From assembly GCA_964582055.1 (NCBI GenBank), contig CAZOPT010000001.1, positions 63,038 to 127,037 on the forward strand: a stretch of DNA of 64,000 bases, given 5' to 3'. Every line of letters begins with the position of its first letter. The stretch's first letter is position 1. The stretch comes from an uncultured Opitutales bacterium (lineage in GTDB: Bacteria; Verrucomicrobiota; Verrucomicrobiia; Opitutales; UBA9783). Below the pieces are notes generated by a model. That model saw only the letters and a program-made list of their open reading frames with translations, made no database searches and was not told the DNA's origin. This document shows, piece by piece, positions 1-64,000 of the stretch. Both the position numbers and the translations under genes were made by a program.

Positions 1-951
1 GATGATCCAGAGTATTTGTATAATATTGCTTATCCTGGAATTACATGGGGTGGGCAACTCGAAATTATTTCGACGCATCGTGGTAGCCGAAACTTTTTTA
101 ATCAACTTGTTCAAGAAGCATCTAAAGGTGGAAATCCCAAAAAAGTTTCCCTGCATAAAGTTACTTTGACGGATGCTTTGGAACAAGGATTTTTGAAAAA
201 ATTGAAAGCTAAACTTCCACCAGAAGATCCGCGTTGTGCCATGGATGAAAGTGACTATTTTTATTTCATAAAAAATGCATGTGCGAGTGAGCAAAGTTTT
301 CGTCAAGAGTACTTGTGTCAACCGATTGATGATGCGACTGCATTTATTGAATTTAAAGAGATAGAACCTTGTTTTTATGCGCCGAATACCGTTTGGAATC
401 AATGCAATAATGGGCCTACGTTTATGGGGGTTGATATTGCTCGAACAAATGATTTAAGTGTATTTGTCGTTTTTGAAAAGCTGGATGGTGTTTACTTTAT
501 GCGTCATCTGCAATGTTTGAAAAATGCACGTTTTGATGAGCAAGAACAAGTCTTTGAGCATCTTTTTAAGATGTATTCAGTGCAGAACGTTTGTATTGAT
601 CGAACGGGTATTGGAAGCCAATTTTTCGAACGGGCACAGACAAAATTTGGGACGTATTGTATCGAAGGTGTTTCGTTTACGGCAAAACTCAAAGAAGAAT
701 TGGCTTATAAATTAAAGAGTACTTTCAATCGATATGCTTTGCGTATTCCGAGAGATGAGACGTTAATTTCTGATTTGCTTAGTGTGCAATGGGAACAGAC
801 ACATTTAACAGCTCAGCATTCTAATAATGGACATGCGGATCGATTTTGGGCAATAGCATTAGCACTTTATGCCGATCGCAAACCAGTCTCTTTACCTTTT
901 AAAACCGAGCTTTTTGAAGCTCATAAACCCTATAGACTTTATGAAAACTAA
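1..951 (+). CDS. Phage terminase large subunit, C-terminal nuclease part (5' end truncated by window edge)
   Basis: The frame is open from base 1 (DDPEYLYNIAYPG...), so the TTG at 16 is not the real start. RNaseH-like nuclease-domain acidic motifs are present (FMGVDIARTND, CIDRTGIG, NGHADRFWA). It overlaps the portal gene. Confidence 0.7.
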   Translation, partial: DDPEYLYNIAYPGITWGGQLEIISTHRGSRNFFNQLVQEASKGGNPKKVSLHKVTLTDALEQGFLKKLKAKLPPEDPRCAMDESDYFYFIKNACASEQSFRQEYLCQPIDDATAFIEFKEIEPCFYAPNTVWNQCNNGPTFMGVDIARTNDLSVFVVFEKLDGVYFMRHLQCLKNARFDEQEQVFEHLFKMYSVQNVCIDRTGIGSQFFERAQTKFGTYCIEGVSFTAKLKEELAYKLKSTFNRYALRIPRDETLISDLLSVQWEQTHLTAQHSNNGHADRFWAIALALYADRKPVSLPFKTELFEAHKPYRLYEN

Positions 952-2134
952 TACTTATTTAACGGCCTTTCGACAGGATAGCTTATCGCGGTTGCGTTGG
1001 AATCCGATTCGTTCGTTGACGCCTGCTTCATTAGCGAGGATTTTGGATGATTTTCATGCAGGCAACTTAAAACAAGCAGCACTTATTTGGGATGCTATTG
1101 AACGGCGTGATGATTTGTTACAAGGCGTTATTTCGAAGCGTAAGAAAGCCATTTCTCGGCTTCCTTGGGAAATTTTGACGCTTGATAATTCTGAAGAAGC
1201 AATGCGCCAAAAATTTTTACTGGAGCAGTTTTACAACAATCTGCAATGTGTTAATGCTTATGATGAAAATGAGCGTGGTGGTATTCCGCTGTTGATTCGA
1301 CAAATGATGGATGCCGTTGGCAAGCGTTATGCAGTTCATGAGGTTGTTTTTAAGCCATTTACGCAACACTCGAAACGGTTTTTAACAGCTGAATTTCGTT
1401 TTGTTCCACTTTTCTTCTTTGAAAACAAAGAGGGACGTTTGCAGTATATCGGTGGTGACAAGAAAATTCCGTTAAAATCGGATGAATGGCTAATTACAAC
1501 TGGTGATGGCTTAATGGAATCGTGTTCCATAGCTTATTTATTTAAGCATTTACCGTTGCGTGATTGGCTGATTTATTGCGAGCGCAATGGTATGCCAGGA
1601 GTTAAAGGGATTACAAATGCACGTCCAGGTTCCGAAGAATGGGAAATTGCGCGTGAAGCTGTTCAAAATTTTGGTGCAGAATTTCACGCATTAATGACAG
1701 CTGGAACCGATATTCAAGCGATTGATATTTCAGGCAAGGGCGAATTGCCTTATCCAAAATTGGTTGAACGTATGGATCGTGCAATGGCGGCCTTATGGCG
1801 TGGGTCCGACTTAACAACTTTGGGACAGCAATATGGCCTTGGGAGTTCGGTACAAAGTTTTGAACGGAATTTATTAGAGGAAGATGATGCGCAAATGATT
1901 TCCGATACTTTACACGAACAAATCGATCGTTGCGTTTTGAAGTATTTAGAGGGTACAGAATATCCTAAAGCTTATTTTCAGCTCAAAGCGTCTCCGAACA
2001 AAAATCTCAATAACGATTTAAACATTATTAAAACCTTGTGGGATATGGGTGTTGAGCTCAGTTTGAACGATGTTCGTGAGCATTTTGGTATTAATCCACC
2101 TGCTAACCACGAAGACTTATTGAAAAAATCATGA
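941..2134 (+). CDS. Phage portal protein, DUF935 / Mu gp29-like
   Basis: The N-terminal region (RLRWNPIRSLTPASLARILDDFHAGNLKQAALIWDAIERRDDLLQGVISKRKKAISRLPWEIL) looks like DUF935 portals. It lies directly after the terminase. The in-frame ATG at 941 (MKTNTYL) overlaps the terminase stop and is preferred over the track start at 869. Confidence 0.7.
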   Translation: MKTNTYLTAFRQDSLSRLRWNPIRSLTPASLARILDDFHAGNLKQAALIWDAIERRDDLLQGVISKRKKAISRLPWEILTLDNSEEAMRQKFLLEQFYNNLQCVNAYDENERGGIPLLIRQMMDAVGKRYAVHEVVFKPFTQHSKRFLTAEFRFVPLFFFENKEGRLQYIGGDKKIPLKSDEWLITTGDGLMESCSIAYLFKHLPLRDWLIYCERNGMPGVKGITNARPGSEEWEIAREAVQNFGAEFHALMTAGTDIQAIDISGKGELPYPKLVERMDRAMAALWRGSDLTTLGQQYGLGSSVQSFERNLLEEDDAQMISDTLHEQIDRCVLKYLEGTEYPKAYFQLKASPNKNLNNDLNIIKTLWDMGVELSLNDVREHFGINPPANHEDLLKKS

Positions 2135-2712
2135 AAACTTGGATACAATTATCACCATTTGGACAATTTTACCATCGACTTGGTAAGCAATATTTATCGC
2201 AGGAAACGTTGAAAACTTGCGTGAAAAAAACAAAAACATGGCGCTTCCGATTAGGTTTTACGAAGATTCCTATTTATATAGGTCATCCGGATGATTCCTA
2301 TTTTCAGCAATTTCCTGAACACATGAATACAACCATTTACGGCTATGTTCTACGTTTTTGCTTAAAGGATAATGGGCTTTGGATCCAAGTAGATTGGACA
2401 GATATAGGCCGGGAATTAATTGATAATGGCCGATACCGTTACGTATCTCCGCGTTGGGAGATGGAATGTGCGAATGATCACTTTGTACCTAAAAAGCTTC
2501 TTTCAGTAGGTCTTACTAATACGCCGAATTTGCCAGTGGAACCGATTTGTAAATTAAACAATTTTGAGGTTTGCCCTCAACAATCGGTTCAGAAACGTTC
2601 CGAAAAAGTAGCTATTTTAAATTTTGTTCAAAAAGTCTATCAGCGTATGAAAGCCACTGGTGAAAGTTATCCGGAAGCTTGGAATGCTGTTTTTAAAAAA
2701 AACAATATCTGA
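2131..2712 (+). CDS. Putative prohead protease/scaffold (Mu gpI-like)
   Basis: ATGA overlap with the portal stop. The N-terminus WIQLSPFGQFYHRLGK...IPIYIGHPDD resembles the Mu-like prophage I protein pattern. It occupies the position between portal and capsid. Confidence 0.4.
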   Translation: MKTWIQLSPFGQFYHRLGKQYLSQETLKTCVKKTKTWRFRLGFTKIPIYIGHPDDSYFQQFPEHMNTTIYGYVLRFCLKDNGLWIQVDWTDIGRELIDNGRYRYVSPRWEMECANDHFVPKKLLSVGLTNTPNLPVEPICKLNNFEVCPQQSVQKRSEKVAILNFVQKVYQRMKATGESYPEAWNAVFKKNNI

Positions 2713-2718
2713 TTTCTT

Positions 2719-3153
2719 ATGAAAACAACTAAAAAATTAATTATGGCCAATGCGTATAATGCAGTTGGAGTACACGAAGGAATGCTAACAAAACGTTCAA
2801 AAACAGACGATTTACAATCGTATTGTTTGGTTTGTTTTGATGGCGATGCGAATCATGTTAAGATTTGTCCTAAAACAGAAATTCCTTGGGGAGTTTCTCA
2901 GTACAGTGCGGAAGTAAAGGAAGATCTTATCTGTGTGCAACCGCTTTCTTCGTGTGCTCGAACGGCTAAAATTCGTATTTCTTCAAACGTTAAAGCAGGT
3001 CAATTGCTCTGTCTTGCAGATAATGGACATGCTCAAGCCTTGCCATCTGATGCTGGTACCTATTGTGTTATTGGCTTAGCGCTCGAAGATGGACAAAAAG
3101 ATGGATGTATTGAAGTACTTACTTCATTGCCACGTAACCTTAAAGTTAAATAA
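2719..3153 (+). CDS. Putative head decoration/cement protein (DUF2190-like)
   Basis: 144 aa, located immediately upstream of the capsid candidate. It has a Gly/Val-rich beta pattern (PWGVSQYSAEV...VKAGQLLCLADNGHAQAL...YCVIGLALEDGQKDGCIEVL) typical of DUF2190 proteins. Confidence 0.4.
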   Translation: MKTTKKLIMANAYNAVGVHEGMLTKRSKTDDLQSYCLVCFDGDANHVKICPKTEIPWGVSQYSAEVKEDLICVQPLSSCARTAKIRISSNVKAGQLLCLADNGHAQALPSDAGTYCVIGLALEDGQKDGCIEVLTSLPRNLKVK

Positions 3154-3155
3154 TT

Positions 3156-4061
3156 ATGGAAACACTTACACAAGCAAAAGAAAGTCAGTTTAATCAGAAC
3201 AATTATTCGGAGGTTTTGACACAGTTCACAAAGAATTGGACCGATACGGAAGGTATTGAGAATTTACTTAATTTTATTGCACCAAAAGTACCTGTTTCGC
3301 GTCGTTTTGAGTACAAAAAATCGGAAACAGACGAAATATTTTGTTCAGAACAAGATGATTTGCGTGCATCTGGTAGCAGTTTTAAACGCATTGAATTTTC
3401 GGGTTCTATGGTTCAAGCTAAAACCTTAAACAAAGGTTTAACGATTCGTGTAGATACCGATGATATCGTTGGGGATGATTGGCAGGAACGTTATGTGCAT
3501 ATGCTTATGAAGCGCTTGTATCGTAATGAATTAAGACGTGCGATTTCTGCGTTAAAAGCAAATGCAAATGTTGTAGAAAAAACATGGACTGCAGAAAGTC
3601 GGCCGGATATAGACATCCGAGAAACTTTGCTTTTAGCGAGTTACGAACACGGATTTTATCCCAATCGTCTGCTTTTTGGAGAACTTGCATGGTATTTGCG
3701 GCAAGATTGCTATGCGCTTCAAGGTAATGCAGGTGCTCGTATTTCAGCAGAAATGTCACGGGAGCATTTATCGGAAAAATTGCTTGTTGAAGGCATCCAG
3801 CTTCTAAAAAAGCAACATTTGGGTATTCAAGGGTATGAGTTAAATGGTAACGAGATCTTCGCTTTTTATGCTCAGAACGGTTTATTAAAGGATGAACCAT
3901 CGAATATTAAACGTTTTGTAACGCCGAGTGAAGACGGTAATCTTTTCCGTGTTTATTTAGAAGAACATACGAAGTTTACGGATATTACGGTAGAGCATTA
4001 CAGTAATATTGTTGTGACATCTAATACAAATATTACGCAATTAACTGCAAAACAAGAATAA
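3156..4061 (+). CDS. Putative major capsid protein
   Basis: 301 aa, in the canonical slot after the protease and decoration genes and before the neck genes. No motif-level proof; the call is by position and size. Confidence 0.5.
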   Translation: METLTQAKESQFNQNNYSEVLTQFTKNWTDTEGIENLLNFIAPKVPVSRRFEYKKSETDEIFCSEQDDLRASGSSFKRIEFSGSMVQAKTLNKGLTIRVDTDDIVGDDWQERYVHMLMKRLYRNELRRAISALKANANVVEKTWTAESRPDIDIRETLLLASYEHGFYPNRLLFGELAWYLRQDCYALQGNAGARISAEMSREHLSEKLLVEGIQLLKKQHLGIQGYELNGNEIFAFYAQNGLLKDEPSNIKRFVTPSEDGNLFRVYLEEHTKFTDITVEHYSNIVVTSNTNITQLTAKQE

Positions 4062-4076
4062 CCTTTATTTTCGGGA

Positions 4077-4541
4077 ATGAAAACCATTCCCGATACTTTA
4101 CATATGAATACACTTCATTGGATTTTTTTAGAAACAGACGCGATTGCAGATTATTTGGCAAATGATCAATTAACGCTTTTGTCAAATCACGGCATTCGTG
4201 AGCATCAAACACCGCTGAAAACAATTGTAAGTGACGTTTGCGCTTATATTCAAGCAAGGGTACCAGAAAAGCTACGTCCAAATCCTTTAGCACGTAATCA
4301 TCTTCCTGCTGCTTGTAAATTATGTGCTTGTCACTTGGTGATTGAAGCGCTTCAAACGCGTATTCCAGAATTGAAATTGTCAGAAGATCAAGTTCGAAAT
4401 GCCCAACAAGCACGAACAACTTTGGAACAATTTCAACAAGCTTGGCGCGAACAATTGCAAGAAAATAAAAGTGTACACAAACTAGAAGCTGTACACTTTC
4501 GACCGAAAGATACCACTTATAAAACCTTAAGAGGCTTATGA
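4077..4541 (+). CDS. Putative head-tail adaptor (DUF1320 / Mu gp36-like)
   Basis: 154 aa, first gene after the capsid candidate. The helical pattern (IADYLANDQLTLL...VSDVCAYIQARV...AACKLCACHLVIEAL) resembles DUF1320. Confidence 0.4.
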   Translation: MKTIPDTLHMNTLHWIFLETDAIADYLANDQLTLLSNHGIREHQTPLKTIVSDVCAYIQARVPEKLRPNPLARNHLPAACKLCACHLVIEALQTRIPELKLSEDQVRNAQQARTTLEQFQQAWREQLQENKSVHKLEAVHFRPKDTTYKTLRGL

Positions 4542-4981
4542 AACCTGTTTTGCAAACTATACAGAAGACGATTATCGAAAATCTTCAAAAGGATGTTATG
4601 TTTAAAAATGTTTCGTTTATCCCTGAAACTTTCGATGCTTTGGAAACGTTAACAAGTAAATCGGCTTCGCTAAAACCCTTACAACTTTACTTATCAACAC
4701 CTTTTCCCGTAGAAACCGTTTCGAATATTTCAGAATTATGTTGGGAGAAATTGTCTTTACAATGTACGCTTATACGAAAATATTTAAATGCTGAAAAAAG
4801 TTCATTTCTCGATTTTGCGGAACAAATTTGCTATTTTATTTCCAATAAAAAATTCGAGAATGATCAGTGGGAAGGGTGCTTTGTTTTAGAACCTAAAAAT
4901 CCTTGGAAATGGTTAGAAGTAGACAATGGATTGGCTCTTCAAATGCATTTCGTAAGTTCTCAATTTTCACTCCTTTTTTGA
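4538..4981 (+). CDS. Putative neck/head-completion protein (Mu gp37-like position)
   Basis: ATGA overlap with the preceding gene, 147 aa. The call is by position only. Confidence 0.3.
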   Translation: MKPVLQTIQKTIIENLQKDVMFKNVSFIPETFDALETLTSKSASLKPLQLYLSTPFPVETVSNISELCWEKLSLQCTLIRKYLNAEKSSFLDFAEQICYFISNKKFENDQWEGCFVLEPKNPWKWLEVDNGLALQMHFVSSQFSLLF

Positions 4982-4982
4982 T

Positions 4983-5381
4983 ATGAAAATTACATTAAAT
5001 GAGCATATTTTGTGTAGCGGAAGTTCGGCTAATGAAACACCTTCTCGGTTCGAAGTTAGTAGTCAAAGGAACCTGCAAATTATAAAAGCAATTCGAGCAA
5101 GATTTAGCCAAACCTGTAATCGTGGTAATCTACAAACAAAATTGGTCTTTGAAGTGGGGCGAAAGCATCGATCTCAACAAGAGGCCGCTCAACATGCTTT
5201 ATTACATGCGAGCGAATTGCAACAGGCGAATGGTGTGTTGCAGATTGATTTTGAGGATAAAGCCAATCGACGTTTTCAGCTTGAATCAGCGACTTTGTAT
5301 CGTGTTCAAACACATTATAAAGGGAATGCTTCTTATACGTTTTACGAAATTTATGGAGGAGAATTACATGCAAACCATTGA
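4983..5381 (+). CDS. Hypothetical phage structural protein (132 aa)
   Basis: Starts 1 nt after the previous stop and is co-directional within the cluster. No recognisable motif. Confidence 0.5.
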   Translation: MKITLNEHILCSGSSANETPSRFEVSSQRNLQIIKAIRARFSQTCNRGNLQTKLVFEVGRKHRSQQEAAQHALLHASELQQANGVLQIDFEDKANRRFQLESATLYRVQTHYKGNASYTFYEIYGGELHANH

Positions 5382-5490
5382 AGATAATAATGCCCTTTGG
5401 GACGCTTTATATGAGCAGATTGACAAGATTCATTCTCTGGAATGGGACCTGAAAGAATTGAAAGAACAATTAGAAAATTTAAGGCATTAA
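5368..5490 (+). CDS. 40-aa coiled-coil micro-protein (MQTIEDNNALWDALYEQIDKIHSLEWDLKELKEQLENLRH)
   Basis: An ATG at 5368 is preceded by a strong GGAGGAG Shine-Dalgarno at 5355-5361. Its stop lies 1 nt before the next gene start. It is the tail of track ORF 5122..5490, whose upstream part overlaps the 132-aa gene. Confidence 0.5.
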   Translation: MQTIEDNNALWDALYEQIDKIHSLEWDLKELKEQLENLRH

Positions 5491-5491
5491 T

Positions 5492-7186
5492 ATGACTTGG
5501 TATTTAAGTTATCAGGGTGTAAAAAAGTCATTAGCAGATTGGCATATTTATGATGTAAATCGTCGTGTATTAAATCAAGGGACTGATATGCTTTCTTTTA
5601 AAACAGAAGCCAATAATGTGTTCTTTAAGTGTGATGAAACTATCGAAGTTTTTAAAGATAAAACCCGTTGGTTTTACGGAAAGATCGTACAAATTCCTTG
5701 TCAGTTTTCGGCGAATGAAGAAAGCAAATCGTATATGGTTTCTGGCCCCAATTGGTATTTGGAACATCTTATCTTTCAGCAATCTTGGCAATATTTTAAT
5801 GGCGCTAACGATGGAGAAATGATTTCGATTCCGCGAAGTTTATGCCAATTAGGACAATCAGAGGATGGAAAGGCTATGGATGCAAAAAATTGCCTAACCA
5901 ATATTGTTTATTATTGTATCCAGCATGGAGCTCCTTTGCAATTGGGTAAAATAGAAGGTTTTAATTTTTTCTTTCCTTGCGAAACCATTAAAGATTGTAG
6001 CTGTATGGAGGTCATCCAGAAACTCCTTCGGTGGACTCCAGATGCGGTTTGTTGGTTTGATTATACGACCCCAAAACCTGCGTTTAACATTTCTCGACAA
6101 GCTTTTTTGGCGCCAATGACTTTGTCTCTTCAACATTTAAGTCAATTTTCTTTAATACCCCGTAATGATTTAAAGTTGAACGGTGTTGTTTTAAAATATG
6201 AACACTCAAATTCGAATGAAAAGGGTACTTGGAAAACAACAACCATTGATGTTTTTCCCAAAAATTGTCCCAGTGATGCAATGAATACCCTTGTTTTAAC
6301 GATTGAGTTAGAAGGAACTCATACGCATATTCAAGAACAATGGGTTCAGATACAGCCGATTCAAATCAACTCAGTTGACTGGTGGAAGCAGCATTTCCCA
6401 ACTTTACAAACAATTCCTAACGCGGATATTAAACTTGAATCGGTTCAGCGAGCGACGAAGTTGCCTAATGAGTTACTGGAAGGTGCTATTGCTCCTTGGA
6501 TGCATTGTAAAGCGCAATACGAAACCATAACTGCAAATATTAGTTATAAAACGAATAATGCGCAAGTGTCGCATCAATTGTTTGCGTTGAAGATTTGTAG
6601 TACAGATGCCGTTTCAAAAACCTATCGAAATTGTGTTTATCTTACGGAAGGTGTAAAACCTCCACAAAATTTGGCACAAGTCCTCTACGAATCGACGCAA
6701 TGTTTACTATATGAAGGTTCGGTGCAATTTGAATGTGAGGAACTGGGAATGTCTTATTTAGGTAAGAAATTAAATTTTTTACAGGGCGATAAGGCTTGGG
6801 AATCGCTTCAGGTTCCTATCCAAGAAGAACGTATGAACCTGGATTCCGGTACGATACAACTTAAATTTGGAGCTCCTAAGCATTTGGGACCAAACGATCT
6901 GATTCAATTGATGCGTGCCAATCGTTTACGTACAATTTCTAATGATCCTAATATGCGTTTTGCCCAAAAAGCTTCAGGACAATCACGTACCTATTTCCCA
7001 CATTTAACGCCTATTATTAATTCAAGCTGTAATCAAGGAACGTATTCACAATTAATTTTAAAAAGTGCCAATAAAACCGTTTCTATTGATGCTGCTAGCT
7101 TACCACCCAACACGCAAATGTCTTTAAAGCCGTTTGATGTTGTCGAATCTGGCGTGCTTAAGAAAATTTGGCTGCTTTCTTCCTAA
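5492..7186 (+). CDS. Hypothetical 564-aa phage protein with weak gpD/VgrG-like hub motif near the N-terminus
   Basis: Residues 60-97 (WFYGKIVQIPCQFSANEESKSYMVSGPNWYLEHLIFQ) echo the F-x-G-x-V...Y...P-x-W-x-L...IFQ pattern of Phage_GPD/VgrG hub proteins. The rest is unrecognised. Confidence 0.35.
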   Translation: MTWYLSYQGVKKSLADWHIYDVNRRVLNQGTDMLSFKTEANNVFFKCDETIEVFKDKTRWFYGKIVQIPCQFSANEESKSYMVSGPNWYLEHLIFQQSWQYFNGANDGEMISIPRSLCQLGQSEDGKAMDAKNCLTNIVYYCIQHGAPLQLGKIEGFNFFFPCETIKDCSCMEVIQKLLRWTPDAVCWFDYTTPKPAFNISRQAFLAPMTLSLQHLSQFSLIPRNDLKLNGVVLKYEHSNSNEKGTWKTTTIDVFPKNCPSDAMNTLVLTIELEGTHTHIQEQWVQIQPIQINSVDWWKQHFPTLQTIPNADIKLESVQRATKLPNELLEGAIAPWMHCKAQYETITANISYKTNNAQVSHQLFALKICSTDAVSKTYRNCVYLTEGVKPPQNLAQVLYESTQCLLYEGSVQFECEELGMSYLGKKLNFLQGDKAWESLQVPIQEERMNLDSGTIQLKFGAPKHLGPNDLIQLMRANRLRTISNDPNMRFAQKASGQSRTYFPHLTPIINSSCNQGTYSQLILKSANKTVSIDAASLPPNTQMSLKPFDVVESGVLKKIWLLSS

Positions 7187-7204
7187 AACTTAATCTTTTT
7201 ATTT

Positions 7205-7873
7205 ATGCCTACAATAAAACCTTTTAGAACCTTTGTTTCACCTTATGGTGTTACAACAAGACGCTTTGTTTATCCTCATCTTGAGAATAAAAAATGCGAT
7301 ATCATTACACATTTGGATGTTCCAACGATTGTGCGTTGTTATTGGCTCCTCGCAAAGCTTACGATTAACTACCATTATCAAATTAATGATTTCCCCATCC
7401 AAAATACAATAACTTTAGATGCAACTCGGTTTACGCTTTTAGAACGAATTGCTTTTAAAGATTATGGTTTGTATACGGAATTTTCAGACGATGAATTGGA
7501 AATTACGACCGAATGCCATTTTTATCCTGCGCAAGTATTTACTACGAAAAGTTCTTTGGATTGGACGAAAAGTATTGCTTTAAATACTTCATTAACCGAA
7601 AAATCACCGCTTTTATGGTGTCCGATAGAGCGTAATCTTACTGAAATATTAAGCTTATATTTGAATTTTAAGGAAGCTGCCAATAATGATGATTTTGTCC
7701 TAACTACAAGTGATTGGCTGGATGAACGCCACAATAATCCTTTGTTAGATTCTTATACAGCCTCTTTCCTTAATTATTCAGTTACTTTTCGCTTACGAAC
7801 ACCTTATCCTAAGGAAATTGATGGCAAAATCCATAAGATCGAAATCCTTCCCGAATTTTTTACGGTAGAGTAG
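7205..7873 (+). CDS. Hypothetical 222-aa protein, last gene of the phage-like cluster
   Basis: Intact ORF, co-directional with the cluster. No recognisable motif. Confidence 0.5.
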   Translation: MPTIKPFRTFVSPYGVTTRRFVYPHLENKKCDIITHLDVPTIVRCYWLLAKLTINYHYQINDFPIQNTITLDATRFTLLERIAFKDYGLYTEFSDDELEITTECHFYPAQVFTTKSSLDWTKSIALNTSLTEKSPLLWCPIERNLTEILSLYLNFKEAANNDDFVLTTSDWLDERHNNPLLDSYTASFLNYSVTFRLRTPYPKEIDGKIHKIEILPEFFTVE

Positions 7874-7895
7874 GGTGTGTTAATGGAAAATTTTA

Positions 7896-8798
7896 CTACA
7901 AAAGTTCTTTGAGCTTTTGAGCAAGTAAGGGTGCTACTGAAACAATATTTAAATCGTTGATGAAGCCGCTTTCTAGAATGGGTAGCGTATCGGTTTCAAT
8001 TAAACCCTCAATAGGGCTTGCTGCTAGCTTCGAAAAAACTTCTTGTTTCGTAATACCGTGAGTTACTACACAAACGATTTTACGAGCACCGTTTTGGTAC
8101 AAATAAGTACTTGCGGTTTGTAAGGTTTTCCCTGAATCAATCATGTCATCTATCAAAACTACGGATTTTTGTTCGACATTTCCAACTAATGCTTGGATTT
8201 TAACCTGATTGTTTTGGCGAATTTTCCTACAAAACCCAAATGGCATCATTAACGCATTTGCAAATGATTGTGTTCGTTTTATAGCTCCTTCATCTGCGGC
8301 TACACATACCCAATTTTCGTTTGTTGGGTGCAGTTCTTTGAACTTTTCTAGAAGTAAATTATTGGCAGAAAGATTGTGAATCGTAAGTGCTTTACAGGGT
8401 AAAACGGGTTCATGTAAATCTATTGCAATCCAGTCATGAACGCCTGCGTAAGCCATCAATTCCCAAATAAACGAGTTGGTTGGCAATAGATCTGCTTTTG
8501 ATTGATTTTGTCGCGCATAAGGTGAACATGGCCAAACTACAATGATGTTTGAAGCCCCCGCACCTTTCGCTGCATTAATGGCCAGTAACAGTTCCATTAA
8601 ATCGGTATTTGTCTGTTGGGTTTGTTGTACGAAGAGAATGATTGGAATTTTTCTAATGGATTCCGAAAATGTTACCGAAATTTCTCCATTAGCAAACTGA
8701 ACCTTGTTTAAATAACAAGGCTCAATACTTAAATAAGAACATGTTTTTTGAAACAATTTACACGTTTTCGATGTGCAAAAAGCTTTAATGTTTGGCAT
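7896..8798 (-). CDS. prs: Ribose-phosphate pyrophosphokinase family protein (divergent)
   Basis: Prs-like layout with SPYARQ, IDLHE and VVLIDDMIDSGKTL motifs. Several normally invariant positions differ (see findings). It overlaps the lpxD 3' end by 14 nt. Confidence 0.7.
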   Translation of the reverse strand: MPNIKAFCTSKTCKLFQKTCSYLSIEPCYLNKVQFANGEISVTFSESIRKIPIILFVQQTQQTNTDLMELLLAINAAKGAGASNIIVVWPCSPYARQNQSKADLLPTNSFIWELMAYAGVHDWIAIDLHEPVLPCKALTIHNLSANNLLLEKFKELHPTNENWVCVAADEGAIKRTQSFANALMMPFGFCRKIRQNNQVKIQALVGNVEQKSVVLIDDMIDSGKTLQTASTYLYQNGARKIVCVVTHGITKQEVFSKLAASPIEGLIETDTLPILESGFINDLNIVSVAPLLAQKLKELL

Positions 8799-9876
8799 CT
8801 TGCTTTAGAAAACAGGCTTTCGTAGCGTCTTCTGTTAAATAGGCAAATGTTTTTTCTAAATTATCAACACGTTTAAACAATTCAGGAACGCGCCGCTTCA
8901 GACTATCGATTCGATGCGCTAGCATATAGGGTAAAGCAGGTGTACCGCGTACGAAACTATTGTCTTCTAGGTCATGATTAACACCAGCTTGTGCGCCAAT
9001 CATAACGTGGTTTCCTATGTGTAAGTGGCCTGCTAAACCGACTTGTCCAGCAATGACAGCGTAATCACCAATGCGAGTGCTGCCCGCAATACCAACGAAT
9101 GCAACAATAAAGCAGTGTTTACCAATCACAACATTGTGACCGATTTGAACCAAATTATCGATTTTTGTACCTTCTCCGATTCTCGTTTCGTCAATGCGAG
9201 CGCGATCAATGGTCGTATTAGCACCGATATCTACATAATCTTCTAATACAACATGTCCTAATTGTGGCGAACGACGATGACAACCTTCTTCAGTTTCGTA
9301 ACCATAACCTTCGGATCCAATAACAACACCTGCATCTAAAAAACAATTGTGGCCAATTTCAGTTTTATCTAAAATGGAGACGTTTGCTTTTATACAAGTA
9401 CCTGATTTGATGAGAACGTTATTCCCAACAAAGTCATGGGCAGCGAGAGAAACATCGTCTTCAATGATTGTGTGTGCACCGACAATGCATAAAGGCCCTA
9501 TATAAGCTTTTGCGGAAATTTTTGCAGAAGGATCGATAACAGCAGAAGGATGAATTCCGGGTTTAAATTTTGGCTTTGTTTGCCGTTCAACATCTCTACA
9601 GATGGCATCCAAAGCTTTGGAAGGATTTTCCACCATTAAGAAACATTGTCCTGCCTTTGGTGATCCTACATAGCTATTAGGGACTAAAATTAATGCTGCT
9701 TTAGAAGAAAAAACTTCAGCCTTATACTTCAAATTTCCTAAAAAAGAAATGTCAGATTCAGTAGCCTTGTCCAAGCTAGCGATTCCCGTAAAAACATCAC
9801 AAGAAGCACTTCCTTGCACTTTTGAAGGTTGTACAAGTTCAACAATCTCATTAAATGTATATTTAATCGTTAGCAT
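8785..9876 (-). CDS. lpxD: UDP-3-O-acylglucosamine N-acyltransferase
   Basis: 363 aa with long left-handed beta-helix hexapeptide repeats (IGxxxxI/V pattern), an LpxD-type N-terminal domain, and lpxD-skp-bamA synteny. Confidence 0.9.
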   Translation of the reverse strand: MLTIKYTFNEIVELVQPSKVQGSASCDVFTGIASLDKATESDISFLGNLKYKAEVFSSKAALILVPNSYVGSPKAGQCFLMVENPSKALDAICRDVERQTKPKFKPGIHPSAVIDPSAKISAKAYIGPLCIVGAHTIIEDDVSLAAHDFVGNNVLIKSGTCIKANVSILDKTEIGHNCFLDAGVVIGSEGYGYETEEGCHRRSPQLGHVVLEDYVDIGANTTIDRARIDETRIGEGTKIDNLVQIGHNVVIGKHCFIVAFVGIAGSTRIGDYAVIAGQVGLAGHLHIGNHVMIGAQAGVNHDLEDNSFVRGTPALPYMLAHRIDSLKRRVPELFKRVDNLEKTFAYLTEDATKACFLKQDAKH

Positions 9877-9893
9877 GGCCTATAATACTTGTT

Positions 9894-10460
9894 TTATTTT
9901 TTGTTTATCTTTGGGGCAGCTTTGTTAACAACTGCAATAACCTCTTGGGTTAAGTCGTACTTTGGCTTTGCATACAAAACCCCCATAGCAGCTTTGTTAA
10001 CAATGATATCAGCTTCTTTTTCCTTAGCTAAAACCTCAATACCTGCTTGGATTTCTTTGAAATGTTCATCCATAACCGCTTGACGTTTTTCACCTAATTT
10101 ACGTTCGTTTTCGGCACGGTAAGTATTAATTTCTTCGCCTTTTTTATTAATCTTTTCATCCAAATTAGTTAACTCTTTTTCCAGCTTTTCATTGATTTCC
10201 TTAGAATTCGCTGGATTTTCACGCTTTTTAATTAAATTTTCGCGTTCATCAAAAAGAACCTTTCCTTCTTGCATCAATTTTTCTAAGCCATCTTGTGACT
10301 GTTTTACGAGCAATTGGAAGTTTTCTTGTGCAGATTTTGTTTTGTAAAAATGCTCATAAACCTCACTCAGATCTACAGCATAAATTTTTTGATCATCCCC
10401 CATAGTATTTAAAGAGGCGGATATAACTCCCATTGCAATTAAACTTATTTTCTTCAACAT
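9894..10460 (-). CDS. skp: Periplasmic chaperone Skp/OmpH family
   Basis: 188 aa with a signal peptide and a Lys/Glu-rich coiled coil. It lies between bamA and lpxD. Confidence 0.75.
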   Translation of the reverse strand: MLKKISLIAMGVISASLNTMGDDQKIYAVDLSEVYEHFYKTKSAQENFQLLVKQSQDGLEKLMQEGKVLFDERENLIKKRENPANSKEINEKLEKELTNLDEKINKKGEEINTYRAENERKLGEKRQAVMDEHFKEIQAGIEVLAKEKEADIIVNKAAMGVLYAKPKYDLTQEVIAVVNKAAPKINKK

Positions 10461-10472
10461 AATTTTACCTTT

Positions 10473-12791
10473 CTAAAAAGAGACTCCAAATGAATATACA
10501 ATATGGGGTGCTTTCTTCTTATTATACGAATCTGTTTTCAAAGGGAAAGCAAAATCTAAACGAAAAGGTGCACCTAAAACATGAATTCTTAATCCAAACC
10601 CTGCATCACTGTTCCAGCCACCTGATTTTGTATCTAAATATTTATTGTTAAGTTCTTTTACTTGACCGATATCAAAAAATCCAACTAGCCGAACAATGGA
10701 GTGTACTTTGACAGAATATTCAGATTTTAAGTAAGAAAAACGCTTACCTCCTAAATTTTCATGATACTTGTCGTTGGTTTTAGGGCCTACTTCGCGGTAA
10801 TCAAAGCCACGTAAATTGTCTGGACCTCCTAAAAATTCGCGTTCAAAGAGTGGAACTTCTTGACCCGATAATCCACGAACCAAACCTGTTTTTCCACCGA
10901 TAAGAAAAGTTTGTTCATATTCTGGGCTAACTAAAAACCACCTAGCTGCTGTAAAATTTGTACGTAAATATTTAGTTGCTCCACCAAGACCTGCCCATTG
11001 ATTATCCCAAACCATGTAAGTTCCACAGGTTGGATAAATAAACTGATCACGTGTATCACGTTCCAATAAAAATCCAATTTTAGAAATGGTACGTTTACCT
11101 TCTTCGTCCTTGATGATTTGCGAAACATCTGCAGAATGGATATCCGTTAACTTAAATTGCTCGAGATGATAATATAACCGCCCTTCTACTTGTTCAAAAA
11201 GGCGTTTAGCTAAATAAACTTCACCACCTAAACGTATTTCTTTGAAATGATCGCTATCAAACTTGCTCATGTTTCGAAACAAGTTGAATCCTAAACGTAG
11301 TTCTCGATCAAACAACCAAGGCTCTTCAAACGATAAACCAACTTCGTTCGAGTACTTACCGATACTTGTATTAATTTGAAACTTTTGACCGGCACCACGA
11401 AAATAATCTTTGGAATTCTTATAATCAAAGTTATTTTGACTTAAAGTAACACCAAATGTAAACTTTTCAACACTATTGAGTGCACCTGAAAAATAAATAC
11501 TTCCTGTAGGATTTTCTTCAACAATAACTTTTATGTCTTTTTCACAGGGACTATTAGAATCTTCCGGGGCTAATTGAACACTTTTGAAAAAACCTGTGTT
11601 GTAAAGACGTTGTTCTGCTTTTTTAATGCGTGTGCGGTCTAAAATATCACCAGGTGCTAGATTCATTTCGCGTAAAATAACACGTGCTTGTGTATGAATA
11701 TTCCCACTTAAATAAAGCGAATGAATGCGATATTGTAATCCACGAGTGACTTGAAAATGTAGATCCAATAAACCTTCTGTAACCCATTTACGTGCGACAT
11801 TTACTTCTGCATCAATATAGCCATAACGTCCATAAAAATCTCGTATACGTTCACAAGCTTCTTCTATTTCTTCGGGCGAAGCAATGCTTCCTTCCTTGAG
11901 TTGTACACATTTTTTTAAAACCTCTAAATCTTCTGTTTTATCGCAATTTAATGCAATTTGATGAATTTTATAACAAATTCCTTCATTTACTGGAATAACA
12001 ACACGTAAATGATTTCCACGCTCTAATAAACGAATTTTATCACGATCAATTTCAACATCCAAATAGCCTTTATTTCTGTAAAGTGTTTCAATTTTTTCTA
12101 AATCTTTCTGCCAAATTGTTTCATCAAAACGGCCTGTTTTTGTTAACCAAGATAACCAACCCCATGTTTTGGTACGCATTTGATCTAGCAGCTCTTTTTT
12201 TTCGAAAACACTTACCCCTTCAAAACAAATATCTTTAATACGCAAACAAGGACCTTCCTTAATTTCGAAAATGACTGTATGATATCCTGTTTTGCTTGGT
12301 TTTGTGCGAACTTTTGCTTCTACCTTACAGTAGCCTTTAGCCTGATAGAAATGCTTTAATACAGTTAAATCTTGGACTAATTGACTTTCGTTCATAGGCT
12401 GATTAACCCGACTTTTCATCCCATAAAGTAACTCATTGTCGCGAAAATGCTTATTGCCAATAAATTGAAAGGTTTCAATACGTGGACAGATTTTCCCCAG
12501 AAGGCGAACCTTAAGCTTACCTGATTCAACTTCGGTAAACCAGTGTAGCTCATTAAACCAGCCTGTTTTGTAGAGTTGCTTAGACGCTAAATCTAAATCT
12601 TTTCCGCGAATTTGATTGCCTTCTTTAAATCCTAATTGTGCACGAACATAATCTTCAGAAATATTTTTGTAACCTTGTAACTCAATTTGTAATTGTTGAA
12701 GAGGCAACAATTCACCATTCCAAATGATTTCTTGCCCTTGTAGGAGCAAACCATCTAGTAAAAGACCTAAAATCCATGCTGTTTTTTTCAT
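10473..12791 (-). CDS. bamA: Outer membrane protein assembly factor BamA (Omp85)
   Basis: 772 aa with a signal peptide, repeated POTRA-like segments, and a C-terminal beta-barrel ending in an aromatic residue (YSFGVSF). Confidence 0.9.
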   Translation of the reverse strand: MKKTAWILGLLLDGLLLQGQEIIWNGELLPLQQLQIELQGYKNISEDYVRAQLGFKEGNQIRGKDLDLASKQLYKTGWFNELHWFTEVESGKLKVRLLGKICPRIETFQFIGNKHFRDNELLYGMKSRVNQPMNESQLVQDLTVLKHFYQAKGYCKVEAKVRTKPSKTGYHTVIFEIKEGPCLRIKDICFEGVSVFEKKELLDQMRTKTWGWLSWLTKTGRFDETIWQKDLEKIETLYRNKGYLDVEIDRDKIRLLERGNHLRVVIPVNEGICYKIHQIALNCDKTEDLEVLKKCVQLKEGSIASPEEIEEACERIRDFYGRYGYIDAEVNVARKWVTEGLLDLHFQVTRGLQYRIHSLYLSGNIHTQARVILREMNLAPGDILDRTRIKKAEQRLYNTGFFKSVQLAPEDSNSPCEKDIKVIVEENPTGSIYFSGALNSVEKFTFGVTLSQNNFDYKNSKDYFRGAGQKFQINTSIGKYSNEVGLSFEEPWLFDRELRLGFNLFRNMSKFDSDHFKEIRLGGEVYLAKRLFEQVEGRLYYHLEQFKLTDIHSADVSQIIKDEEGKRTISKIGFLLERDTRDQFIYPTCGTYMVWDNQWAGLGGATKYLRTNFTAARWFLVSPEYEQTFLIGGKTGLVRGLSGQEVPLFEREFLGGPDNLRGFDYREVGPKTNDKYHENLGGKRFSYLKSEYSVKVHSIVRLVGFFDIGQVKELNNKYLDTKSGGWNSDAGFGLRIHVLGAPFRLDFAFPLKTDSYNKKKAPHIVYSFGVSF

Positions 12792-12792
12792 T

Positions 12793-14184
12793 TTAATCTA
12801 AATCCTTTGCATAATTTTCAAAACGTGTTAATGACTTTATATAGGTCAAATTAACAGCCCCAACAGGCCCATTACGCTGCTTGGCAATCAGTAATTCTCG
12901 TACGACAATATCTTCATTAACAGTCTCATCTACAGGACCATTTTCATCAAATTTTTTGGAAAGCAATAACACCAAGTCCGCATCTTGTTCTATCGAACCG
13001 GATTCGCGTAAATCCGACAAACGAGGTTGCCGACGTTCTTTTTCGGATTCACGGTTCAACTGACTTAAAACAATTACAGGGACATTTAATTCCTTAGCTA
13101 ATCCTTTGATGCCTCTGGAAATTTCCGCGATTTGTTGTTCACGAGGAACTTTGGGATCAGTGCCCGAAATCAATTGTAGGTAATCGATAATAACTAATCC
13201 CAAACCATGTTGTGCATGCACACGACGTGCTTTTGAACGCAATTCTAATATAGTTGTATTTGAGGATGCATCGATCCATAAAGGTGCTTTCTTAAATTCA
13301 GAAGCAACCATCGTAAGTTCGTGCGACTTGCCATCTGTAATGTATCCACAACGCAATTTCGTCATGTTGATGTGTGCGCGCCCACACAGCATACGTATAG
13401 CTAATTGTTCAGCGCTCATTTCAAGGCTGAAAAAGAGCGTTGGGACGGGATTTTTCCCTAAAATGGCCACTTCTGCAAAATTAAGTGCTAAAGCTGTTTT
13501 TCCCATCGATGGACGTGCTGCCAAAACAATCATTTCAGCTGGATGAAAACCAGATGTTAAATTGTCAAGTTCGATAAAACCACTTTTTATTCCGCTAACG
13601 CTTTCTGAATGTTGCAACAGATTCTGAATCGTGTTAACGGCTTTATCTAAAGAAACATCAAATGCCTGCGCAGAATCTTCGACACGGCCACTACTAATCT
13701 CTAAAACTTTTCCTTCGACACTTTCAATAAATTGATCGATGTCATCAACTCCTTGATAAGCATCTTCCAGGCCTGTCATAAAGAATCGAACCAAATTGCG
13801 TGCAATTTCTAAATCTTTTACTCTTTGAGCGTAAAAACTCAAATTGGCAGGTGTCTCAATGCGGTTTGTGATTTCGTTAAGATAAGCGTAATTCCCAATA
13901 CGTTCTAGCTTTCCGGATGTCTTTAAACGTTCCGAAACGGTCAATTCATTAACTGGAGCACCTTCTTGGTACAAAAGTAAGCAAATTTTAAAAATTTCTG
14001 CATGTGCAGGAATATAAAAAGAACAAGGCGATAGCTTTAAATCGATGCATTTTGCCAAACTATCTTGCCCTCCTTCCAACATACAAGCAGCCAACAAAGC
14101 CTGCTCGTAATCCACACTGTAAGGAGGCTCTCGAAGTGCTTTTTCTCGCTTAACTTCGTTAGCCATACTTAATAATTGTAACAA
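12793..14184 (-). CDS. dnaB: Replicative DNA helicase DnaB
   Basis: PPYSVDYEQALLAACML N-terminal motif, Walker A ARPSMGKTALALN, and IIDYLQLI and LSQLNR motifs. Confidence 0.95.
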   Translation of the reverse strand: MLQLLSMANEVKREKALREPPYSVDYEQALLAACMLEGGQDSLAKCIDLKLSPCSFYIPAHAEIFKICLLLYQEGAPVNELTVSERLKTSGKLERIGNYAYLNEITNRIETPANLSFYAQRVKDLEIARNLVRFFMTGLEDAYQGVDDIDQFIESVEGKVLEISSGRVEDSAQAFDVSLDKAVNTIQNLLQHSESVSGIKSGFIELDNLTSGFHPAEMIVLAARPSMGKTALALNFAEVAILGKNPVPTLFFSLEMSAEQLAIRMLCGRAHINMTKLRCGYITDGKSHELTMVASEFKKAPLWIDASSNTTILELRSKARRVHAQHGLGLVIIDYLQLISGTDPKVPREQQIAEISRGIKGLAKELNVPVIVLSQLNRESEKERRQPRLSDLRESGSIEQDADLVLLLSKKFDENGPVDETVNEDIVVRELLIAKQRNGPVGAVNLTYIKSLTRFENYAKDLD

Positions 14185-14649
14185 TTAAGCAATTGGATTT
14201 TCGGAAACAACCTCAACGGATAAGTTTAAATGTATATCCTTGTGCAAGCGAACTTGGAATGAATGTCTTCCTAAAGTTTTTATTGGCTGTTGTAAGCGAA
14301 TACAGCTTTTGTCGAACTCAATACCTTCTTCAGTATAGCGTTTCCACAAATCGTTGTGTGAAACAGAACCGAATAATTTGCCTTCTTCTCCAGTCTTTAC
14401 TGCAATTGTCAAAGAAATAGCTTCTAAACGTTTTGCTAGAGTTTGTGCTTCTTCTAACTCTTTTGCCTCACGAGCTGCACGAGCTTTCTGTAAGGCTTCT
14501 ATTTGCTTTGCATTGGCGCGAACAAAAGGCATAACCCAATGCTTGGGCAATAGAAAATTGCGAGCATATCCTGCCTTTACGGAAACGATATCACCTTCGC
14601 CTCCAAGATTCTTTACTGGCTTTAACAACAAAACTTTTATATGTGCCAT
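14185..14649 (-). CDS. rplI: 50S ribosomal protein L9
   Basis: MAHIKVLLLKPVKNLGGEGDIVSVKAGYARNFLLP is canonical L9. Confidence 0.9.
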   Translation of the reverse strand: MAHIKVLLLKPVKNLGGEGDIVSVKAGYARNFLLPKHWVMPFVRANAKQIEALQKARAAREAKELEEAQTLAKRLEAISLTIAVKTGEEGKLFGSVSHNDLWKRYTEEGIEFDKSCIRLQQPIKTLGRHSFQVRLHKDIHLNLSVEVVSENPIA

Positions 14650-14676
14650 AATACGATTCTTATTAAATTTTAATTC

Positions 14677-15135
14677 TTAAAAAGGAACATCTTCATCTGC
14701 AGCATTATTGAAAGGTGTATTTATACTTTCACCTTTGGATTCTGCCTTCTCATAAGAAAATGGTGTTGATGTTTTTTCTGTTCCATCTATTTGCTGAGCG
14801 TTTGACCCTACAAAGACAAAGTTTTCTAAAATAACCATCAATTTACTACGTTTTTCGCCGGTTTGATTTTGCCATTCATTTAAGCGTAAACGTCCTTCAA
14901 CAAAAATAGGACGTCCTTTTGTGAAATATTTAGCAACAACTTCGGCTTGTTTTCCAAAAGCTTCTATATCCACAAACGTGGTTTCTTCTCGCATTCCATT
15001 TTCTGCTTTTTCAGTCTTTACAGAACGCGAACACGCCAATGTAAAACGGCAAATCGAAAGTCCACTGGGGGTTACACGCAATTCTGGATCGCGTACCAAA
15101 TTCCCCATCAACATTACTTTATTATAAGAAGCCAT
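14677..15135 (-). CDS. ssb: Single-stranded DNA-binding protein
   Basis: OB-fold N-terminus NKVMLMGNLVRDPELR and an acidic C-terminal tip DEDVPF. Confidence 0.9.
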   Translation of the reverse strand: MASYNKVMLMGNLVRDPELRVTPSGLSICRFTLACSRSVKTEKAENGMREETTFVDIEAFGKQAEVVAKYFTKGRPIFVEGRLRLNEWQNQTGEKRSKLMVILENFVFVGSNAQQIDGTEKTSTPFSYEKAESKGESINTPFNNAADEDVPF

Positions 15136-15141
15136 ACTGCT

Positions 15142-15435
15142 TTAAGCCTTAACTGCTTCAACAATAACACGATTGACGTTTGGATTTAAACCGATACGTT
15201 CTTGCAAAATTTTATTAAAAGAAGCGTCTGCTTTGCAAGTAATCGTAACGTATTGTCCTGCAACAAAATCTTTGCGTGGACAACGTGAAAAAGATTTTAA
15301 TCCTAAATCTTCTACCTTTACAATATCGGCACCCATTTCTACAATAAGCCCCTTAACTTGTTCTACCAACGCATTAATCGGTTCGCGCCATTTATGCGTG
15401 TCTAAAATAAACGTTGCTTGATATTCTTTTTTCAT
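15142..15435 (-). CDS. rpsF: 30S ribosomal protein S6
   Basis: 97 aa beginning KEYQATFILD, located upstream of ssb and rplI. Confidence 0.85.
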   Translation of the reverse strand: MKKEYQATFILDTHKWREPINALVEQVKGLIVEMGADIVKVEDLGLKSFSRCPRKDFVAGQYVTITCKADASFNKILQERIGLNPNVNRVIVEAVKA

Positions 15436-15439
15436 TTTA

Positions 15440-16018
15440 TTATCGTTCTATAAAATTCAGGCCTTTTATGACGCCTTTGTCAATAAGGACTTCAATGTTC
15501 TTTTCAAATTTTTTTGTAATTTCGGGTAATTCTGCTATTTCTTGTTCTGTCAAACGCCCCAAAACAAAACTGTTAAGTTGCATTGTAGGCGATCCCAAGC
15601 CGATGCGATAGCGTATAAAACCATTTCCTAAATGCGAAATAATGCTTTTTATGCCATTATGACCTGCATCTCCTGGAATAGTTGAAACTTTAAACTTTAA
15701 CCAAGGAATGGTAACATCGTCACAGATAACCAATACTTCTTCCGTTTTTAGTTTGAAATAGTGACAAAAAGCTTGGACAGCTTCACCACTTAAATTCATA
15801 AATGTTTGCGGTTTTATGCAATAAATTTTGTGATTTGCAATAGAAATAACAGCAACTTGACACTTGCACTTTTTATTTTCCTCCCAGCATCCTCCCTTAG
15901 ATTTTATTAAAGCGTCTAAGAGAAGAAAACCCATATTGTGACGCGTGAGCGCATACAGCAAACCTGGATTTCCTAATCCCACGAGCAAACTTATTGTCCA
16001 ATTTAGAGCAGGCATCAA
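15440..16018 (-). CDS. pth: Peptidyl-tRNA hydrolase
   Basis: LLVGLGNPG...TRHNMGF motif. 192 aa. Confidence 0.9.
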   Translation of the reverse strand: MMPALNWTISLLVGLGNPGLLYALTRHNMGFLLLDALIKSKGGCWEENKKCKCQVAVISIANHKIYCIKPQTFMNLSGEAVQAFCHYFKLKTEEVLVICDDVTIPWLKFKVSTIPGDAGHNGIKSIISHLGNGFIRYRIGLGSPTMQLNSFVLGRLTEQEIAELPEITKKFEKNIEVLIDKGVIKGLNFIER

Positions 16019-16033
16019 GTAGATTTATTTTAT

Positions 16034-16636
16034 TTACTTTTGGCTAACTTCTTTTTCGTCTTCAGCTGCTTCAATATTATCGTCTTCTAGCTCTACACAA
16101 GAAACAACAACATCATCTACAGGCGTTTTGTAAACAATGCCTTTAAGCGCAGGCAAATTCTTAACGTGCATAGACATACCTAAACCTAAACTTGCAATGT
16201 CAACCTCGATGAATGCAGGAAGATTATCTGGCAAACAAGAAATGGCAACCGTATGACGAGCAATATCCAAAAGTCCTCCACCTTCTTTTACACCAATAGG
16301 ATCGCCGATAAAACGTAAAGGTACGTTGGTAATCATAGGTTTGTCGGCAGCAATCTCTTTAAAATCAACATGTAAGAAGTTATCCTTGCGAGGATCGCGT
16401 TGCTCTGCTTGTAACATTGCTAAGGTTACTTCTTCACCGCAAACGAGCTCTATAAATGCAACTCCGTCTCCTTTTTCTAACATCATTTTGCGGAATTCAG
16501 GTGTCAAAATTTGTAACTGTTTTACGCCCGAATGACCATAAACGACGGCAGGAATATATCCACTTTTACGTAAGCGTCCACTTGCCCTGGAACCATTCAC
16601 TTCACGCTTTTCAACAACAAGTCGTATCTTTTTCAT
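16034..16636 (-). CDS. rplY: 50S ribosomal protein L25 / general stress protein Ctc
   Basis: RASGRLRKSGYIPAVVYG N-terminus, two-domain length (200 aa) and an acidic tail. Confidence 0.85.
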   Translation of the reverse strand: MKKIRLVVEKREVNGSRASGRLRKSGYIPAVVYGHSGVKQLQILTPEFRKMMLEKGDGVAFIELVCGEEVTLAMLQAEQRDPRKDNFLHVDFKEIAADKPMITNVPLRFIGDPIGVKEGGGLLDIARHTVAISCLPDNLPAFIEVDIASLGLGMSMHVKNLPALKGIVYKTPVDDVVVSCVELEDDNIEAAEDEKEVSQK

Positions 16637-16740
16637 AAATCTTTTATTGCTATAACAACTTTTTATACTTTAAAGTAACTACACATTAAAGAAGCAAAAT
16701 TTTTTACAACATACAACTTAAAAAATAGTTTTTTTACAAA

Positions 16741-18072
16741 ATGGAAAAATTGGGAAGGAAAATTTGGATAAAAACATACGGTTGTCAGATGAATATGCGT
16801 GATAGTGATACGCTAAAAACACTCTTGGAAGCCGATGGACACTGTATTGTTGATGCAGAAGAGGAAGCAGACATTGCACTTTTATATACTTGCAGTATTC
16901 GCGATCTTGCTGAAAATAAAGTTTTGGGAAAAGCAGGGCGTTTAATATGTAACAAGAAAAAGAATCCTAATTATCGTATTGGAATTTTAGGTTGTATGGC
17001 TTCGCGACAAGGTAAAAATTTATTAAAAAAGTTACCGCAACTCGATTGGATTATTGCGCCACAAAATTTGTCTGAAGCACCACGGCTAATTCGCCAGACT
17101 TTAGAAAATAATCTTACGGATTGTTTAGTTTCTGAAATCCCTGAAGTTTTTGATTTTTCTTGTTATGAGGCCAAAGGAGTTAGTCAAGCTACTTTGTTTG
17201 TTCCTATTCAGCAAGGTTGCAATATGGCTTGTTCATACTGTATTGTGCCACAGACAAGAGGTCGGCAACAAAATCGTTCTTTGACCTCCATTCTAAAAGA
17301 AATTGCAACAGCTGCTCGAGGAGGCACAAAAGAAATTACTTTACTAGGGCAAATTGTTAATTCCTATCAGGATCCAGAAACGCAAAAACGTTTTTCGGAT
17401 TTGTTGGAAGCTGTACAGGCTATTGAAGGAATTGAACGTATCCGTTTTGTTTCGCCTCATCCTACCTTTTTTATCGATAATTTAATTGAATGTTTTGCGA
17501 AACTGCCTAAGTTATGTCCTGCCATTCATTTGCCGGTTCAAAGTGGATCAAATCGCTTATTAAAAGAAATGCATCGCGCTTATACAAAAGAAAAGATTTA
17601 TGCAATTGTGAATGAATTGAGGGCCATTGATCCACTGTTTTCTATTTCTACAGATGTTATAGTAGGTTATCCAGGTGAAACAGAAACCGATTTTAAAGAT
17701 ACATGTGAATTGTTTGATCATATTCAGTTTGATATGGCTTATGTTTTTAAATATAGTCCACGTCCATCGACCCTTGCTGCACCTCAACAAGATACGATCT
17801 TGGGCATAGAAGATGCTGTTAAGGAAGAACGTAATCAGATTCTTTTGGAAAAGTTGAATCGTTATTCGACAGCTTACAATGAGCGTTTTTTAGGTACACA
17901 GCAATCGATTTTAATAGAAGGTAAACCGCATCGGGGAGCTAATAAACTTTTTGGTCGCAATGTTTATAATAAGAAGGTTATTATTGAAGGTCCTGAATCA
18001 TGGATTGGTGCCTTAAAAATGGTATATATAACAAAAACTTCTTCCAGTATTCTCGAGGGTAAAGCTTTGTGA
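16741..18072 (+). CDS. miaB: tRNA-i6A37 methylthiotransferase MiaB
   Basis: KTYGCQMNMRDSD N-terminal cluster, radical-SAM CNMACSYCIVP motif and a C-terminal TRAM-like segment. Confidence 0.85.
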   Translation: MEKLGRKIWIKTYGCQMNMRDSDTLKTLLEADGHCIVDAEEEADIALLYTCSIRDLAENKVLGKAGRLICNKKKNPNYRIGILGCMASRQGKNLLKKLPQLDWIIAPQNLSEAPRLIRQTLENNLTDCLVSEIPEVFDFSCYEAKGVSQATLFVPIQQGCNMACSYCIVPQTRGRQQNRSLTSILKEIATAARGGTKEITLLGQIVNSYQDPETQKRFSDLLEAVQAIEGIERIRFVSPHPTFFIDNLIECFAKLPKLCPAIHLPVQSGSNRLLKEMHRAYTKEKIYAIVNELRAIDPLFSISTDVIVGYPGETETDFKDTCELFDHIQFDMAYVFKYSPRPSTLAAPQQDTILGIEDAVKEERNQILLEKLNRYSTAYNERFLGTQQSILIEGKPHRGANKLFGRNVYNKKVIIEGPESWIGALKMVYITKTSSSILEGKAL

Positions 18073-18169
18073 TTTATATAAATTCTTTCGAAGGTTTATG
18101 CGAAATTAAACTTGACGCAAGAGTGAGCAATGGTTTACTACTAGTTATTATTTAACAGAGTTCATAATT

Positions 18170-18346
18170 ATGGGACAACCAAAGAGAAAACAATCAAAGA
18201 TGCGCAGTCGTTTACGGCGCGGAGCTCACAATTTTAAAATGCCTGCACTTATGAAAGATGCCGAAGGTAATTTGGTAATGCGTCATCGTGTTAATCCAGT
18301 TACGGGCATGTATCGCGATCGCCAAGTGCTTGAAGTAGAGTTATAA
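18170..18346 (+). CDS. rpmF: 50S ribosomal protein L32 (58 aa; below the ORF-track length cutoff)
   Basis: My own translation gives MGQPKRKQSKMRSRLRRGAHNFKMPALMKDAEGNLVMRHRVNPVTGMYRDRQVLEVEL. The PKRK-x-S-K-x-R motif and the position upstream of plsX are canonical. Confidence 0.85.
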   Translation: MGQPKRKQSKMRSRLRRGAHNFKMPALMKDAEGNLVMRHRVNPVTGMYRDRQVLEVEL

Positions 18347-18352
18347 CTTTCC

Positions 18353-19429
18353 ATGCAACTTTCTTTGCCAAGCAAACAGAATCAGCTGCCAAAATTAGCA
18401 GTTGATGTGATGGGAGCTGATTTTGGACCTCAGCAAATAATTGCAGGGGTGCGTTTGGCTTTGGAAATAAATGCATATCGAATAGGAAAGTTATTTCTTG
18501 TAGGGGATGAAAACATTTTAAATCCTATTGTACAAGCAGAAGGTTTAAATAGGGAATCTCTGATTGAGGTTGTACATGCTTCTCAAGTGATCGCTATGGA
18601 TGAAAAACCTTTGCAAACGCTTAAACAAAAGAAAGATGCCTCGATGTTTCGTGCCATTGATTTGGTGAAACAAGGTCTAGCGCAATCAGTTTTAAGTTGT
18701 GGAAATACAGGCAGTTTAATGGCTGGAAGCACCTTGAAATTGCGTACAATTCCAGGTGTGGAACGTCCTGCTTTAGCAAGTGTTATTCCTACAAGGATCC
18801 ACCAATTTGTGTTGATTGACGTGGGGGCTAATCCAAATTCTACAACAAAGCATTTGGTTCATAATGCCATCTTGGGAGCTTATTTTGCAAAAGCAGTTTT
18901 AGGTAAAAAAGCACCAAGGGTAGGGTTGTTAACGATCGGGACCGAGGAAGGCAAAGGGAACGAGTTAGTGCAGCAAACACATGATTACTTGAAGCAGTTA
19001 GACGGAGAGCATTTAAACTATAGTGGTTTAATTGAAGGTTTTGATTTATTTGAAGATTGTGTAGATGTTGTGGTTTGTGGAGGATTCGTAGGTAATATTT
19101 TGCTTAAAACTTGTGAATCTTTATTCCTAAATTTAAAAGAATTTTTGAAGCAAGAATTTGAACGTACGTACTTGCGAAAGTTAGGTGCAACCTTAGCTTC
19201 TGGTGTTTTTAAAAGCATGCGCAAACAATTTTCTCCCGACAAATTTAGCGGAGCACCGTTGTTAGGACTCAATGGTTGGGTATTTAAATCCCATGGGTCT
19301 AGTAAAGCAGAAGCAATTGCAAGCGCATTAAATATGAGTTTAAATTGTTTAGAGCTTTACGATTTACAAGCAATTTCTTCAGCCATCGAGACGGCAAATT
19401 CACTATTAAAATTAGATGAAAAGAGATAG
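18353..19429 (+). CDS. plsX: Phosphate acyltransferase PlsX
   Basis: VDVMGADFGP, SCGNTGSLMA and KSHGSS motifs. Confidence 0.9.
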   Translation: MQLSLPSKQNQLPKLAVDVMGADFGPQQIIAGVRLALEINAYRIGKLFLVGDENILNPIVQAEGLNRESLIEVVHASQVIAMDEKPLQTLKQKKDASMFRAIDLVKQGLAQSVLSCGNTGSLMAGSTLKLRTIPGVERPALASVIPTRIHQFVLIDVGANPNSTTKHLVHNAILGAYFAKAVLGKKAPRVGLLTIGTEEGKGNELVQQTHDYLKQLDGEHLNYSGLIEGFDLFEDCVDVVVCGGFVGNILLKTCESLFLNLKEFLKQEFERTYLRKLGATLASGVFKSMRKQFSPDKFSGAPLLGLNGWVFKSHGSSKAEAIASALNMSLNCLELYDLQAISSAIETANSLLKLDEKR

Positions 19430-19430
19430 T

Positions 19431-20423
19431 ATGAGAGACAGTTCTATTTTAATTAAAGGTGTTGGCTATTATCTTCCAGAAAAGCGATTGACGAATGATG
19501 ATTTATCAAAAATCGTAGATACTTCAGATGAATGGATTCGGACTCGAACTGGCATTTCTGAACGTCATATTGCGTCTAACGAAGAAGCAACTTCGGATTT
19601 GGCTTATCAAGCAGCAAAAAATGCGTTAAGAAATGCGCAATGCGATCCTGAATCAATCGATGCCTTGATTATCGCAACTGTAACATCGGACATGTTATTC
19701 CCTTCGACAGCTGCTTTGGTACAGTCGAAATTAGGTTTACGCAATGTTTTAAGTTTTGATATAAATGCGGCTTGTTCTGGTTTTTTATATGCCTTAGAAA
19801 TTGGACGTAATTTGCTTAATTGTCAGTATTATAAGCGTGTTTTGGTGGTTGGCGCTGAAAAAATATCCTCTATTGTTAATTGGGAGGATCGTGGTACTTG
19901 TGTTTTGTTTGGGGATGGAGCTGGAGCATTTGTTTTAGAACGTTCTGAAGAGCCAAACGTTGGCATTTTAGATCAAACTTTGGGTGCTGATGGAGAGCAC
20001 GCAAACGTACTTTGTCTACCTGCAGGTGGTTCCCGTTTGCCGGCTTCTATCGATACTGTACAAGCTCATTTACACACGATTTCGATGAATGGAAAAGAAT
20101 TGTTTAAGATGGCCGTTCGTTTAATGGCTAAGTCGGTTGAAGATTTACTTGCGCGGAACAATTTGACCCATGCCGATATTGCTTGGTTGGTCCCTCATCA
20201 AGCTAATTTGCGTATTATTCAGTCCTTAGCTCAAACCTTGGAAGTTCCTATGGAACGTATTTTTTGCAATTTAGATAAAACAGGAAATACTTCTGCAGCA
20301 TCTATTCCGATTGCTTTTGCCCAAGCAAATGAACAAAATTGCTTTAAAACGGGTGATTACATTGTTTTAGTTGCATTTGGAGGAGGCTTGACATGGGGGG
20401 CAAGTTTAATAAAATACGCATGA
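19431..20423 (+). CDS. fabH: 3-oxoacyl-ACP synthase III
   Basis: VDTSDEWIRTRTGISERHIA, active-site AACSGF, and HQAN and GNTSAASIP motifs. The ATG at 19431 (MRDSSILIKG) fits the FabH N-terminus better than the track start at 19416. Confidence 0.9.
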   Translation: MRDSSILIKGVGYYLPEKRLTNDDLSKIVDTSDEWIRTRTGISERHIASNEEATSDLAYQAAKNALRNAQCDPESIDALIIATVTSDMLFPSTAALVQSKLGLRNVLSFDINAACSGFLYALEIGRNLLNCQYYKRVLVVGAEKISSIVNWEDRGTCVLFGDGAGAFVLERSEEPNVGILDQTLGADGEHANVLCLPAGGSRLPASIDTVQAHLHTISMNGKELFKMAVRLMAKSVEDLLARNNLTHADIAWLVPHQANLRIIQSLAQTLEVPMERIFCNLDKTGNTSAASIPIAFAQANEQNCFKTGDYIVLVAFGGGLTWGASLIKYA

Positions 20424-21460
20424 TGAAAGGTTTAAAAAACTTATTTTTTGTGTTTTTGCTCGCTTTAGGAGGTTGTTTTCATACCATACGTAATGATATT
20501 CCATCGTCTCAAATTGCGCAGAAATCTCCTGAGCGTGATGCTCAAGCATGGTATTATTTTCAGGAAGCACAATTTCATTTAAAGCGAGGTAAGCCTGAAA
20601 AGGCTTTTAAACGATTTAAAATTATTGGTACACAATACCTCGAAACTGCAATTGCTCCTGAAGCTTTCTTTTGTTGGGGTCAGGAATTACGTAGGTTAGG
20701 AAAGATCGAACAAGCTTTTGAGAAGTTTAAGTTTGTAACAAAAAATTATGTTAATTATCGTAATTATGGGCAAGTTGTTGAAGAAGAATTTGATTTAGCT
20801 TGCCAAATTATGAAACGTTACAATCGACAAAGCCGTTTGCGTTTTTTGTCGTTTTTTAAAGATGCTACAGAAGCTGTTGAGTGTTTTCAACATATTGTAA
20901 CGATGGCTCCGCATTCTGAAAAAGCTGCAAGGGCATTATTTTTGATTGCACAATTGGAACGTGATAGTGGAGATAAGGTCAAAGCGATTACTGCGTTAGA
21001 TCAGCTTATTGAAAATTATCCTGCACACCCTTGTGTTCCGGACGCTTATTTGTTACAGGGAGAAATTTATTTTTCTTTTGTAAATGGTCCGCATAATGAC
21101 CAAGGAATGACGCGTAATGCCATTCATTGTTACGAAGATTTTTTGCAGATTTATTCACAAGATGAAAGTTTGCACGATAAAATTGCTTTAGCTCGTCAGA
21201 AACTTCAAGAAATGCGGGCATTTTATGGAGAAAGTCGTCTGGTTTTAGGAGATTATTTTTTGTATCGTCGGCATTATCCTCAAGGTGCGATTGTGTTTTA
21301 TAATGAAGCTCAATTGTTAGCGCCCTTTACAAAGGTTTCTGAAAAAGCACAGCAACGTATTGATTTCATTCATTCCGGCAAGGAAACGCCTACCAATTGG
21401 GCGGATTTATGTTTCGGAAAGGTTGTGCATCATGCTCCGTCTTCTCAAGTAAAGCATTAA
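20420..21460 (+). CDS. TPR lipoprotein, BamD/YfiO-like
   Basis: An ATG at 20420 overlaps the fabH stop (ATGA). The signal peptide carries a lipobox (LLALGGC). TPR-like repeats are present, and the C-terminal segment ESRLVLGDYFLYRRHYPQGAIVFYNEA resembles BamD. Confidence 0.55.
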   Translation: MMKGLKNLFFVFLLALGGCFHTIRNDIPSSQIAQKSPERDAQAWYYFQEAQFHLKRGKPEKAFKRFKIIGTQYLETAIAPEAFFCWGQELRRLGKIEQAFEKFKFVTKNYVNYRNYGQVVEEEFDLACQIMKRYNRQSRLRFLSFFKDATEAVECFQHIVTMAPHSEKAARALFLIAQLERDSGDKVKAITALDQLIENYPAHPCVPDAYLLQGEIYFSFVNGPHNDQGMTRNAIHCYEDFLQIYSQDESLHDKIALARQKLQEMRAFYGESRLVLGDYFLYRRHYPQGAIVFYNEAQLLAPFTKVSEKAQQRIDFIHSGKETPTNWADLCFGKVVHHAPSSQVKH

Positions 21461-21461
21461 T

Positions 21462-22091
21462 ATGTTACAAATTATTTCCAGCATTGAGTGGTTTATTTAT
21501 CCGTTTGGGATTTTGTTGGTTGTTGGTACTATTTTTTTTTTAGAAAGAGCTTTATTTCTGCATAAAGGCCAAATTCGACCAGAAAATTTTCTTACCGGAC
21601 TTCAAGCGCTATTAAAAAAGGGACGTCGCATGGAAGCCATTACATTGTGTGAGGAAACGCCTGGTTCTGTAGCTCGTCTTATGAAAATTGCTCTTATTTA
21701 TGCTTCCGAATCACAAAACTTTATTCTCGATGAATTGCGTCGTAATGCACTTTTGGAGTTACCTTTGTTACGGAAACGTATTGAATCGTTGCGTTTTATG
21801 GCTCAATTAGCGCCAGTTGTAGGCCTAATTGGTTCTGTTTTTTATTTATTAAAAGGATTTTGGAACTTGGGAGCTTTGCAAGCTTATACTTCTTTAACAA
21901 GTTTTGCACCTTATATTACTTCGGCTTTATCGGTAACGTTAGTAGGCTTTATTGAGATGTTTTTATTTTACTTAGCTTATCATTTCTTAAAAGGGCGTTT
22001 GCGGGCTCTTATTTTTGATATGGAATGGTCGGTGAATGAAATAGTAATTTTTTTAAGTCGAATGCCAAAAAAATCCAATGAAAGCGACTAA
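21462..22091 (+). CDS. MotA/TolQ/ExbB family proton-channel protein
   Basis: Three predicted TM helices. The motif LAPVVGLIGSVFYLLKGF corresponds to the TolQ/ExbB A-P-L-L-G-L-x-G-T-V signature. Confidence 0.75.
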   Translation: MLQIISSIEWFIYPFGILLVVGTIFFLERALFLHKGQIRPENFLTGLQALLKKGRRMEAITLCEETPGSVARLMKIALIYASESQNFILDELRRNALLELPLLRKRIESLRFMAQLAPVVGLIGSVFYLLKGFWNLGALQAYTSLTSFAPYITSALSVTLVGFIEMFLFYLAYHFLKGRLRALIFDMEWSVNEIVIFLSRMPKKSNESD

Positions 22092-22518
22092 TTCATTTGA
22101 GCGTTTAAATTTACTTTCGCAAGAAATCTTGGCTGAAAAAAATATTTTTCCGCTACAGTGGATACCCTATTGTAATTTGTTGGTATTAGCTTTTGGTTTA
22201 CTGCTTTTGAGCTCTAAGTGGTTGTGCCCTCCAGGTGTTCAATTGCAATTGCCAACAGCTACAACTTCTGTTGCTTTACAGACCGCTTATCCTTTAAATC
22301 ACGCAATTATTGTTGATGGGCGCGGATTTATTTTTTTTGAACGCAAGGTTTATGATTTTGAACATTTGGAAGATTTATTTTCTGATCCTATAGATACAGA
22401 AGAAGTTCTTTGGCTGATTATTGATAAGCGTATTGTTTGGGAAAAAGTGCTAAAATTATTTGAGCATGCTCATTTTCGTGGTTATAAATCTGTTCAATTA
22501 GCTGTTGCAATGCAATGA
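22078..22518 (+). CDS. ExbD/TolR family protein (Asn at the conserved TM Asp position)
   Basis: Single N-terminal TM (IPYCNLLVLAFGLLLL), then the LQLPTA motif and a small periplasmic domain. It overlaps the exbB-like gene by 14 nt. Confidence 0.6.
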   Translation: MKATNSFERLNLLSQEILAEKNIFPLQWIPYCNLLVLAFGLLLLSSKWLCPPGVQLQLPTATTSVALQTAYPLNHAIIVDGRGFIFFERKVYDFEHLEDLFSDPIDTEEVLWLIIDKRIVWEKVLKLFEHAHFRGYKSVQLAVAMQ

Positions 22519-23108
22519 AAATTTTTAGAGTGTTGCTTTTCCTGATTCTTATTTTTTGCATAACTAAGAGCTTTTGGAAAAATCCTTTCGAATATGAGTT
22601 GCCTCTTTTATTGTTTCCTGAGAAAAAAGCTTGGTTAAGCTACAATATCAATCAGCAAAATACTAGATACCTTTGGGATGATAGGCCTTTATGTTTACAA
22701 ACTTCTTTTAATTTCTCAGAATTAAAACCACTTTTGTTGCCGCATATATCGGAATTACTAACGAGTTTTAGAAGTGAAGTTGTCAAAGAAACGTGTAATT
22801 TAGGTGTTAAAGACTGGCAATTAAAGATCGAAGATCCTCAAACAAAAAAAAAGTTTAGTTGGCCCTGTCGTCGTGTAAAACCAATTACGCCGCAATTGCG
22901 TTTTTCGGTTGAAAGAAATTTGCAAGACTCTTATTCTTTTAAAGTTTTATGTATAGGGAATTCGCCTGGGAAAAACACTTTTTATAGCATTTCTGATTCA
23001 AAAGGTTGGACAAGTTTTATCTATAAAGAAAAGGCGTGGTCCGTAGTTAAAACCTTTATTCAACAAGTTGATGTTCCGTTTGGTATTTCCAAAATTCGGC
23101 AAGATTGA
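22515..23108 (+). CDS. Hypothetical membrane-anchored protein in the TonB/TolA position
   Basis: ATGA overlap with the exbD-like gene. It has an N-terminal TM anchor but no Pro-rich spacer and no TonB C-terminal motif. Confidence 0.4.
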   Translation: MKIFRVLLFLILIFCITKSFWKNPFEYELPLLLFPEKKAWLSYNINQQNTRYLWDDRPLCLQTSFNFSELKPLLLPHISELLTSFRSEVVKETCNLGVKDWQLKIEDPQTKKKFSWPCRRVKPITPQLRFSVERNLQDSYSFKVLCIGNSPGKNTFYSISDSKGWTSFIYKEKAWSVVKTFIQQVDVPFGISKIRQD

Positions 23109-23149
23109 GAGTCATTGACAAATAACTCTTCATTTTATAAACTAAAAGC

Positions 23150-24622
23150 ATGATGAAACTATATACGGGAGTTTTATTGCCAGTTTTTTCATTGCCGAGT
23201 CGTCAAGGTGTCGGTTGTTTTGGGAAAGATGCTATGCATTGGATAGATACACTTAAAGCAGCAGGAATGAATGCTTGGCAAGTGTGTCCTTTAGGTCCTA
23301 CTGGTTTTGGTGCTTCTCCTTATCAAACCCTTTCTGATTTTGCTCTTAATCCTTTATTTTTAGATGTTGAGGATTTATATCGACATAATTGGATTTCGAA
23401 AGCAGATTGGGAAAAAATAACTCAAACATTCCCTCAAGACCAAGTCGATTATGTTGCTGTTGAACAACAACTTATGCCCTTATTTTTGAAAGCTTATGAA
23501 ACTTTTGTGCAATCAAAATCAAAAAGTAAATTAGAAGCTTTTAAGGATAAAGAAGGTGAGCATTTGGCTGTTTTTTCTACTTTTTGTGCACTAAAATCAA
23601 AATTTTTCCAAAAGCCTTGGTGGGAATGGCCGGAAGATTACCGTAGCTACTCTACTGAAACAGTACAAACTTACCGTAAAGATTACCATATATGGGTTGA
23701 TTTTTTCGCATTTTTACAATGGTTGTTGCACGAACAGTGGCATAAAATTCATTGTTATGCCAATGAAAGTGGAATTGCGATTATTGGAGACTTGCCGATT
23801 TATGTTGGTTTGGATAGTGCGGCGGTTTGGTCAGATCGTAGCTTGTTTCAATGGGATATGAAAAAGGATTGTCCTAAATATGTTGCTGGTGTACCGCCAG
23901 ATTATTTTTCCGAAAAGGGGCAATTGTGGGGAAATCCGCTTTATCGCTGGACAGAGCATAAGCGTACGCACTTTGATTGGTGGATGCAGCGTATAAAAAA
24001 ACAATTCGAATGGTTTGATGTATTACGTTTGGATCATGCACGCGCTTTATTTGATTATTGGGCCGTTCCACAAGATGCTAAAACTGCACAAAAAGGAAAA
24101 TGGAAGTCAGGCCCTAAGAATCATTTTTTGAATAAATTAAAGCAGAATTGGCCGTCTATGCCTTTTATCTTAGAAGATTTGGGTGACTTACATGAAGCTG
24201 TAAAAACGTTTTTAAAAACATCGGATTTGCCGGGTATGGCAATTGCACAATTTGCTTTTGGGGGAGAAAATAATCCTTATTTACCAGAAGCGTGGTATGA
24301 AAAACAGGTTGTTTATACTGGAACTCATGATAATGATACTACTCGTGGTTGGTTTAAGTCTTTAAATTTATTGGAGCAAGAACGTGTTGCTAATATTTTA
24401 GCCGTTGAAATCTTAACAGAAGAAATAGTAAGTAAGGAATTGATTCATTGGATTTTCAAGCATCGTACTACTCAACATGTCATTATTCCTTTGCAAGATT
24501 GGCTGGGTTTAGATTCTGAAACACGTATTAATACTCCTGGAACTATTGGAAACAATTGGCAATGGCGTTGTAAAAGAACAGATTTTAAAAATTTTTTAAA
24601 GAATGTCAGTTTTAAGAGATAA
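23150..24622 (+). CDS. malQ: 4-alpha-glucanotransferase (amylomaltase, GH77)
   Basis: GVLLPVFSLPS, GDLPIYV, QLWGNPLY, LRLDHA and YTGTHDNDT motifs. Confidence 0.85.
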   Translation: MMKLYTGVLLPVFSLPSRQGVGCFGKDAMHWIDTLKAAGMNAWQVCPLGPTGFGASPYQTLSDFALNPLFLDVEDLYRHNWISKADWEKITQTFPQDQVDYVAVEQQLMPLFLKAYETFVQSKSKSKLEAFKDKEGEHLAVFSTFCALKSKFFQKPWWEWPEDYRSYSTETVQTYRKDYHIWVDFFAFLQWLLHEQWHKIHCYANESGIAIIGDLPIYVGLDSAAVWSDRSLFQWDMKKDCPKYVAGVPPDYFSEKGQLWGNPLYRWTEHKRTHFDWWMQRIKKQFEWFDVLRLDHARALFDYWAVPQDAKTAQKGKWKSGPKNHFLNKLKQNWPSMPFILEDLGDLHEAVKTFLKTSDLPGMAIAQFAFGGENNPYLPEAWYEKQVVYTGTHDNDTTRGWFKSLNLLEQERVANILAVEILTEEIVSKELIHWIFKHRTTQHVIIPLQDWLGLDSETRINTPGTIGNNWQWRCKRTDFKNFLKNVSFKR

Positions 24623-24652
24623 GACTGTAATTTTAGAAAGAAGCTTATCAGT

Positions 24653-26896
24653 TTACAATTGTTTAAAATTGGTATTGAGGCGATCTTTAAGGGTAGTTTG
24701 ACGAATGGTGCTATCAAGAGTTCGAACGGCGATTGAATAGGCGCGTGGATCTCCAACAATAAAGACTTTTTTACGACCTCGTGTGATAGCTGTATAAAGC
24801 AGATTGCGTTTAAGCATTACAAAATGTTGTGTGAATAAAGGGATGATTACAATAGGAAATTCACTTCCTTGGGATTTATGGATACTGATTGCGTAGGCGA
24901 GTTTTAAATCTAAGCAATCTGAACGTTCTAGAATGTGTTCTTCAGTATCAAAACGTACATTCAATAGCTCTTCATCGAGGTCGACATCTTGAATAATTCC
25001 CAAATCGCCGTTAAAAATGTTTATATTATAATTATTTTTTAATTGGATAACTTTGTCACCAATGTAGAAATTCTGAGTGCCAATTTGTAATTTTCGACGA
25101 TTCAATCCGGCGGCTTCTTGAAAACAGATATTAATTTGTTCGATGCCAATAAGTCCACGATGCATAGGTGCCAAAATTTGAATATCTCGAATCGGATCGA
25201 CCGAATACCATTGTGGAATTTTACGCCAGCATAAATCCTGTAAAACACTTATGCAGTCTTTTGGATCTGTAACTTGTATAAAATGAAAGTCTTCTGCTAA
25301 ATCGATAGGGGTATTGGGTAATACAATCGGACATTCTAAAGAACGTTTCCCCGCTAAAATATTGTGTGCAGCAGCTACAATAGAGCTCCGTTTACTTTGT
25401 CGGAAAATATCGCTTAAATACTCCACATGAAAAAATGGACTTTGTATGAAATCATTAAGAACACTACCTGGCCCTACTGATGGAAGCTGGTAAATATCGC
25501 CGACGAATAAAACGTGTGCATGATTAGGCAAGGCTCGTAGTAAAGCATGTGTAAGAGCTACATCCAACATACTAGATTCATCCAAAATCAGATAATCTAC
25601 AGGCAGCAAATTATCTTCATCGTAAGTAAAACGGCCAATCGAAGGTTCAAATTTAAGCGTTCGATGAACTGTACGTGCCATTAAACCTGTTGCTTCAGAC
25701 ATTCTTTGTGCGGCACGACCTGTAGGAGCCGCCAAACATAAACGCACTTTTTTTGCTGAAAGTACGCCCACTAAAGCTTTTAGCAGAGTGGTTTTACCCG
25801 TTCCGGGTCCGCCTGTTAATACCGACAATTTTGATCCTAAAATCGCTCGTAAAGCATTTTTTTGTGTTTCTGACCATTGGATGTTTAATTTTTCTTCACT
25901 CCATTTTAAGGCTTGATCGATTTGGATAGCAGGCAAATGTGAAGGGGTACAATACAAACGTTGGATATGATCCGCAATACTGGTTTCATAAAAAAACATT
26001 TTTTTACGCTGCAATAAGCCTGTTTTGGGATACAAAAATAAGGTACCATTTTCGCTTAATAGCTTTACTCGATTGGAAATGAGATCTTGCTGTAGGTTTA
26101 ATAATTCTGAAGTATTTTTTATAAGATTGTCTACAAAACCTCCCGTATGACCTTCACCTTCTAATTCCGACAAAACGTACTCGATTCCCGCATCAATGCG
26201 AAAATCGCTGTCGTTTTTAAATCCTAAATTCAATGCAATTTTGTCAGCGGATTTAAAACCAATTCCGTCTATTGTTTTTACAATAATGTAAGGATTTTCC
26301 GTAATAACACGTTGGGTAGATTCTCCATAATGCTGATATAAGCGTAAACATTGTGTATTTGTAAAGCCGTAAATTTGCAAAAAGATCATTACGTCACGAA
26401 TGCTTCGTTGCTCATCCCATGCTTTTTTAATCTTTTTTGCACGTTTGGTCCCAATGCCTGGTACATCCATTAAGCGTGCGTAAGAACTATTTAAGATAGA
26501 AAATGTCTCTGTACCAAAAAATTCGACAATTTTGTTAGCGTATTCTTTTCCTATACCATGGATGAGTCCGCTGCTTAAGTACTGACGAATTCCATGTACG
26601 TCAGATGGTAATGTCGACTCAAATTGTACACATTGAAATTGGCGTCCATATTGATTATGTTCAGTCCAATGCCCTTTGACAACTAAGGTTTCTCCGCATT
26701 GTACACCAGGAAAGCAGCCTGTAATGGTAATAGTTCCCTGATGGCGATTTAAATCCAATAAACAAACTGAATAGCCATTTTCTTTGTTGGCAAAAACAAC
26801 ACGTTTCAAGACACCTTTTAAGGTGACATAACTATCTACACCTTCACTATTAGGAGTGTTTCCAAAAAGTAAAGGCTGTTGATTATTTGCCTCCAC
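24653..26896 (-). CDS. recD2: RecD2/YrrC-type SF1B DNA helicase
   Basis: Helix-hairpin-helix region, Walker A GGPGTGKTT, LILDESSMLD, GDIYQLPSVGPG and a C-terminal SIHKSQGSE motif. Its GTG start directly abuts the greA stop. Confidence 0.85.
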   Translation of the reverse strand: MEANNQQPLLFGNTPNSEGVDSYVTLKGVLKRVVFANKENGYSVCLLDLNRHQGTITITGCFPGVQCGETLVVKGHWTEHNQYGRQFQCVQFESTLPSDVHGIRQYLSSGLIHGIGKEYANKIVEFFGTETFSILNSSYARLMDVPGIGTKRAKKIKKAWDEQRSIRDVMIFLQIYGFTNTQCLRLYQHYGESTQRVITENPYIIVKTIDGIGFKSADKIALNLGFKNDSDFRIDAGIEYVLSELEGEGHTGGFVDNLIKNTSELLNLQQDLISNRVKLLSENGTLFLYPKTGLLQRKKMFFYETSIADHIQRLYCTPSHLPAIQIDQALKWSEEKLNIQWSETQKNALRAILGSKLSVLTGGPGTGKTTLLKALVGVLSAKKVRLCLAAPTGRAAQRMSEATGLMARTVHRTLKFEPSIGRFTYDEDNLLPVDYLILDESSMLDVALTHALLRALPNHAHVLFVGDIYQLPSVGPGSVLNDFIQSPFFHVEYLSDIFRQSKRSSIVAAAHNILAGKRSLECPIVLPNTPIDLAEDFHFIQVTDPKDCISVLQDLCWRKIPQWYSVDPIRDIQILAPMHRGLIGIEQINICFQEAAGLNRRKLQIGTQNFYIGDKVIQLKNNYNINIFNGDLGIIQDVDLDEELLNVRFDTEEHILERSDCLDLKLAYAISIHKSQGSEFPIVIIPLFTQHFVMLKRNLLYTAITRGRKKVFIVGDPRAYSIAVRTLDSTIRQTTLKDRLNTNFKQL

Positions 26897-28750
26897 TTAG
26901 GCTTTCCAGCGTTTAATACCCTCAATTGAAAGTACTTGACCGGATGGTAAAACAACAGAATCTCCTACCTTTTTACCCAACATTTCGCTTGCTAATGGTG
27001 TTTTATAGGAAAGAATATTCTTCTTTGGATCGCCATCCCATGCGCCCAAGATGGTATAAACAGAAATTTTACCTTTGGCATCTTTCAAGGAAACTTCTGT
27101 ACCAATATTAACGCTATTGGTTGAAACTTCTTCAAAATTAATGATTTGAGCACGATTTAATTCTTTCTCGAGCATGGACTTGCGAGCCATTAAAACGGTT
27201 TGGTCTTGGCGTGCCATTTTGTACTCTGAATTTTCACTTAAGTCACCTAATTCACGTGCTGCAGCAATAGCGGCCTTATTTGCAGGAATTTTTTCATTGA
27301 TGAGTGTTAAATACTCCTGTTTCATCAATTCTAAGCTTTCTTTAGAAACAAGTAACCGTTCTTCTTGTACATTTTCTTTGTTTTCGGTTAAACGCTGCAA
27401 TTCTGGGAATACACGAATGAAGCGTGCCATCAAAGATCGTTTCTTTAAAGTATCAAAACCTTGATTTAGGAGTAAATTACGTGCTAAATCCTGGGCAAGA
27501 TCGATATCCGCATTTTTCAATAAATCCGCAATTAATTGTTGATCATCATTAACAGTTTCTACCAATGGAATACGACGTCCTGGCGCTACATTAAGGGCAT
27601 CGCTATCAATTGCTTGAAAAATACAACTGAGCAAGCGAACACCTATAATATCAGATAGTAAATTCTCATAGCGTGGCAATGCGCGATGTTTGATAATCCA
27701 AATGAGCACAGAACTTTTCAAGGATTGCTCTTGTAGCCACTTGTTGAACGCCTTTTTCAGTAAAGCTTCGCAATCACGATCTAACAAGAAGTTGATGCAT
27801 TCAGAAGTTAAACGCGCATTTCCATATTTAAGCAAGTTTAAGATAATGTGCTGCCACTCTGTATCATCCATATAAGTGCGTGTTAACAAGTCCAAGAATC
27901 GTGAATAATAAATATGTGGTAATTGTGCAACTAATTCTGATAAATTTTCTGTTTCACGAATAATTGATTGTGAAGTTGGTTCTAATTCTTCTACGGATTC
28001 GTGTAAATAACGCGCTAGGTTATTACGTACCCAGCAACCTTCTAAACGTTGCGCTTGCGTTAACAGTTTAGCATGTTGGATTGCATGTGTTAATTCATCT
28101 AAAACTTGCGGTAAGTCGTTTCGAATAACATCAATGCTGTCTGCTAATTGGTAAAGTTTTGCACCTAATGTGATCTTTTCTAAAGGACGTTTGGTTAAGT
28201 AAAATTCTTCTAAAATTTCTTGTTCAGGCAAAATGGGTTCTTCACGTAACACATAGGCATTTGTTTTGGGTTTTGGAGTACCAATACGTGGATCTTTTAC
28301 CAATAACTTCTGCAAACCAGTCCACCAACGCTTAAATTGAGCGGTATTCAAATGATTAGATAAAACCTGTATCAGAACATTTTCCAATTCTAAAGGTTTT
28401 GCGGATTGTCCTGGCATTTTCTTTAAAACTTCCACAACAAGCTCACATGGTTGATCTTTTTGCATTTGCTTGATTTTTTCAGGGTTTTTGCGTGCTTCAA
28501 CCAAAATATGATCTTCAGGAATAATGGTAAGTTTTTGTATGCAAAAAACAGGATCCATAGACCGTGTCTCTTTTTGCGACTCAAAATTAATCAAAATGCG
28601 ACGATTAGCTTCGTCATAACCTTTGATGCAACCGACCCCCCAACTTTGATGCCAACAGTAAGTTCCTGCTTCTAATGCTTCAAAAGCTTTGCGCTTACCT
28701 TTTAATTGTGGATTCTGTTTTAGAATTAAATCAATTGCTTCCTTATTCAT
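26897..28750 (-). CDS. greA: Transcript cleavage factor GreA with ~460-aa N-terminal extension
   Basis: The C-terminal ~155 aa carry the GreA coiled-coil tip (ELGDLSENSEYKMARQDQ) and globular domain (ISYKTPLASEMLGKKVGDSV). The N-terminal part is unrecognised. Confidence 0.8.
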   Translation of the reverse strand: MNKEAIDLILKQNPQLKGKRKAFEALEAGTYCWHQSWGVGCIKGYDEANRRILINFESQKETRSMDPVFCIQKLTIIPEDHILVEARKNPEKIKQMQKDQPCELVVEVLKKMPGQSAKPLELENVLIQVLSNHLNTAQFKRWWTGLQKLLVKDPRIGTPKPKTNAYVLREEPILPEQEILEEFYLTKRPLEKITLGAKLYQLADSIDVIRNDLPQVLDELTHAIQHAKLLTQAQRLEGCWVRNNLARYLHESVEELEPTSQSIIRETENLSELVAQLPHIYYSRFLDLLTRTYMDDTEWQHIILNLLKYGNARLTSECINFLLDRDCEALLKKAFNKWLQEQSLKSSVLIWIIKHRALPRYENLLSDIIGVRLLSCIFQAIDSDALNVAPGRRIPLVETVNDDQQLIADLLKNADIDLAQDLARNLLLNQGFDTLKKRSLMARFIRVFPELQRLTENKENVQEERLLVSKESLELMKQEYLTLINEKIPANKAAIAAARELGDLSENSEYKMARQDQTVLMARKSMLEKELNRAQIINFEEVSTNSVNIGTEVSLKDAKGKISVYTILGAWDGDPKKNILSYKTPLASEMLGKKVGDSVVLPSGQVLSIEGIKRWKA

Positions 28751-28880
28751 GATCTATAAAAGTAAGTTATGCACTTTCAAAATAAAAATCAAGCCTTTAG
28801 AAAAAAAGATTGCAAACGATAACTTTCGAATTGGTTGAAAACTAAAAAATAAATTCAATAAAGCATTCTATGCTATTTAG

Positions 28881-28906
28881 AAGTTTCTGCAATAAAGCAG
28901 AAACTT
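28881..28906 (-). terminator. Perfect 10-bp hairpin downstream of glgC (possible terminator; weak U-tract)
   Basis: AAGTTTCTGC-aataaa-GCAGAAACTT, 31 nt after the glgC stop. On the minus strand it has no clear U-run. Confidence 0.35.
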
Positions 28907-28936
28907 TTGGGTGGAATTTTGTAGAAAACGAATTTC

Positions 28937-30226
28937 TTAAAGAATCGTATTGTCTGGAATGACACCATCTTTAGCAATACAAAGAATACCGTCTCGGACA
29001 AAAATGGGACCTTGTTGAAAGCCTTCAGGCTTGCCTTCAGGCGACAAACGGACGTTATTCCCAATGCGCACATTACGATCTAAAATAGCATTTCGGATGT
29101 AGCAATTCTTGCCAATGCCCAAGTTTGGAATATTTTGAGTCTCATTTTCAGCCATACGATCTAATGTTTCGTAGCGATCTGCTCCCATCATGTAAACATT
29201 TTCAAGTTGAGAACCGCCGCGAATAATTGATCGAATACCAATAATGCAACGATTGAGTTGGGTACGTGTCACAATACAACCTTCCGCAACAATGGAGTGA
29301 TCCACCGTACAACTATTAAGCTTAGAAGCTGCCAAATTCCTTGGATTCGAATAAATCGGAGCAATTTCATTATAAAAATCGAACTTTGGTAAGGAATCCG
29401 TAAGCATTAGATTGGCTTCAAAGAATGAGGCAATGGTACCAATGTCTTCCCAGTAATCATCAAATAGATAACCATATAATTTGTAACGATTGAGAGCACC
29501 AGGTATGATATCTTTACCAAAATCGTGATGTTCTGAACACAAACATTCCTTCAGTATTTTCCCCTTAAATGCATAAATCCCCATAGATGCCATACAATAA
29601 GCTTGATCACTGGAGTCTTTTACTTGTGCTCGCAAATGATCGCATAAATAAAGAGATTTTAAAACTTCTGGATCGTTCGGTTTTTCAACAAAACGCTTGA
29701 TTTGCCAATCCGATGCAACTTCCATAATACCAAATTGGTAAGATAAGTGTGATGGCATTGCTTTTGCAGCGATCGTAATGTCTGCTCCAGTCTCAAGGTG
29801 CTGATTAACAAACGCATTTAGATCCATCCGATACAATTGATCTCCAGAAAGGATAACAACTGTTTGTTCGTCTTTTAAGGGAATATGGATTAAATTTTGA
29901 CGAACTGCATCCGCTGTTCCACGATACCAATTTTCATTAACTTGCGTTTGTTCGGCAGATAGAATTTCTACAAATCCGCCCGAAAAATAGTCAAAACGAT
30001 AACTTTCTTGAATGTGCCTGTGGAGGGATTCTGTGTTATATTGAGTTAATAAATAAATTTGATTATAGTCAGAATTAAGGCAATTACTGATCGGGATATC
30101 GACTAAACGATATTTGCCCCCCAAGGGGACTGCAGGTTTGCAACGTACTTGGGTAAGTGGAGCTAAACGTGTTCCGCGGCCTCCGCCCATAATAATGCAG
30201 CAAACATTCGATTTTAAGCGACTCAT
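28937..30226 (-). CDS. glgC: Glucose-1-phosphate adenylyltransferase
   Basis: IIMGGGRGTRLAPLT, YRGTADAV and a C-terminal hexapeptide beta-helix. Confidence 0.9.
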   Translation of the reverse strand: MSRLKSNVCCIIMGGGRGTRLAPLTQVRCKPAVPLGGKYRLVDIPISNCLNSDYNQIYLLTQYNTESLHRHIQESYRFDYFSGGFVEILSAEQTQVNENWYRGTADAVRQNLIHIPLKDEQTVVILSGDQLYRMDLNAFVNQHLETGADITIAAKAMPSHLSYQFGIMEVASDWQIKRFVEKPNDPEVLKSLYLCDHLRAQVKDSSDQAYCMASMGIYAFKGKILKECLCSEHHDFGKDIIPGALNRYKLYGYLFDDYWEDIGTIASFFEANLMLTDSLPKFDFYNEIAPIYSNPRNLAASKLNSCTVDHSIVAEGCIVTRTQLNRCIIGIRSIIRGGSQLENVYMMGADRYETLDRMAENETQNIPNLGIGKNCYIRNAILDRNVRIGNNVRLSPEGKPEGFQQGPIFVRDGILCIAKDGVIPDNTIL

Positions 30227-30272
30227 AATTTTAACCTTGATCTCATAAGTTTTTCGTTCATTGTTGTAATAA

Positions 30273-32129
30273 ATGTGTGGTATAATTAGTTATATAGGAA
30301 AAACGGACGCTTTGCAAGTTTTAATCAAAGGCCTCAAATGTTTAGAATATAGAGGTTACGATTCAGTAGGCTTAGCGATTGGTGATGAAAGGCATCCTTT
30401 TTCTCTTATAAAATCAGTGGGACGTGTAGAAAATTTAGCACAAAAATTAGCCTCCATGAACATCTCTGGAAATGTTGGTATTGGTCATACCCGTTGGGCT
30501 ACACATGGAGGAGTTACGGAGCAAAATGCGCATCCACATATTAGTGATGATGGAAAAATTATTTTAGTTCATAATGGCGTTATTGAAAATTGTGCGACCA
30601 TTAAACATTTTTTAAGCGAAAAAGGTATTCATTTTTATTCCGATACGGATACAGAAGTTTTAGCTAATTTAATTGCCTTTCATTACAAAAGTCTTACTGA
30701 TTTACCATCTTCGCAACGTTTTGAGGAAAGTGTACGTATAAGCTTATTAGAGCTTCAAGGGACGTATGGAATCGCTGTTTTGTGTTGTGATTGTCCTACC
30801 GAACTTGTAGGTGCTCGTAAGAGTTCTCCACTTATTTTAGGTGTCCATGAAGATGGTCTTTTTTTGGCTAGCGATGTAAGTGCTTTTGGTGGACATACCA
30901 AAGAAGTTGTTTTTTTATCGGATAATGAAATGGTGCATATTCAAGGTCAAAACTTTTCCGTTATGGACCTAAATAAGGCTGCTCTTAATCCTAAAATTGA
31001 AATCATTGATTGGGATACCAATTTTTCGAATCTTGGTGATTATAAACACTATATGCAAAAAGAAATTTTTGAGCAAGCGATTGCACTCGAAAACACCCTA
31101 TTAGGGCGTTTTTCTAAAGATGGAAGTTCGACACATTTGGGAGGTTTACAAATGTCTCCACAAGAATTACGTCAAGTTGATCGTATTTTATTGCTCGGTT
31201 GTGGTACTGCTTCTTATGCTTGTAAAGTTGGAGAATATTTAATTGAAAAGTATGCCCGAATTCCTGTAGAAGTTGAATGTGCTTCAGAATTTCGTTATCG
31301 TAATGCACCTTTAGATAAAAATACGCTTGTTTTTGTCGTAAGTCAATCTGGGGAGACCTTGGATACCTTAGGTGCTCTTCATGAAGCACGTCGTAAAGGT
31401 TTTCGTACTTTAGCCATTACAAATGTTGTGGGTTCAACGATTGCACGTGAATCTGATGGTGGTGTTTATCAACGTTCTGGGCCAGAAATTGGTGTTGCTT
31501 CCACGAAAGCTTTTACAGGACAAATTTGCGTTTTAGCTATGTTGGCATTGTATTTGGGACGTATGCGCGACATGAGTTTTTCGGAAGGTTGTGATTTCGT
31601 TCAAGCTTTAAAAGATCTCCCAGAACTAACACGTAAGGTATTGGTACAATGTGATCCAATCATGAAGGGTATTGCAAAAAAATATGCGCATTATCAGCAT
31701 TGTTTTTTCTTGGGACGCCAATCGCTTTGTCCTATTGCACAAGAAGGTGCGCTTAAATTGAAGGAAATTTCTTATGTACATGCCGAAGCTTATCCATCTG
31801 GTGAACTTAAGCACGGACCTATTGCTTTGATTGATGAAACCTTGCCAACAATCGTTCTTGCTTCAGATCCAATGATGCTGCAAAAAAATATTAGCAGCAT
31901 GATGGAAGTGAAAGCGCGCAAAGGTAGTGTCATTGCGTTAGGTGTAGAAGGTATGGAGATTCCCGAAAAAGCATATGATGATCTTATCTCACTGCCTAAG
32001 GTTCATGAAGCTATTTTACCGATTCTTACGGCTATTCCATTACAATTATTTGCATATTATGTGGCTTTGGAACGTAAGTGTGATGTTGATAAGCCACGTA
32101 ATTTGGCTAAATCCGTAACAGTAGAATAA
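30273..32129 (+). CDS. glmS: Glutamine--fructose-6-phosphate aminotransferase
   Basis: MCGI N-terminal nucleophile, two SIS domains and a C-terminal KPRNLAKSVTVE. Confidence 0.95.
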   Translation: MCGIISYIGKTDALQVLIKGLKCLEYRGYDSVGLAIGDERHPFSLIKSVGRVENLAQKLASMNISGNVGIGHTRWATHGGVTEQNAHPHISDDGKIILVHNGVIENCATIKHFLSEKGIHFYSDTDTEVLANLIAFHYKSLTDLPSSQRFEESVRISLLELQGTYGIAVLCCDCPTELVGARKSSPLILGVHEDGLFLASDVSAFGGHTKEVVFLSDNEMVHIQGQNFSVMDLNKAALNPKIEIIDWDTNFSNLGDYKHYMQKEIFEQAIALENTLLGRFSKDGSSTHLGGLQMSPQELRQVDRILLLGCGTASYACKVGEYLIEKYARIPVEVECASEFRYRNAPLDKNTLVFVVSQSGETLDTLGALHEARRKGFRTLAITNVVGSTIARESDGGVYQRSGPEIGVASTKAFTGQICVLAMLALYLGRMRDMSFSEGCDFVQALKDLPELTRKVLVQCDPIMKGIAKKYAHYQHCFFLGRQSLCPIAQEGALKLKEISYVHAEAYPSGELKHGPIALIDETLPTIVLASDPMMLQKNISSMMEVKARKGSVIALGVEGMEIPEKAYDDLISLPKVHEAILPILTAIPLQLFAYYVALERKCDVDKPRNLAKSVTVE

Positions 32130-32130
32130 T

Positions 32131-32886
32131 ATGGATCTCAACAACATTATTGAATTTCTTGAAACAATTTTCGAAGTCAGCAAAATTCAAGATTTTCCAA
32201 ATGCTTTCAATGGTCTTCAATTAGCGAATAATGGTAGTGTTCATAAAATTGTTGGTGCTGTAGATGCTAGCCGTGTCAGTATTGAAAAAGCTATTGAAGA
32301 ACAGGCTCAATTGTTGATTGTACATCATGGTTTACTTTGGAATGGGGCACAACCGATGGTTAGTCCACTTTATGAGCTTTATAGAAAAGCAATAGATTCG
32401 AATTTGGCTATTTATAGTATACATCTTCCACTTGATGTTCACTTGCAGTGGGGTCATAATGTAACGATTGCCAGACTTTTAAATCTTACCCAAGAAGGCG
32501 ATTTTGCCCATTATAAAAATCAAGCTTGTGGACTCATTTGTAGCGATCAACAAGAGGCAATTTCTCTTGAAGAACGTTTGAAAAAGTTTTTCCCTCATTC
32601 GTTTCATGCCCTCAAATTTGGACCTGCAAAACCTAACCATATCGGTATTGTAAGCGGAAGCGGAGGCATTGAAATCTTCACAGATGCTCTTAAACATTCG
32701 ATAGATACTTTAATTACAGGCGAACTTCGTTATTCCGCAGTAAGCTTTGTACAGCTGCATTCTCTTAATGTTTTTGCTTGTGGCCATTATGCGACCGAAT
32801 GTTTCGGTGTGCAAAATATCCTTAATTTACTCCAGGAGAATTTTCAAGTTCCTTGTTCGTTTATCGATACTTTCTGTGAATTGTAA
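32131..32886 (+). CDS. Nif3-like dinuclear metal centre protein (YbgI/GTP cyclohydrolase 1 type 2 family)
   Basis: LLIVHHGLLW, a C-terminal GHYATE motif, 251 aa. Confidence 0.8.
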   Translation: MDLNNIIEFLETIFEVSKIQDFPNAFNGLQLANNGSVHKIVGAVDASRVSIEKAIEEQAQLLIVHHGLLWNGAQPMVSPLYELYRKAIDSNLAIYSIHLPLDVHLQWGHNVTIARLLNLTQEGDFAHYKNQACGLICSDQQEAISLEERLKKFFPHSFHALKFGPAKPNHIGIVSGSGGIEIFTDALKHSIDTLITGELRYSAVSFVQLHSLNVFACGHYATECFGVQNILNLLQENFQVPCSFIDTFCEL

Positions 32887-32940
32887 CTGTCGAGAGGATT
32901 TATCAAACTTTCTTTAAAATTAAGCAACATTGTGGTGCAA

Positions 32941-32995
32941 TAGAGAACAATTTTTAGAGTGGTTTTGTTTTAAATTTTCTTTAAAATGTTCTCTA
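32941..32995. repeat. Inverted repeat / long hairpin in the 326-bp convergent intergenic gap
   Basis: TAGAGAACA(a)TTTT ... AAAATGTTCTCTA gives 9 bp + bulge + 4 bp around a 28-nt loop, 55 nt after the Nif3-like stop. Confidence 0.6.
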
Positions 32996-33167
32996 CGACA
33001 TGTTATGGTGGTGAAATTCGCCTTGCCTACAGATAAAAAGCACAAGTATCAGCACCTACTCACTTTTTAATTAATCTAAGTGAATATTTTTTTCAAAATT
33101 CTACCTTAAAATTTTAATTTTTAAGTGCTTCTAGTATTTAAAAAAGTAAAAGCTTTTAAAAGAAATT

Positions 33168-33203
33168 TTAGGAGGAAACTTTTTATAAAAAGATTCTTCC
33201 TAA
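33168..33203 (-). terminator. Candidate Rho-independent terminator of the GlpT/UhpC-type transporter gene
   Basis: Imperfect ~16-bp hairpin (TTAGGAGGAAACTTTT / AAAAGATTCTTCCTAA) beginning 10 nt after the stop, followed on the minus strand by a U-rich stretch. Confidence 0.5.
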
Positions 33204-33212
33204 CTAGAAATA

Positions 33213-34595
33213 TTAAGCTCTACGGTGTTTTTTGTTGGAAGCAGTAAGTGCGAAGAAAAATCCACCGATAAAAGAGGCGAATACGAAAGATAAAAGGACT
33301 GCATTCCAACCCCATAATTTACTTATAAAAGCAATACCAATGCCACCAAAACTTCCGGCCATATACCCAACCGTTCCTGTAAGACCTGTAGCAGCAGCAG
33401 CAGCTTTTTTAGAACCAAACTCCGCACCGGAAAGTCCTCCCAGTGTTTGTGGTCCATAAAGCAAAAATCCTATGATACACCAAAAAGTATAATCAATAAC
33501 AGGATGATTAATGAGAGCCACCAAAAATTTATCTTGAATAAGAGTGGTATGAAACATCCAATAAACGGCTAAGATAATACCTAAAAGGATCATCATGTAA
33601 GCTCCACAAATGCCGCGACGTTTTGGCATAAAACGGTCTGTAAACCAACCAACAAAAAGTCCACCGAGAAGTCCACCGGCTTCCATCATAGAGGTTTTAC
33701 AGCCTGCTGTAACAACGCCGCAGTTTTGACTTTGTGCGATCATAACAGGGGCCCAACAGAACAATCCCAAACGTACGAAATAAACAAAGAAATTTGCAAT
33801 ACACACCATCCATAGACGATAATTAAAGAGGATATGTTGGCGCATCATTTGCATAAAAGATTCTTTATTTTCATCAATAGGCAGGATTTCCATTTTTTGA
33901 GGAGAAATGCCTTCAAATTCTTCAACAGAAGGTAATCCAATCGATTCAGGCGTGTCACGTAGACGGTCCCATAACCAAATTGAAAGTAGTAAGCAAACAC
34001 ATCCTGGAACGATGAATAAATAGCGCCAATTATAATGTGCTAAGAGCCAAGCCCCACCCATTAGGATAATAATAGCACCAATTTGGTGAGAAGCATTTAC
34101 AATTCCCCAACGTGTACCAAGTTGTCTTGGGCCAAACCATTGTGTAAGCGTTCGAGAAACCGAAGGCCAACCCATTGATTGAAAACAAGCATTGATTGCA
34201 TAAACGGATCCAAATAAAAACGCAGAATTACAACAACCTGCAATAAGACTTGTGATAGATGCAAACGCCAAACCAATAGGCATAAATAAGCGTGCACTGG
34301 AACGATCACAGAGCGCACCTGCAATAAACTTAAACGTTCCATAAATAAGCGTAAATGCAGTGAAAGCCCAACCAATGACTTCCATACTAAAAGGAAATTT
34401 ATCAGAAGCTTTAGCAACTACGAAGTTTTGACGTACCATGTAAAAAGCGGCGTATCCAATAATAAGCGCATATGTCAATCTAAACCGCCAATAGGCATAT
34501 CGACGACTTGTCGAAGATTGTGTTTCAAAAACATTGCTTACAGGTCCATAAGAAGGTGTAATATCTTGTGACATTTCGTTTCCTTTTTCTTTCAA
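33213..34595 (-). CDS. MFS organophosphate:phosphate antiporter (GlpT/UhpC family)
   Basis: RFRLTYALIIGYAAFYMVRQNF N-terminal signature, DRSSARLF loop and 12 TM-like segments. The real start may be M8 (MSQDITP). Confidence 0.85.
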   Translation of the reverse strand: MKEKGNEMSQDITPSYGPVSNVFETQSSTSRRYAYWRFRLTYALIIGYAAFYMVRQNFVVAKASDKFPFSMEVIGWAFTAFTLIYGTFKFIAGALCDRSSARLFMPIGLAFASITSLIAGCCNSAFLFGSVYAINACFQSMGWPSVSRTLTQWFGPRQLGTRWGIVNASHQIGAIIILMGGAWLLAHYNWRYLFIVPGCVCLLLSIWLWDRLRDTPESIGLPSVEEFEGISPQKMEILPIDENKESFMQMMRQHILFNYRLWMVCIANFFVYFVRLGLFCWAPVMIAQSQNCGVVTAGCKTSMMEAGGLLGGLFVGWFTDRFMPKRRGICGAYMMILLGIILAVYWMFHTTLIQDKFLVALINHPVIDYTFWCIIGFLLYGPQTLGGLSGAEFGSKKAAAAATGLTGTVGYMAGSFGGIGIAFISKLWGWNAVLLSFVFASFIGGFFFALTASNKKHRRA

Positions 34596-34816
34596 CTCAA
34601 AAACTTATTAGTGTTTTATCATGCATAAAGATTTTGTTTTGCCAACCTTTTATTTGCTTTATTTCAAAAAAACAGTTAAATACTTTGTAAAAAATATAAT
34701 AAAAACTCTACAAGGTTGCATGAATCCTGCAAAAACAGTTGTTGTTATCTTGGGCTTTCTTTTGTATTGTATCTTTTGTAAATGCATATTTTTAAGAGTT
34801 TTTTGGAGATGTTTTT

Positions 34817-35620
34817 TCAAAAATTCCATCCCTCAAAAATATAAAATATTACAGCAATTGAGAGAAATGGACCAAAAGGAACACATTTATCGCGAATGGC
34901 TAACGGTTTTTTTTGTGTAATCCACTGCACAAGGCCCCAAGCAAATACAACAATAGTTCCAATAACGGCACCCCCTAAAATGCTGAATAAGCATCCTTTC
35001 CAACCACAAAAAGCACCGATGCATCCAACTAATTTGATATCTCCAAATCCCATGGCTTCTTTTTTTAGGAAAAATTCCACAAAACTAATAAAACAAACCA
35101 ATCCTCCCATACCCCAACAAATACCTTGAATACTTGCCAACATTCCTTGAAATGCATCACATTCGGCATGCAGTTTAGGGAAAAAATAACTCATCAAAAT
35201 GCCAATAACGATGCCTAATAATGTAATTTCGTCAGGTATAAGCATCGTATCTAAATCGGTCCAAAAAGCAACCCACAGCAAGCATAACAAGATAAAATAA
35301 GGCCAAAATAAATCTTTATGAAACCAATAAATTACAATGGCCAACAGTCCAACAAAAATTTCAGAAAAAAAATAACGAATGGAAATTCTTTTGCCACAAC
35401 AAGCACTTTTCCCTCTTAGAAATAACCAAGCTAGGATAGGGATGTTCAAATACCATGGAATTTTTTTTTTGCAATGAGGGCAGTAAGAAGCTGGATATAT
35501 AACTGATTGTTCTTTGGGTAACCGCTCAATACAAACTGAAAGAAAACTTCCTATGCAACTTCCAAAAACAAGTAAAACTAATAAAATGCATCCTATAGGC
35601 CACACATCCATGTTTATCAT
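34817..35620 (-). CDS. pilD: Prepilin peptidase (A24 family, PilD/GspO-like)
   Basis: Cys pairs CPHC...CCGKRI in the cytoplasmic loop, catalytic Asp context GFGDIKL, and a polytopic membrane profile. Confidence 0.9.
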   Translation of the reverse strand: MINMDVWPIGCILLVLLVFGSCIGSFLSVCIERLPKEQSVIYPASYCPHCKKKIPWYLNIPILAWLFLRGKSACCGKRISIRYFFSEIFVGLLAIVIYWFHKDLFWPYFILLCLLWVAFWTDLDTMLIPDEITLLGIVIGILMSYFFPKLHAECDAFQGMLASIQGICWGMGGLVCFISFVEFFLKKEAMGFGDIKLVGCIGAFCGWKGCLFSILGGAVIGTIVVFAWGLVQWITQKKPLAIRDKCVPFGPFLSIAVIFYIFEGWNF

Positions 35621-35684
35621 TTTCTCACAAAAAACCTTATTCTACAAGTAGTTTTTCTAAAAATTAGAAAACTAAAACTTTTTA

Positions 35685-36938
35685 TTACGGATTGTGTAAT
35701 TGCTGATGGAATGAACCTTCACGCCAAACAAGATAATCTCTTAAAATTTCTGCATGATCGAAGGCAAGTTCACTCCATGGAATTTTGTCGAGAGGACAGA
35801 CCCAAAGTTTTGCTGCATCTGAACCGGCCTGTGGAATAACATTATCACAACGGGAAATATGAACAGCATCAATGCAACGTCTGCGAGGATCCCGATTAAT
35901 AGAATCATAAACTCGGAATTGTTTAATGTCAGTTAGATCCAAGTTGCATTCTTCTTTCATTTCGCGTTTAGCAGTATATTGGACGGTTTCTCCATATTGA
36001 ACAGGTCCACCTGGAAGTGCTTTACCGTAAGGTTCTAAACCACGTTCGATCATTACAATACCTTTAAAGACATTTTTTTCGTAAACTTCAATGATAACTG
36101 TCGTTGCTAAAAATGGAGGCCTATAAGCATTTTTAGAAATCTCTTTAAGATCTTTTTCTTCGCGTTCTTTTTTATCAGTAATAGCCGGAAAACTTAAGTC
36201 GTTTTTCAATTCTTTATTGTCCTTGCTTAATTCAAATTCTAAAAAATCTTTTAAAATTTGAGCATGGTCAAAAGCCAAACGATCCCATGGAATTTCATTA
36301 ATAGGACAAATAAAAGCATGCTTAGCATCGGTTCCTGCAGAAAGAATGGATTCTGTACATTGAGCTATAAAGACGATGTCGATCATATGGGTTCTTGGAT
36401 CTCGATCTGAATTTGAATAAACATGGAATTGCTTCATATTTTGAATGTTTAAACCGCATTCATCACGAGCTGTTCTGACAACACAATCTTCACATGTTTC
36501 TTCATAGCGAATAATGCCACCTGGAATTGCTTTTCCCAAAGGAGGACGTCCACGTTCAATTAAAACAATTCCCACGAACTTACCTTGATTGTAAACTTTG
36601 ATAATCACGGAACTTGCTAAAGATGGTGTTTTCTTGAAAACACGTTCATCAAAAGAACCCTTATTGTTGTCGGAAATTTTATGTTCTTCTGTTTGTAAAA
36701 TTTTGTCTTTTGCTTTTGAATTTTTTGATCTCGAAGGAATGGCATCTTTTGTTTCGACACTTGCAGTTATGATTTTCTGATTTTCGCTTGTTGCAACTGC
36801 TTGAGACGACTTTTCAGAAATTGTTTTTGCTTTTACGTCATTCGTAAAACCATAATTAACCGATAACGAAAATACAAGTAGCGTACCAATAACCTTCCAC
36901 ATATTTTTATTTGTAGATTTATAAAAATAAAATGGCAA
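35685..36938 (-). CDS. Signal-peptide-bearing protein with two tandem Nudix (ADP-ribose pyrophosphatase/NadM-NrtR type) domains
   Basis: N-terminal hydrophobic signal (MWKVIGTLLVFSLSVNYG; M13 at 36902 may be the start) and a Lys/Ser-rich linker. Both domains carry a Nudix box, SDRDPR/INRDPR, AGTDA/AGSDA and LAFDHA motifs. Confidence 0.8.
   Translation of the reverse strand: MPFYFYKSTNKNMWKVIGTLLVFSLSVNYGFTNDVKAKTISEKSSQAVATSENQKIITASVETKDAIPSRSKNSKAKDKILQTEEHKISDNNKGSFDERVFKKTPSLASSVIIKVYNQGKFVGIVLIERGRPPLGKAIPGGIIRYEETCEDCVVRTARDECGLNIQNMKQFHVYSNSDRDPRTHMIDIVFIAQCTESILSAGTDAKHAFICPINEIPWDRLAFDHAQILKDFLEFELSKDNKELKNDLSFPAITDKKEREEKDLKEISKNAYRPPFLATTVIIEVYEKNVFKGIVMIERGLEPYGKALPGGPVQYGETVQYTAKREMKEECNLDLTDIKQFRVYDSINRDPRRRCIDAVHISRCDNVIPQAGSDAAKLWVCPLDKIPWSELAFDHAEILRDYLVWREGSFHQQLHNP
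35724..36617 (-). repeat. Intragenic tandem duplication (two ~130-aa Nudix domains, ~170-aa period)
   Basis: Residues 108-235 and 277-405 align along their whole length (VIIKVYNQGKFVGIVLIERG / VIIEVYEKNVFKGIVMIERG ... LAFDHAQILKDFL / LAFDHAEILRDYL). Confidence 0.8.
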
Positions 36939-36945
36939 TCATTTT

Positions 36946-38073
36946 TTAGAAAAATTTTTCTATTTTATTTTTTGTTTTATCTGTAGAAATCCACTGAAAG
37001 TTTGGCGAATTGTTTTTACAATTAGCATCCCAGGATTGATGTATTTGCAGCTGAATGTTATCCTTAAAAAGATTGAAGTCGATTCCTAATTCATGGCAAC
37101 GCATTACAACACGGTCGATATGTTGGGCATGTAATGTCGCAATAACCAGGTATCCCGATAAACAAGCGTAAAAAGCTGCTTTTGCAGTTTCGTTATCTCT
37201 AATTTCTCCGATGAGAATAACATTAGGATCTTGTCGTAATATAGCTTTTAAACCGTTTTCAAATGTATATCCAGCTTTTGTATCTACTTCTGTCTGCGTC
37301 CAATCATCGATCTCAGCTTCAATAGGGTCTTCCAGAGAAATCACTTTTAACCCTTTTTGACAAAGTAATTTCCCCAAAGCATATAGGGTTGTTGTTTTGC
37401 CGCTTCCTGTGGTCCCAGAGATAAGAATCATACCATTTAGTTCCAGTTTATGATCAATAAAATGGAGCAAATTATTCGGTAATCCTAATGTTTTTATCGA
37501 AAAAGGAAACAAATCTTCACTTAATAAGCGCAAAACCAAACTTTGTGTAACTGTACTTGCAAGATAAGATAAGCGACAAAATAAAATTTTATTTTCATAT
37601 TCATAACGAAAATGTCCTTCTTGAGGACGACGCGTTATATCAAAATTTAAGTGAGCTAAAACCAAAAAACTTTTCAATAAATGCTCACCAACGTTAAATG
37701 TAAAAGTTTCATTTCCAACCCAAGTTCGTTTGCTTTTAAATTTTAAGACAGCTTTTTCGGGGTAAATCGTTAAATAAATATCTGAAGCCTGTAATTGATA
37801 AGCTTTCCCTAAGACAGAATGTAGAAGTGTGTTTTTGTAAAAAACGCAAGTTTCTGTATTTAAAAGCGTATTTGTAGGACCTACATAAACATGTAATTGA
37901 CAGCCTAGGATTTGTTCAAGCCTTTCAATGTAATTTTGAGGTAAAGACTTATCAATACCTAAAATACTAACTTTAGGTGCTATTTCACTATAATACCATC
38001 CTTGTTTATGAATAAAACGAAGAACACTTTCTTGCGATTTACCTTTAAGCCTTATGAGGGCATGCTGCTGCAT
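36946..38073 (-). CDS. Short GspE/PilB/ComGA-family secretion ATPase (no C-terminal tetracysteine module)
   Basis: Asp box RRPQEGHF, Walker A GTTGSGKTTT, GEIRDNETAKAAFYACLSGYLVIATLHA. The ATG at 38073 (MQQHAL) has an AAGGA Shine-Dalgarno and is preferred. The track start at 38136 would overlap the zinc-ribbon gene by 92 nt. Confidence 0.8.
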   Translation of the reverse strand: MQQHALIRLKGKSQESVLRFIHKQGWYYSEIAPKVSILGIDKSLPQNYIERLEQILGCQLHVYVGPTNTLLNTETCVFYKNTLLHSVLGKAYQLQASDIYLTIYPEKAVLKFKSKRTWVGNETFTFNVGEHLLKSFLVLAHLNFDITRRPQEGHFRYEYENKILFCRLSYLASTVTQSLVLRLLSEDLFPFSIKTLGLPNNLLHFIDHKLELNGMILISGTTGSGKTTTLYALGKLLCQKGLKVISLEDPIEAEIDDWTQTEVDTKAGYTFENGLKAILRQDPNVILIGEIRDNETAKAAFYACLSGYLVIATLHAQHIDRVVMRCHELGIDFNLFKDNIQLQIHQSWDANCKNNSPNFQWISTDKTKNKIEKFF

Positions 38074-38290
38074 TTTCCTTCTTAGGACATTGATCGCACT
38101 TTGAAGAATGTTTATAGTCCGTTTCATAAAACCCATGTCCTTTGAAAATAAGTCCTGCCCCTTCTCCTATTTTTCGATGTAATGTTGGTTTTTGGCAATA
38201 AGGACAAATTGTTTTTGCAGGTTCTTTTATGGAATGAAATATTTCCAATGTTTTTCCGCATGAACTACAACTGTAATCATAGGTTGGCAT
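38045..38290 (-). CDS. FmdB-family zinc-ribbon protein
   Basis: MPTYDYSCSSCG...CPYC...FKGHGFYETDY is the CxxC_CxxC_SSSS signature. It has an extra C-terminal CDQC...CPH cluster. Confidence 0.8.
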   Translation of the reverse strand: MPTYDYSCSSCGKTLEIFHSIKEPAKTICPYCQKPTLHRKIGEGAGLIFKGHGFYETDYKHSSKCDQCPKKENAAACPHKA

Positions 38291-38423
38291 AATTTTATTA
38301 TTTTACAATCATTTGCGACTATCTTGGCAAGCTCTTTTTAAAAATTTCTTATTTTTCGCTTGTAGAAAAGAGTTTTTATTGGTAAGCCTATTAACAGTAG
38401 GGCATAAAAATGTCAGGTGTCAC

Positions 38424-40118
38424 GTGAATAATTTAAGTAATAATAAAGCTAACAAGGCGTATTGGACGCTACTTATTATTTTTTTCTTGTTTTTAAAATT
38501 GTTAAGAGCAGATGAACGTAAAGAGGTTCATGAAACGCTCTTGCAAGGTATTCAAGAATCTTGGCCGGTACCTAAACCTACAGAAGTAGCTATTACTGGT
38601 GAACTTAGTGATGTTGACAAAAATCCTTGCGGAAATCAGTCTCTAAGTGAACAATTAGCCCGTATCATTATTCCGAAAGTCAACTTAAGTCAATTGCCAT
38701 TGTCAAAAGCATTGACGTTTTTAACAGAGTTTTCTAGCGTTTACGATTTAGAAGGTAAGGGGGTTAGTTTTGTGCTTATCGATCCTGATCATAAAGATCC
38801 TTATATTGACCTCAATGTGCAATCTTTATCCTTGGAAAAAATCTTGCGTTATATTTGTGAAATGACGCACTTTTCCTTTCAAATTGAAGGAAATATTGTT
38901 GTTTTTCGAGATGGTACCAAACGAACGTTAGATTTGCGTACACAAGTTTTTCCAGTATCTCGCGGAAGTGTTTTGCAGATTTTGAATTATGCGCAGCCTT
39001 CTGCAGAAGAAAAATCTCTTTCAGACGAAGCTTTACTCAAGGAGTTTTTTGGAAAAATTGGCATTTCGTGGACTGAAGAAGGTGTTGGATTTGCTTATGA
39101 TGGATGTCGAATTGTTGCAACACATTATCCTGATGTTTTATGTCGTATTCAAGCGCTACTTCAACAGTATAAACCTTTGCCTCAGGTTGCCATTGAAACT
39201 AAATTTTTAGATATTCAACAAGGTATTTTGGAAGAACTTGGTTTACGTTGGAATTCAGGTAAGAACAACAATGTTACAGTCGATACAACGACAACTTTGC
39301 GTCCTTTATCACGACTTGATAGTATCAAGTGGACAAGTGAAGCAAGCCGTGAAAATACCACATCTGCTATTCCTAAATTTCCTAATGCACTTGATTTTGG
39401 TAATAATGTAGCGTCATTTTTAGATGTCAATACAATCCTTAATCGCTATCAAATGCAATTTATTTTGCGCGCGATTGAACAACGTTCAGATTCAGACCTC
39501 ATGAGCACTCCAAAAGTAACGGTTTTGTCGGGTAGAAAAGCAGAAATTGTTATTGCTCAAGAGTTACGTTATCCAGAAAGTTTTCGTGATGGCCGTGCTG
39601 AAGTGGGAAGTAAACATTCGGATGCATCATCGGCTGGAACGGCCATCATTGCAGGGGTTCCTGAAAACTTTGTTACACGTAATGTCGGTGTTGAAATGAG
39701 CGTTGTTCCTTTAGTTGAAAGCAATGAGCGTATTCATTTGTCGCTCGAACCTTGTGTTACCGAATTGGAAGGGTTTGTTCCTTATGGAGGTAGTAATATT
39801 ATAACGTATGGGGCAAATGTTACATCCTACGATTCTGGCTATTATCAGCCTGTTTTTTCAACTCGACGTATTAAAACCGAAGTTTCTCTAGCCAACGGTG
39901 CTACATTAGTTATGGGAGGCTTAACACGCGAAGAAGTTAAGGAAACGAAAGATAAAGTACCGATTTTTGGTAATATTCCTCTTATAGGAAAATTGTTTAC
40001 ATCAAAGGGTCAAACGGCTCAAAAACGTAATTTGTTGATTTTTGTGACTGCAAATTTGTTGAATGAAGATGGAAAAACTTTTGTCACACCAGAGCTACCG
40101 ACACAGCAAACGTTCTAG
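38424..40118 (+). CDS. Secretin (GspD/PilQ family outer membrane channel)
   Basis: C-terminal secretin domain (STPKVTVLSGRKAEI...VPIFGNIPLIGKLFTS...LLIFVTANLL) and an N-terminal STN/N0-like region. The in-frame GTG at 38424 gives a signal-peptide-like N-terminus (NKAYWTLLIIFFLFLKLL) and is preferred over the TTG at 38313. Confidence 0.85.
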   Translation: MNNLSNNKANKAYWTLLIIFFLFLKLLRADERKEVHETLLQGIQESWPVPKPTEVAITGELSDVDKNPCGNQSLSEQLARIIIPKVNLSQLPLSKALTFLTEFSSVYDLEGKGVSFVLIDPDHKDPYIDLNVQSLSLEKILRYICEMTHFSFQIEGNIVVFRDGTKRTLDLRTQVFPVSRGSVLQILNYAQPSAEEKSLSDEALLKEFFGKIGISWTEEGVGFAYDGCRIVATHYPDVLCRIQALLQQYKPLPQVAIETKFLDIQQGILEELGLRWNSGKNNNVTVDTTTTLRPLSRLDSIKWTSEASRENTTSAIPKFPNALDFGNNVASFLDVNTILNRYQMQFILRAIEQRSDSDLMSTPKVTVLSGRKAEIVIAQELRYPESFRDGRAEVGSKHSDASSAGTAIIAGVPENFVTRNVGVEMSVVPLVESNERIHLSLEPCVTELEGFVPYGGSNIITYGANVTSYDSGYYQPVFSTRRIKTEVSLANGATLVMGGLTREEVKETKDKVPIFGNIPLIGKLFTSKGQTAQKRNLLIFVTANLLNEDGKTFVTPELPTQQTF

Positions 40119-41460
40119 TCCTTTTCAAGGTAATCTTACGTTTACGGTTTTGTGTCTCATTGCGCTTAGTTGTGGAATTGCTGCGCTTTCTTTAAAAAAC
40201 AACCAGTACAAACGCTATTGTCAACGAATACATCGTAATTATTTTGATGAAAAACAGGCATTAGAACTCTGTTTTGCGGCCTTTAAAAAATTGAAAGAAG
40301 CCGCTACTAAAGATGCAGTTATTACTTATGAAAAAGAAGGAAAAATCCATTTTGTAGATGCTATTAGCAAAGAAGATTTAGTGAATTTAGACGAAATTCT
40401 TTTTGAAAATTCTGCAAAAATTTCTGTTTTCTCAGATCCTGAGGCGAAAAATTACATTCCTTGTTTACCCCAATCAGAAGGTGTTCGACAAACACTTGAA
40501 GAGCTTTTTCAACAAGAAATACGTCCAGAACCTCTAAAAAATAATTACCCGCTTATTCGAAATCGTTGGTTTTCTTTAAAAAATAATACTGCTTTAGATG
40601 CTAGCCTTTTTGAGCCTTATTTAAAAGCTTGGGATAAACTTGATAATCAATTAAAATTAACCTTCTTAAATCCTTTCGATCGATCATTAAAGAGAAAGTT
40701 CAATCTAACCGTAACATGTAATGTATCAGATGAAGTAATGTCGCCTAAATCTCCAGTTTTTGACTGCTCTTTAAAACCGGGTGAGTCTGTTTTTCATAAC
40801 GTAGAAATAAAAACAGAAAAAAATTTTTCAAATTTTACCATTTGTTATGGTACAATTTCGGTTGAAAAAACTTTAAGATCTGAGTCATCTAGAAAAACAA
40901 CTCCTAAATGGAGGAGGCTATCGCCTCCTGCACCTGAACCTATAAAACTCAAAGAGATTATCGATAAAATTTATTTTAAGACGCAAACGCCGCTACAATG
41001 TTTGAATACATGTTTGTTTTTTCATGAGACTTTAGAGCCAATAGTTGCATTTGGGAAAAAGGATGAAATCAATAAATATTTTTGGAATAATGTTCTTTTT
41101 GATAAATCTGCAGTTTATTTTAACTTAAATGCGAACGAGGTACAATTAAAACAAAAATTGGAGGGCTTGTTCGAAGAATCTGTTGTTAAAATGTTATGTG
41201 AAGATATTTTAAAAAGCCAACCTTTTTATGATATTTATTCGTTTACTTCTAAGCTTTCTCAAGATTTGGCGAGCCATTGGAATGCATTGGACAGTCTTCC
41301 TATTTTTGTGTTACGTGAGGAGAGTTTTATCATTGAAGCGCAACTTAAAAGTCTTCAAAAAAATGTCTTCATACGATGTCGTTTATGGGTTCATCGTGAG
41401 ATAAAATCGGATAAAGAGCGTGAGTGGAGTATAGACCAAATCGAATATAAACGATTTTAA
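40063..41460 (+). CDS. Hypothetical 465-aa protein with a single N-terminal hydrophobic segment (pilin-like leader lacking Glu5?)
   Basis: Overlaps the secretin 3' end by ~50 nt. Its N-terminus is HSKRSSPFQG-NLTFTVLCLIALSCGIAALSL. The remainder has no recognisable motif. Confidence 0.4.
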   Translation: MKMEKLLSHQSYRHSKRSSPFQGNLTFTVLCLIALSCGIAALSLKNNQYKRYCQRIHRNYFDEKQALELCFAAFKKLKEAATKDAVITYEKEGKIHFVDAISKEDLVNLDEILFENSAKISVFSDPEAKNYIPCLPQSEGVRQTLEELFQQEIRPEPLKNNYPLIRNRWFSLKNNTALDASLFEPYLKAWDKLDNQLKLTFLNPFDRSLKRKFNLTVTCNVSDEVMSPKSPVFDCSLKPGESVFHNVEIKTEKNFSNFTICYGTISVEKTLRSESSRKTTPKWRRLSPPAPEPIKLKEIIDKIYFKTQTPLQCLNTCLFFHETLEPIVAFGKKDEINKYFWNNVLFDKSAVYFNLNANEVQLKQKLEGLFEESVVKMLCEDILKSQPFYDIYSFTSKLSQDLASHWNALDSLPIFVLREESFIIEAQLKSLQKNVFIRCRLWVHREIKSDKEREWSIDQIEYKRF

Positions 41461-41461
41461 T

Positions 41462-42577
41462 TTAGGTCTTTGTATCAATTTTGGAATTATCAAAAACTTT
41501 ATCTTCAAAAACAATCATGCGTTCCATCGATCTTGCCCAAGATTGAAAAAGAATGCCATTTAAGAAATGTATTTGTTGTGTACGGTCATAACCTAAATTT
41601 TCTAAACGTTGAGTTACACTTGCTAAGGAATTTGCATGTAATGTTGCCAGTACACAATGTCCAGTCAATGCTGCATTAACAGCCATTTTGAGATGTTGTA
41701 CATCCCTTATTTCACCTATGCCAACAATACGCACGCTTTGCCGTAGTAAATTTCGAACAAAGTTGTCGGAAGGCAAATTTGTTTGCAAGGTAAGTTGAAC
41801 AAAATCGTTCGAAGGGACTTCGATAGGATCTTCCAAACTTACCACACGTAACTGCTTAAAATGTCTTAAAATACTGTAGTAGGTTGTTGTTTTTCCATTT
41901 CCAATAGGTCCTGTAATGAGCCACAAGCCATTTGGATTTTTGCACAAACTTTGAAAAAAATTCGTTTTGTCTAAGCCTAAATTTTCAGGGGTGTAATAAT
42001 TTGTATTTCTTAAAAGCCGAATAACAAGCGTTTCGCCATGTAAACAAGGCAAGGTTGAAACGCGACAATTGACGATTGTATCGGGTAGTTGCATATCAAA
42101 TTGGCCATCGTGTGGACGTCGCGAATCTGTTATGTCAATTTCTGCTTTCAACTTGATCAAATTAAAAAGTAGTTGTTGATTTTCCACACTTAGTTTTTGT
42201 AAAACCGACAATTGACCTTTTTTGCGTACACGAATGACACATTTTGATCGATGCGCTTCGAAGTGAATATCTGAACAGTTTTGTTGATAAGCAGAAAAAA
42301 TTAATTGTGCCAATTGGTGAGGAATGTCTACTTTTACTTCTTGTTGAATCAGCGGCACAGTCCCCTTAAAGCTTTGAATACTTTCTTTAAAATGGTTTTC
42401 ATCAACAATTTCAATGTCGATTAATTTACCATAAATTTGCGAAAGATAATGCACGTATCGTTGTGTTTCTGATGAAAAAGAAGGTCGTATTTTGCAAAAA
42501 AGTGTGTTTTTATCTTCATAAATTGGTAGGATTCCAAAGCGACGAAAACTTTTTTGTAAAATCGGCAGATCTTCCAT
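41462..42577 (-). CDS. Short GspE/PilB/ComGA-family secretion ATPase, second copy
   Basis: T2SSE_N-like N-terminus, Asp box RRPHDGQF, Walker A GPIGNGKTTT, GEIRDVQHLKMAVNAALTGHCVLATLHA. There is no Cys in the C-terminal region. Confidence 0.8.
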   Translation of the reverse strand: MEDLPILQKSFRRFGILPIYEDKNTLFCKIRPSFSSETQRYVHYLSQIYGKLIDIEIVDENHFKESIQSFKGTVPLIQQEVKVDIPHQLAQLIFSAYQQNCSDIHFEAHRSKCVIRVRKKGQLSVLQKLSVENQQLLFNLIKLKAEIDITDSRRPHDGQFDMQLPDTIVNCRVSTLPCLHGETLVIRLLRNTNYYTPENLGLDKTNFFQSLCKNPNGLWLITGPIGNGKTTTYYSILRHFKQLRVVSLEDPIEVPSNDFVQLTLQTNLPSDNFVRNLLRQSVRIVGIGEIRDVQHLKMAVNAALTGHCVLATLHANSLASVTQRLENLGYDRTQQIHFLNGILFQSWARSMERMIVFEDKVFDNSKIDTKT

Positions 42578-42668
42578 GTATCTAACTTATGGACAAAGGT
42601 AATTTCTCGCAAGATTTTTACGCGATTTTTTTGATAATGTATAAAAATTTAAAAATTGGATAATTGGC

Positions 42669-42695
42669 TTGACACGTCTTATTGTAAGATATTTT
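42669..42695 (+). promoter_or_regulatory. Candidate sigma70-type promoter for rpsT
   Basis: A perfect TTGACA at 42669-42674, but the best -10 is only TATTTT after a short 15-bp spacer, ~28 nt upstream of the ATG. Confidence 0.3.
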
Positions 42696-42722
42696 GTAAA
42701 TAGTGTATCAATTTAATAAGTA

Positions 42723-43046
42723 ATGGCGAATATTAAATCATCAAAGCGAGCGATTCGTAAGATTGCAAAATTAACTGTAAAAAATAAAGCAGAAAAAAGT
42801 CGCTTGAAAACATTTTCTAAAAAGTTGCAGAAGTTGCAAGAGGGTAACGATGTTGTTGCTATTAAAACAATGGCAATGCAGTATATGTCGATCATCGATA
42901 AGGCTGGGAAGCATGGAGTTTGGCATGCCAATAAGGTTAATCGTATGAAAAGTCGTTTGACGCCTCTTATTTTTAATGTTTCTGCGCAAGCTTCTCAAGA
43001 GGCTGTTTCTCAGCAGGTTGAAGAAACAGTAGCGGCAGAAGCGTAA
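42723..43046 (+). CDS. rpsT: 30S ribosomal protein S20
   Basis: MANIKSSKRAIRK...KNKAEKSRLKT is canonical S20. Confidence 0.9.
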   Translation: MANIKSSKRAIRKIAKLTVKNKAEKSRLKTFSKKLQKLQEGNDVVAIKTMAMQYMSIIDKAGKHGVWHANKVNRMKSRLTPLIFNVSAQASQEAVSQQVEETVAAEA

Positions 43047-43067
43047 AACATTTCTCCCATCCCATCC

Positions 43068-43100
43068 GAGGCCTTGAGTTATTGAGGCCTCTTTTTGTTT
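43068..43100 (+). terminator. Rho-independent terminator of rpsT
   Basis: GAGGCCT-tgagttattg-AGGCCTC followed by TTTTTGTTTT, 22 nt after the stop. Confidence 0.8.
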
Positions 43101-43160
43101 TAGTGTATTTCTTAAAAGTTTACGCTTGCATATTTTGTCTAGAAAGCTTCGAATAACAGT

Positions 43161-44057
43161 ATGTTAAAAAGGCTAGATTTTGTTTTTTTGGCGTTTTTAG
43201 GTATTTACAATTTATTTGGACAGGAATATCCATCCGTTCTTGCTCGTGTGAATGGTGAAATCATTACACGAAATGAAGTAGAACGGCTTGTGGAAGGCAG
43301 TGGGTTATCTTATGAAAAAATTATAGCTCAATTAATTGATCGGAAATTGCTTATTGCTGCATTTGAAGCACAAAAAGGCAAAGTTCAAACAACGCAAGTT
43401 GATTTGCAAATGGAGAATATTATTCAAAACAGTTTCCGGGGTAATCGTCAACAATTTGTGGCTGTTTTGCAGGCTGAAGGGCAATCAATCTACGAATTAA
43501 AGGATGAAATTAAGAATTCGATTGTAGAAAATGTTATGCGACAACAGAATTTTCAATCAGCCAATATCCTTAGCCCTAAAAAGATACAAACGTATTATCA
43601 ACAACATCCAGAACAATTTTCAAAGCCCGTGCGTTATTGTATTCAGCAAAGCGGATTTAGGGCAGATGCGACGCTTCAAGTGGGTGAAAAAACTGTTTTA
43701 AAGAGGGAGTATTTGCAAGAATTAATAGAAAAAGAAACAGATTTCTCAACGATTCAATCCTTGTTGGACGAATTTGCAACAGATGTCATTTGGTACACAG
43801 AATCTGAATTAGATCCGTCGTTAGCCAAGCAATTATCTAATTTATCAGTAAATCAAAATACAGCCTATATAAAAATGAATGAGGTGTTTGTGACTTCGCG
43901 TCTTGTTGGGAAGGAGCCAGCTTCGATAATTCCTTTGGCGGAAGTCCAAGGTCGTATAGAAGAGATTCTGATTTTTGAAGCGAATACACAGGCTTATAAA
44001 AAGTATATTCAAGGATTACGCGAAAAAGCTTTTATTGAAATTCTTTATAAGAATTAA
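43161..44057 (+). CDS. SurA-like periplasmic chaperone (SurA_N-type domain, degenerate parvulin-like C-terminus)
   Basis: Signal peptide followed by ARVNGEIITRNEVE...LIDRKLLI, typical of SurA/PpiD N-domains. The C-terminal part only faintly resembles parvulin. Confidence 0.5.
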   Translation: MLKRLDFVFLAFLGIYNLFGQEYPSVLARVNGEIITRNEVERLVEGSGLSYEKIIAQLIDRKLLIAAFEAQKGKVQTTQVDLQMENIIQNSFRGNRQQFVAVLQAEGQSIYELKDEIKNSIVENVMRQQNFQSANILSPKKIQTYYQQHPEQFSKPVRYCIQQSGFRADATLQVGEKTVLKREYLQELIEKETDFSTIQSLLDEFATDVIWYTESELDPSLAKQLSNLSVNQNTAYIKMNEVFVTSRLVGKEPASIIPLAEVQGRIEEILIFEANTQAYKKYIQGLREKAFIEILYKN

Positions 44058-44461
44058 GAATTTTTAAGTGCTAACATTTTATCGACAAAAAAGACTGGTG
44101 GTTTGATCAATTTACGTTGAGCATTGATAAACGCATGTACGGTAAACCCTTTAGCAATTAGAATATTCTGTCTAAAGAGTTCGTACGTCAAGGTAAAACG
44201 GGCTCGCTGGCAATCTTCCGGAGGAAAAAGCTTTATAAGCAATGTATCATCAAAAAAAGAGGGTAATTTATACGTTAAATCCGCTTGTACGACAGGAAGA
44301 AAAAACCCTTCTTGTTCCATTTTCTTGTAATCAATACCGAGCGATTTTAGCCATTCTACACGTGCTAATTCCAGCCAAACAAAATAACTACTATGATGTA
44401 CAACACCCATAGCATCTGTTTCGGCATATCGTACCTGAATTGGAATTTCAAAGGCTTGCAT
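44054..44461 (-). CDS. 4HBT-fold acyl-CoA thioesterase (YbgC-like)
   Basis: IQVRYAETDAMGVVHHSSYFVWLELARVEWL is the YbgC/4HBT signature. 135 aa. Confidence 0.8.
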   Translation of the reverse strand: MQAFEIPIQVRYAETDAMGVVHHSSYFVWLELARVEWLKSLGIDYKKMEQEGFFLPVVQADLTYKLPSFFDDTLLIKLFPPEDCQRARFTLTYELFRQNILIAKGFTVHAFINAQRKLIKPPVFFVDKMLALKNS

Positions 44462-44877
44462 TAACGTTTTGCTTGCTTCGTTAATTTTTGAGCTACTTGA
44501 AAACGAAAGATTTTATCTAAACGTTCTAATTCTTCATCATCAACAGCTTTTTCAGTTTTTGCTTTTTCCAAAGCTTCTTGAGCGCGTTGAATGGCCGCAT
44601 CAATCGAAGTTTCATCTAAAACTTGTACGTCGATTGCTGCTTCTGTAAGCAGAACCAATTCTGAGCCTCTCAAACGAAAAAATCCGGTATCAATTGCTAT
44701 TGGAATTGTGGTTCCAGCTTCTTTATAAAATACAGTTCCTACCTCTAAAACACCAATAATTGGCAAATGACCTTCGAGAATTTCGATTTCACCGAGTGCT
44801 GTTGGCAAAATTACAGATGTAACTTTGCCTTCAAAAACGGTCTTTTCAGGAACTATGATCTTTAATGTTAATGCCAT
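44461..44877 (-). CDS. atpC: F1 ATP synthase epsilon subunit
   Basis: 138 aa, last gene of the atp operon, with a beta-sandwich N-terminus (LKIIVPEKTVFEGKVTSVILPT) and a helical C-terminus. Confidence 0.85.
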   Translation of the reverse strand: MALTLKIIVPEKTVFEGKVTSVILPTALGEIEILEGHLPIIGVLEVGTVFYKEAGTTIPIAIDTGFFRLRGSELVLLTEAAIDVQVLDETSIDAAIQRAQEALEKAKTEKAVDDEELERLDKIFRFQVAQKLTKQAKR

Positions 44878-44879
44878 AA

Positions 44880-46307
<1,428 letters not shown>

Positions 46308-47192
46308 CTATTGTGCGTTCTGACTTGCCGTAATTTCGACAATTTCTTGCGTAATTCCAGCTTGTCTAGCTTTGTTATATTCCAATTGTAAATTTTGTAT
46401 TAAAGATTCAGCGTTGTCAGTTGCCCCTTTCATGGCTACCATGCGAGCGCTATGTTCTGAAGCTTTTGCTTCCAAAATGATTTGATAAAGCGTTTTTTTC
46501 AAAAAGAGTAAGGGCAAACGTTCCAATATGGTGCGACCATTTGGTTCTACAATAAATTCTCGATCATCTGTTGCCAAATATTTCGGATCAACTCCCATCC
46601 ATTGATATAAAAGCTGCAACTCAGCTTCAAAATCAACCATAGGAAGCAAACGTCGTATTACCGTTTCTTGAACCAAAGTATTCTTAAAACGCGGAAATAA
46701 AACTTCTACTGTATCGATTTTACCGGATTCAAATGCATCTACTAAAAAATGAACAATTTCTTGAACCTGTTTAAAAGTAATTACATCTGGACATGTAAAA
46801 TGCCCCAAAACTTCCGAACGATTACGAGACAAAAATTGAACGCCTTTTTGTCCCATAACAATAAATTTTGTTTCACGAGGCAACTGCATGGCGGTTTTTA
46901 TTAGGTTTTGATTAAGTGAGCCACACAAACCTTTATCAGGTGTAATCAGTAAAACCCCACGATGATGAATCTCTCGTTGCTTCAAAAAAGGATGCTCAAT
47001 AGAATCCCAAGAAACTTGTTTTGTTAATGCGTGCAACAAATCTGCTAATGCGTAAGCATACGTCCGACTTCCCAAAGCACTATCTTGTGCTTTCTTCATT
47101 TTTGAAGAAGCTACCAATTCCATAGCACGCGTAATTTGAGCTGTATTTCTTACCGCACGAATACGCGTTCTAATCTCTCGCATGCCCTTCAT
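46308..47192 (-). CDS. atpG: F1 ATP synthase gamma subunit
   Basis: IRTRIRAVRNTAQITRAMELVASSKM N-terminus and a C-terminal ITQEIVEI motif. Confidence 0.9.
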   Translation of the reverse strand: MKGMREIRTRIRAVRNTAQITRAMELVASSKMKKAQDSALGSRTYAYALADLLHALTKQVSWDSIEHPFLKQREIHHRGVLLITPDKGLCGSLNQNLIKTAMQLPRETKFIVMGQKGVQFLSRNRSEVLGHFTCPDVITFKQVQEIVHFLVDAFESGKIDTVEVLFPRFKNTLVQETVIRRLLPMVDFEAELQLLYQWMGVDPKYLATDDREFIVEPNGRTILERLPLLFLKKTLYQIILEAKASEHSARMVAMKGATDNAESLIQNLQLEYNKARQAGITQEIVEITASQNAQ

Positions 47193-47195
47193 TGC

Positions 47196-48725
47196 TTACC
47201 CTTGCGTCTTTTTCCAATCTTCGAAAATTACTTCAAGTTCTTGCACCAAGGCATCTGACAAAACTTTTTCCTGAAATAACTTTTCCAAAAAATCCTTATG
47301 CAAACTTGTGAAATAATCCATTAAACGTTGTACATAATTTGCCATATCATTCAGCGGCACTTTATCAAATACCCCTTGCTGAATTCCCCATAAAAGCACT
47401 ACTTGAATTTCGACAGGACGCGAACAATGAATACCTTGCTTAAGCAATTCTACAATATGCTGTCCACGTTCTAATTGTTTTCGTGTTTTAGCATCTAAAT
47501 CCGAACCAAATTGCATAAATGCTTGCAATTCTTGATACTGAGCCATTTCCAATTTTAATTGGCCGGCAACTTTCTTTAAAGCCTTTACCTGAGCAGCGGA
47601 TCCAACACGCGATACTGAAATACCCACCGAAATAGCAGGACGCGTTCCCTGATTGAATAAATCCGTTTCCAAGAAAAGCTGTCCGTCTGTAATCGAAATT
47701 ACGTTTGTGGGGATATAAGCCGAAACATCTCCAGCTTGTGTTTCAATAATCGGCAAAGCTGTCAATGACCCACCTCCGTAATTTTTATTAAGACGCGCAG
47801 AACGTTCTAATAAACGCGAATGTAAGTAAAAAACATCTCCTGGGAAAGCTTCACGACCTGAAGGACGTTTTAAAACCAAAGAGATTTGACGATAAGCTAC
47901 AGCGTGCTTCGAAAGATCATCGTATACAATAAGTGCATCCATACCATTTTGCATGAAGAACTCACCCATTGCCGTACCTGAATAAGGTGCAATATATTGA
48001 TTAGCTGCATTTTCAGAAGCAGGAGCCGAAACGACAATCGTGTACTCTAAAGCTCCATGGTCTTCTAGAACTTTTAACGTTCTTGCAATAGTTGCATTTT
48101 TTTGTCCAATTGCAACATAAATGGAATAAACAGGCCGAAAATTAGGATCTTTGCTTTCAAAACCACGACGATTTAATTCTGCTTGATGTAAAATGGCATC
48201 TAGAGCCAACGTTGTTTTTCCTGTTGAACGATCTCCAATGATTAACTCACGCTGTCCACGACCAATAGGAAACATTGCATCAACAGATAAAATGCCGGTT
48301 TGTAGAGGTTGATCAACCGATTGACGGGCAATGATTCCAGGCGCAATTTTTTCAACTGGATAAAATTCTTTTGAAGCAATCTCACCCTTTCCATCGATGG
48401 GTTGGCCTAAAGCATCCACAACACGTCCCAACAATTGCTTTCCAACAGGAACCGAAAGCAACTTACCCGTTGTTTGGCACGTATCACCTACTTTTAACCG
48501 AGAGGTATCTCCCAAAAGAACAACACCTACCTCGTCTTCTTCCAAATTCAGTGCTATTCCAAAGACATTATTGGGAAATTCGATCATTTCGTTCGACATA
48601 ACATTCGAAAGTCCATCGACTTTTGCAACGGAATCTGCCAAAGAAATAATTTTTCCGACATTAGATTGAATCGGTTTTACCTCAAATGATTTAATTGCCT
48701 CTTTTATATCTGAAAGAATAGCCAT
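47196..48725 (-). CDS. atpA: F1 ATP synthase alpha subunit
   Basis: Walker [30 protein letters not shown]. Confidence 0.95.
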
Positions 48726-48731
48726 AATTTT

Positions 48732-49118
48732 CTACTTTAAAGTTTTTATAAGAGCTTGTAATTGCCCTTGTATAGAATAATCCCAAACATTATCTCCGTG
48801 TTGCACTTTGATACCACCAATTAGCTCTGAATGCTCTTCTGCAATAATTTGAACAACGTTCTCGTTGGCTAAAAAAGCATTTAATTGCTTCAAATCTAAG
48901 GGTCCCGCGTAATCAATGATCGCATATTTTTTCCCAAATTCCTTCTGTAAACACGTCCAAAAATAACTTGCGAATGTTTTTGTATTTCGGGGATAATTTG
49001 CCCCAAAAAAATGCATAACGTCTTTCACGCGATTTATAACATCTTCCGAAGAAATTCCTTTAAAACAACTTTCTGCTAATTGTTGAATTAAAGTCTTATG
49101 TTTACGCTCAATGATCAT
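48732..49118 (-). CDS. atpH: F1 ATP synthase delta (OSCP) subunit, unusually short (128 aa)
   Basis: Lies between atpF and atpA. It has the C-terminal OSCP-like motif ELIGGIKVQHGDNVWDYSIQGQL, but the N-terminal domain appears shortened. Confidence 0.7.
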   Translation of the reverse strand: MIIERKHKTLIQQLAESCFKGISSEDVINRVKDVMHFFGANYPRNTKTFASYFWTCLQKEFGKKYAIIDYAGPLDLKQLNAFLANENVVQIIAEEHSELIGGIKVQHGDNVWDYSIQGQLQALIKTLK

Positions 49119-49684
49119 GCGTCACCTTTTGAAGCTAAAACTTCTGAAGCTTTCTTGTTTAATTGTGTACGAACTTCATCTGTTAATACATCCTTTAAAA
49201 CATGCTCTGTTGTTGCTACCACTAAACTGGCAACTTCAGTCTTTACTTCAGTTAACATTTTACGACGTTCAGATTCAATTGCACTTTGGGCTTGGGTTAA
49301 TATTTGTTCAACTTTTTGCTCAGCAACTCGTTTCTGCTCTTGCAAATACGTTTCACCCTCACGTTTCGTTTTATCAAATAATGACTGTGCATCTTCCTGT
49401 GCTTTTTTCAATAAATCTCGACGTTCTTGCTCAGCAGCTGCTAATTGCGCTTTCATTTCATCGGCATAGTGCAAACCTTCGGAAATTTTTTTCTGACGTT
49501 CTTCAACGGTTTTTAAAACAGGTTTTATACCAAACCGATACAGCACGTAAGAAACAAGGCAAAAATTAATGACTTGAGCCATCAATAAATCCCCTTGTAC
49601 ACCGAAATTATCCATCAAACGCGTTACAGCATTGGTGGATTCAGTTGTAGTTGCAAAAAACAAGAAAAAATTACACGTCATCAT
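49115..49684 (-). CDS. atpF: Fo ATP synthase b subunit
   Basis: N-terminal TM followed by a long Ala/Glu/Lys/Gln coiled coil. It overlaps atpH by 4 nt. Confidence 0.8.
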   Translation of the reverse strand: MMTCNFFLFFATTTESTNAVTRLMDNFGVQGDLLMAQVINFCLVSYVLYRFGIKPVLKTVEERQKKISEGLHYADEMKAQLAAAEQERRDLLKKAQEDAQSLFDKTKREGETYLQEQKRVAEQKVEQILTQAQSAIESERRKMLTEVKTEVASLVVATTEHVLKDVLTDEVRTQLNKKASEVLASKGDA

Positions 49685-49702
49685 TCGTAAAACTTATAAA
49701 TT

Positions 49703-49921
49703 CTATCCTTGATACAAGAATAGTGAATAAAAGGCAACCGCTTCAGCTAAAGCCATACCGAGAATAGCTTGAACCAAAATTTTTCCAGAAACGCCAGGAT
49801 TCCGTCCTACCATCTCAACAGCCTTCATGCCGATTAAACCTACCCCAATCGCTGCACCCAAACAGCCCAAAGCGGCAGTTAAACCACGTCCGATATCTCC
49901 TCCTAATGCATTCATATCCAT
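49703..49921 (-). CDS. atpE: Fo ATP synthase c subunit
   Basis: 72-aa hairpin with a GRNPG loop and carboxylate context MALAEAVAF. The residue after Glu is Ala, with no Gln/Ser/Thr Na+ signature, so it is probably H+-coupled. Confidence 0.9.
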   Translation of the reverse strand: MDMNALGGDIGRGLTAALGCLGAAIGVGLIGMKAVEMVGRNPGVSGKILVQAILGMALAEAVAFYSLFLYQG

Positions 49922-49961
49922 ATATTTATTTGATGATTGTTATTGTTTTTTTCAAAAATTT

Positions 49962-50861
49962 TCATTCGTGCGATTCCTCCTCGTCATGATTACAAATAGA
50001 ACCAATGTAAACCGCTACCAGCAAGGTAAACACGAAGGCTTGAACAGCGCCAATAAGAATTTCAAGAAAGTAAAAAGGAATGGGAACAATATATTTTGTC
50101 CAGGGGGCTAAAGCCATAATGCTGTTAAGTAAGTTTTCTCCTCCAAAAACATTTCCATAAAGACGAAAAGAAAGTGAAACAACTCTGAAAAGAATCGAGA
50201 TGCATTCAATAAACCCAACGCCTAAGAAAATAAAGAATAAAAAGCTATAAATTCCAAGAGAAATTTCATTACGATCTGCCTTGTTGCCAAAAATGTGGAG
50301 AATTGCTCCTTTGCATCCTATATATTTCCATACAAAAAAACACCAGGCAAGTGTTGCAATAATAGCTAAAGCCAATGTTGCATTTAAGTCAGCATTTGAA
50401 GGTCTGAAAAAGTAAGTGAAGTGTCCATGATCATAGTAACCGATCGTACCAACTCCAGGTAACAAACTGCTCCAATTTTGCATTAAAATATAAATAAAAA
50501 ATCCGACTAGTAAAGGAAATGCTACTTTAACAACGTTTTTTCCAACAATCGGTGTTACGACATCATAAAGACTACTTATAATTGTTTCAACAACTAATTG
50601 GCCTTTGCTAGGTACCCACTTGGGTTTTCCAATGAGCCAGCGTATAAAAACGAGAATAGCTAAGGATATGATCCATGTATATAACATCCCATTGGTTATT
50701 GGAAAAGAACCTATTGAAAAAAGTACATAAGGCTTAGGGCTTACTGCTGCACTTGATGCATAAGTCCATGTTGACATTAAGCAAGCCGCTAACACTAAAC
50801 AACTTTTTTTATAGGTTAACATCCTATTAATTAACGTTAACCTTTTTTTTATAAAAATCAA
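49962..50861 (-). CDS. atpB: Fo ATP synthase a subunit
   Basis: Polytopic protein with the conserved Arg helix (LSFRLYGNVFGGE). The real start may be the internal MLTYKK (50822). Confidence 0.9.
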   Translation of the reverse strand: MIFIKKRLTLINRMLTYKKSCLVLAACLMSTWTYASSAAVSPKPYVLFSIGSFPITNGMLYTWIISLAILVFIRWLIGKPKWVPSKGQLVVETIISSLYDVVTPIVGKNVVKVAFPLLVGFFIYILMQNWSSLLPGVGTIGYYDHGHFTYFFRPSNADLNATLALAIIATLAWCFFVWKYIGCKGAILHIFGNKADRNEISLGIYSFLFFIFLGVGFIECISILFRVVSLSFRLYGNVFGGENLLNSIMALAPWTKYIVPIPFYFLEILIGAVQAFVFTLLVAVYIGSICNHDEEESHE

Positions 50862-51084
50862 TTTATTTTTTTAATTCGGAAAAAATTTCTTATTTTGTTG
50901 TTTTTTATAGGTTTTAATCAAAAAAATTTTTTCTATAATCAATATAAAAATAGAATTACCTTAATAATGCTGTAAGTAAATTCATTAAAAAATAATTTCA
51001 AAAAAGCTTGCATTTGAAAATTTACAAAGACAAAATGCTGATAAAAACTTAATGGTACATATTATGCTTGAAAGGAAGGGTTAT

Positions 51085-52467
51085 ATGAAAGGTTTTAGTA
51101 ATCAAGCAATTGGGGTGTTGCTTATATTATCGGGATGTACTTCTATGAGTTCTAAAGTAAGTTCGTGTGCATCTCACGAATGGCAGCCGGTAACCTATCC
51201 TAAAAATGCTGTAATTATGAAAACACCTACTTTTGATGCAAACGGACAATATAACTTAGCAGATTTGTTAGATTTAGGGCTTTCTAAAAATCCACAGACG
51301 CGTTCGGCTTGGTGGCATGCAAAGCAGGTTTTAGCACAAAAGGGTCGTACAAATTCGCAATTTTTCCCAACAATTTCTACACATTTAGATGCAAATCGAA
51401 ATCAAACAGGAGCTGTTTTAGGGGCTGCAAGCACTAAGATTGACAATTGGGGACCTTCATTGCAAGTTTCTTATCGTTTGTTCCAGTTTGGGGCAAGTGT
51501 AGCCGATGCTAAGCGTGCTGCTTGTATGCTAGCTGCAGCGAATTATGACTTTAACAATACTTTACAAACAGTTGTTTTTAATATTCAGCAATGTTATTAC
51601 AAGTATGTTTCTGCGATTGCGACAATAGAAGCTTGTGAGAGTAACCTAAAGGATGCGGAAGCTTCTTTTGAGGCGGTACAAAACAAGCAGGAAAGCGGAT
51701 TGGCAAGAATACAAGACGCATTGTTGGCAAAGGCAGACAAGTTGCAAGCGGATTACGAGCTTCAGTCGGCTCGTTCGGCTTTAGAAGCTACTCGTGCAGA
51801 ATTGGCTTTGGCGGTAGGTGTGCCCGTTTCGAAGCAATTTGAGGTGGTTACACAAGCAGGAGAAGTTGAACGTACGGTTTTGACGGATCAGGTTGAAGAT
51901 TTATTGCAAGAAGCTCTTCAAAAACGTTCGGATATTTTATCTGCAGAAGCAAATTTACATGCACAAAATTGGGCTCATTTGAAAACACAGCGAGAGGTTT
52001 TGCCAACCCTTGATGTTGTTGGAAGTGTTGGTACCTTACGTTATGATAAAGACAGTCATTGGCAGCGAAACTATGGTATTGGAATTGGAGTTTCTTGGAA
52101 TTTATTCGATGGTTTTGATACGCAATACAAAAAATTGGAAAGTTATGCTGCTTTAAAAAATCAAACTTACTTATTTCATCAACAGCAATTGCAAGTTTTA
52201 CGTGATGTTTGGTCGACATTTCACGCATTTCAATCGTCCGTTCAGTTGTTGAATTCCGCTAAAGCTCTTGAATCTGCTGCTAAAGAATCATTTATTGCGA
52301 TTCGTACCGGTTATGATGCAGGATTAAATAGTTTATTAGACTTGTTATCGGCTCAAAAAACTTTGTCTCAAGCACGTGTAAAACGTATTAGTTCTCAATC
52401 CAATTTGGCGATTCATTGGGTCCAATTGGCTTATGTAACCGGACGTTTACAAACAAAAGATTTTTAA
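51085..52467 (+). CDS. Outer membrane efflux lipoprotein (TolC/NodT/OprM family)
   Basis: An ATG at 51085 is preceded by AGGAAGG, and there is a lipobox (LLILSGC). The two OEP repeats have the typical Q/A/L-rich helices. It lies upstream of the MFP and RND genes. Confidence 0.8.
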   Translation: MKGFSNQAIGVLLILSGCTSMSSKVSSCASHEWQPVTYPKNAVIMKTPTFDANGQYNLADLLDLGLSKNPQTRSAWWHAKQVLAQKGRTNSQFFPTISTHLDANRNQTGAVLGAASTKIDNWGPSLQVSYRLFQFGASVADAKRAACMLAAANYDFNNTLQTVVFNIQQCYYKYVSAIATIEACESNLKDAEASFEAVQNKQESGLARIQDALLAKADKLQADYELQSARSALEATRAELALAVGVPVSKQFEVVTQAGEVERTVLTDQVEDLLQEALQKRSDILSAEANLHAQNWAHLKTQREVLPTLDVVGSVGTLRYDKDSHWQRNYGIGIGVSWNLFDGFDTQYKKLESYAALKNQTYLFHQQQLQVLRDVWSTFHAFQSSVQLLNSAKALESAAKESFIAIRTGYDAGLNSLLDLLSAQKTLSQARVKRISSQSNLAIHWVQLAYVTGRLQTKDF

Positions 52468-52476
52468 TCGTTTATT

Positions 52477-53631
52477 ATGAATACAACAAAAAAACAATGG
52501 TTTTATTACCTTGCTGCTACCATAAGCTTTTTGATTTTGGTATTAGCTTGGCAATTTGTTTCAAAGCGTTTGCACAAAAAAGCAGAAGAAGCAGCTTCTT
52601 TAAAGTTAGCGATTTCGGTTGCAAAACCTCATGTAGCTTCCGTAAAAAGTTATGTAGAATCTGTGGGGCAGTGTACTGCGTTTCAGCAAATTTCTTTAGT
52701 GCCCCAAATTGAGGGTACTTTGGTTAAAGTTGCTTACCCAAATGGTGGGCAGGTAAAAAAAGGAGATCTTTTGTTTCAAATCGATGATGATTCCTTTAAA
52801 GCTTATTTAAAGCAAAGCGAAGCGCAATTAGCGATGGATGAAGCCCGCCATCAATTGAATGTATTGCAATTGAAACGTTCGGAAGGCTTACGTTCAGGTA
52901 ATTTCGTTTCTCAGCAAGAATATGATACTTATAAGGCTAATGTGGATGCAAGTGCTGCGCAAATTGAATTCGATAAAGCTGCTTGTGCGTTGAAAGGTAT
53001 TGACTTAGATCATTGCTATATTCAAGCACCTTTTGCGGGGGAATTGGGAAAATCGTCTGTTGATCCAAATGCTTTTGTCACCAAAGGAACCCATTTGGCG
53101 GTATTAAATCAATTACAACCGATTTATGTTGATTCCTTTTTAGCTGAAAAACATTTAGTAGAATTACAAAAGGCATTAAAAGAACACCAGGATGATGTTA
53201 CTGTTGAAGCACGTCTTATTGATGACAAAACAGTTTCTCAAACCGGGAAATTAATATTTGTCAGCAATGAAGTTGAAAAAAATACGGGAACATTTGATGT
53301 ACGTGCTCAATTTGAAAACGATCAATTACAATTTTGGGCAGGCCGTGGTGTTGATTTAAAAATTTATTACAAAACTTTATCTAACGTTTTGTTAGTACCC
53401 GAAAGTGCAATTCATGAAGGTAACAAAGGAAGTTTTGTTTATATTGTTAATGCCCAAGGTTTATCGGAAATGCGTTATGTCGAAATTGATCAAACGTATG
53501 ATAATTGGATTGTTATTTTATCCGGTTTGTCGGGTGACGAGCAAGTTATTGCAGAGGGTCACGCACTGTTAGCCCCTGGAATGCCTGTTCAAATAACGAC
53601 AACTGTAACAGCCCCTACTTCTTTAAAATAA
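52477..53631 (+). CDS. RND efflux periplasmic adaptor (membrane fusion protein)
   Basis: N-terminal anchor, lipoyl/hairpin region (GDLLFQIDDDSFKAYLKQSEAQL) and YIQAPFAGELG motif. Confidence 0.85.
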   Translation: MNTTKKQWFYYLAATISFLILVLAWQFVSKRLHKKAEEAASLKLAISVAKPHVASVKSYVESVGQCTAFQQISLVPQIEGTLVKVAYPNGGQVKKGDLLFQIDDDSFKAYLKQSEAQLAMDEARHQLNVLQLKRSEGLRSGNFVSQQEYDTYKANVDASAAQIEFDKAACALKGIDLDHCYIQAPFAGELGKSSVDPNAFVTKGTHLAVLNQLQPIYVDSFLAEKHLVELQKALKEHQDDVTVEARLIDDKTVSQTGKLIFVSNEVEKNTGTFDVRAQFENDQLQFWAGRGVDLKIYYKTLSNVLLVPESAIHEGNKGSFVYIVNAQGLSEMRYVEIDQTYDNWIVILSGLSGDEQVIAEGHALLAPGMPVQITTTVTAPTSLK

Positions 53632-53649
53632 GACAAAAGAGAGGTTTTT

Positions 53650-56600
53650 ATGAAAAGTATCTGCGATCCATTTATTCGCCGTCCTATTGCAACTATTTTG
53701 TTGGCAATTAGTGTAACATTATTAGGAATTGCTTGTTATCGCAAGTTACCCGTTAGTGCACTTCCTAAAGTCGATTATCCTGTTATTCAAGTTTCCGCAT
53801 CGTTTCCAGGAATGAGTTCTGAAATGATGGCTAATTCTATTGCAAGTCCATTGGAAAAAGAATTCATGGAAATTGATGGAATGAATGAAGTTCTTTCGGA
53901 AAGCCGTTTAGGTTCGACAGCTTTAACACTTAACTTTGATTTAGATAAATCGATTGATGTTGCAGCGATGGAAGTGCAAGCAGCGATTACGCGTGCACAA
54001 CGTAAGTTACCAAAGGATTTACCATCAACGCCTCAATACCGTAAACGAGACCCTAATAGTGATCCTATTTACTTCTTAGTTTTAGTTAGTAATAGTATGA
54101 CCAAATCGGCTTTGTATGATTATGCTAAAACAAAAGTTGGGCAGCAGCTTAATAAAGTTGAAGGGGTTTCGCAAGTTCAGGTCTATGGAGTTCCACGTGC
54201 TGTTCGCGTAGATCTAGATAACCGTAAATTGCGTTTATTAAATTTATCTGTCAGTGACGTTACGAATGCAGTCCAACAACATACGATGATTTTAAGTATG
54301 GGGCGTTTAAAAGGAGAAACAAGTACTTTGACTTTGTCGTCTGATGGACAATTGACGCGTGCCAAAGAGTATGGAGAAATTGTAGTTAAAACGGTTAATG
54401 GTCGTGCAATTTATCTGAAAGATGTAGCTCATTGTGTTGATGGATTTCAAGAAGAAGACTTTCAAGTTAAATTTTGGGCAAGTGGTGTAACAATCGATAT
54501 GGATTCCATTATCGTTCTAGCGGTTAGCCAAGCTCCTGGAGCGAATACCGTAGAAGTATCATCTCGTATCAATGAAATGTTACCTTATTTATATAAAACA
54601 TTGCCGCCTTCCGTTAAATTAATGCCTATTTATGATAAAGCTAAAAGTATTTTAGATTCTATTAATGAAGTAAAAGAAACGATTATTATTGCATTTATTT
54701 TAGTTGCAGTCGTTATTTTCCTCTTTTTAGGACGCGTTCGAGAAACCATCATTCCTGTTGTAGCTATGCCATTGTCTTTATTCATCACATTTATTGTCAT
54801 GAAGCAACTTGGCTATAGTCTCGATAACTTGTCATTGATGGCTTTAACCTTAGCAATCGGGTTCTTGGTGGATGATGCTATTGTGTTTCTGGAGAATGTA
54901 GTTCGGCATATGGAAGCTGGAATGGGGCCCTTGGAAGCAGCATTTAAAGGAGCTTCTGAAATCAGCTTCACCATTTTATCCATGACATTTTCACTGATGG
55001 CCACCTTTTTGCCAATTATTTTCATGGATGGTCAAATTGGTCGCGTATTTCGTGAATTTTCTGTAACTATTGTCGTATCCATTTTCGCCTCCGGACTCGT
55101 ATCGTTAACAGTTACCCCTGTTATGTGTGCGCGGTTTTTAAAGAAACATAAAAGAGATGACAAAACTGTTATTGAACGTTTTGCTTATAATTTAGAACAC
55201 AGCTTTTTAAAATGGTATCGTAAACGTTTGTATTGGTTTTTTGAACATCGCTGGTTTTCTTGGTGGGTTTGGTCTGCTTGTATTATAAGTATGGTTGTAC
55301 TGTTCCTTGCCATTCCAAAAACTTTTTTACCTGCCGGTGATAGTTCTGCTATTATGGGTGTTTTTATGACTCAAACGGGTACGTCTCCAGACCAAATGCA
55401 TCGTTATCAAGATCAAATTAAAGCTATTATTTCGAAGCACCCAGCTGTTAAAGTTACAATGAATGCTAGTGGTATTGGTCAGTTCATGGCAAGTAACCAA
55501 GGCGTTGTTTTAGTTGTTTTAAAGGATTTAAAGGATCGTAAATCGTTAAGTGGTGGTAAAGATGTTTCCATCGATAAACTTTGTAAAGAATTGCAAGGAA
55601 TGTTGTTCCAAGTCCCAGGTATTTTGCCGTTGATCAAGCCAATGCCAGTTTTGGAAATTCAAACCAGTTCTGCAGATAATCGCCGCGGTAAATATGTTTA
55701 TACTGTAACAGGTATGGAAGCAGATGAAGTCAATAAAGCAGCTCAAGAATTAGTCAAACGCTTTGCTTCGGTACCCGGTATTGATATACGTTCGCTCAAT
55801 TGTAACGTTGAGTTGAATGATCCGACTTTGGATGTTCATTATAATCGCCGCCGTTTATTCCAATATGGACTTACACCTTATGCGCTTGAAAATACGATAA
55901 AGGAAGGTCTTTCATTAAATTATTCGTATCTAATTAAAGGTGACATGGAACAATACGAAGTAATTGTGGCTTCGCAAATGTCTCAACGTCGATCGATGCA
56001 ACATATGAATTCCTTAAGTGTCGCCAATCCAAATGGACGTTCTATTCCAATGGATGCTTTAGTTGATATGGAGCGAAATGTAGGGCCTGTAAGTGTATTC
56101 CATAAAAATAATTTCCCTTCAGCAGATATCTTTTTTAATTTGAATGGTAAAGTTGCTTTGAGTCAAACGATTGAAGCCATTGAAGCTATTGCTAAAGATG
56201 TTTGTACTAATGGAGTTGATGGTGAATTAGGAGGTGAATCTAAAGAATTCCAGCAATCGATGAAAAGTCTAACATTTTTACTATTCGTAGCCATATTTGT
56301 TATGTATGTTGTGTTGGGCTGTTTATATGAACATTGGATCCATCCTTTAACCGTATTATCAACTTTGCCGGTAGCTTTGGCCGGTGGTTTAATTACGCTT
56401 TACCTCTTTAATGCCGAGTTTTCTCTCTACGCCTTTATCGGATTGTTTATGTTAATGGGTATTGTAAAGAAAAATGGTATTATTTTGGTCGATTTCGCTG
56501 TTGAAAAACAACGTTTAGGGCAAAGTCCAGAAGAAGCAATTTTGGACGCTTGCTGCGACCGCTTTCGTCCAATTTTAATGACAACCGTCAGTACCGTTTT

Positions 56601-56778
56601 CGGAATTTTGCCGATTGCATTAGGTTTAGGAGCCGATGGTGCTTCGCGTATTCCACTCGGACTGTGTGTTGCAGGAGGTCTTATTTTTGCTCAAGTTTTA
56701 ACTTTATTTGTAACGCCTGTTATTTATTTAGGCATGGACCGTTTCTGTAAAACAGAAGTTGAAAATCTAAATGAATAA
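53650..56778 (+). CDS. RND multidrug efflux pump, inner membrane subunit (AcrB/MdtB family)
   Basis: 1042 aa beginning FIRRPIATILLAISVTLLG, with LAIGFLVDDAIV and 12-TM two-fold architecture. Confidence 0.95.
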   Translation: MKSICDPFIRRPIATILLAISVTLLGIACYRKLPVSALPKVDYPVIQVSASFPGMSSEMMANSIASPLEKEFMEIDGMNEVLSESRLGSTALTLNFDLDKSIDVAAMEVQAAITRAQRKLPKDLPSTPQYRKRDPNSDPIYFLVLVSNSMTKSALYDYAKTKVGQQLNKVEGVSQVQVYGVPRAVRVDLDNRKLRLLNLSVSDVTNAVQQHTMILSMGRLKGETSTLTLSSDGQLTRAKEYGEIVVKTVNGRAIYLKDVAHCVDGFQEEDFQVKFWASGVTIDMDSIIVLAVSQAPGANTVEVSSRINEMLPYLYKTLPPSVKLMPIYDKAKSILDSINEVKETIIIAFILVAVVIFLFLGRVRETIIPVVAMPLSLFITFIVMKQLGYSLDNLSLMALTLAIGFLVDDAIVFLENVVRHMEAGMGPLEAAFKGASEISFTILSMTFSLMATFLPIIFMDGQIGRVFREFSVTIVVSIFASGLVSLTVTPVMCARFLKKHKRDDKTVIERFAYNLEHSFLKWYRKRLYWFFEHRWFSWWVWSACIISMVVLFLAIPKTFLPAGDSSAIMGVFMTQTGTSPDQMHRYQDQIKAIISKHPAVKVTMNASGIGQFMASNQGVVLVVLKDLKDRKSLSGGKDVSIDKLCKELQGMLFQVPGILPLIKPMPVLEIQTSSADNRRGKYVYTVTGMEADEVNKAAQELVKRFASVPGIDIRSLNCNVELNDPTLDVHYNRRRLFQYGLTPYALENTIKEGLSLNYSYLIKGDMEQYEVIVASQMSQRRSMQHMNSLSVANPNGRSIPMDALVDMERNVGPVSVFHKNNFPSADIFFNLNGKVALSQTIEAIEAIAKDVCTNGVDGELGGESKEFQQSMKSLTFLLFVAIFVMYVVLGCLYEHWIHPLTVLSTLPVALAGGLITLYLFNAEFSLYAFIGLFMLMGIVKKNGIILVDFAVEKQRLGQSPEEAILDACCDRFRPILMTTVSTVFGILPIALGLGADGASRIPLGLCVAGGLIFAQVLTLFVTPVIYLGMDRFCKTEVENLNE

Positions 56779-57859
56779 GCGGATTTTAGTGGCGTTATCG
56801 GGAGGAGTCGATAGCGCCGTAGCAGCTTATTTACTAAAAAAACAAGGATATCATGTTCAAGGTGTTTTTTTTCGATCCTGGCAAAATGAAACCGAACTAT
56901 GGAAAGAATGTCCTTGGCGTGAGGATCTAGATTCAGCACGATCTGTAGCCGATTTTTTAGACATTCCTTTCGAAATTATCAATTTTATTGATGTTTACCG
57001 CAAAAAAGTAGTCGATTATTTGATTGAAGGTTACCGTTCCGGCCAAACTCCCAATCCAGATGTTATGTGTAATCGTTACATCAAGTTTGGTGTGTTGGTG
57101 GAACACATGGAACGTGAACATTTTGATGGATTAGCTACAGGACATTATTGCAGAAAAATACATGTCGATGAAAATCATTTTTCGTTAGCAGAAGGACTGG
57201 ATCCTAATAAAGATCAAAGTTTTTTCCTTTGTTTAGTTCAGCGTGAAAATTTGAAAAATGTGCATTTCCCTTTGGGTGAGATTACTAAGATGGAAGTACG
57301 AACCTTAGCTCAAAAAATCGGGCTTCCTAACGCGCAACGTAAAGATAGCCAGGGAATTTGTTTTTTGGGTAGTAGTAAGGTTTCGATTAATAAATTTTTG
57401 GAGAAATATGTGCCTGATACTCCTGGAGAAATTGTGAATTTGGATGGTAAGATTTTAGGACAACATCGTGGTTTACATCGTTTTACAATTGGCCAAAGAA
57501 AGGGGATTGATGTACCTTCAAACTGCGATTTTGAACATTATGTGGTGGTGGCTAAAGATTATACTACCGGTCGTTTGATAGTTGGTTTTGATCATCTAGA
57601 GACAAAGGGTTTATATGCAAAAAAAGCTCGTATTTTTGGTCTAAATTTTTTAGAAGAAAAGCCAAGAAATGCCGAAAAATTGCTGGCCAAGCCACGTTAT
57701 CGTGATGTTTCCCAAGAAATTACTTGGCATTGGCTTTCTGATTCCATAGCCGAAATCGAATTTGTGCAAGCTCAACGTGCTTTAGCTATCGGTCAAGCCA
57801 TCGCTTTTTATCGAGGAAATACTCTTATTGGTGGTGGAGTCTATCAAGAAATTTTGTAA
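56771..57859 (+). CDS. mnmA: tRNA 2-thiouridine(34) synthase MnmA
   Basis: PP-loop VALSGGVDSAV, NPDVMCN and KDSQGICF motifs. It overlaps the RND gene by 8 nt. Confidence 0.9.
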   Translation: MNKRILVALSGGVDSAVAAYLLKKQGYHVQGVFFRSWQNETELWKECPWREDLDSARSVADFLDIPFEIINFIDVYRKKVVDYLIEGYRSGQTPNPDVMCNRYIKFGVLVEHMEREHFDGLATGHYCRKIHVDENHFSLAEGLDPNKDQSFFLCLVQRENLKNVHFPLGEITKMEVRTLAQKIGLPNAQRKDSQGICFLGSSKVSINKFLEKYVPDTPGEIVNLDGKILGQHRGLHRFTIGQRKGIDVPSNCDFEHYVVVAKDYTTGRLIVGFDHLETKGLYAKKARIFGLNFLEEKPRNAEKLLAKPRYRDVSQEITWHWLSDSIAEIEFVQAQRALAIGQAIAFYRGNTLIGGGVYQEIL

Positions 57860-57908
57860 TTTATAAATTTTTTAGGAGGGAAATAATAAAATCCCCCTCC
57901 TAAGTTAT

Positions 57909-60332
57909 TTAAGCTTCTTCGTGGTCAGTTTCGACAACTTTACAGATACCGACTAGCTGATCATCGGATGTTAAATTGATGAGTCGAACTCCCATTGTTG
58001 TACGACCAATAACGCGTACATCTTTGACGGGAGAACGAACGGATTGGCCAGATTTGGTAAACAGCATCATTTCATCCGAATCACTTACGGTAATGGCACC
58101 TGCAACTCCATGCGTTTTAATAGCAATGATACCATAGCCGCCACGATGTTGAACGCGGTATTCGGAGAATTCGGAACGTTTGCCTTGGCCTTTAATTCCT
58201 GCAATCAACAAAGTTTGCTTGTCATCAACAACGATTAAAGCTTTTACATAGTCGCCTTCGTGCAAACGAATACCACGAACACCTCGTGTGGCTCGTCCTT
58301 GTTCTCTACAATCAGATTCTGGGAATCGTATCGAGAGGCCTTGATAAGTAATCAAGATTAAATCGTCATCGCCTTTAGTCAATTCTGCGCCAATAATGAT
58401 ATCACCATTATCTACATTCATACCGATTAAGCCAGTTGCACGACAATTCTTATAAGCTGAAAGGACGGTTTTCTTAACTACGCCATTGCGAGTTGCCATG
58501 ACTAAAGAATATTCATCATTAAAATCTTTGAAGCACATCATTGCCGCAATTTTTTCGCCTTCTTGCAAATTGAGTAAATTAATCAAAGCACGACCTTTAG
58601 AAGTACGTGTTCCTTCTGGAATTTCGTACACTTTTTTGATGTACAAACGCCCATTTTGCATTACAAAAAGGATGTAATCATGCGTACTTGCAGTGAATGA
58701 ATGTTCGATAAAGTCTTCATCGTATTGACCGGCACCAATGACGCCTTTTCCACCACGTTTCTGTGAACGGAAGGAGCTAATGTCGGTGCGTTTAATAAAG
58801 CCTTTATGCGAAATGGTTATGCTGCATCCAACGTTGGCGATGACATCTTCCAAGCGGAATTCAGATTCAGCAGGAACGATGCGTGTTTTACGGTCATTTC
58901 CGTACTTTTCACGTTCTTTGAGGAATTCTTCTTTTAAAACTCCGAGCAATTTTGCATCACTGGATAAAATCGAACGTAATTCTTCTGCAATTTTCAGTAA
59001 ATTTAGATATTCGCCATCAATTTTTTCGCGTTCCATTCCGGTCAATTGATACAAGCGTAAATCCAAAATAGCGCCTGCTTGAATATCGGATAGTTTATAC
59101 TTGGCGACTAAAGCAATATGAGCTTCTTCGCGAGAATTGGATCCACGAATGATTTTTACAAAATCATCGAGGTGGTCAATAGCAACTTTATAGCCTTCTA
59201 AAATGTGTAGACGTTCTTCAGCTTTACGTAAACGGAATTGTGTACGGCGTGAAACAACTTCTCGTCGATGTTCTAGATAACATTCGAGCATTTCTTTGAT
59301 GTTCATCTGCTTTGGACGTTGTTGATCCAAAGCCAACAAGATAACACCGAAAGAAGACTCTAAAGGTGTCATTTTAAATAATTTATTCAAAACAACACGA
59401 GGAACTTCACCGCGTTTCAATTCAATAACAATACGCGTATTTTCATCTGATTCATCACGTAAATCACTGATTTCTGTCAAAATCTTTTGTTGAACCAATT
59501 CTGCAATCTTGGTTACCAAATTAGCGCGATTAACATTGTATGGAATTTCAGTAATGATAATTTGTTCTTTGCCGTTACCGATTTCTTCACAATGAGCTTC
59601 GCCACGAACATGTATGATGCCACGACCTGTTCGTAAATAATTCGAAATTCCTTCAAGGCCTACAACTGTTCCACCCGTTGGGAAATCCGGTCCCTTGACG
59701 ATCTTCATTACATCTTCAACTGTTGCATCTTGATTGTCTGCAAGTAAGATAAGTGCATCTATTAATTCGCGTAAATTGTGCGGTGGAATATTTGTCGTCA
59801 TTCCAACGGCAATACCTGTAGAACCATTGAGTAACAGATTTGGGAGTGCTGCCGGCAAGACCATTGGTTCTAGGGTACTTTCTTTGTAATTAGGAACGAA
59901 ATCGACTGTATCCTCATCAATGTCCTTCAGCAATTCCTCTGCCATTTCTTTTAAGCGGCATTCCGTATAACGGTAAGCAGCTGCAGAGTCGCCATCAATT
60001 GATCCGAAATTTCCTTGTGGATCAACAAGTGGGTAACGCATCACCCAATCTTGTGCTAAGCGGACAAGTGCGTCGTAAACAGAACTATCACCGTGTGGAT
60101 GGTAGTTTTTTAAAACTTCTCCGACGACACCTGCGCATTTGTCAAAAGGACGATTGTGCAGTAATCCTTCGCGGAACATAGCGTACAAAATACGCCGATG
60201 AACGGGTTTAAAGCCGTCACGAGCATCCGGTAAAGCACGGCTAACAATAACAGACATCGAATAATCGATGTAAGCCGACTTCATAATTTCGTCGACATTG
60301 GTATCTATTAAGAATTCTTTTTCTGCGTACAT
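57909..60332 (-). CDS. gyrA: DNA gyrase subunit A
   Basis: SYIDYSMSVIVSRALPDARDGFKPVHRR, the active-site AAYRYTE context, and C-terminal beta-pinwheel repeats. Confidence 0.95.
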   Translation of the reverse strand: MYAEKEFLIDTNVDEIMKSAYIDYSMSVIVSRALPDARDGFKPVHRRILYAMFREGLLHNRPFDKCAGVVGEVLKNYHPHGDSSVYDALVRLAQDWVMRYPLVDPQGNFGSIDGDSAAAYRYTECRLKEMAEELLKDIDEDTVDFVPNYKESTLEPMVLPAALPNLLLNGSTGIAVGMTTNIPPHNLRELIDALILLADNQDATVEDVMKIVKGPDFPTGGTVVGLEGISNYLRTGRGIIHVRGEAHCEEIGNGKEQIIITEIPYNVNRANLVTKIAELVQQKILTEISDLRDESDENTRIVIELKRGEVPRVVLNKLFKMTPLESSFGVILLALDQQRPKQMNIKEMLECYLEHRREVVSRRTQFRLRKAEERLHILEGYKVAIDHLDDFVKIIRGSNSREEAHIALVAKYKLSDIQAGAILDLRLYQLTGMEREKIDGEYLNLLKIAEELRSILSSDAKLLGVLKEEFLKEREKYGNDRKTRIVPAESEFRLEDVIANVGCSITISHKGFIKRTDISSFRSQKRGGKGVIGAGQYDEDFIEHSFTASTHDYILFVMQNGRLYIKKVYEIPEGTRTSKGRALINLLNLQEGEKIAAMMCFKDFNDEYSLVMATRNGVVKKTVLSAYKNCRATGLIGMNVDNGDIIIGAELTKGDDDLILITYQGLSIRFPESDCREQGRATRGVRGIRLHEGDYVKALIVVDDKQTLLIAGIKGQGKRSEFSEYRVQHRGGYGIIAIKTHGVAGAITVSDSDEMMLFTKSGQSVRSPVKDVRVIGRTTMGVRLINLTSDDQLVGICKVVETDHEEA

Positions 60333-60337
60333 GATGA

Positions 60338-62875
<2,538 letters not shown>

Positions 62876-63039
62876 TTATATATCTATTTGTAACAAACTT
62901 CGTCAATTTTGCAAGGAATCGTTTCAAAATTTTTAGTTTGGGTGCTTTTTTGTTGAAGTTTAGACTATAGCCGAAAATGTAGACAATTCAATATAGAAAT
63001 TTGCTTGCAAGATTAAGGCTGGATTTTTATTTTGAATAT

Positions 63040-64000
63040 GTGCGCTACAAGGAGTTTTTAATTATCATAATTTTTTTTGCGCTAAGCGTAGGTGCTTGTT
63101 GGATTATTCAGTATGTTGAATATAGACCTGCGTTTAAGATTGGCATTAATGCTTGTTCGGGAGCGGAATATTTACAAATAGCTTTAGAACAAAAGTATTT
63201 TGAAAAAGCAGGTTTGCGAGTAAGGTTTGTTGAATTTGGATCTTTGCAAGATGTTCAGCAGGCATTTGAATGGCAGCAAATAGACGCAATGATTTGTCCA
63301 TTTGTAGATGCAATGGTTATGCAATGTAAAAGCAATAACTATGATTCTAAGATTATTTTATTTACTTCTTTTGCAAGAAGACAGTTTTCATGGAATTTGA
63401 TGACTTGGTCTACCATAAAATCGATAAAGGAGTTAAAAGGGAAAAGGATAGGAGTAGAGATAAATTCTTTTAGTAATTATGTACTTTGTCGTGCCTTGAA
63501 AACAGAAGGATTAACCTTGCAAGATATTGAAGTTGTTCCTGTTGATCCAACAGCACATTTAACCTTTTTGCAGAACGAAAAAGTCGATGGTGTTGTAACG
63601 TATTGGCCTTTTAATAGTGATTTGCAAGTTTTAGGGAATGATTTACATTCTATTTATTCTACTGAAGAATGGCCTCGAGAAATGAAGCTTAATGTATTAT
63701 TGATACAACAAAGCAAATTAAAGATTTTTCATAGGAATTTAAGTCGATTTGTCGGAAAATGGGATGAAGTTTTGTCTGTATACAAACGAGAATATTCTTA
63801 TTATCATTCTTCGGTAAGTTTTATGAATTTACCTGATTATTACGCAACTTTAAAAACAATACATCCACTTCCGCTTAGTGAACAAATTTCATTGATTTGT
63901 AATAATCGTTACATTTTGGATTTGATGGAAAATGTAAAAACAGAAATGTTAGTGCATAATCATTTGGACTATAACCGTTCATTGGAATCGATATTTGATT
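63040..64000 (+). CDS. Periplasmic substrate-binding protein, NMT1/SsuA/TauA-like (3' end beyond window; start uncertain: GTG 63040 or TTG 63001)
   Basis: My own translation is open to the window edge and is absent from the ORF track because no stop occurs. It has an N-terminal anchor (FLIIIIFFALSVGAC). KIGINACSGAEYLQIALEQKYFEKAGLRVRFVEFGSLQDVQQAFEWQQIDAM fits the nitrate/sulfonate/bicarbonate-type SBP pattern. Confidence 0.5.
   Translation, partial: MRYKEFLIIIIFFALSVGACWIIQYVEYRPAFKIGINACSGAEYLQIALEQKYFEKAGLRVRFVEFGSLQDVQQAFEWQQIDAMICPFVDAMVMQCKSNNYDSKIILFTSFARRQFSWNLMTWSTIKSIKELKGKRIGVEINSFSNYVLCRALKTEGLTLQDIEVVPVDPTAHLTFLQNEKVDGVVTYWPFNSDLQVLGNDLHSIYSTEEWPREMKLNVLLIQQSKLKIFHRNLSRFVGKWDEVLSVYKREYSYYHSSVSFMNLPDYYATLKTIHPLPLSEQISLICNNRYILDLMENVKTEMLVHNHLDYNRSLESIFD

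Follow-up and report, generated by a model that had tools for sequence, protein, structure and literature searches.

Among described systems, the closest curated family to the secretin studied here is that of Amuc_1098 from Akkermansia muciniphila, a PilQ that has been localized experimentally to the outer membrane (PMC4960237). A long member of this family at an Opitutaceae locus (L091) lies in an operon that runs PilM_2, an Amuc_1100-family gene, a gene for a 284 aa protein, and the secretin gene. For short secretins or short ATPases in Opitutales, nothing was found in the literature. The genes described here lie in a 64-kb stretch of DNA (the window) from a gut-type, low-GC member of the Opitutales (Verrucomicrobiota), and include a short secretin with two short assembly-type ATPases. 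The cluster is probably a lineage-specific juxtaposition of scattered genes of the type IV filament (T2SS/T4P) class and not a self-sufficient machine.

All seven genes that an earlier sequence-only reading had described are in their places, and profile searches with Pfam and NCBIfam identify all but the one for a 465-aa protein. The GC content of the cluster (0.33–0.37) is the level of the rest of the window and housekeeping genes surround it, which rules out a horizontally transferred or otherwise foreign island. A promoter scan was uninformative, with 31 sites versus 33 expected by chance, and the sole convincing terminator stands after rpsT. An MFS gene and the Nudix gene are probably bystanders to the secretin and ATPase parts.

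The short secretin is encoded on the plus strand (called at 38424..40118, 564 aa; an ORF with a TTG start at 38313 gives 601 aa) and matches PF00263 at 3.4e-34. It consists of a Sec leader, N0/N1-like domains, and the secretin barrel, and has neither a TPR nor an AMIN domain. Its top NCBIfam family is Amuc_1098 (NF042912) at 251.8 bits, well under the cutoff of 750, with the match limited to model positions 562–803 and the TPR domain missing. The GspD model (TIGR02517) gives 129.4 bits against a cutoff of 351, and there is no Secretin_N match in Pfam. The gene neighborhood is not that of an Amuc_1098-type T4P cluster either, in that a divergent pair of zinc ribbon and ATPase A genes lies upstream and PilM and Amuc_1100 genes do not. 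Homologues form a continuum with Opitutae TPR-secretins of 800–930 aa, at 36–40% identity over 86–91% of the query. Of the N0–N3 domains of GspD, an AF2 model (pLDDT 68) shows only N0/N1-like ones; Foldseek places the competence PilQ of Vibrio cholerae first (5e-17), followed by BfpB and GspD, with N0N1 matches and in a ranking that is nearly flat across secretins. By these comparisons the protein belongs with the verrucomicrobial PilQ/Amuc_1098 family, as a shortened relative that has lost the TPR region.

The gene that follows (40063..41460, plus strand; 465 aa, or 463 aa as called from 40069) begins about 50 nt before the secretin gene ends. At its N-terminus the product has a GspK-like leader and a predicted membrane helix; a beta-sandwich and a C-terminal part of alpha/beta type follow. 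It has no match in Pfam, NCBIfam, or the PDB, profile searches of Pfam and the PDB included. The family is very narrow: among 1.84 billion proteins it has 23 cluster representatives. The AF2 model (pLDDT 50) contains a helix at residues 24–80, and Foldseek against the PDB returns only generic beta-sandwich matches with E-values above 0.006. Alignment to GspK by hhalign is confined to the N-terminal 32 columns at 34% probability, and the T2SSK Pfam model finds no match. A GspK leader has Gly at −1 and no Glu5; the protein carries a similar motif, basic-G/A-[NS]-[IL]-L, in which several members have Ala in place of Gly. Homologous genes overlap the end of the secretin gene at L001, L092, and L088/L089, and genes in the same position overlap it at L087 (P0219) and L093; across loci the proteins range from 465 to 526 aa. 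Always paired with the short secretin in this way, the 465-aa protein is its conserved companion, predicted to be membrane-anchored.

Two ATPase genes on the minus strand complete the core of the cluster: ATPase A (called at 36946..38073, 375 aa, with the ORF extending to 38136) and ATPase B (41462..42577, 371 aa). Both belong to the T2SSE superfamily (203 and 204 bits against a Pfam cutoff of 24.9; 6.7e-60 and 2.9e-60), the match in ATPase A spanning model positions 10–275 of 370. ATPase A has an intact Walker A motif (GTTGSGKTT), Asp box (SLEDPIE), Walker B motif (ILIGEIRD), and His box (TLHA), and ATPase B has GPIGNGKTT, SLEDPIE, VGIGEIRD, and TLHAN; both are thus catalytically intact by their motifs. 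In the PDB, ATPase A matches GspE/EpsE best (1e-38) and PilT at 1e-20 to 1e-25; the best matches of ATPase B are EpsE at 1.3e-42 and PilF and PilB at 1e-40 to 1e-36, with PilT at 1e-19. The PilT/PilU model (TIGR01420) gives 136.4 bits for A and 114.7 for B against a cutoff of 319, and these scores together with the PDB E-values rule out PilT as the identity of either. Neither protein reaches the threshold of any curated NCBIfam equivalog, GspE (TIGR02533) scoring 185.5 bits for A and 186.0 for B against a cutoff of 630. The sequence-only reading had described the pair as paralogous, in keeping with the roughly 31% identity between them, and as lacking the C-terminal tetracysteine zinc module, which is borne out: neither contains a single CxxC motif, the GspE of relatives carries CPHC...CDMC, and the alignments of both to EpsE end just ahead of the module. 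By these comparisons, A and B are old paralogues of the GspE/PilB assembly class and not of PilT, with a reduced N1 region and loss of the zinc module.

A resemblance to ComGA, also proposed in that reading, stands as a statement about architecture and has weak backing from phylogeny. In a distance-based neighbor-joining tree (numpy) with long branches and a single ComGA reference, confirmed by its own comGA-GB-GC-GF operon, the two ATPases cluster with that reference in 72% of 200 bootstrap replicates, away from full-length GspE and PilB. The ComGA model (NF041000) gives 218.5 bits for A and 211.8 for B against a cutoff of 300, no comGB or comGC gene lies in the window, and the model does not discriminate, for the canonical GspE of relatives receives 252 bits, more than either. 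Orthologues of ATPase B (355–382 aa) form a family present in Opitutales/Puniceicoccales, and the gene adjoins rpsT (S20) also at L001, L002, and L004.

The remaining three genes lie on the minus strand. The prepilin peptidase/N-methyltransferase of PilD/GspO type (34817..35620, 267 aa) matches A24_N_bact (1.4e-30, 105.6 bits) and Peptidase_A24 (4.2e-17, 62.9 bits), both above cutoff, and the aspartate motifs TDLDTMLIPD and GFGD (GFGDIKL) are visible in its translation. By these features it is an intact bifunctional enzyme, and its presence inside the cluster implies prepilin substrates; PilD adjoins the cluster only in relatives at least 85% identical (L092) and is absent from locus L001. The CxxC-CxxC zinc ribbon of the FmdB family (38045..38290, 81 aa; PF09723 at 1e-13, TIGR02605 at 55.9 bits, cutoff 31.3) has a gene that shares about 29 nt with the start of ATPase A, and the pair is kept at L001, at L092, and at the more distant L002/L003. 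The tandem-Nudix protein (ORF 35685..36938, called 35685–36902, 405 aa) matches PF00293 in two stretches (3.4e-23), scores far under the cutoffs of ADP-ribose-type Nudix families, and has a Sec-type, signal-peptide-like N-terminus of its own. Its gene adjoins the block at L001 and L092, and at L002 lies 5 kb from ATPase B, away from any secretin. Dedicated export of the Nudix protein by the secretin was rejected in view of this Sec-like leader and of the loss of adjacency at L002, L088, and L090, and the protein is probably not part of the machine.

The cluster contains no GspF/PilC platform and no prepilin, as the sequence-only reading had observed for its 7.8 kb, and the observation extends to the full window. 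A six-frame regular-expression search of the 64 kb found zero class III signal peptides; Pfam scans of essentially every window ORF of at least 110 aa gave no match to T2SSF, N_methyl, or PilM/N/O, and none to PilM_2 or Amuc_1100 domains; and tblastn with the GspF (from L088) and prepilin of a relative gave no match there. Nor is there room for an overlooked pilin in the short gaps between genes. The window locus is thus not a complete T2SS, having neither GspF (T2SSF) nor GspG–K pseudopilins with class III leaders. Since platform and pilins are missing from the whole window, the other parts must lie elsewhere. For this host the sequence read covers 64 kb, out of a contig at least 104 kb long, and the gsp operon and prepilins described below come from the genomes of relatives. 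The window represents a strain nearly identical to Logan contig SRR10277274_1576 and is distinct from that contig.

Comparison with these relatives provides the main evidence on where such parts reside. At L001, whose proteins are 74–76% identical to those of the window (ATPase B 74%, secretin 75%), the order is ATPase B, 465-aa protein, secretin, zinc ribbon, ATPase A, and Nudix, followed by YchF and then by GspG/H/I/J/K; these pseudopilins, whose leaders read GF(S/T)L(I/V)E, are within 2 kb of the block. The remainder of the gsp operon is found at L007, L008, and L088 and comprises a GspK-like gene, two unassigned (L/M-like) genes, GspD, a GspE of full length that carries CxxC motifs, and GspF. 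The GspG of relatives exceeds its equivalog cutoff (102.7 versus 88.85), and T2SSK_1st is present in 11 of 13 GspK homologues. Their GspD (726–742 aa, with N0 and Secretin_N domains) is separate from the short secretin; the Amuc_1098 model gives it 35 bits versus 252 for the cluster secretin. T2SSF is present at L007, L008, and L088, as one gene per locus and always as part of the gsp operon. None of the verrucomicrobial loci examined shows another platform gene, of PilC type. At L088, 6 kb separate the short secretin from GspD-GspE-GspF, and directly upstream of this secretin is a canonical, PilA-like prepilin of 192 aa (GGFTLIEMLVV) that is not a Gsp pseudopilin. Genes of PilM/N/O/P type, the companions of long secretins, are missing beside the short secretin in this lineage.

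These loci also bear on how the cluster is to be understood. Its composition, whose conservation the sequence-only reading had made a test, is retained at L092 and L001 and dissolves at about 50–55% identity, where secretin, ATPases, and Nudix gene are dispersed; at 54–55% identity only the pair of secretin and 465-aa partner remains and the ATPases are scattered. Likewise, the flanking of the secretin by the two ATPases holds in the window and in near relatives but not beyond them. A split system with parts elsewhere, one of the two options raised in that reading, is supported by the GspG–K genes 2 kb away at L001, by GspD, GspE, and GspF at L007, L008, and L088, and by PilD itself. A complete, separate gsp operon of the kind that would account for the cluster genes as scattered components does exist in relatives, but it has its own secretin and ATPase and therefore does not absorb the cluster secretin and the two short ATPases, which remain an extra set beyond it.

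The other option, an autonomous, reduced secretin machine that dispenses with a polytopic platform and canonical pilins and perhaps exports the tandem-Nudix protein, is very improbable. The absence of platform and pilin from cluster and window and the retention of the block at L092 and L001 are what it would predict, but pilins and GspF are nearby in relatives, PilD would have no purpose without prepilins, the block is lost at 50–55% identity, and the Nudix protein is made with a leader of Sec type. No GspE-family motor is known to work independently of a platform. Less far-fetched, though still unlikely, is that the extra secretin and short ATPases are accessory or alternative T2SS parts, the secretin serving as an alternative channel and the ATPases as alternative or regulatory motors on the single GspF and GspG–K, with no separate pilus. 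XqhA, an alternative outer-membrane channel for Xcp in Pseudomonas, is a precedent, and the distances of 2 kb from gspG–K at L001 and 6 kb from GspD-GspE-GspF at L088, together with the single T2SSF per locus inside the gsp operon, fit such an arrangement. However, the secretin is far nearer the T4P-type Amuc_1098 family than GspD (252 versus 129 bits), long members of that family occur in PilM/Amuc_1100 operons, and what precedes the secretin at L088 is a PilA-like prepilin of its own, not a Gsp pseudopilin.

It is doubtful, too, that the genes encode a Com-like DNA-uptake pseudopilus for a two-membrane cell, in which ComGA-like ATPases would power a short pseudopilus that passes a PilQ-type secretin and brings DNA into the periplasm. 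The ATPases have the architecture of ComGA (no N1E, no zinc module), cover its model in full, and group with the genuine ComGA in the tree, and the best structural match of the secretin model is a competence PilQ. Against this, the ComGA model scores GspE above both ATPases (252 versus 218 and 212 bits) with all three under 300, the tree is distance-based and long-branched with one ComGA reference, Foldseek ranks the secretins almost equally, and the window contains no ComGB, ComGC, ComEA, ComEC, or DprA gene. A broader proposal, to be entertained with comparable reserve, is a second, stripped-down type IV filament machine in gut Opitutales. Its parts would be a PilQ without TPR, an inner-membrane partner specific to the lineage in place of PilM/N/O/P, and a pair of zinc-less, ComGA-like ATPases, one of which would be coupled to the separate zinc-ribbon protein; it would share the GspF of the T2SS or have no platform of its own, and could be a diderm Com DNA-uptake pseudopilus.

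Under the preferred reading, that of juxtaposed genes of a dispersed type IV filament machinery, the cluster parts would share PilD with that machinery. Prepilins encoded outside the window would be matured by PilD, and one or both short ATPases would act on a polytopic platform, either the GspF of the T2SS or an unlocated PilC-like paralogue. The resulting pilus or pseudopilus would be polymerized and leave by way of the short PilQ-like secretin. With an anchor in the inner membrane, the 465-aa partner may bridge the inner-membrane assembly and the N0/N1 domains of the secretin, in a GspC/PilP-like role or as a GspK-like minor pilin, as suggested by its gene overlap, predicted N-terminal helix, and weak leader resemblance. 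If the short secretin, the partner, and the zinc-less ATPases form a working second filament system, they would show how far T4P/T2SS-class machines can shrink in a diderm and whether a single platform and a single peptidase can serve two of them. Owing to Akkermansia, the Amuc_1098 family is also of medical interest. As it stands, the cluster mainly documents that genes are scattered in the ordinary way in an uncultured gut verrucomicrobium with a streamlined chromosome, and adds three uncharacterized protein subfamilies.

Set beside known systems, the cluster resembles several and coincides with none. The Amuc_1098-family PilQ (NF042912) is the best curated family for the secretin, at 252 bits over its C-terminal 240 positions; however, the secretin lacks some 560 positions at the N-terminal end of the model, the TPR/BamD-like region among them, its gene is not preceded by genes of PilM, Amuc_1100, or Amuc_1099 type, in contrast to L091, and at its 3' end it overlaps the lineage-specific gene for the 465-aa protein. 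With the T2SS the cluster shares PilD/GspO and ATPases that have GspE/EpsE among their best PDB and NCBIfam relatives, and gspG–K adjoin the block at L001 with the rest of the operon at L007, L008, and L088. Unlike the cluster, the operon of relatives has its own GspD of 726–742 aa and a full-length GspE with the zinc motif, to which the cluster ATPases are 33–35% identical and than which they are about 200 aa shorter. ComGA (NF041000), the ATPase of the monoderm competence pseudopilus, is similar in size (330–375 aa), in having neither N1E nor the tetracysteine module, in the coverage of its whole model, and in a weak neighbor-joining grouping; yet the scores (218 and 212 bits) are below 300, there is no comGB–GG operon, and the cell here is a diderm with a secretin. 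PilT/PilU proteins are of similar length, and two extra hexameric-ATPase paralogues beside a main assembly ATPase recall PilB/PilT/PilU sets, but the TIGR01420 scores (136 and 115 versus 319) and PDB E-values for PilT 15–20 orders worse than those for GspE/PilB set both cluster ATPases apart from that family.

The island (window 34817–42577) contains seven genes whose domain assignments are unambiguous; the called gene lengths are taken from Logan SRR10277274_1576, a nearly identical public contig of 103.6 kb. The minus strand carries PilD with both A24 domains (34817–35620, 267 aa), a tandem Nudix gene with two Nudix stretches (35685–36938, 405 aa), ATPase A (36946–38073, 375 aa) and a gene with an FmdB Zn ribbon domain (38045–38290, 81 aa) that overlaps ATPase A at its start by ~29 nt. 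Divergent from these, on the plus strand, are a secretin (38424–40118, 564 aa; Secretin domain, 3e-34) and a 465-aa gene (40063–41460, called as 463 aa) that overlaps the 3' end of the secretin gene; its product, termed the partner below, has no match in Pfam and NCBIfam searches. ATPase B (41462–42577, minus strand, 371 aa) is convergent with this pair, and both ATPases match T2SSE at ~1e-60.

The sequence-only reading described a minimal secretin system without platform protein or canonical pilins, and its gene content and missing parts are correct. The absence extends across all 64 kb of the window: no class III leaders turned up in a six-frame search, Pfam scans of essentially all window ORFs of at least 110 aa found no T2SSF, N_methyl or PilM/N/O, tblastn with the GspF and prepilin of a relative gave no match in the window, and the intergenic gaps offer no candidate. 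Nor does either ATPase possess the tetracysteine Zn module; no CxxC motif is present in A or B, and their alignments to Vibrio cholerae EpsE stop just short of the module, unlike GspE of relatives, which carries CPHC...CDMC.

The window is core chromosome of a low-GC (~0.37) verrucomicrobium, the island is at background GC, and homologues put the window among gut-type Opitutales MAGs. Window neighbours include GlmS, GlgC, a long GreA, RecD2, rpsT, a SurA-like rotamase, the ATP synthase operon, AcrAB-TolC and GyrAB. The 617-aa GreA homologue (26897–28750, minus strand) has a ~460-aa N-terminal extension, identified as HTH_GRAD on the public contig, before its GreA_GreB_N and C domains. Directly after plsX-fabH, 20393–23108 (plus strand) encodes TPR/BamD-like (YfiO), ExbB/TolQ-like and ExbD/TolR-like proteins and an unassigned 197-aa ORF. 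A partial Mu-like prophage, with Terminase_6C, Portal_Mu, a Mu-like protease I and a number of small ORFs without assignment, occupies 1–7873 and adjoins the housekeeping genes for PRPP synthetase, LpxD, Skp and BamA; the source contig continues ~37 kb beyond the window on this side.

Two explanations had been offered for the missing parts: a split system with its other components elsewhere, or a reduced machine working without a platform, possibly to export the Nudix protein. Loci of relatives favour the first. In L001 (GCA_052847175.1), the block is followed by a 184-aa gene and YchF, and then by five genes whose products bear GFSLIE, GFTLIE or GFTLVE leaders, together with a GspK-like leader. 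Two further relatives (L007, L008) carry, in order, GspG (79–90% identical to that of L001; it passes TIGR01710), three pseudopilins with N_methyl domains, a gene resembling GspK (11 of 13 homologues have T2SSK_1st), two further genes without assignment, GspD (726–742 aa; N0, Secretin_N and Secretin domains), a 190-aa gene, full-length GspE (571–572 aa; T2SSE 1-369/370, CxxC pairs) and GspF. L088 has the same GspD-GspE-GspF(T2SSF) order 6 kb from a short secretin. On this evidence from relatives, the lineage possesses a complete T2SS of ordinary type that brings a secretin and a motor of its own, and the island genes are additional to it. Placing the other parts elsewhere was right, and neither a machine lacking a platform nor one for export of the Nudix protein is likely.

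The Nudix protein has a Sec-type leader, MWKVIGTLLVFSLSVNYG, a degenerate first Nudix box (RTARDE) and an intact second (REMKEE), and its nearest families are ADP-ribose-type Nudix enzymes. A periplasmic or secreted location would be unusual for a Nudix protein; this one might scavenge NAD or ADP-ribose.

Conservation of the island is partial. The arrangement, PilD and an MFS gene included, is identical in L092 (secretin 85% identical), and L001 (ATPase B 74%, secretin 75%) retains the order ATPase B-465aa-secretin-Zn ribbon-ATPase A-Nudix, with no PilD at the block. At 54–55% identity (L088, L093), only the secretin and overlapping partner survive, followed in both by dnaE, and at 50% (L090) the partner is lost as well. 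In L002, whose ATPase B is 49% identical, this ATPase still adjoins rpsT, the Zn ribbon/ATPase A pair is intact ~9 kb off, the Nudix gene lies at a distance of 5 kb, and the 21 kb covered around the ATPase B gene contain no secretin; in L005, from Puniceicoccales, ATPase B is a lone gene. Thus, the seven-gene island is a recent juxtaposition, its stable units being three pairs: secretin/partner, Zn ribbon/ATPase A and rpsT/ATPase B.

The ATPases are ~31% identical to each other and 33–35% to lineage GspE. Both keep Walker A, Asp box, Walker B, His box and the N2D arginines, both miss all NCBIfam equivalog thresholds, and their nearest PDB structures are EpsE, PilF and PilB (1e-42 to 1e-29), with PilT far behind. 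Of 200 NJ bootstrap replicates, 100% recover A and B each as a monophyletic group, and 84.5% place full-length GspE/PilB in a separate group, apart from the short ATPases and PilT-like sequences. The proposed ComGA-like character fares less clearly: A and B cluster with the single ComGA reference, a verified Firmicute protein heading a comGA-GB-GC...GF operon (P0090, L094:10001-13671), in 72%, which weakly points to such an affinity, but the ComGA HMM is non-discriminating because canonical GspE outscores A and B on it. ATPase B orthologues of 355–382 aa occur across Opitutales and Puniceicoccales. A Puniceicoccales orthologue (L005:5970-7118) retains a C-terminal mini CPYC-x5-CIRC knuckle, and those of the gut lineage (window, L001, L002) have no CxxC, which suggests progressive, stepwise loss of a GspE/PilB-type Zn module. 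The FmdB Zn ribbon might provide ATPase A with a Zn-binding element in trans. The Zn ribbon/ATPase A pairing is kept in L001, L092 and L002/L003, down to relatives with ATPase B 49% identical.

The partner family is tiny (23 cluster representatives in 1.84 billion proteins), and profile searches found no relatives in Pfam or PDB. Its poor AF2 model (pLDDT 50) predicts a long N-terminal helix (24–80), a beta-sandwich and a C-terminal part of alpha/beta type. Family N-termini, basic-G/A-[NS]-[IL]-L-[LF], resemble GspK leaders, and support in a GspK profile comparison (probability 34%) is confined to this segment; the partner may be a periplasmic connector anchored in the inner membrane, or else a minor subunit resembling GspK.

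The island secretin scores 252 bits on the model of Amuc_1098, the verrucomicrobial type IV pilus PilQ, versus 129 on GspD; operon GspD of relatives reaches only 35 bits on the former. In Akkermansia, Amuc_1098 is the most abundant outer-membrane protein, and immunogold labelling has shown its location (PMC4960237). Database homologues form a gradient to 800–930-aa TPR-secretins of Opitutae, one of which ends a PilM_2/Amuc_1100-family/284aa/secretin operon in an Opitutaceae genome. The AF2 model (pLDDT 68) has a leader helix, N0/N1-like domains and a barrel; its top Foldseek match is V. cholerae competence PilQ (5e-17), with all secretin classes close behind. Immediately upstream of the short secretin in L088 is a canonical 192-aa prepilin (GGFTLIEMLVV, 9305–9883), whose kin lie 6–7 kb to each side of ATPase B in L005 (316–603, 13799–14419). 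This verrucomicrobial family, with a GFTL[IV]E leader and C-terminal NRYY, has no copy in the window. The short PilQ and its orphan partner could represent a second, pared-down filament system, T4P-like or possibly Com-like.
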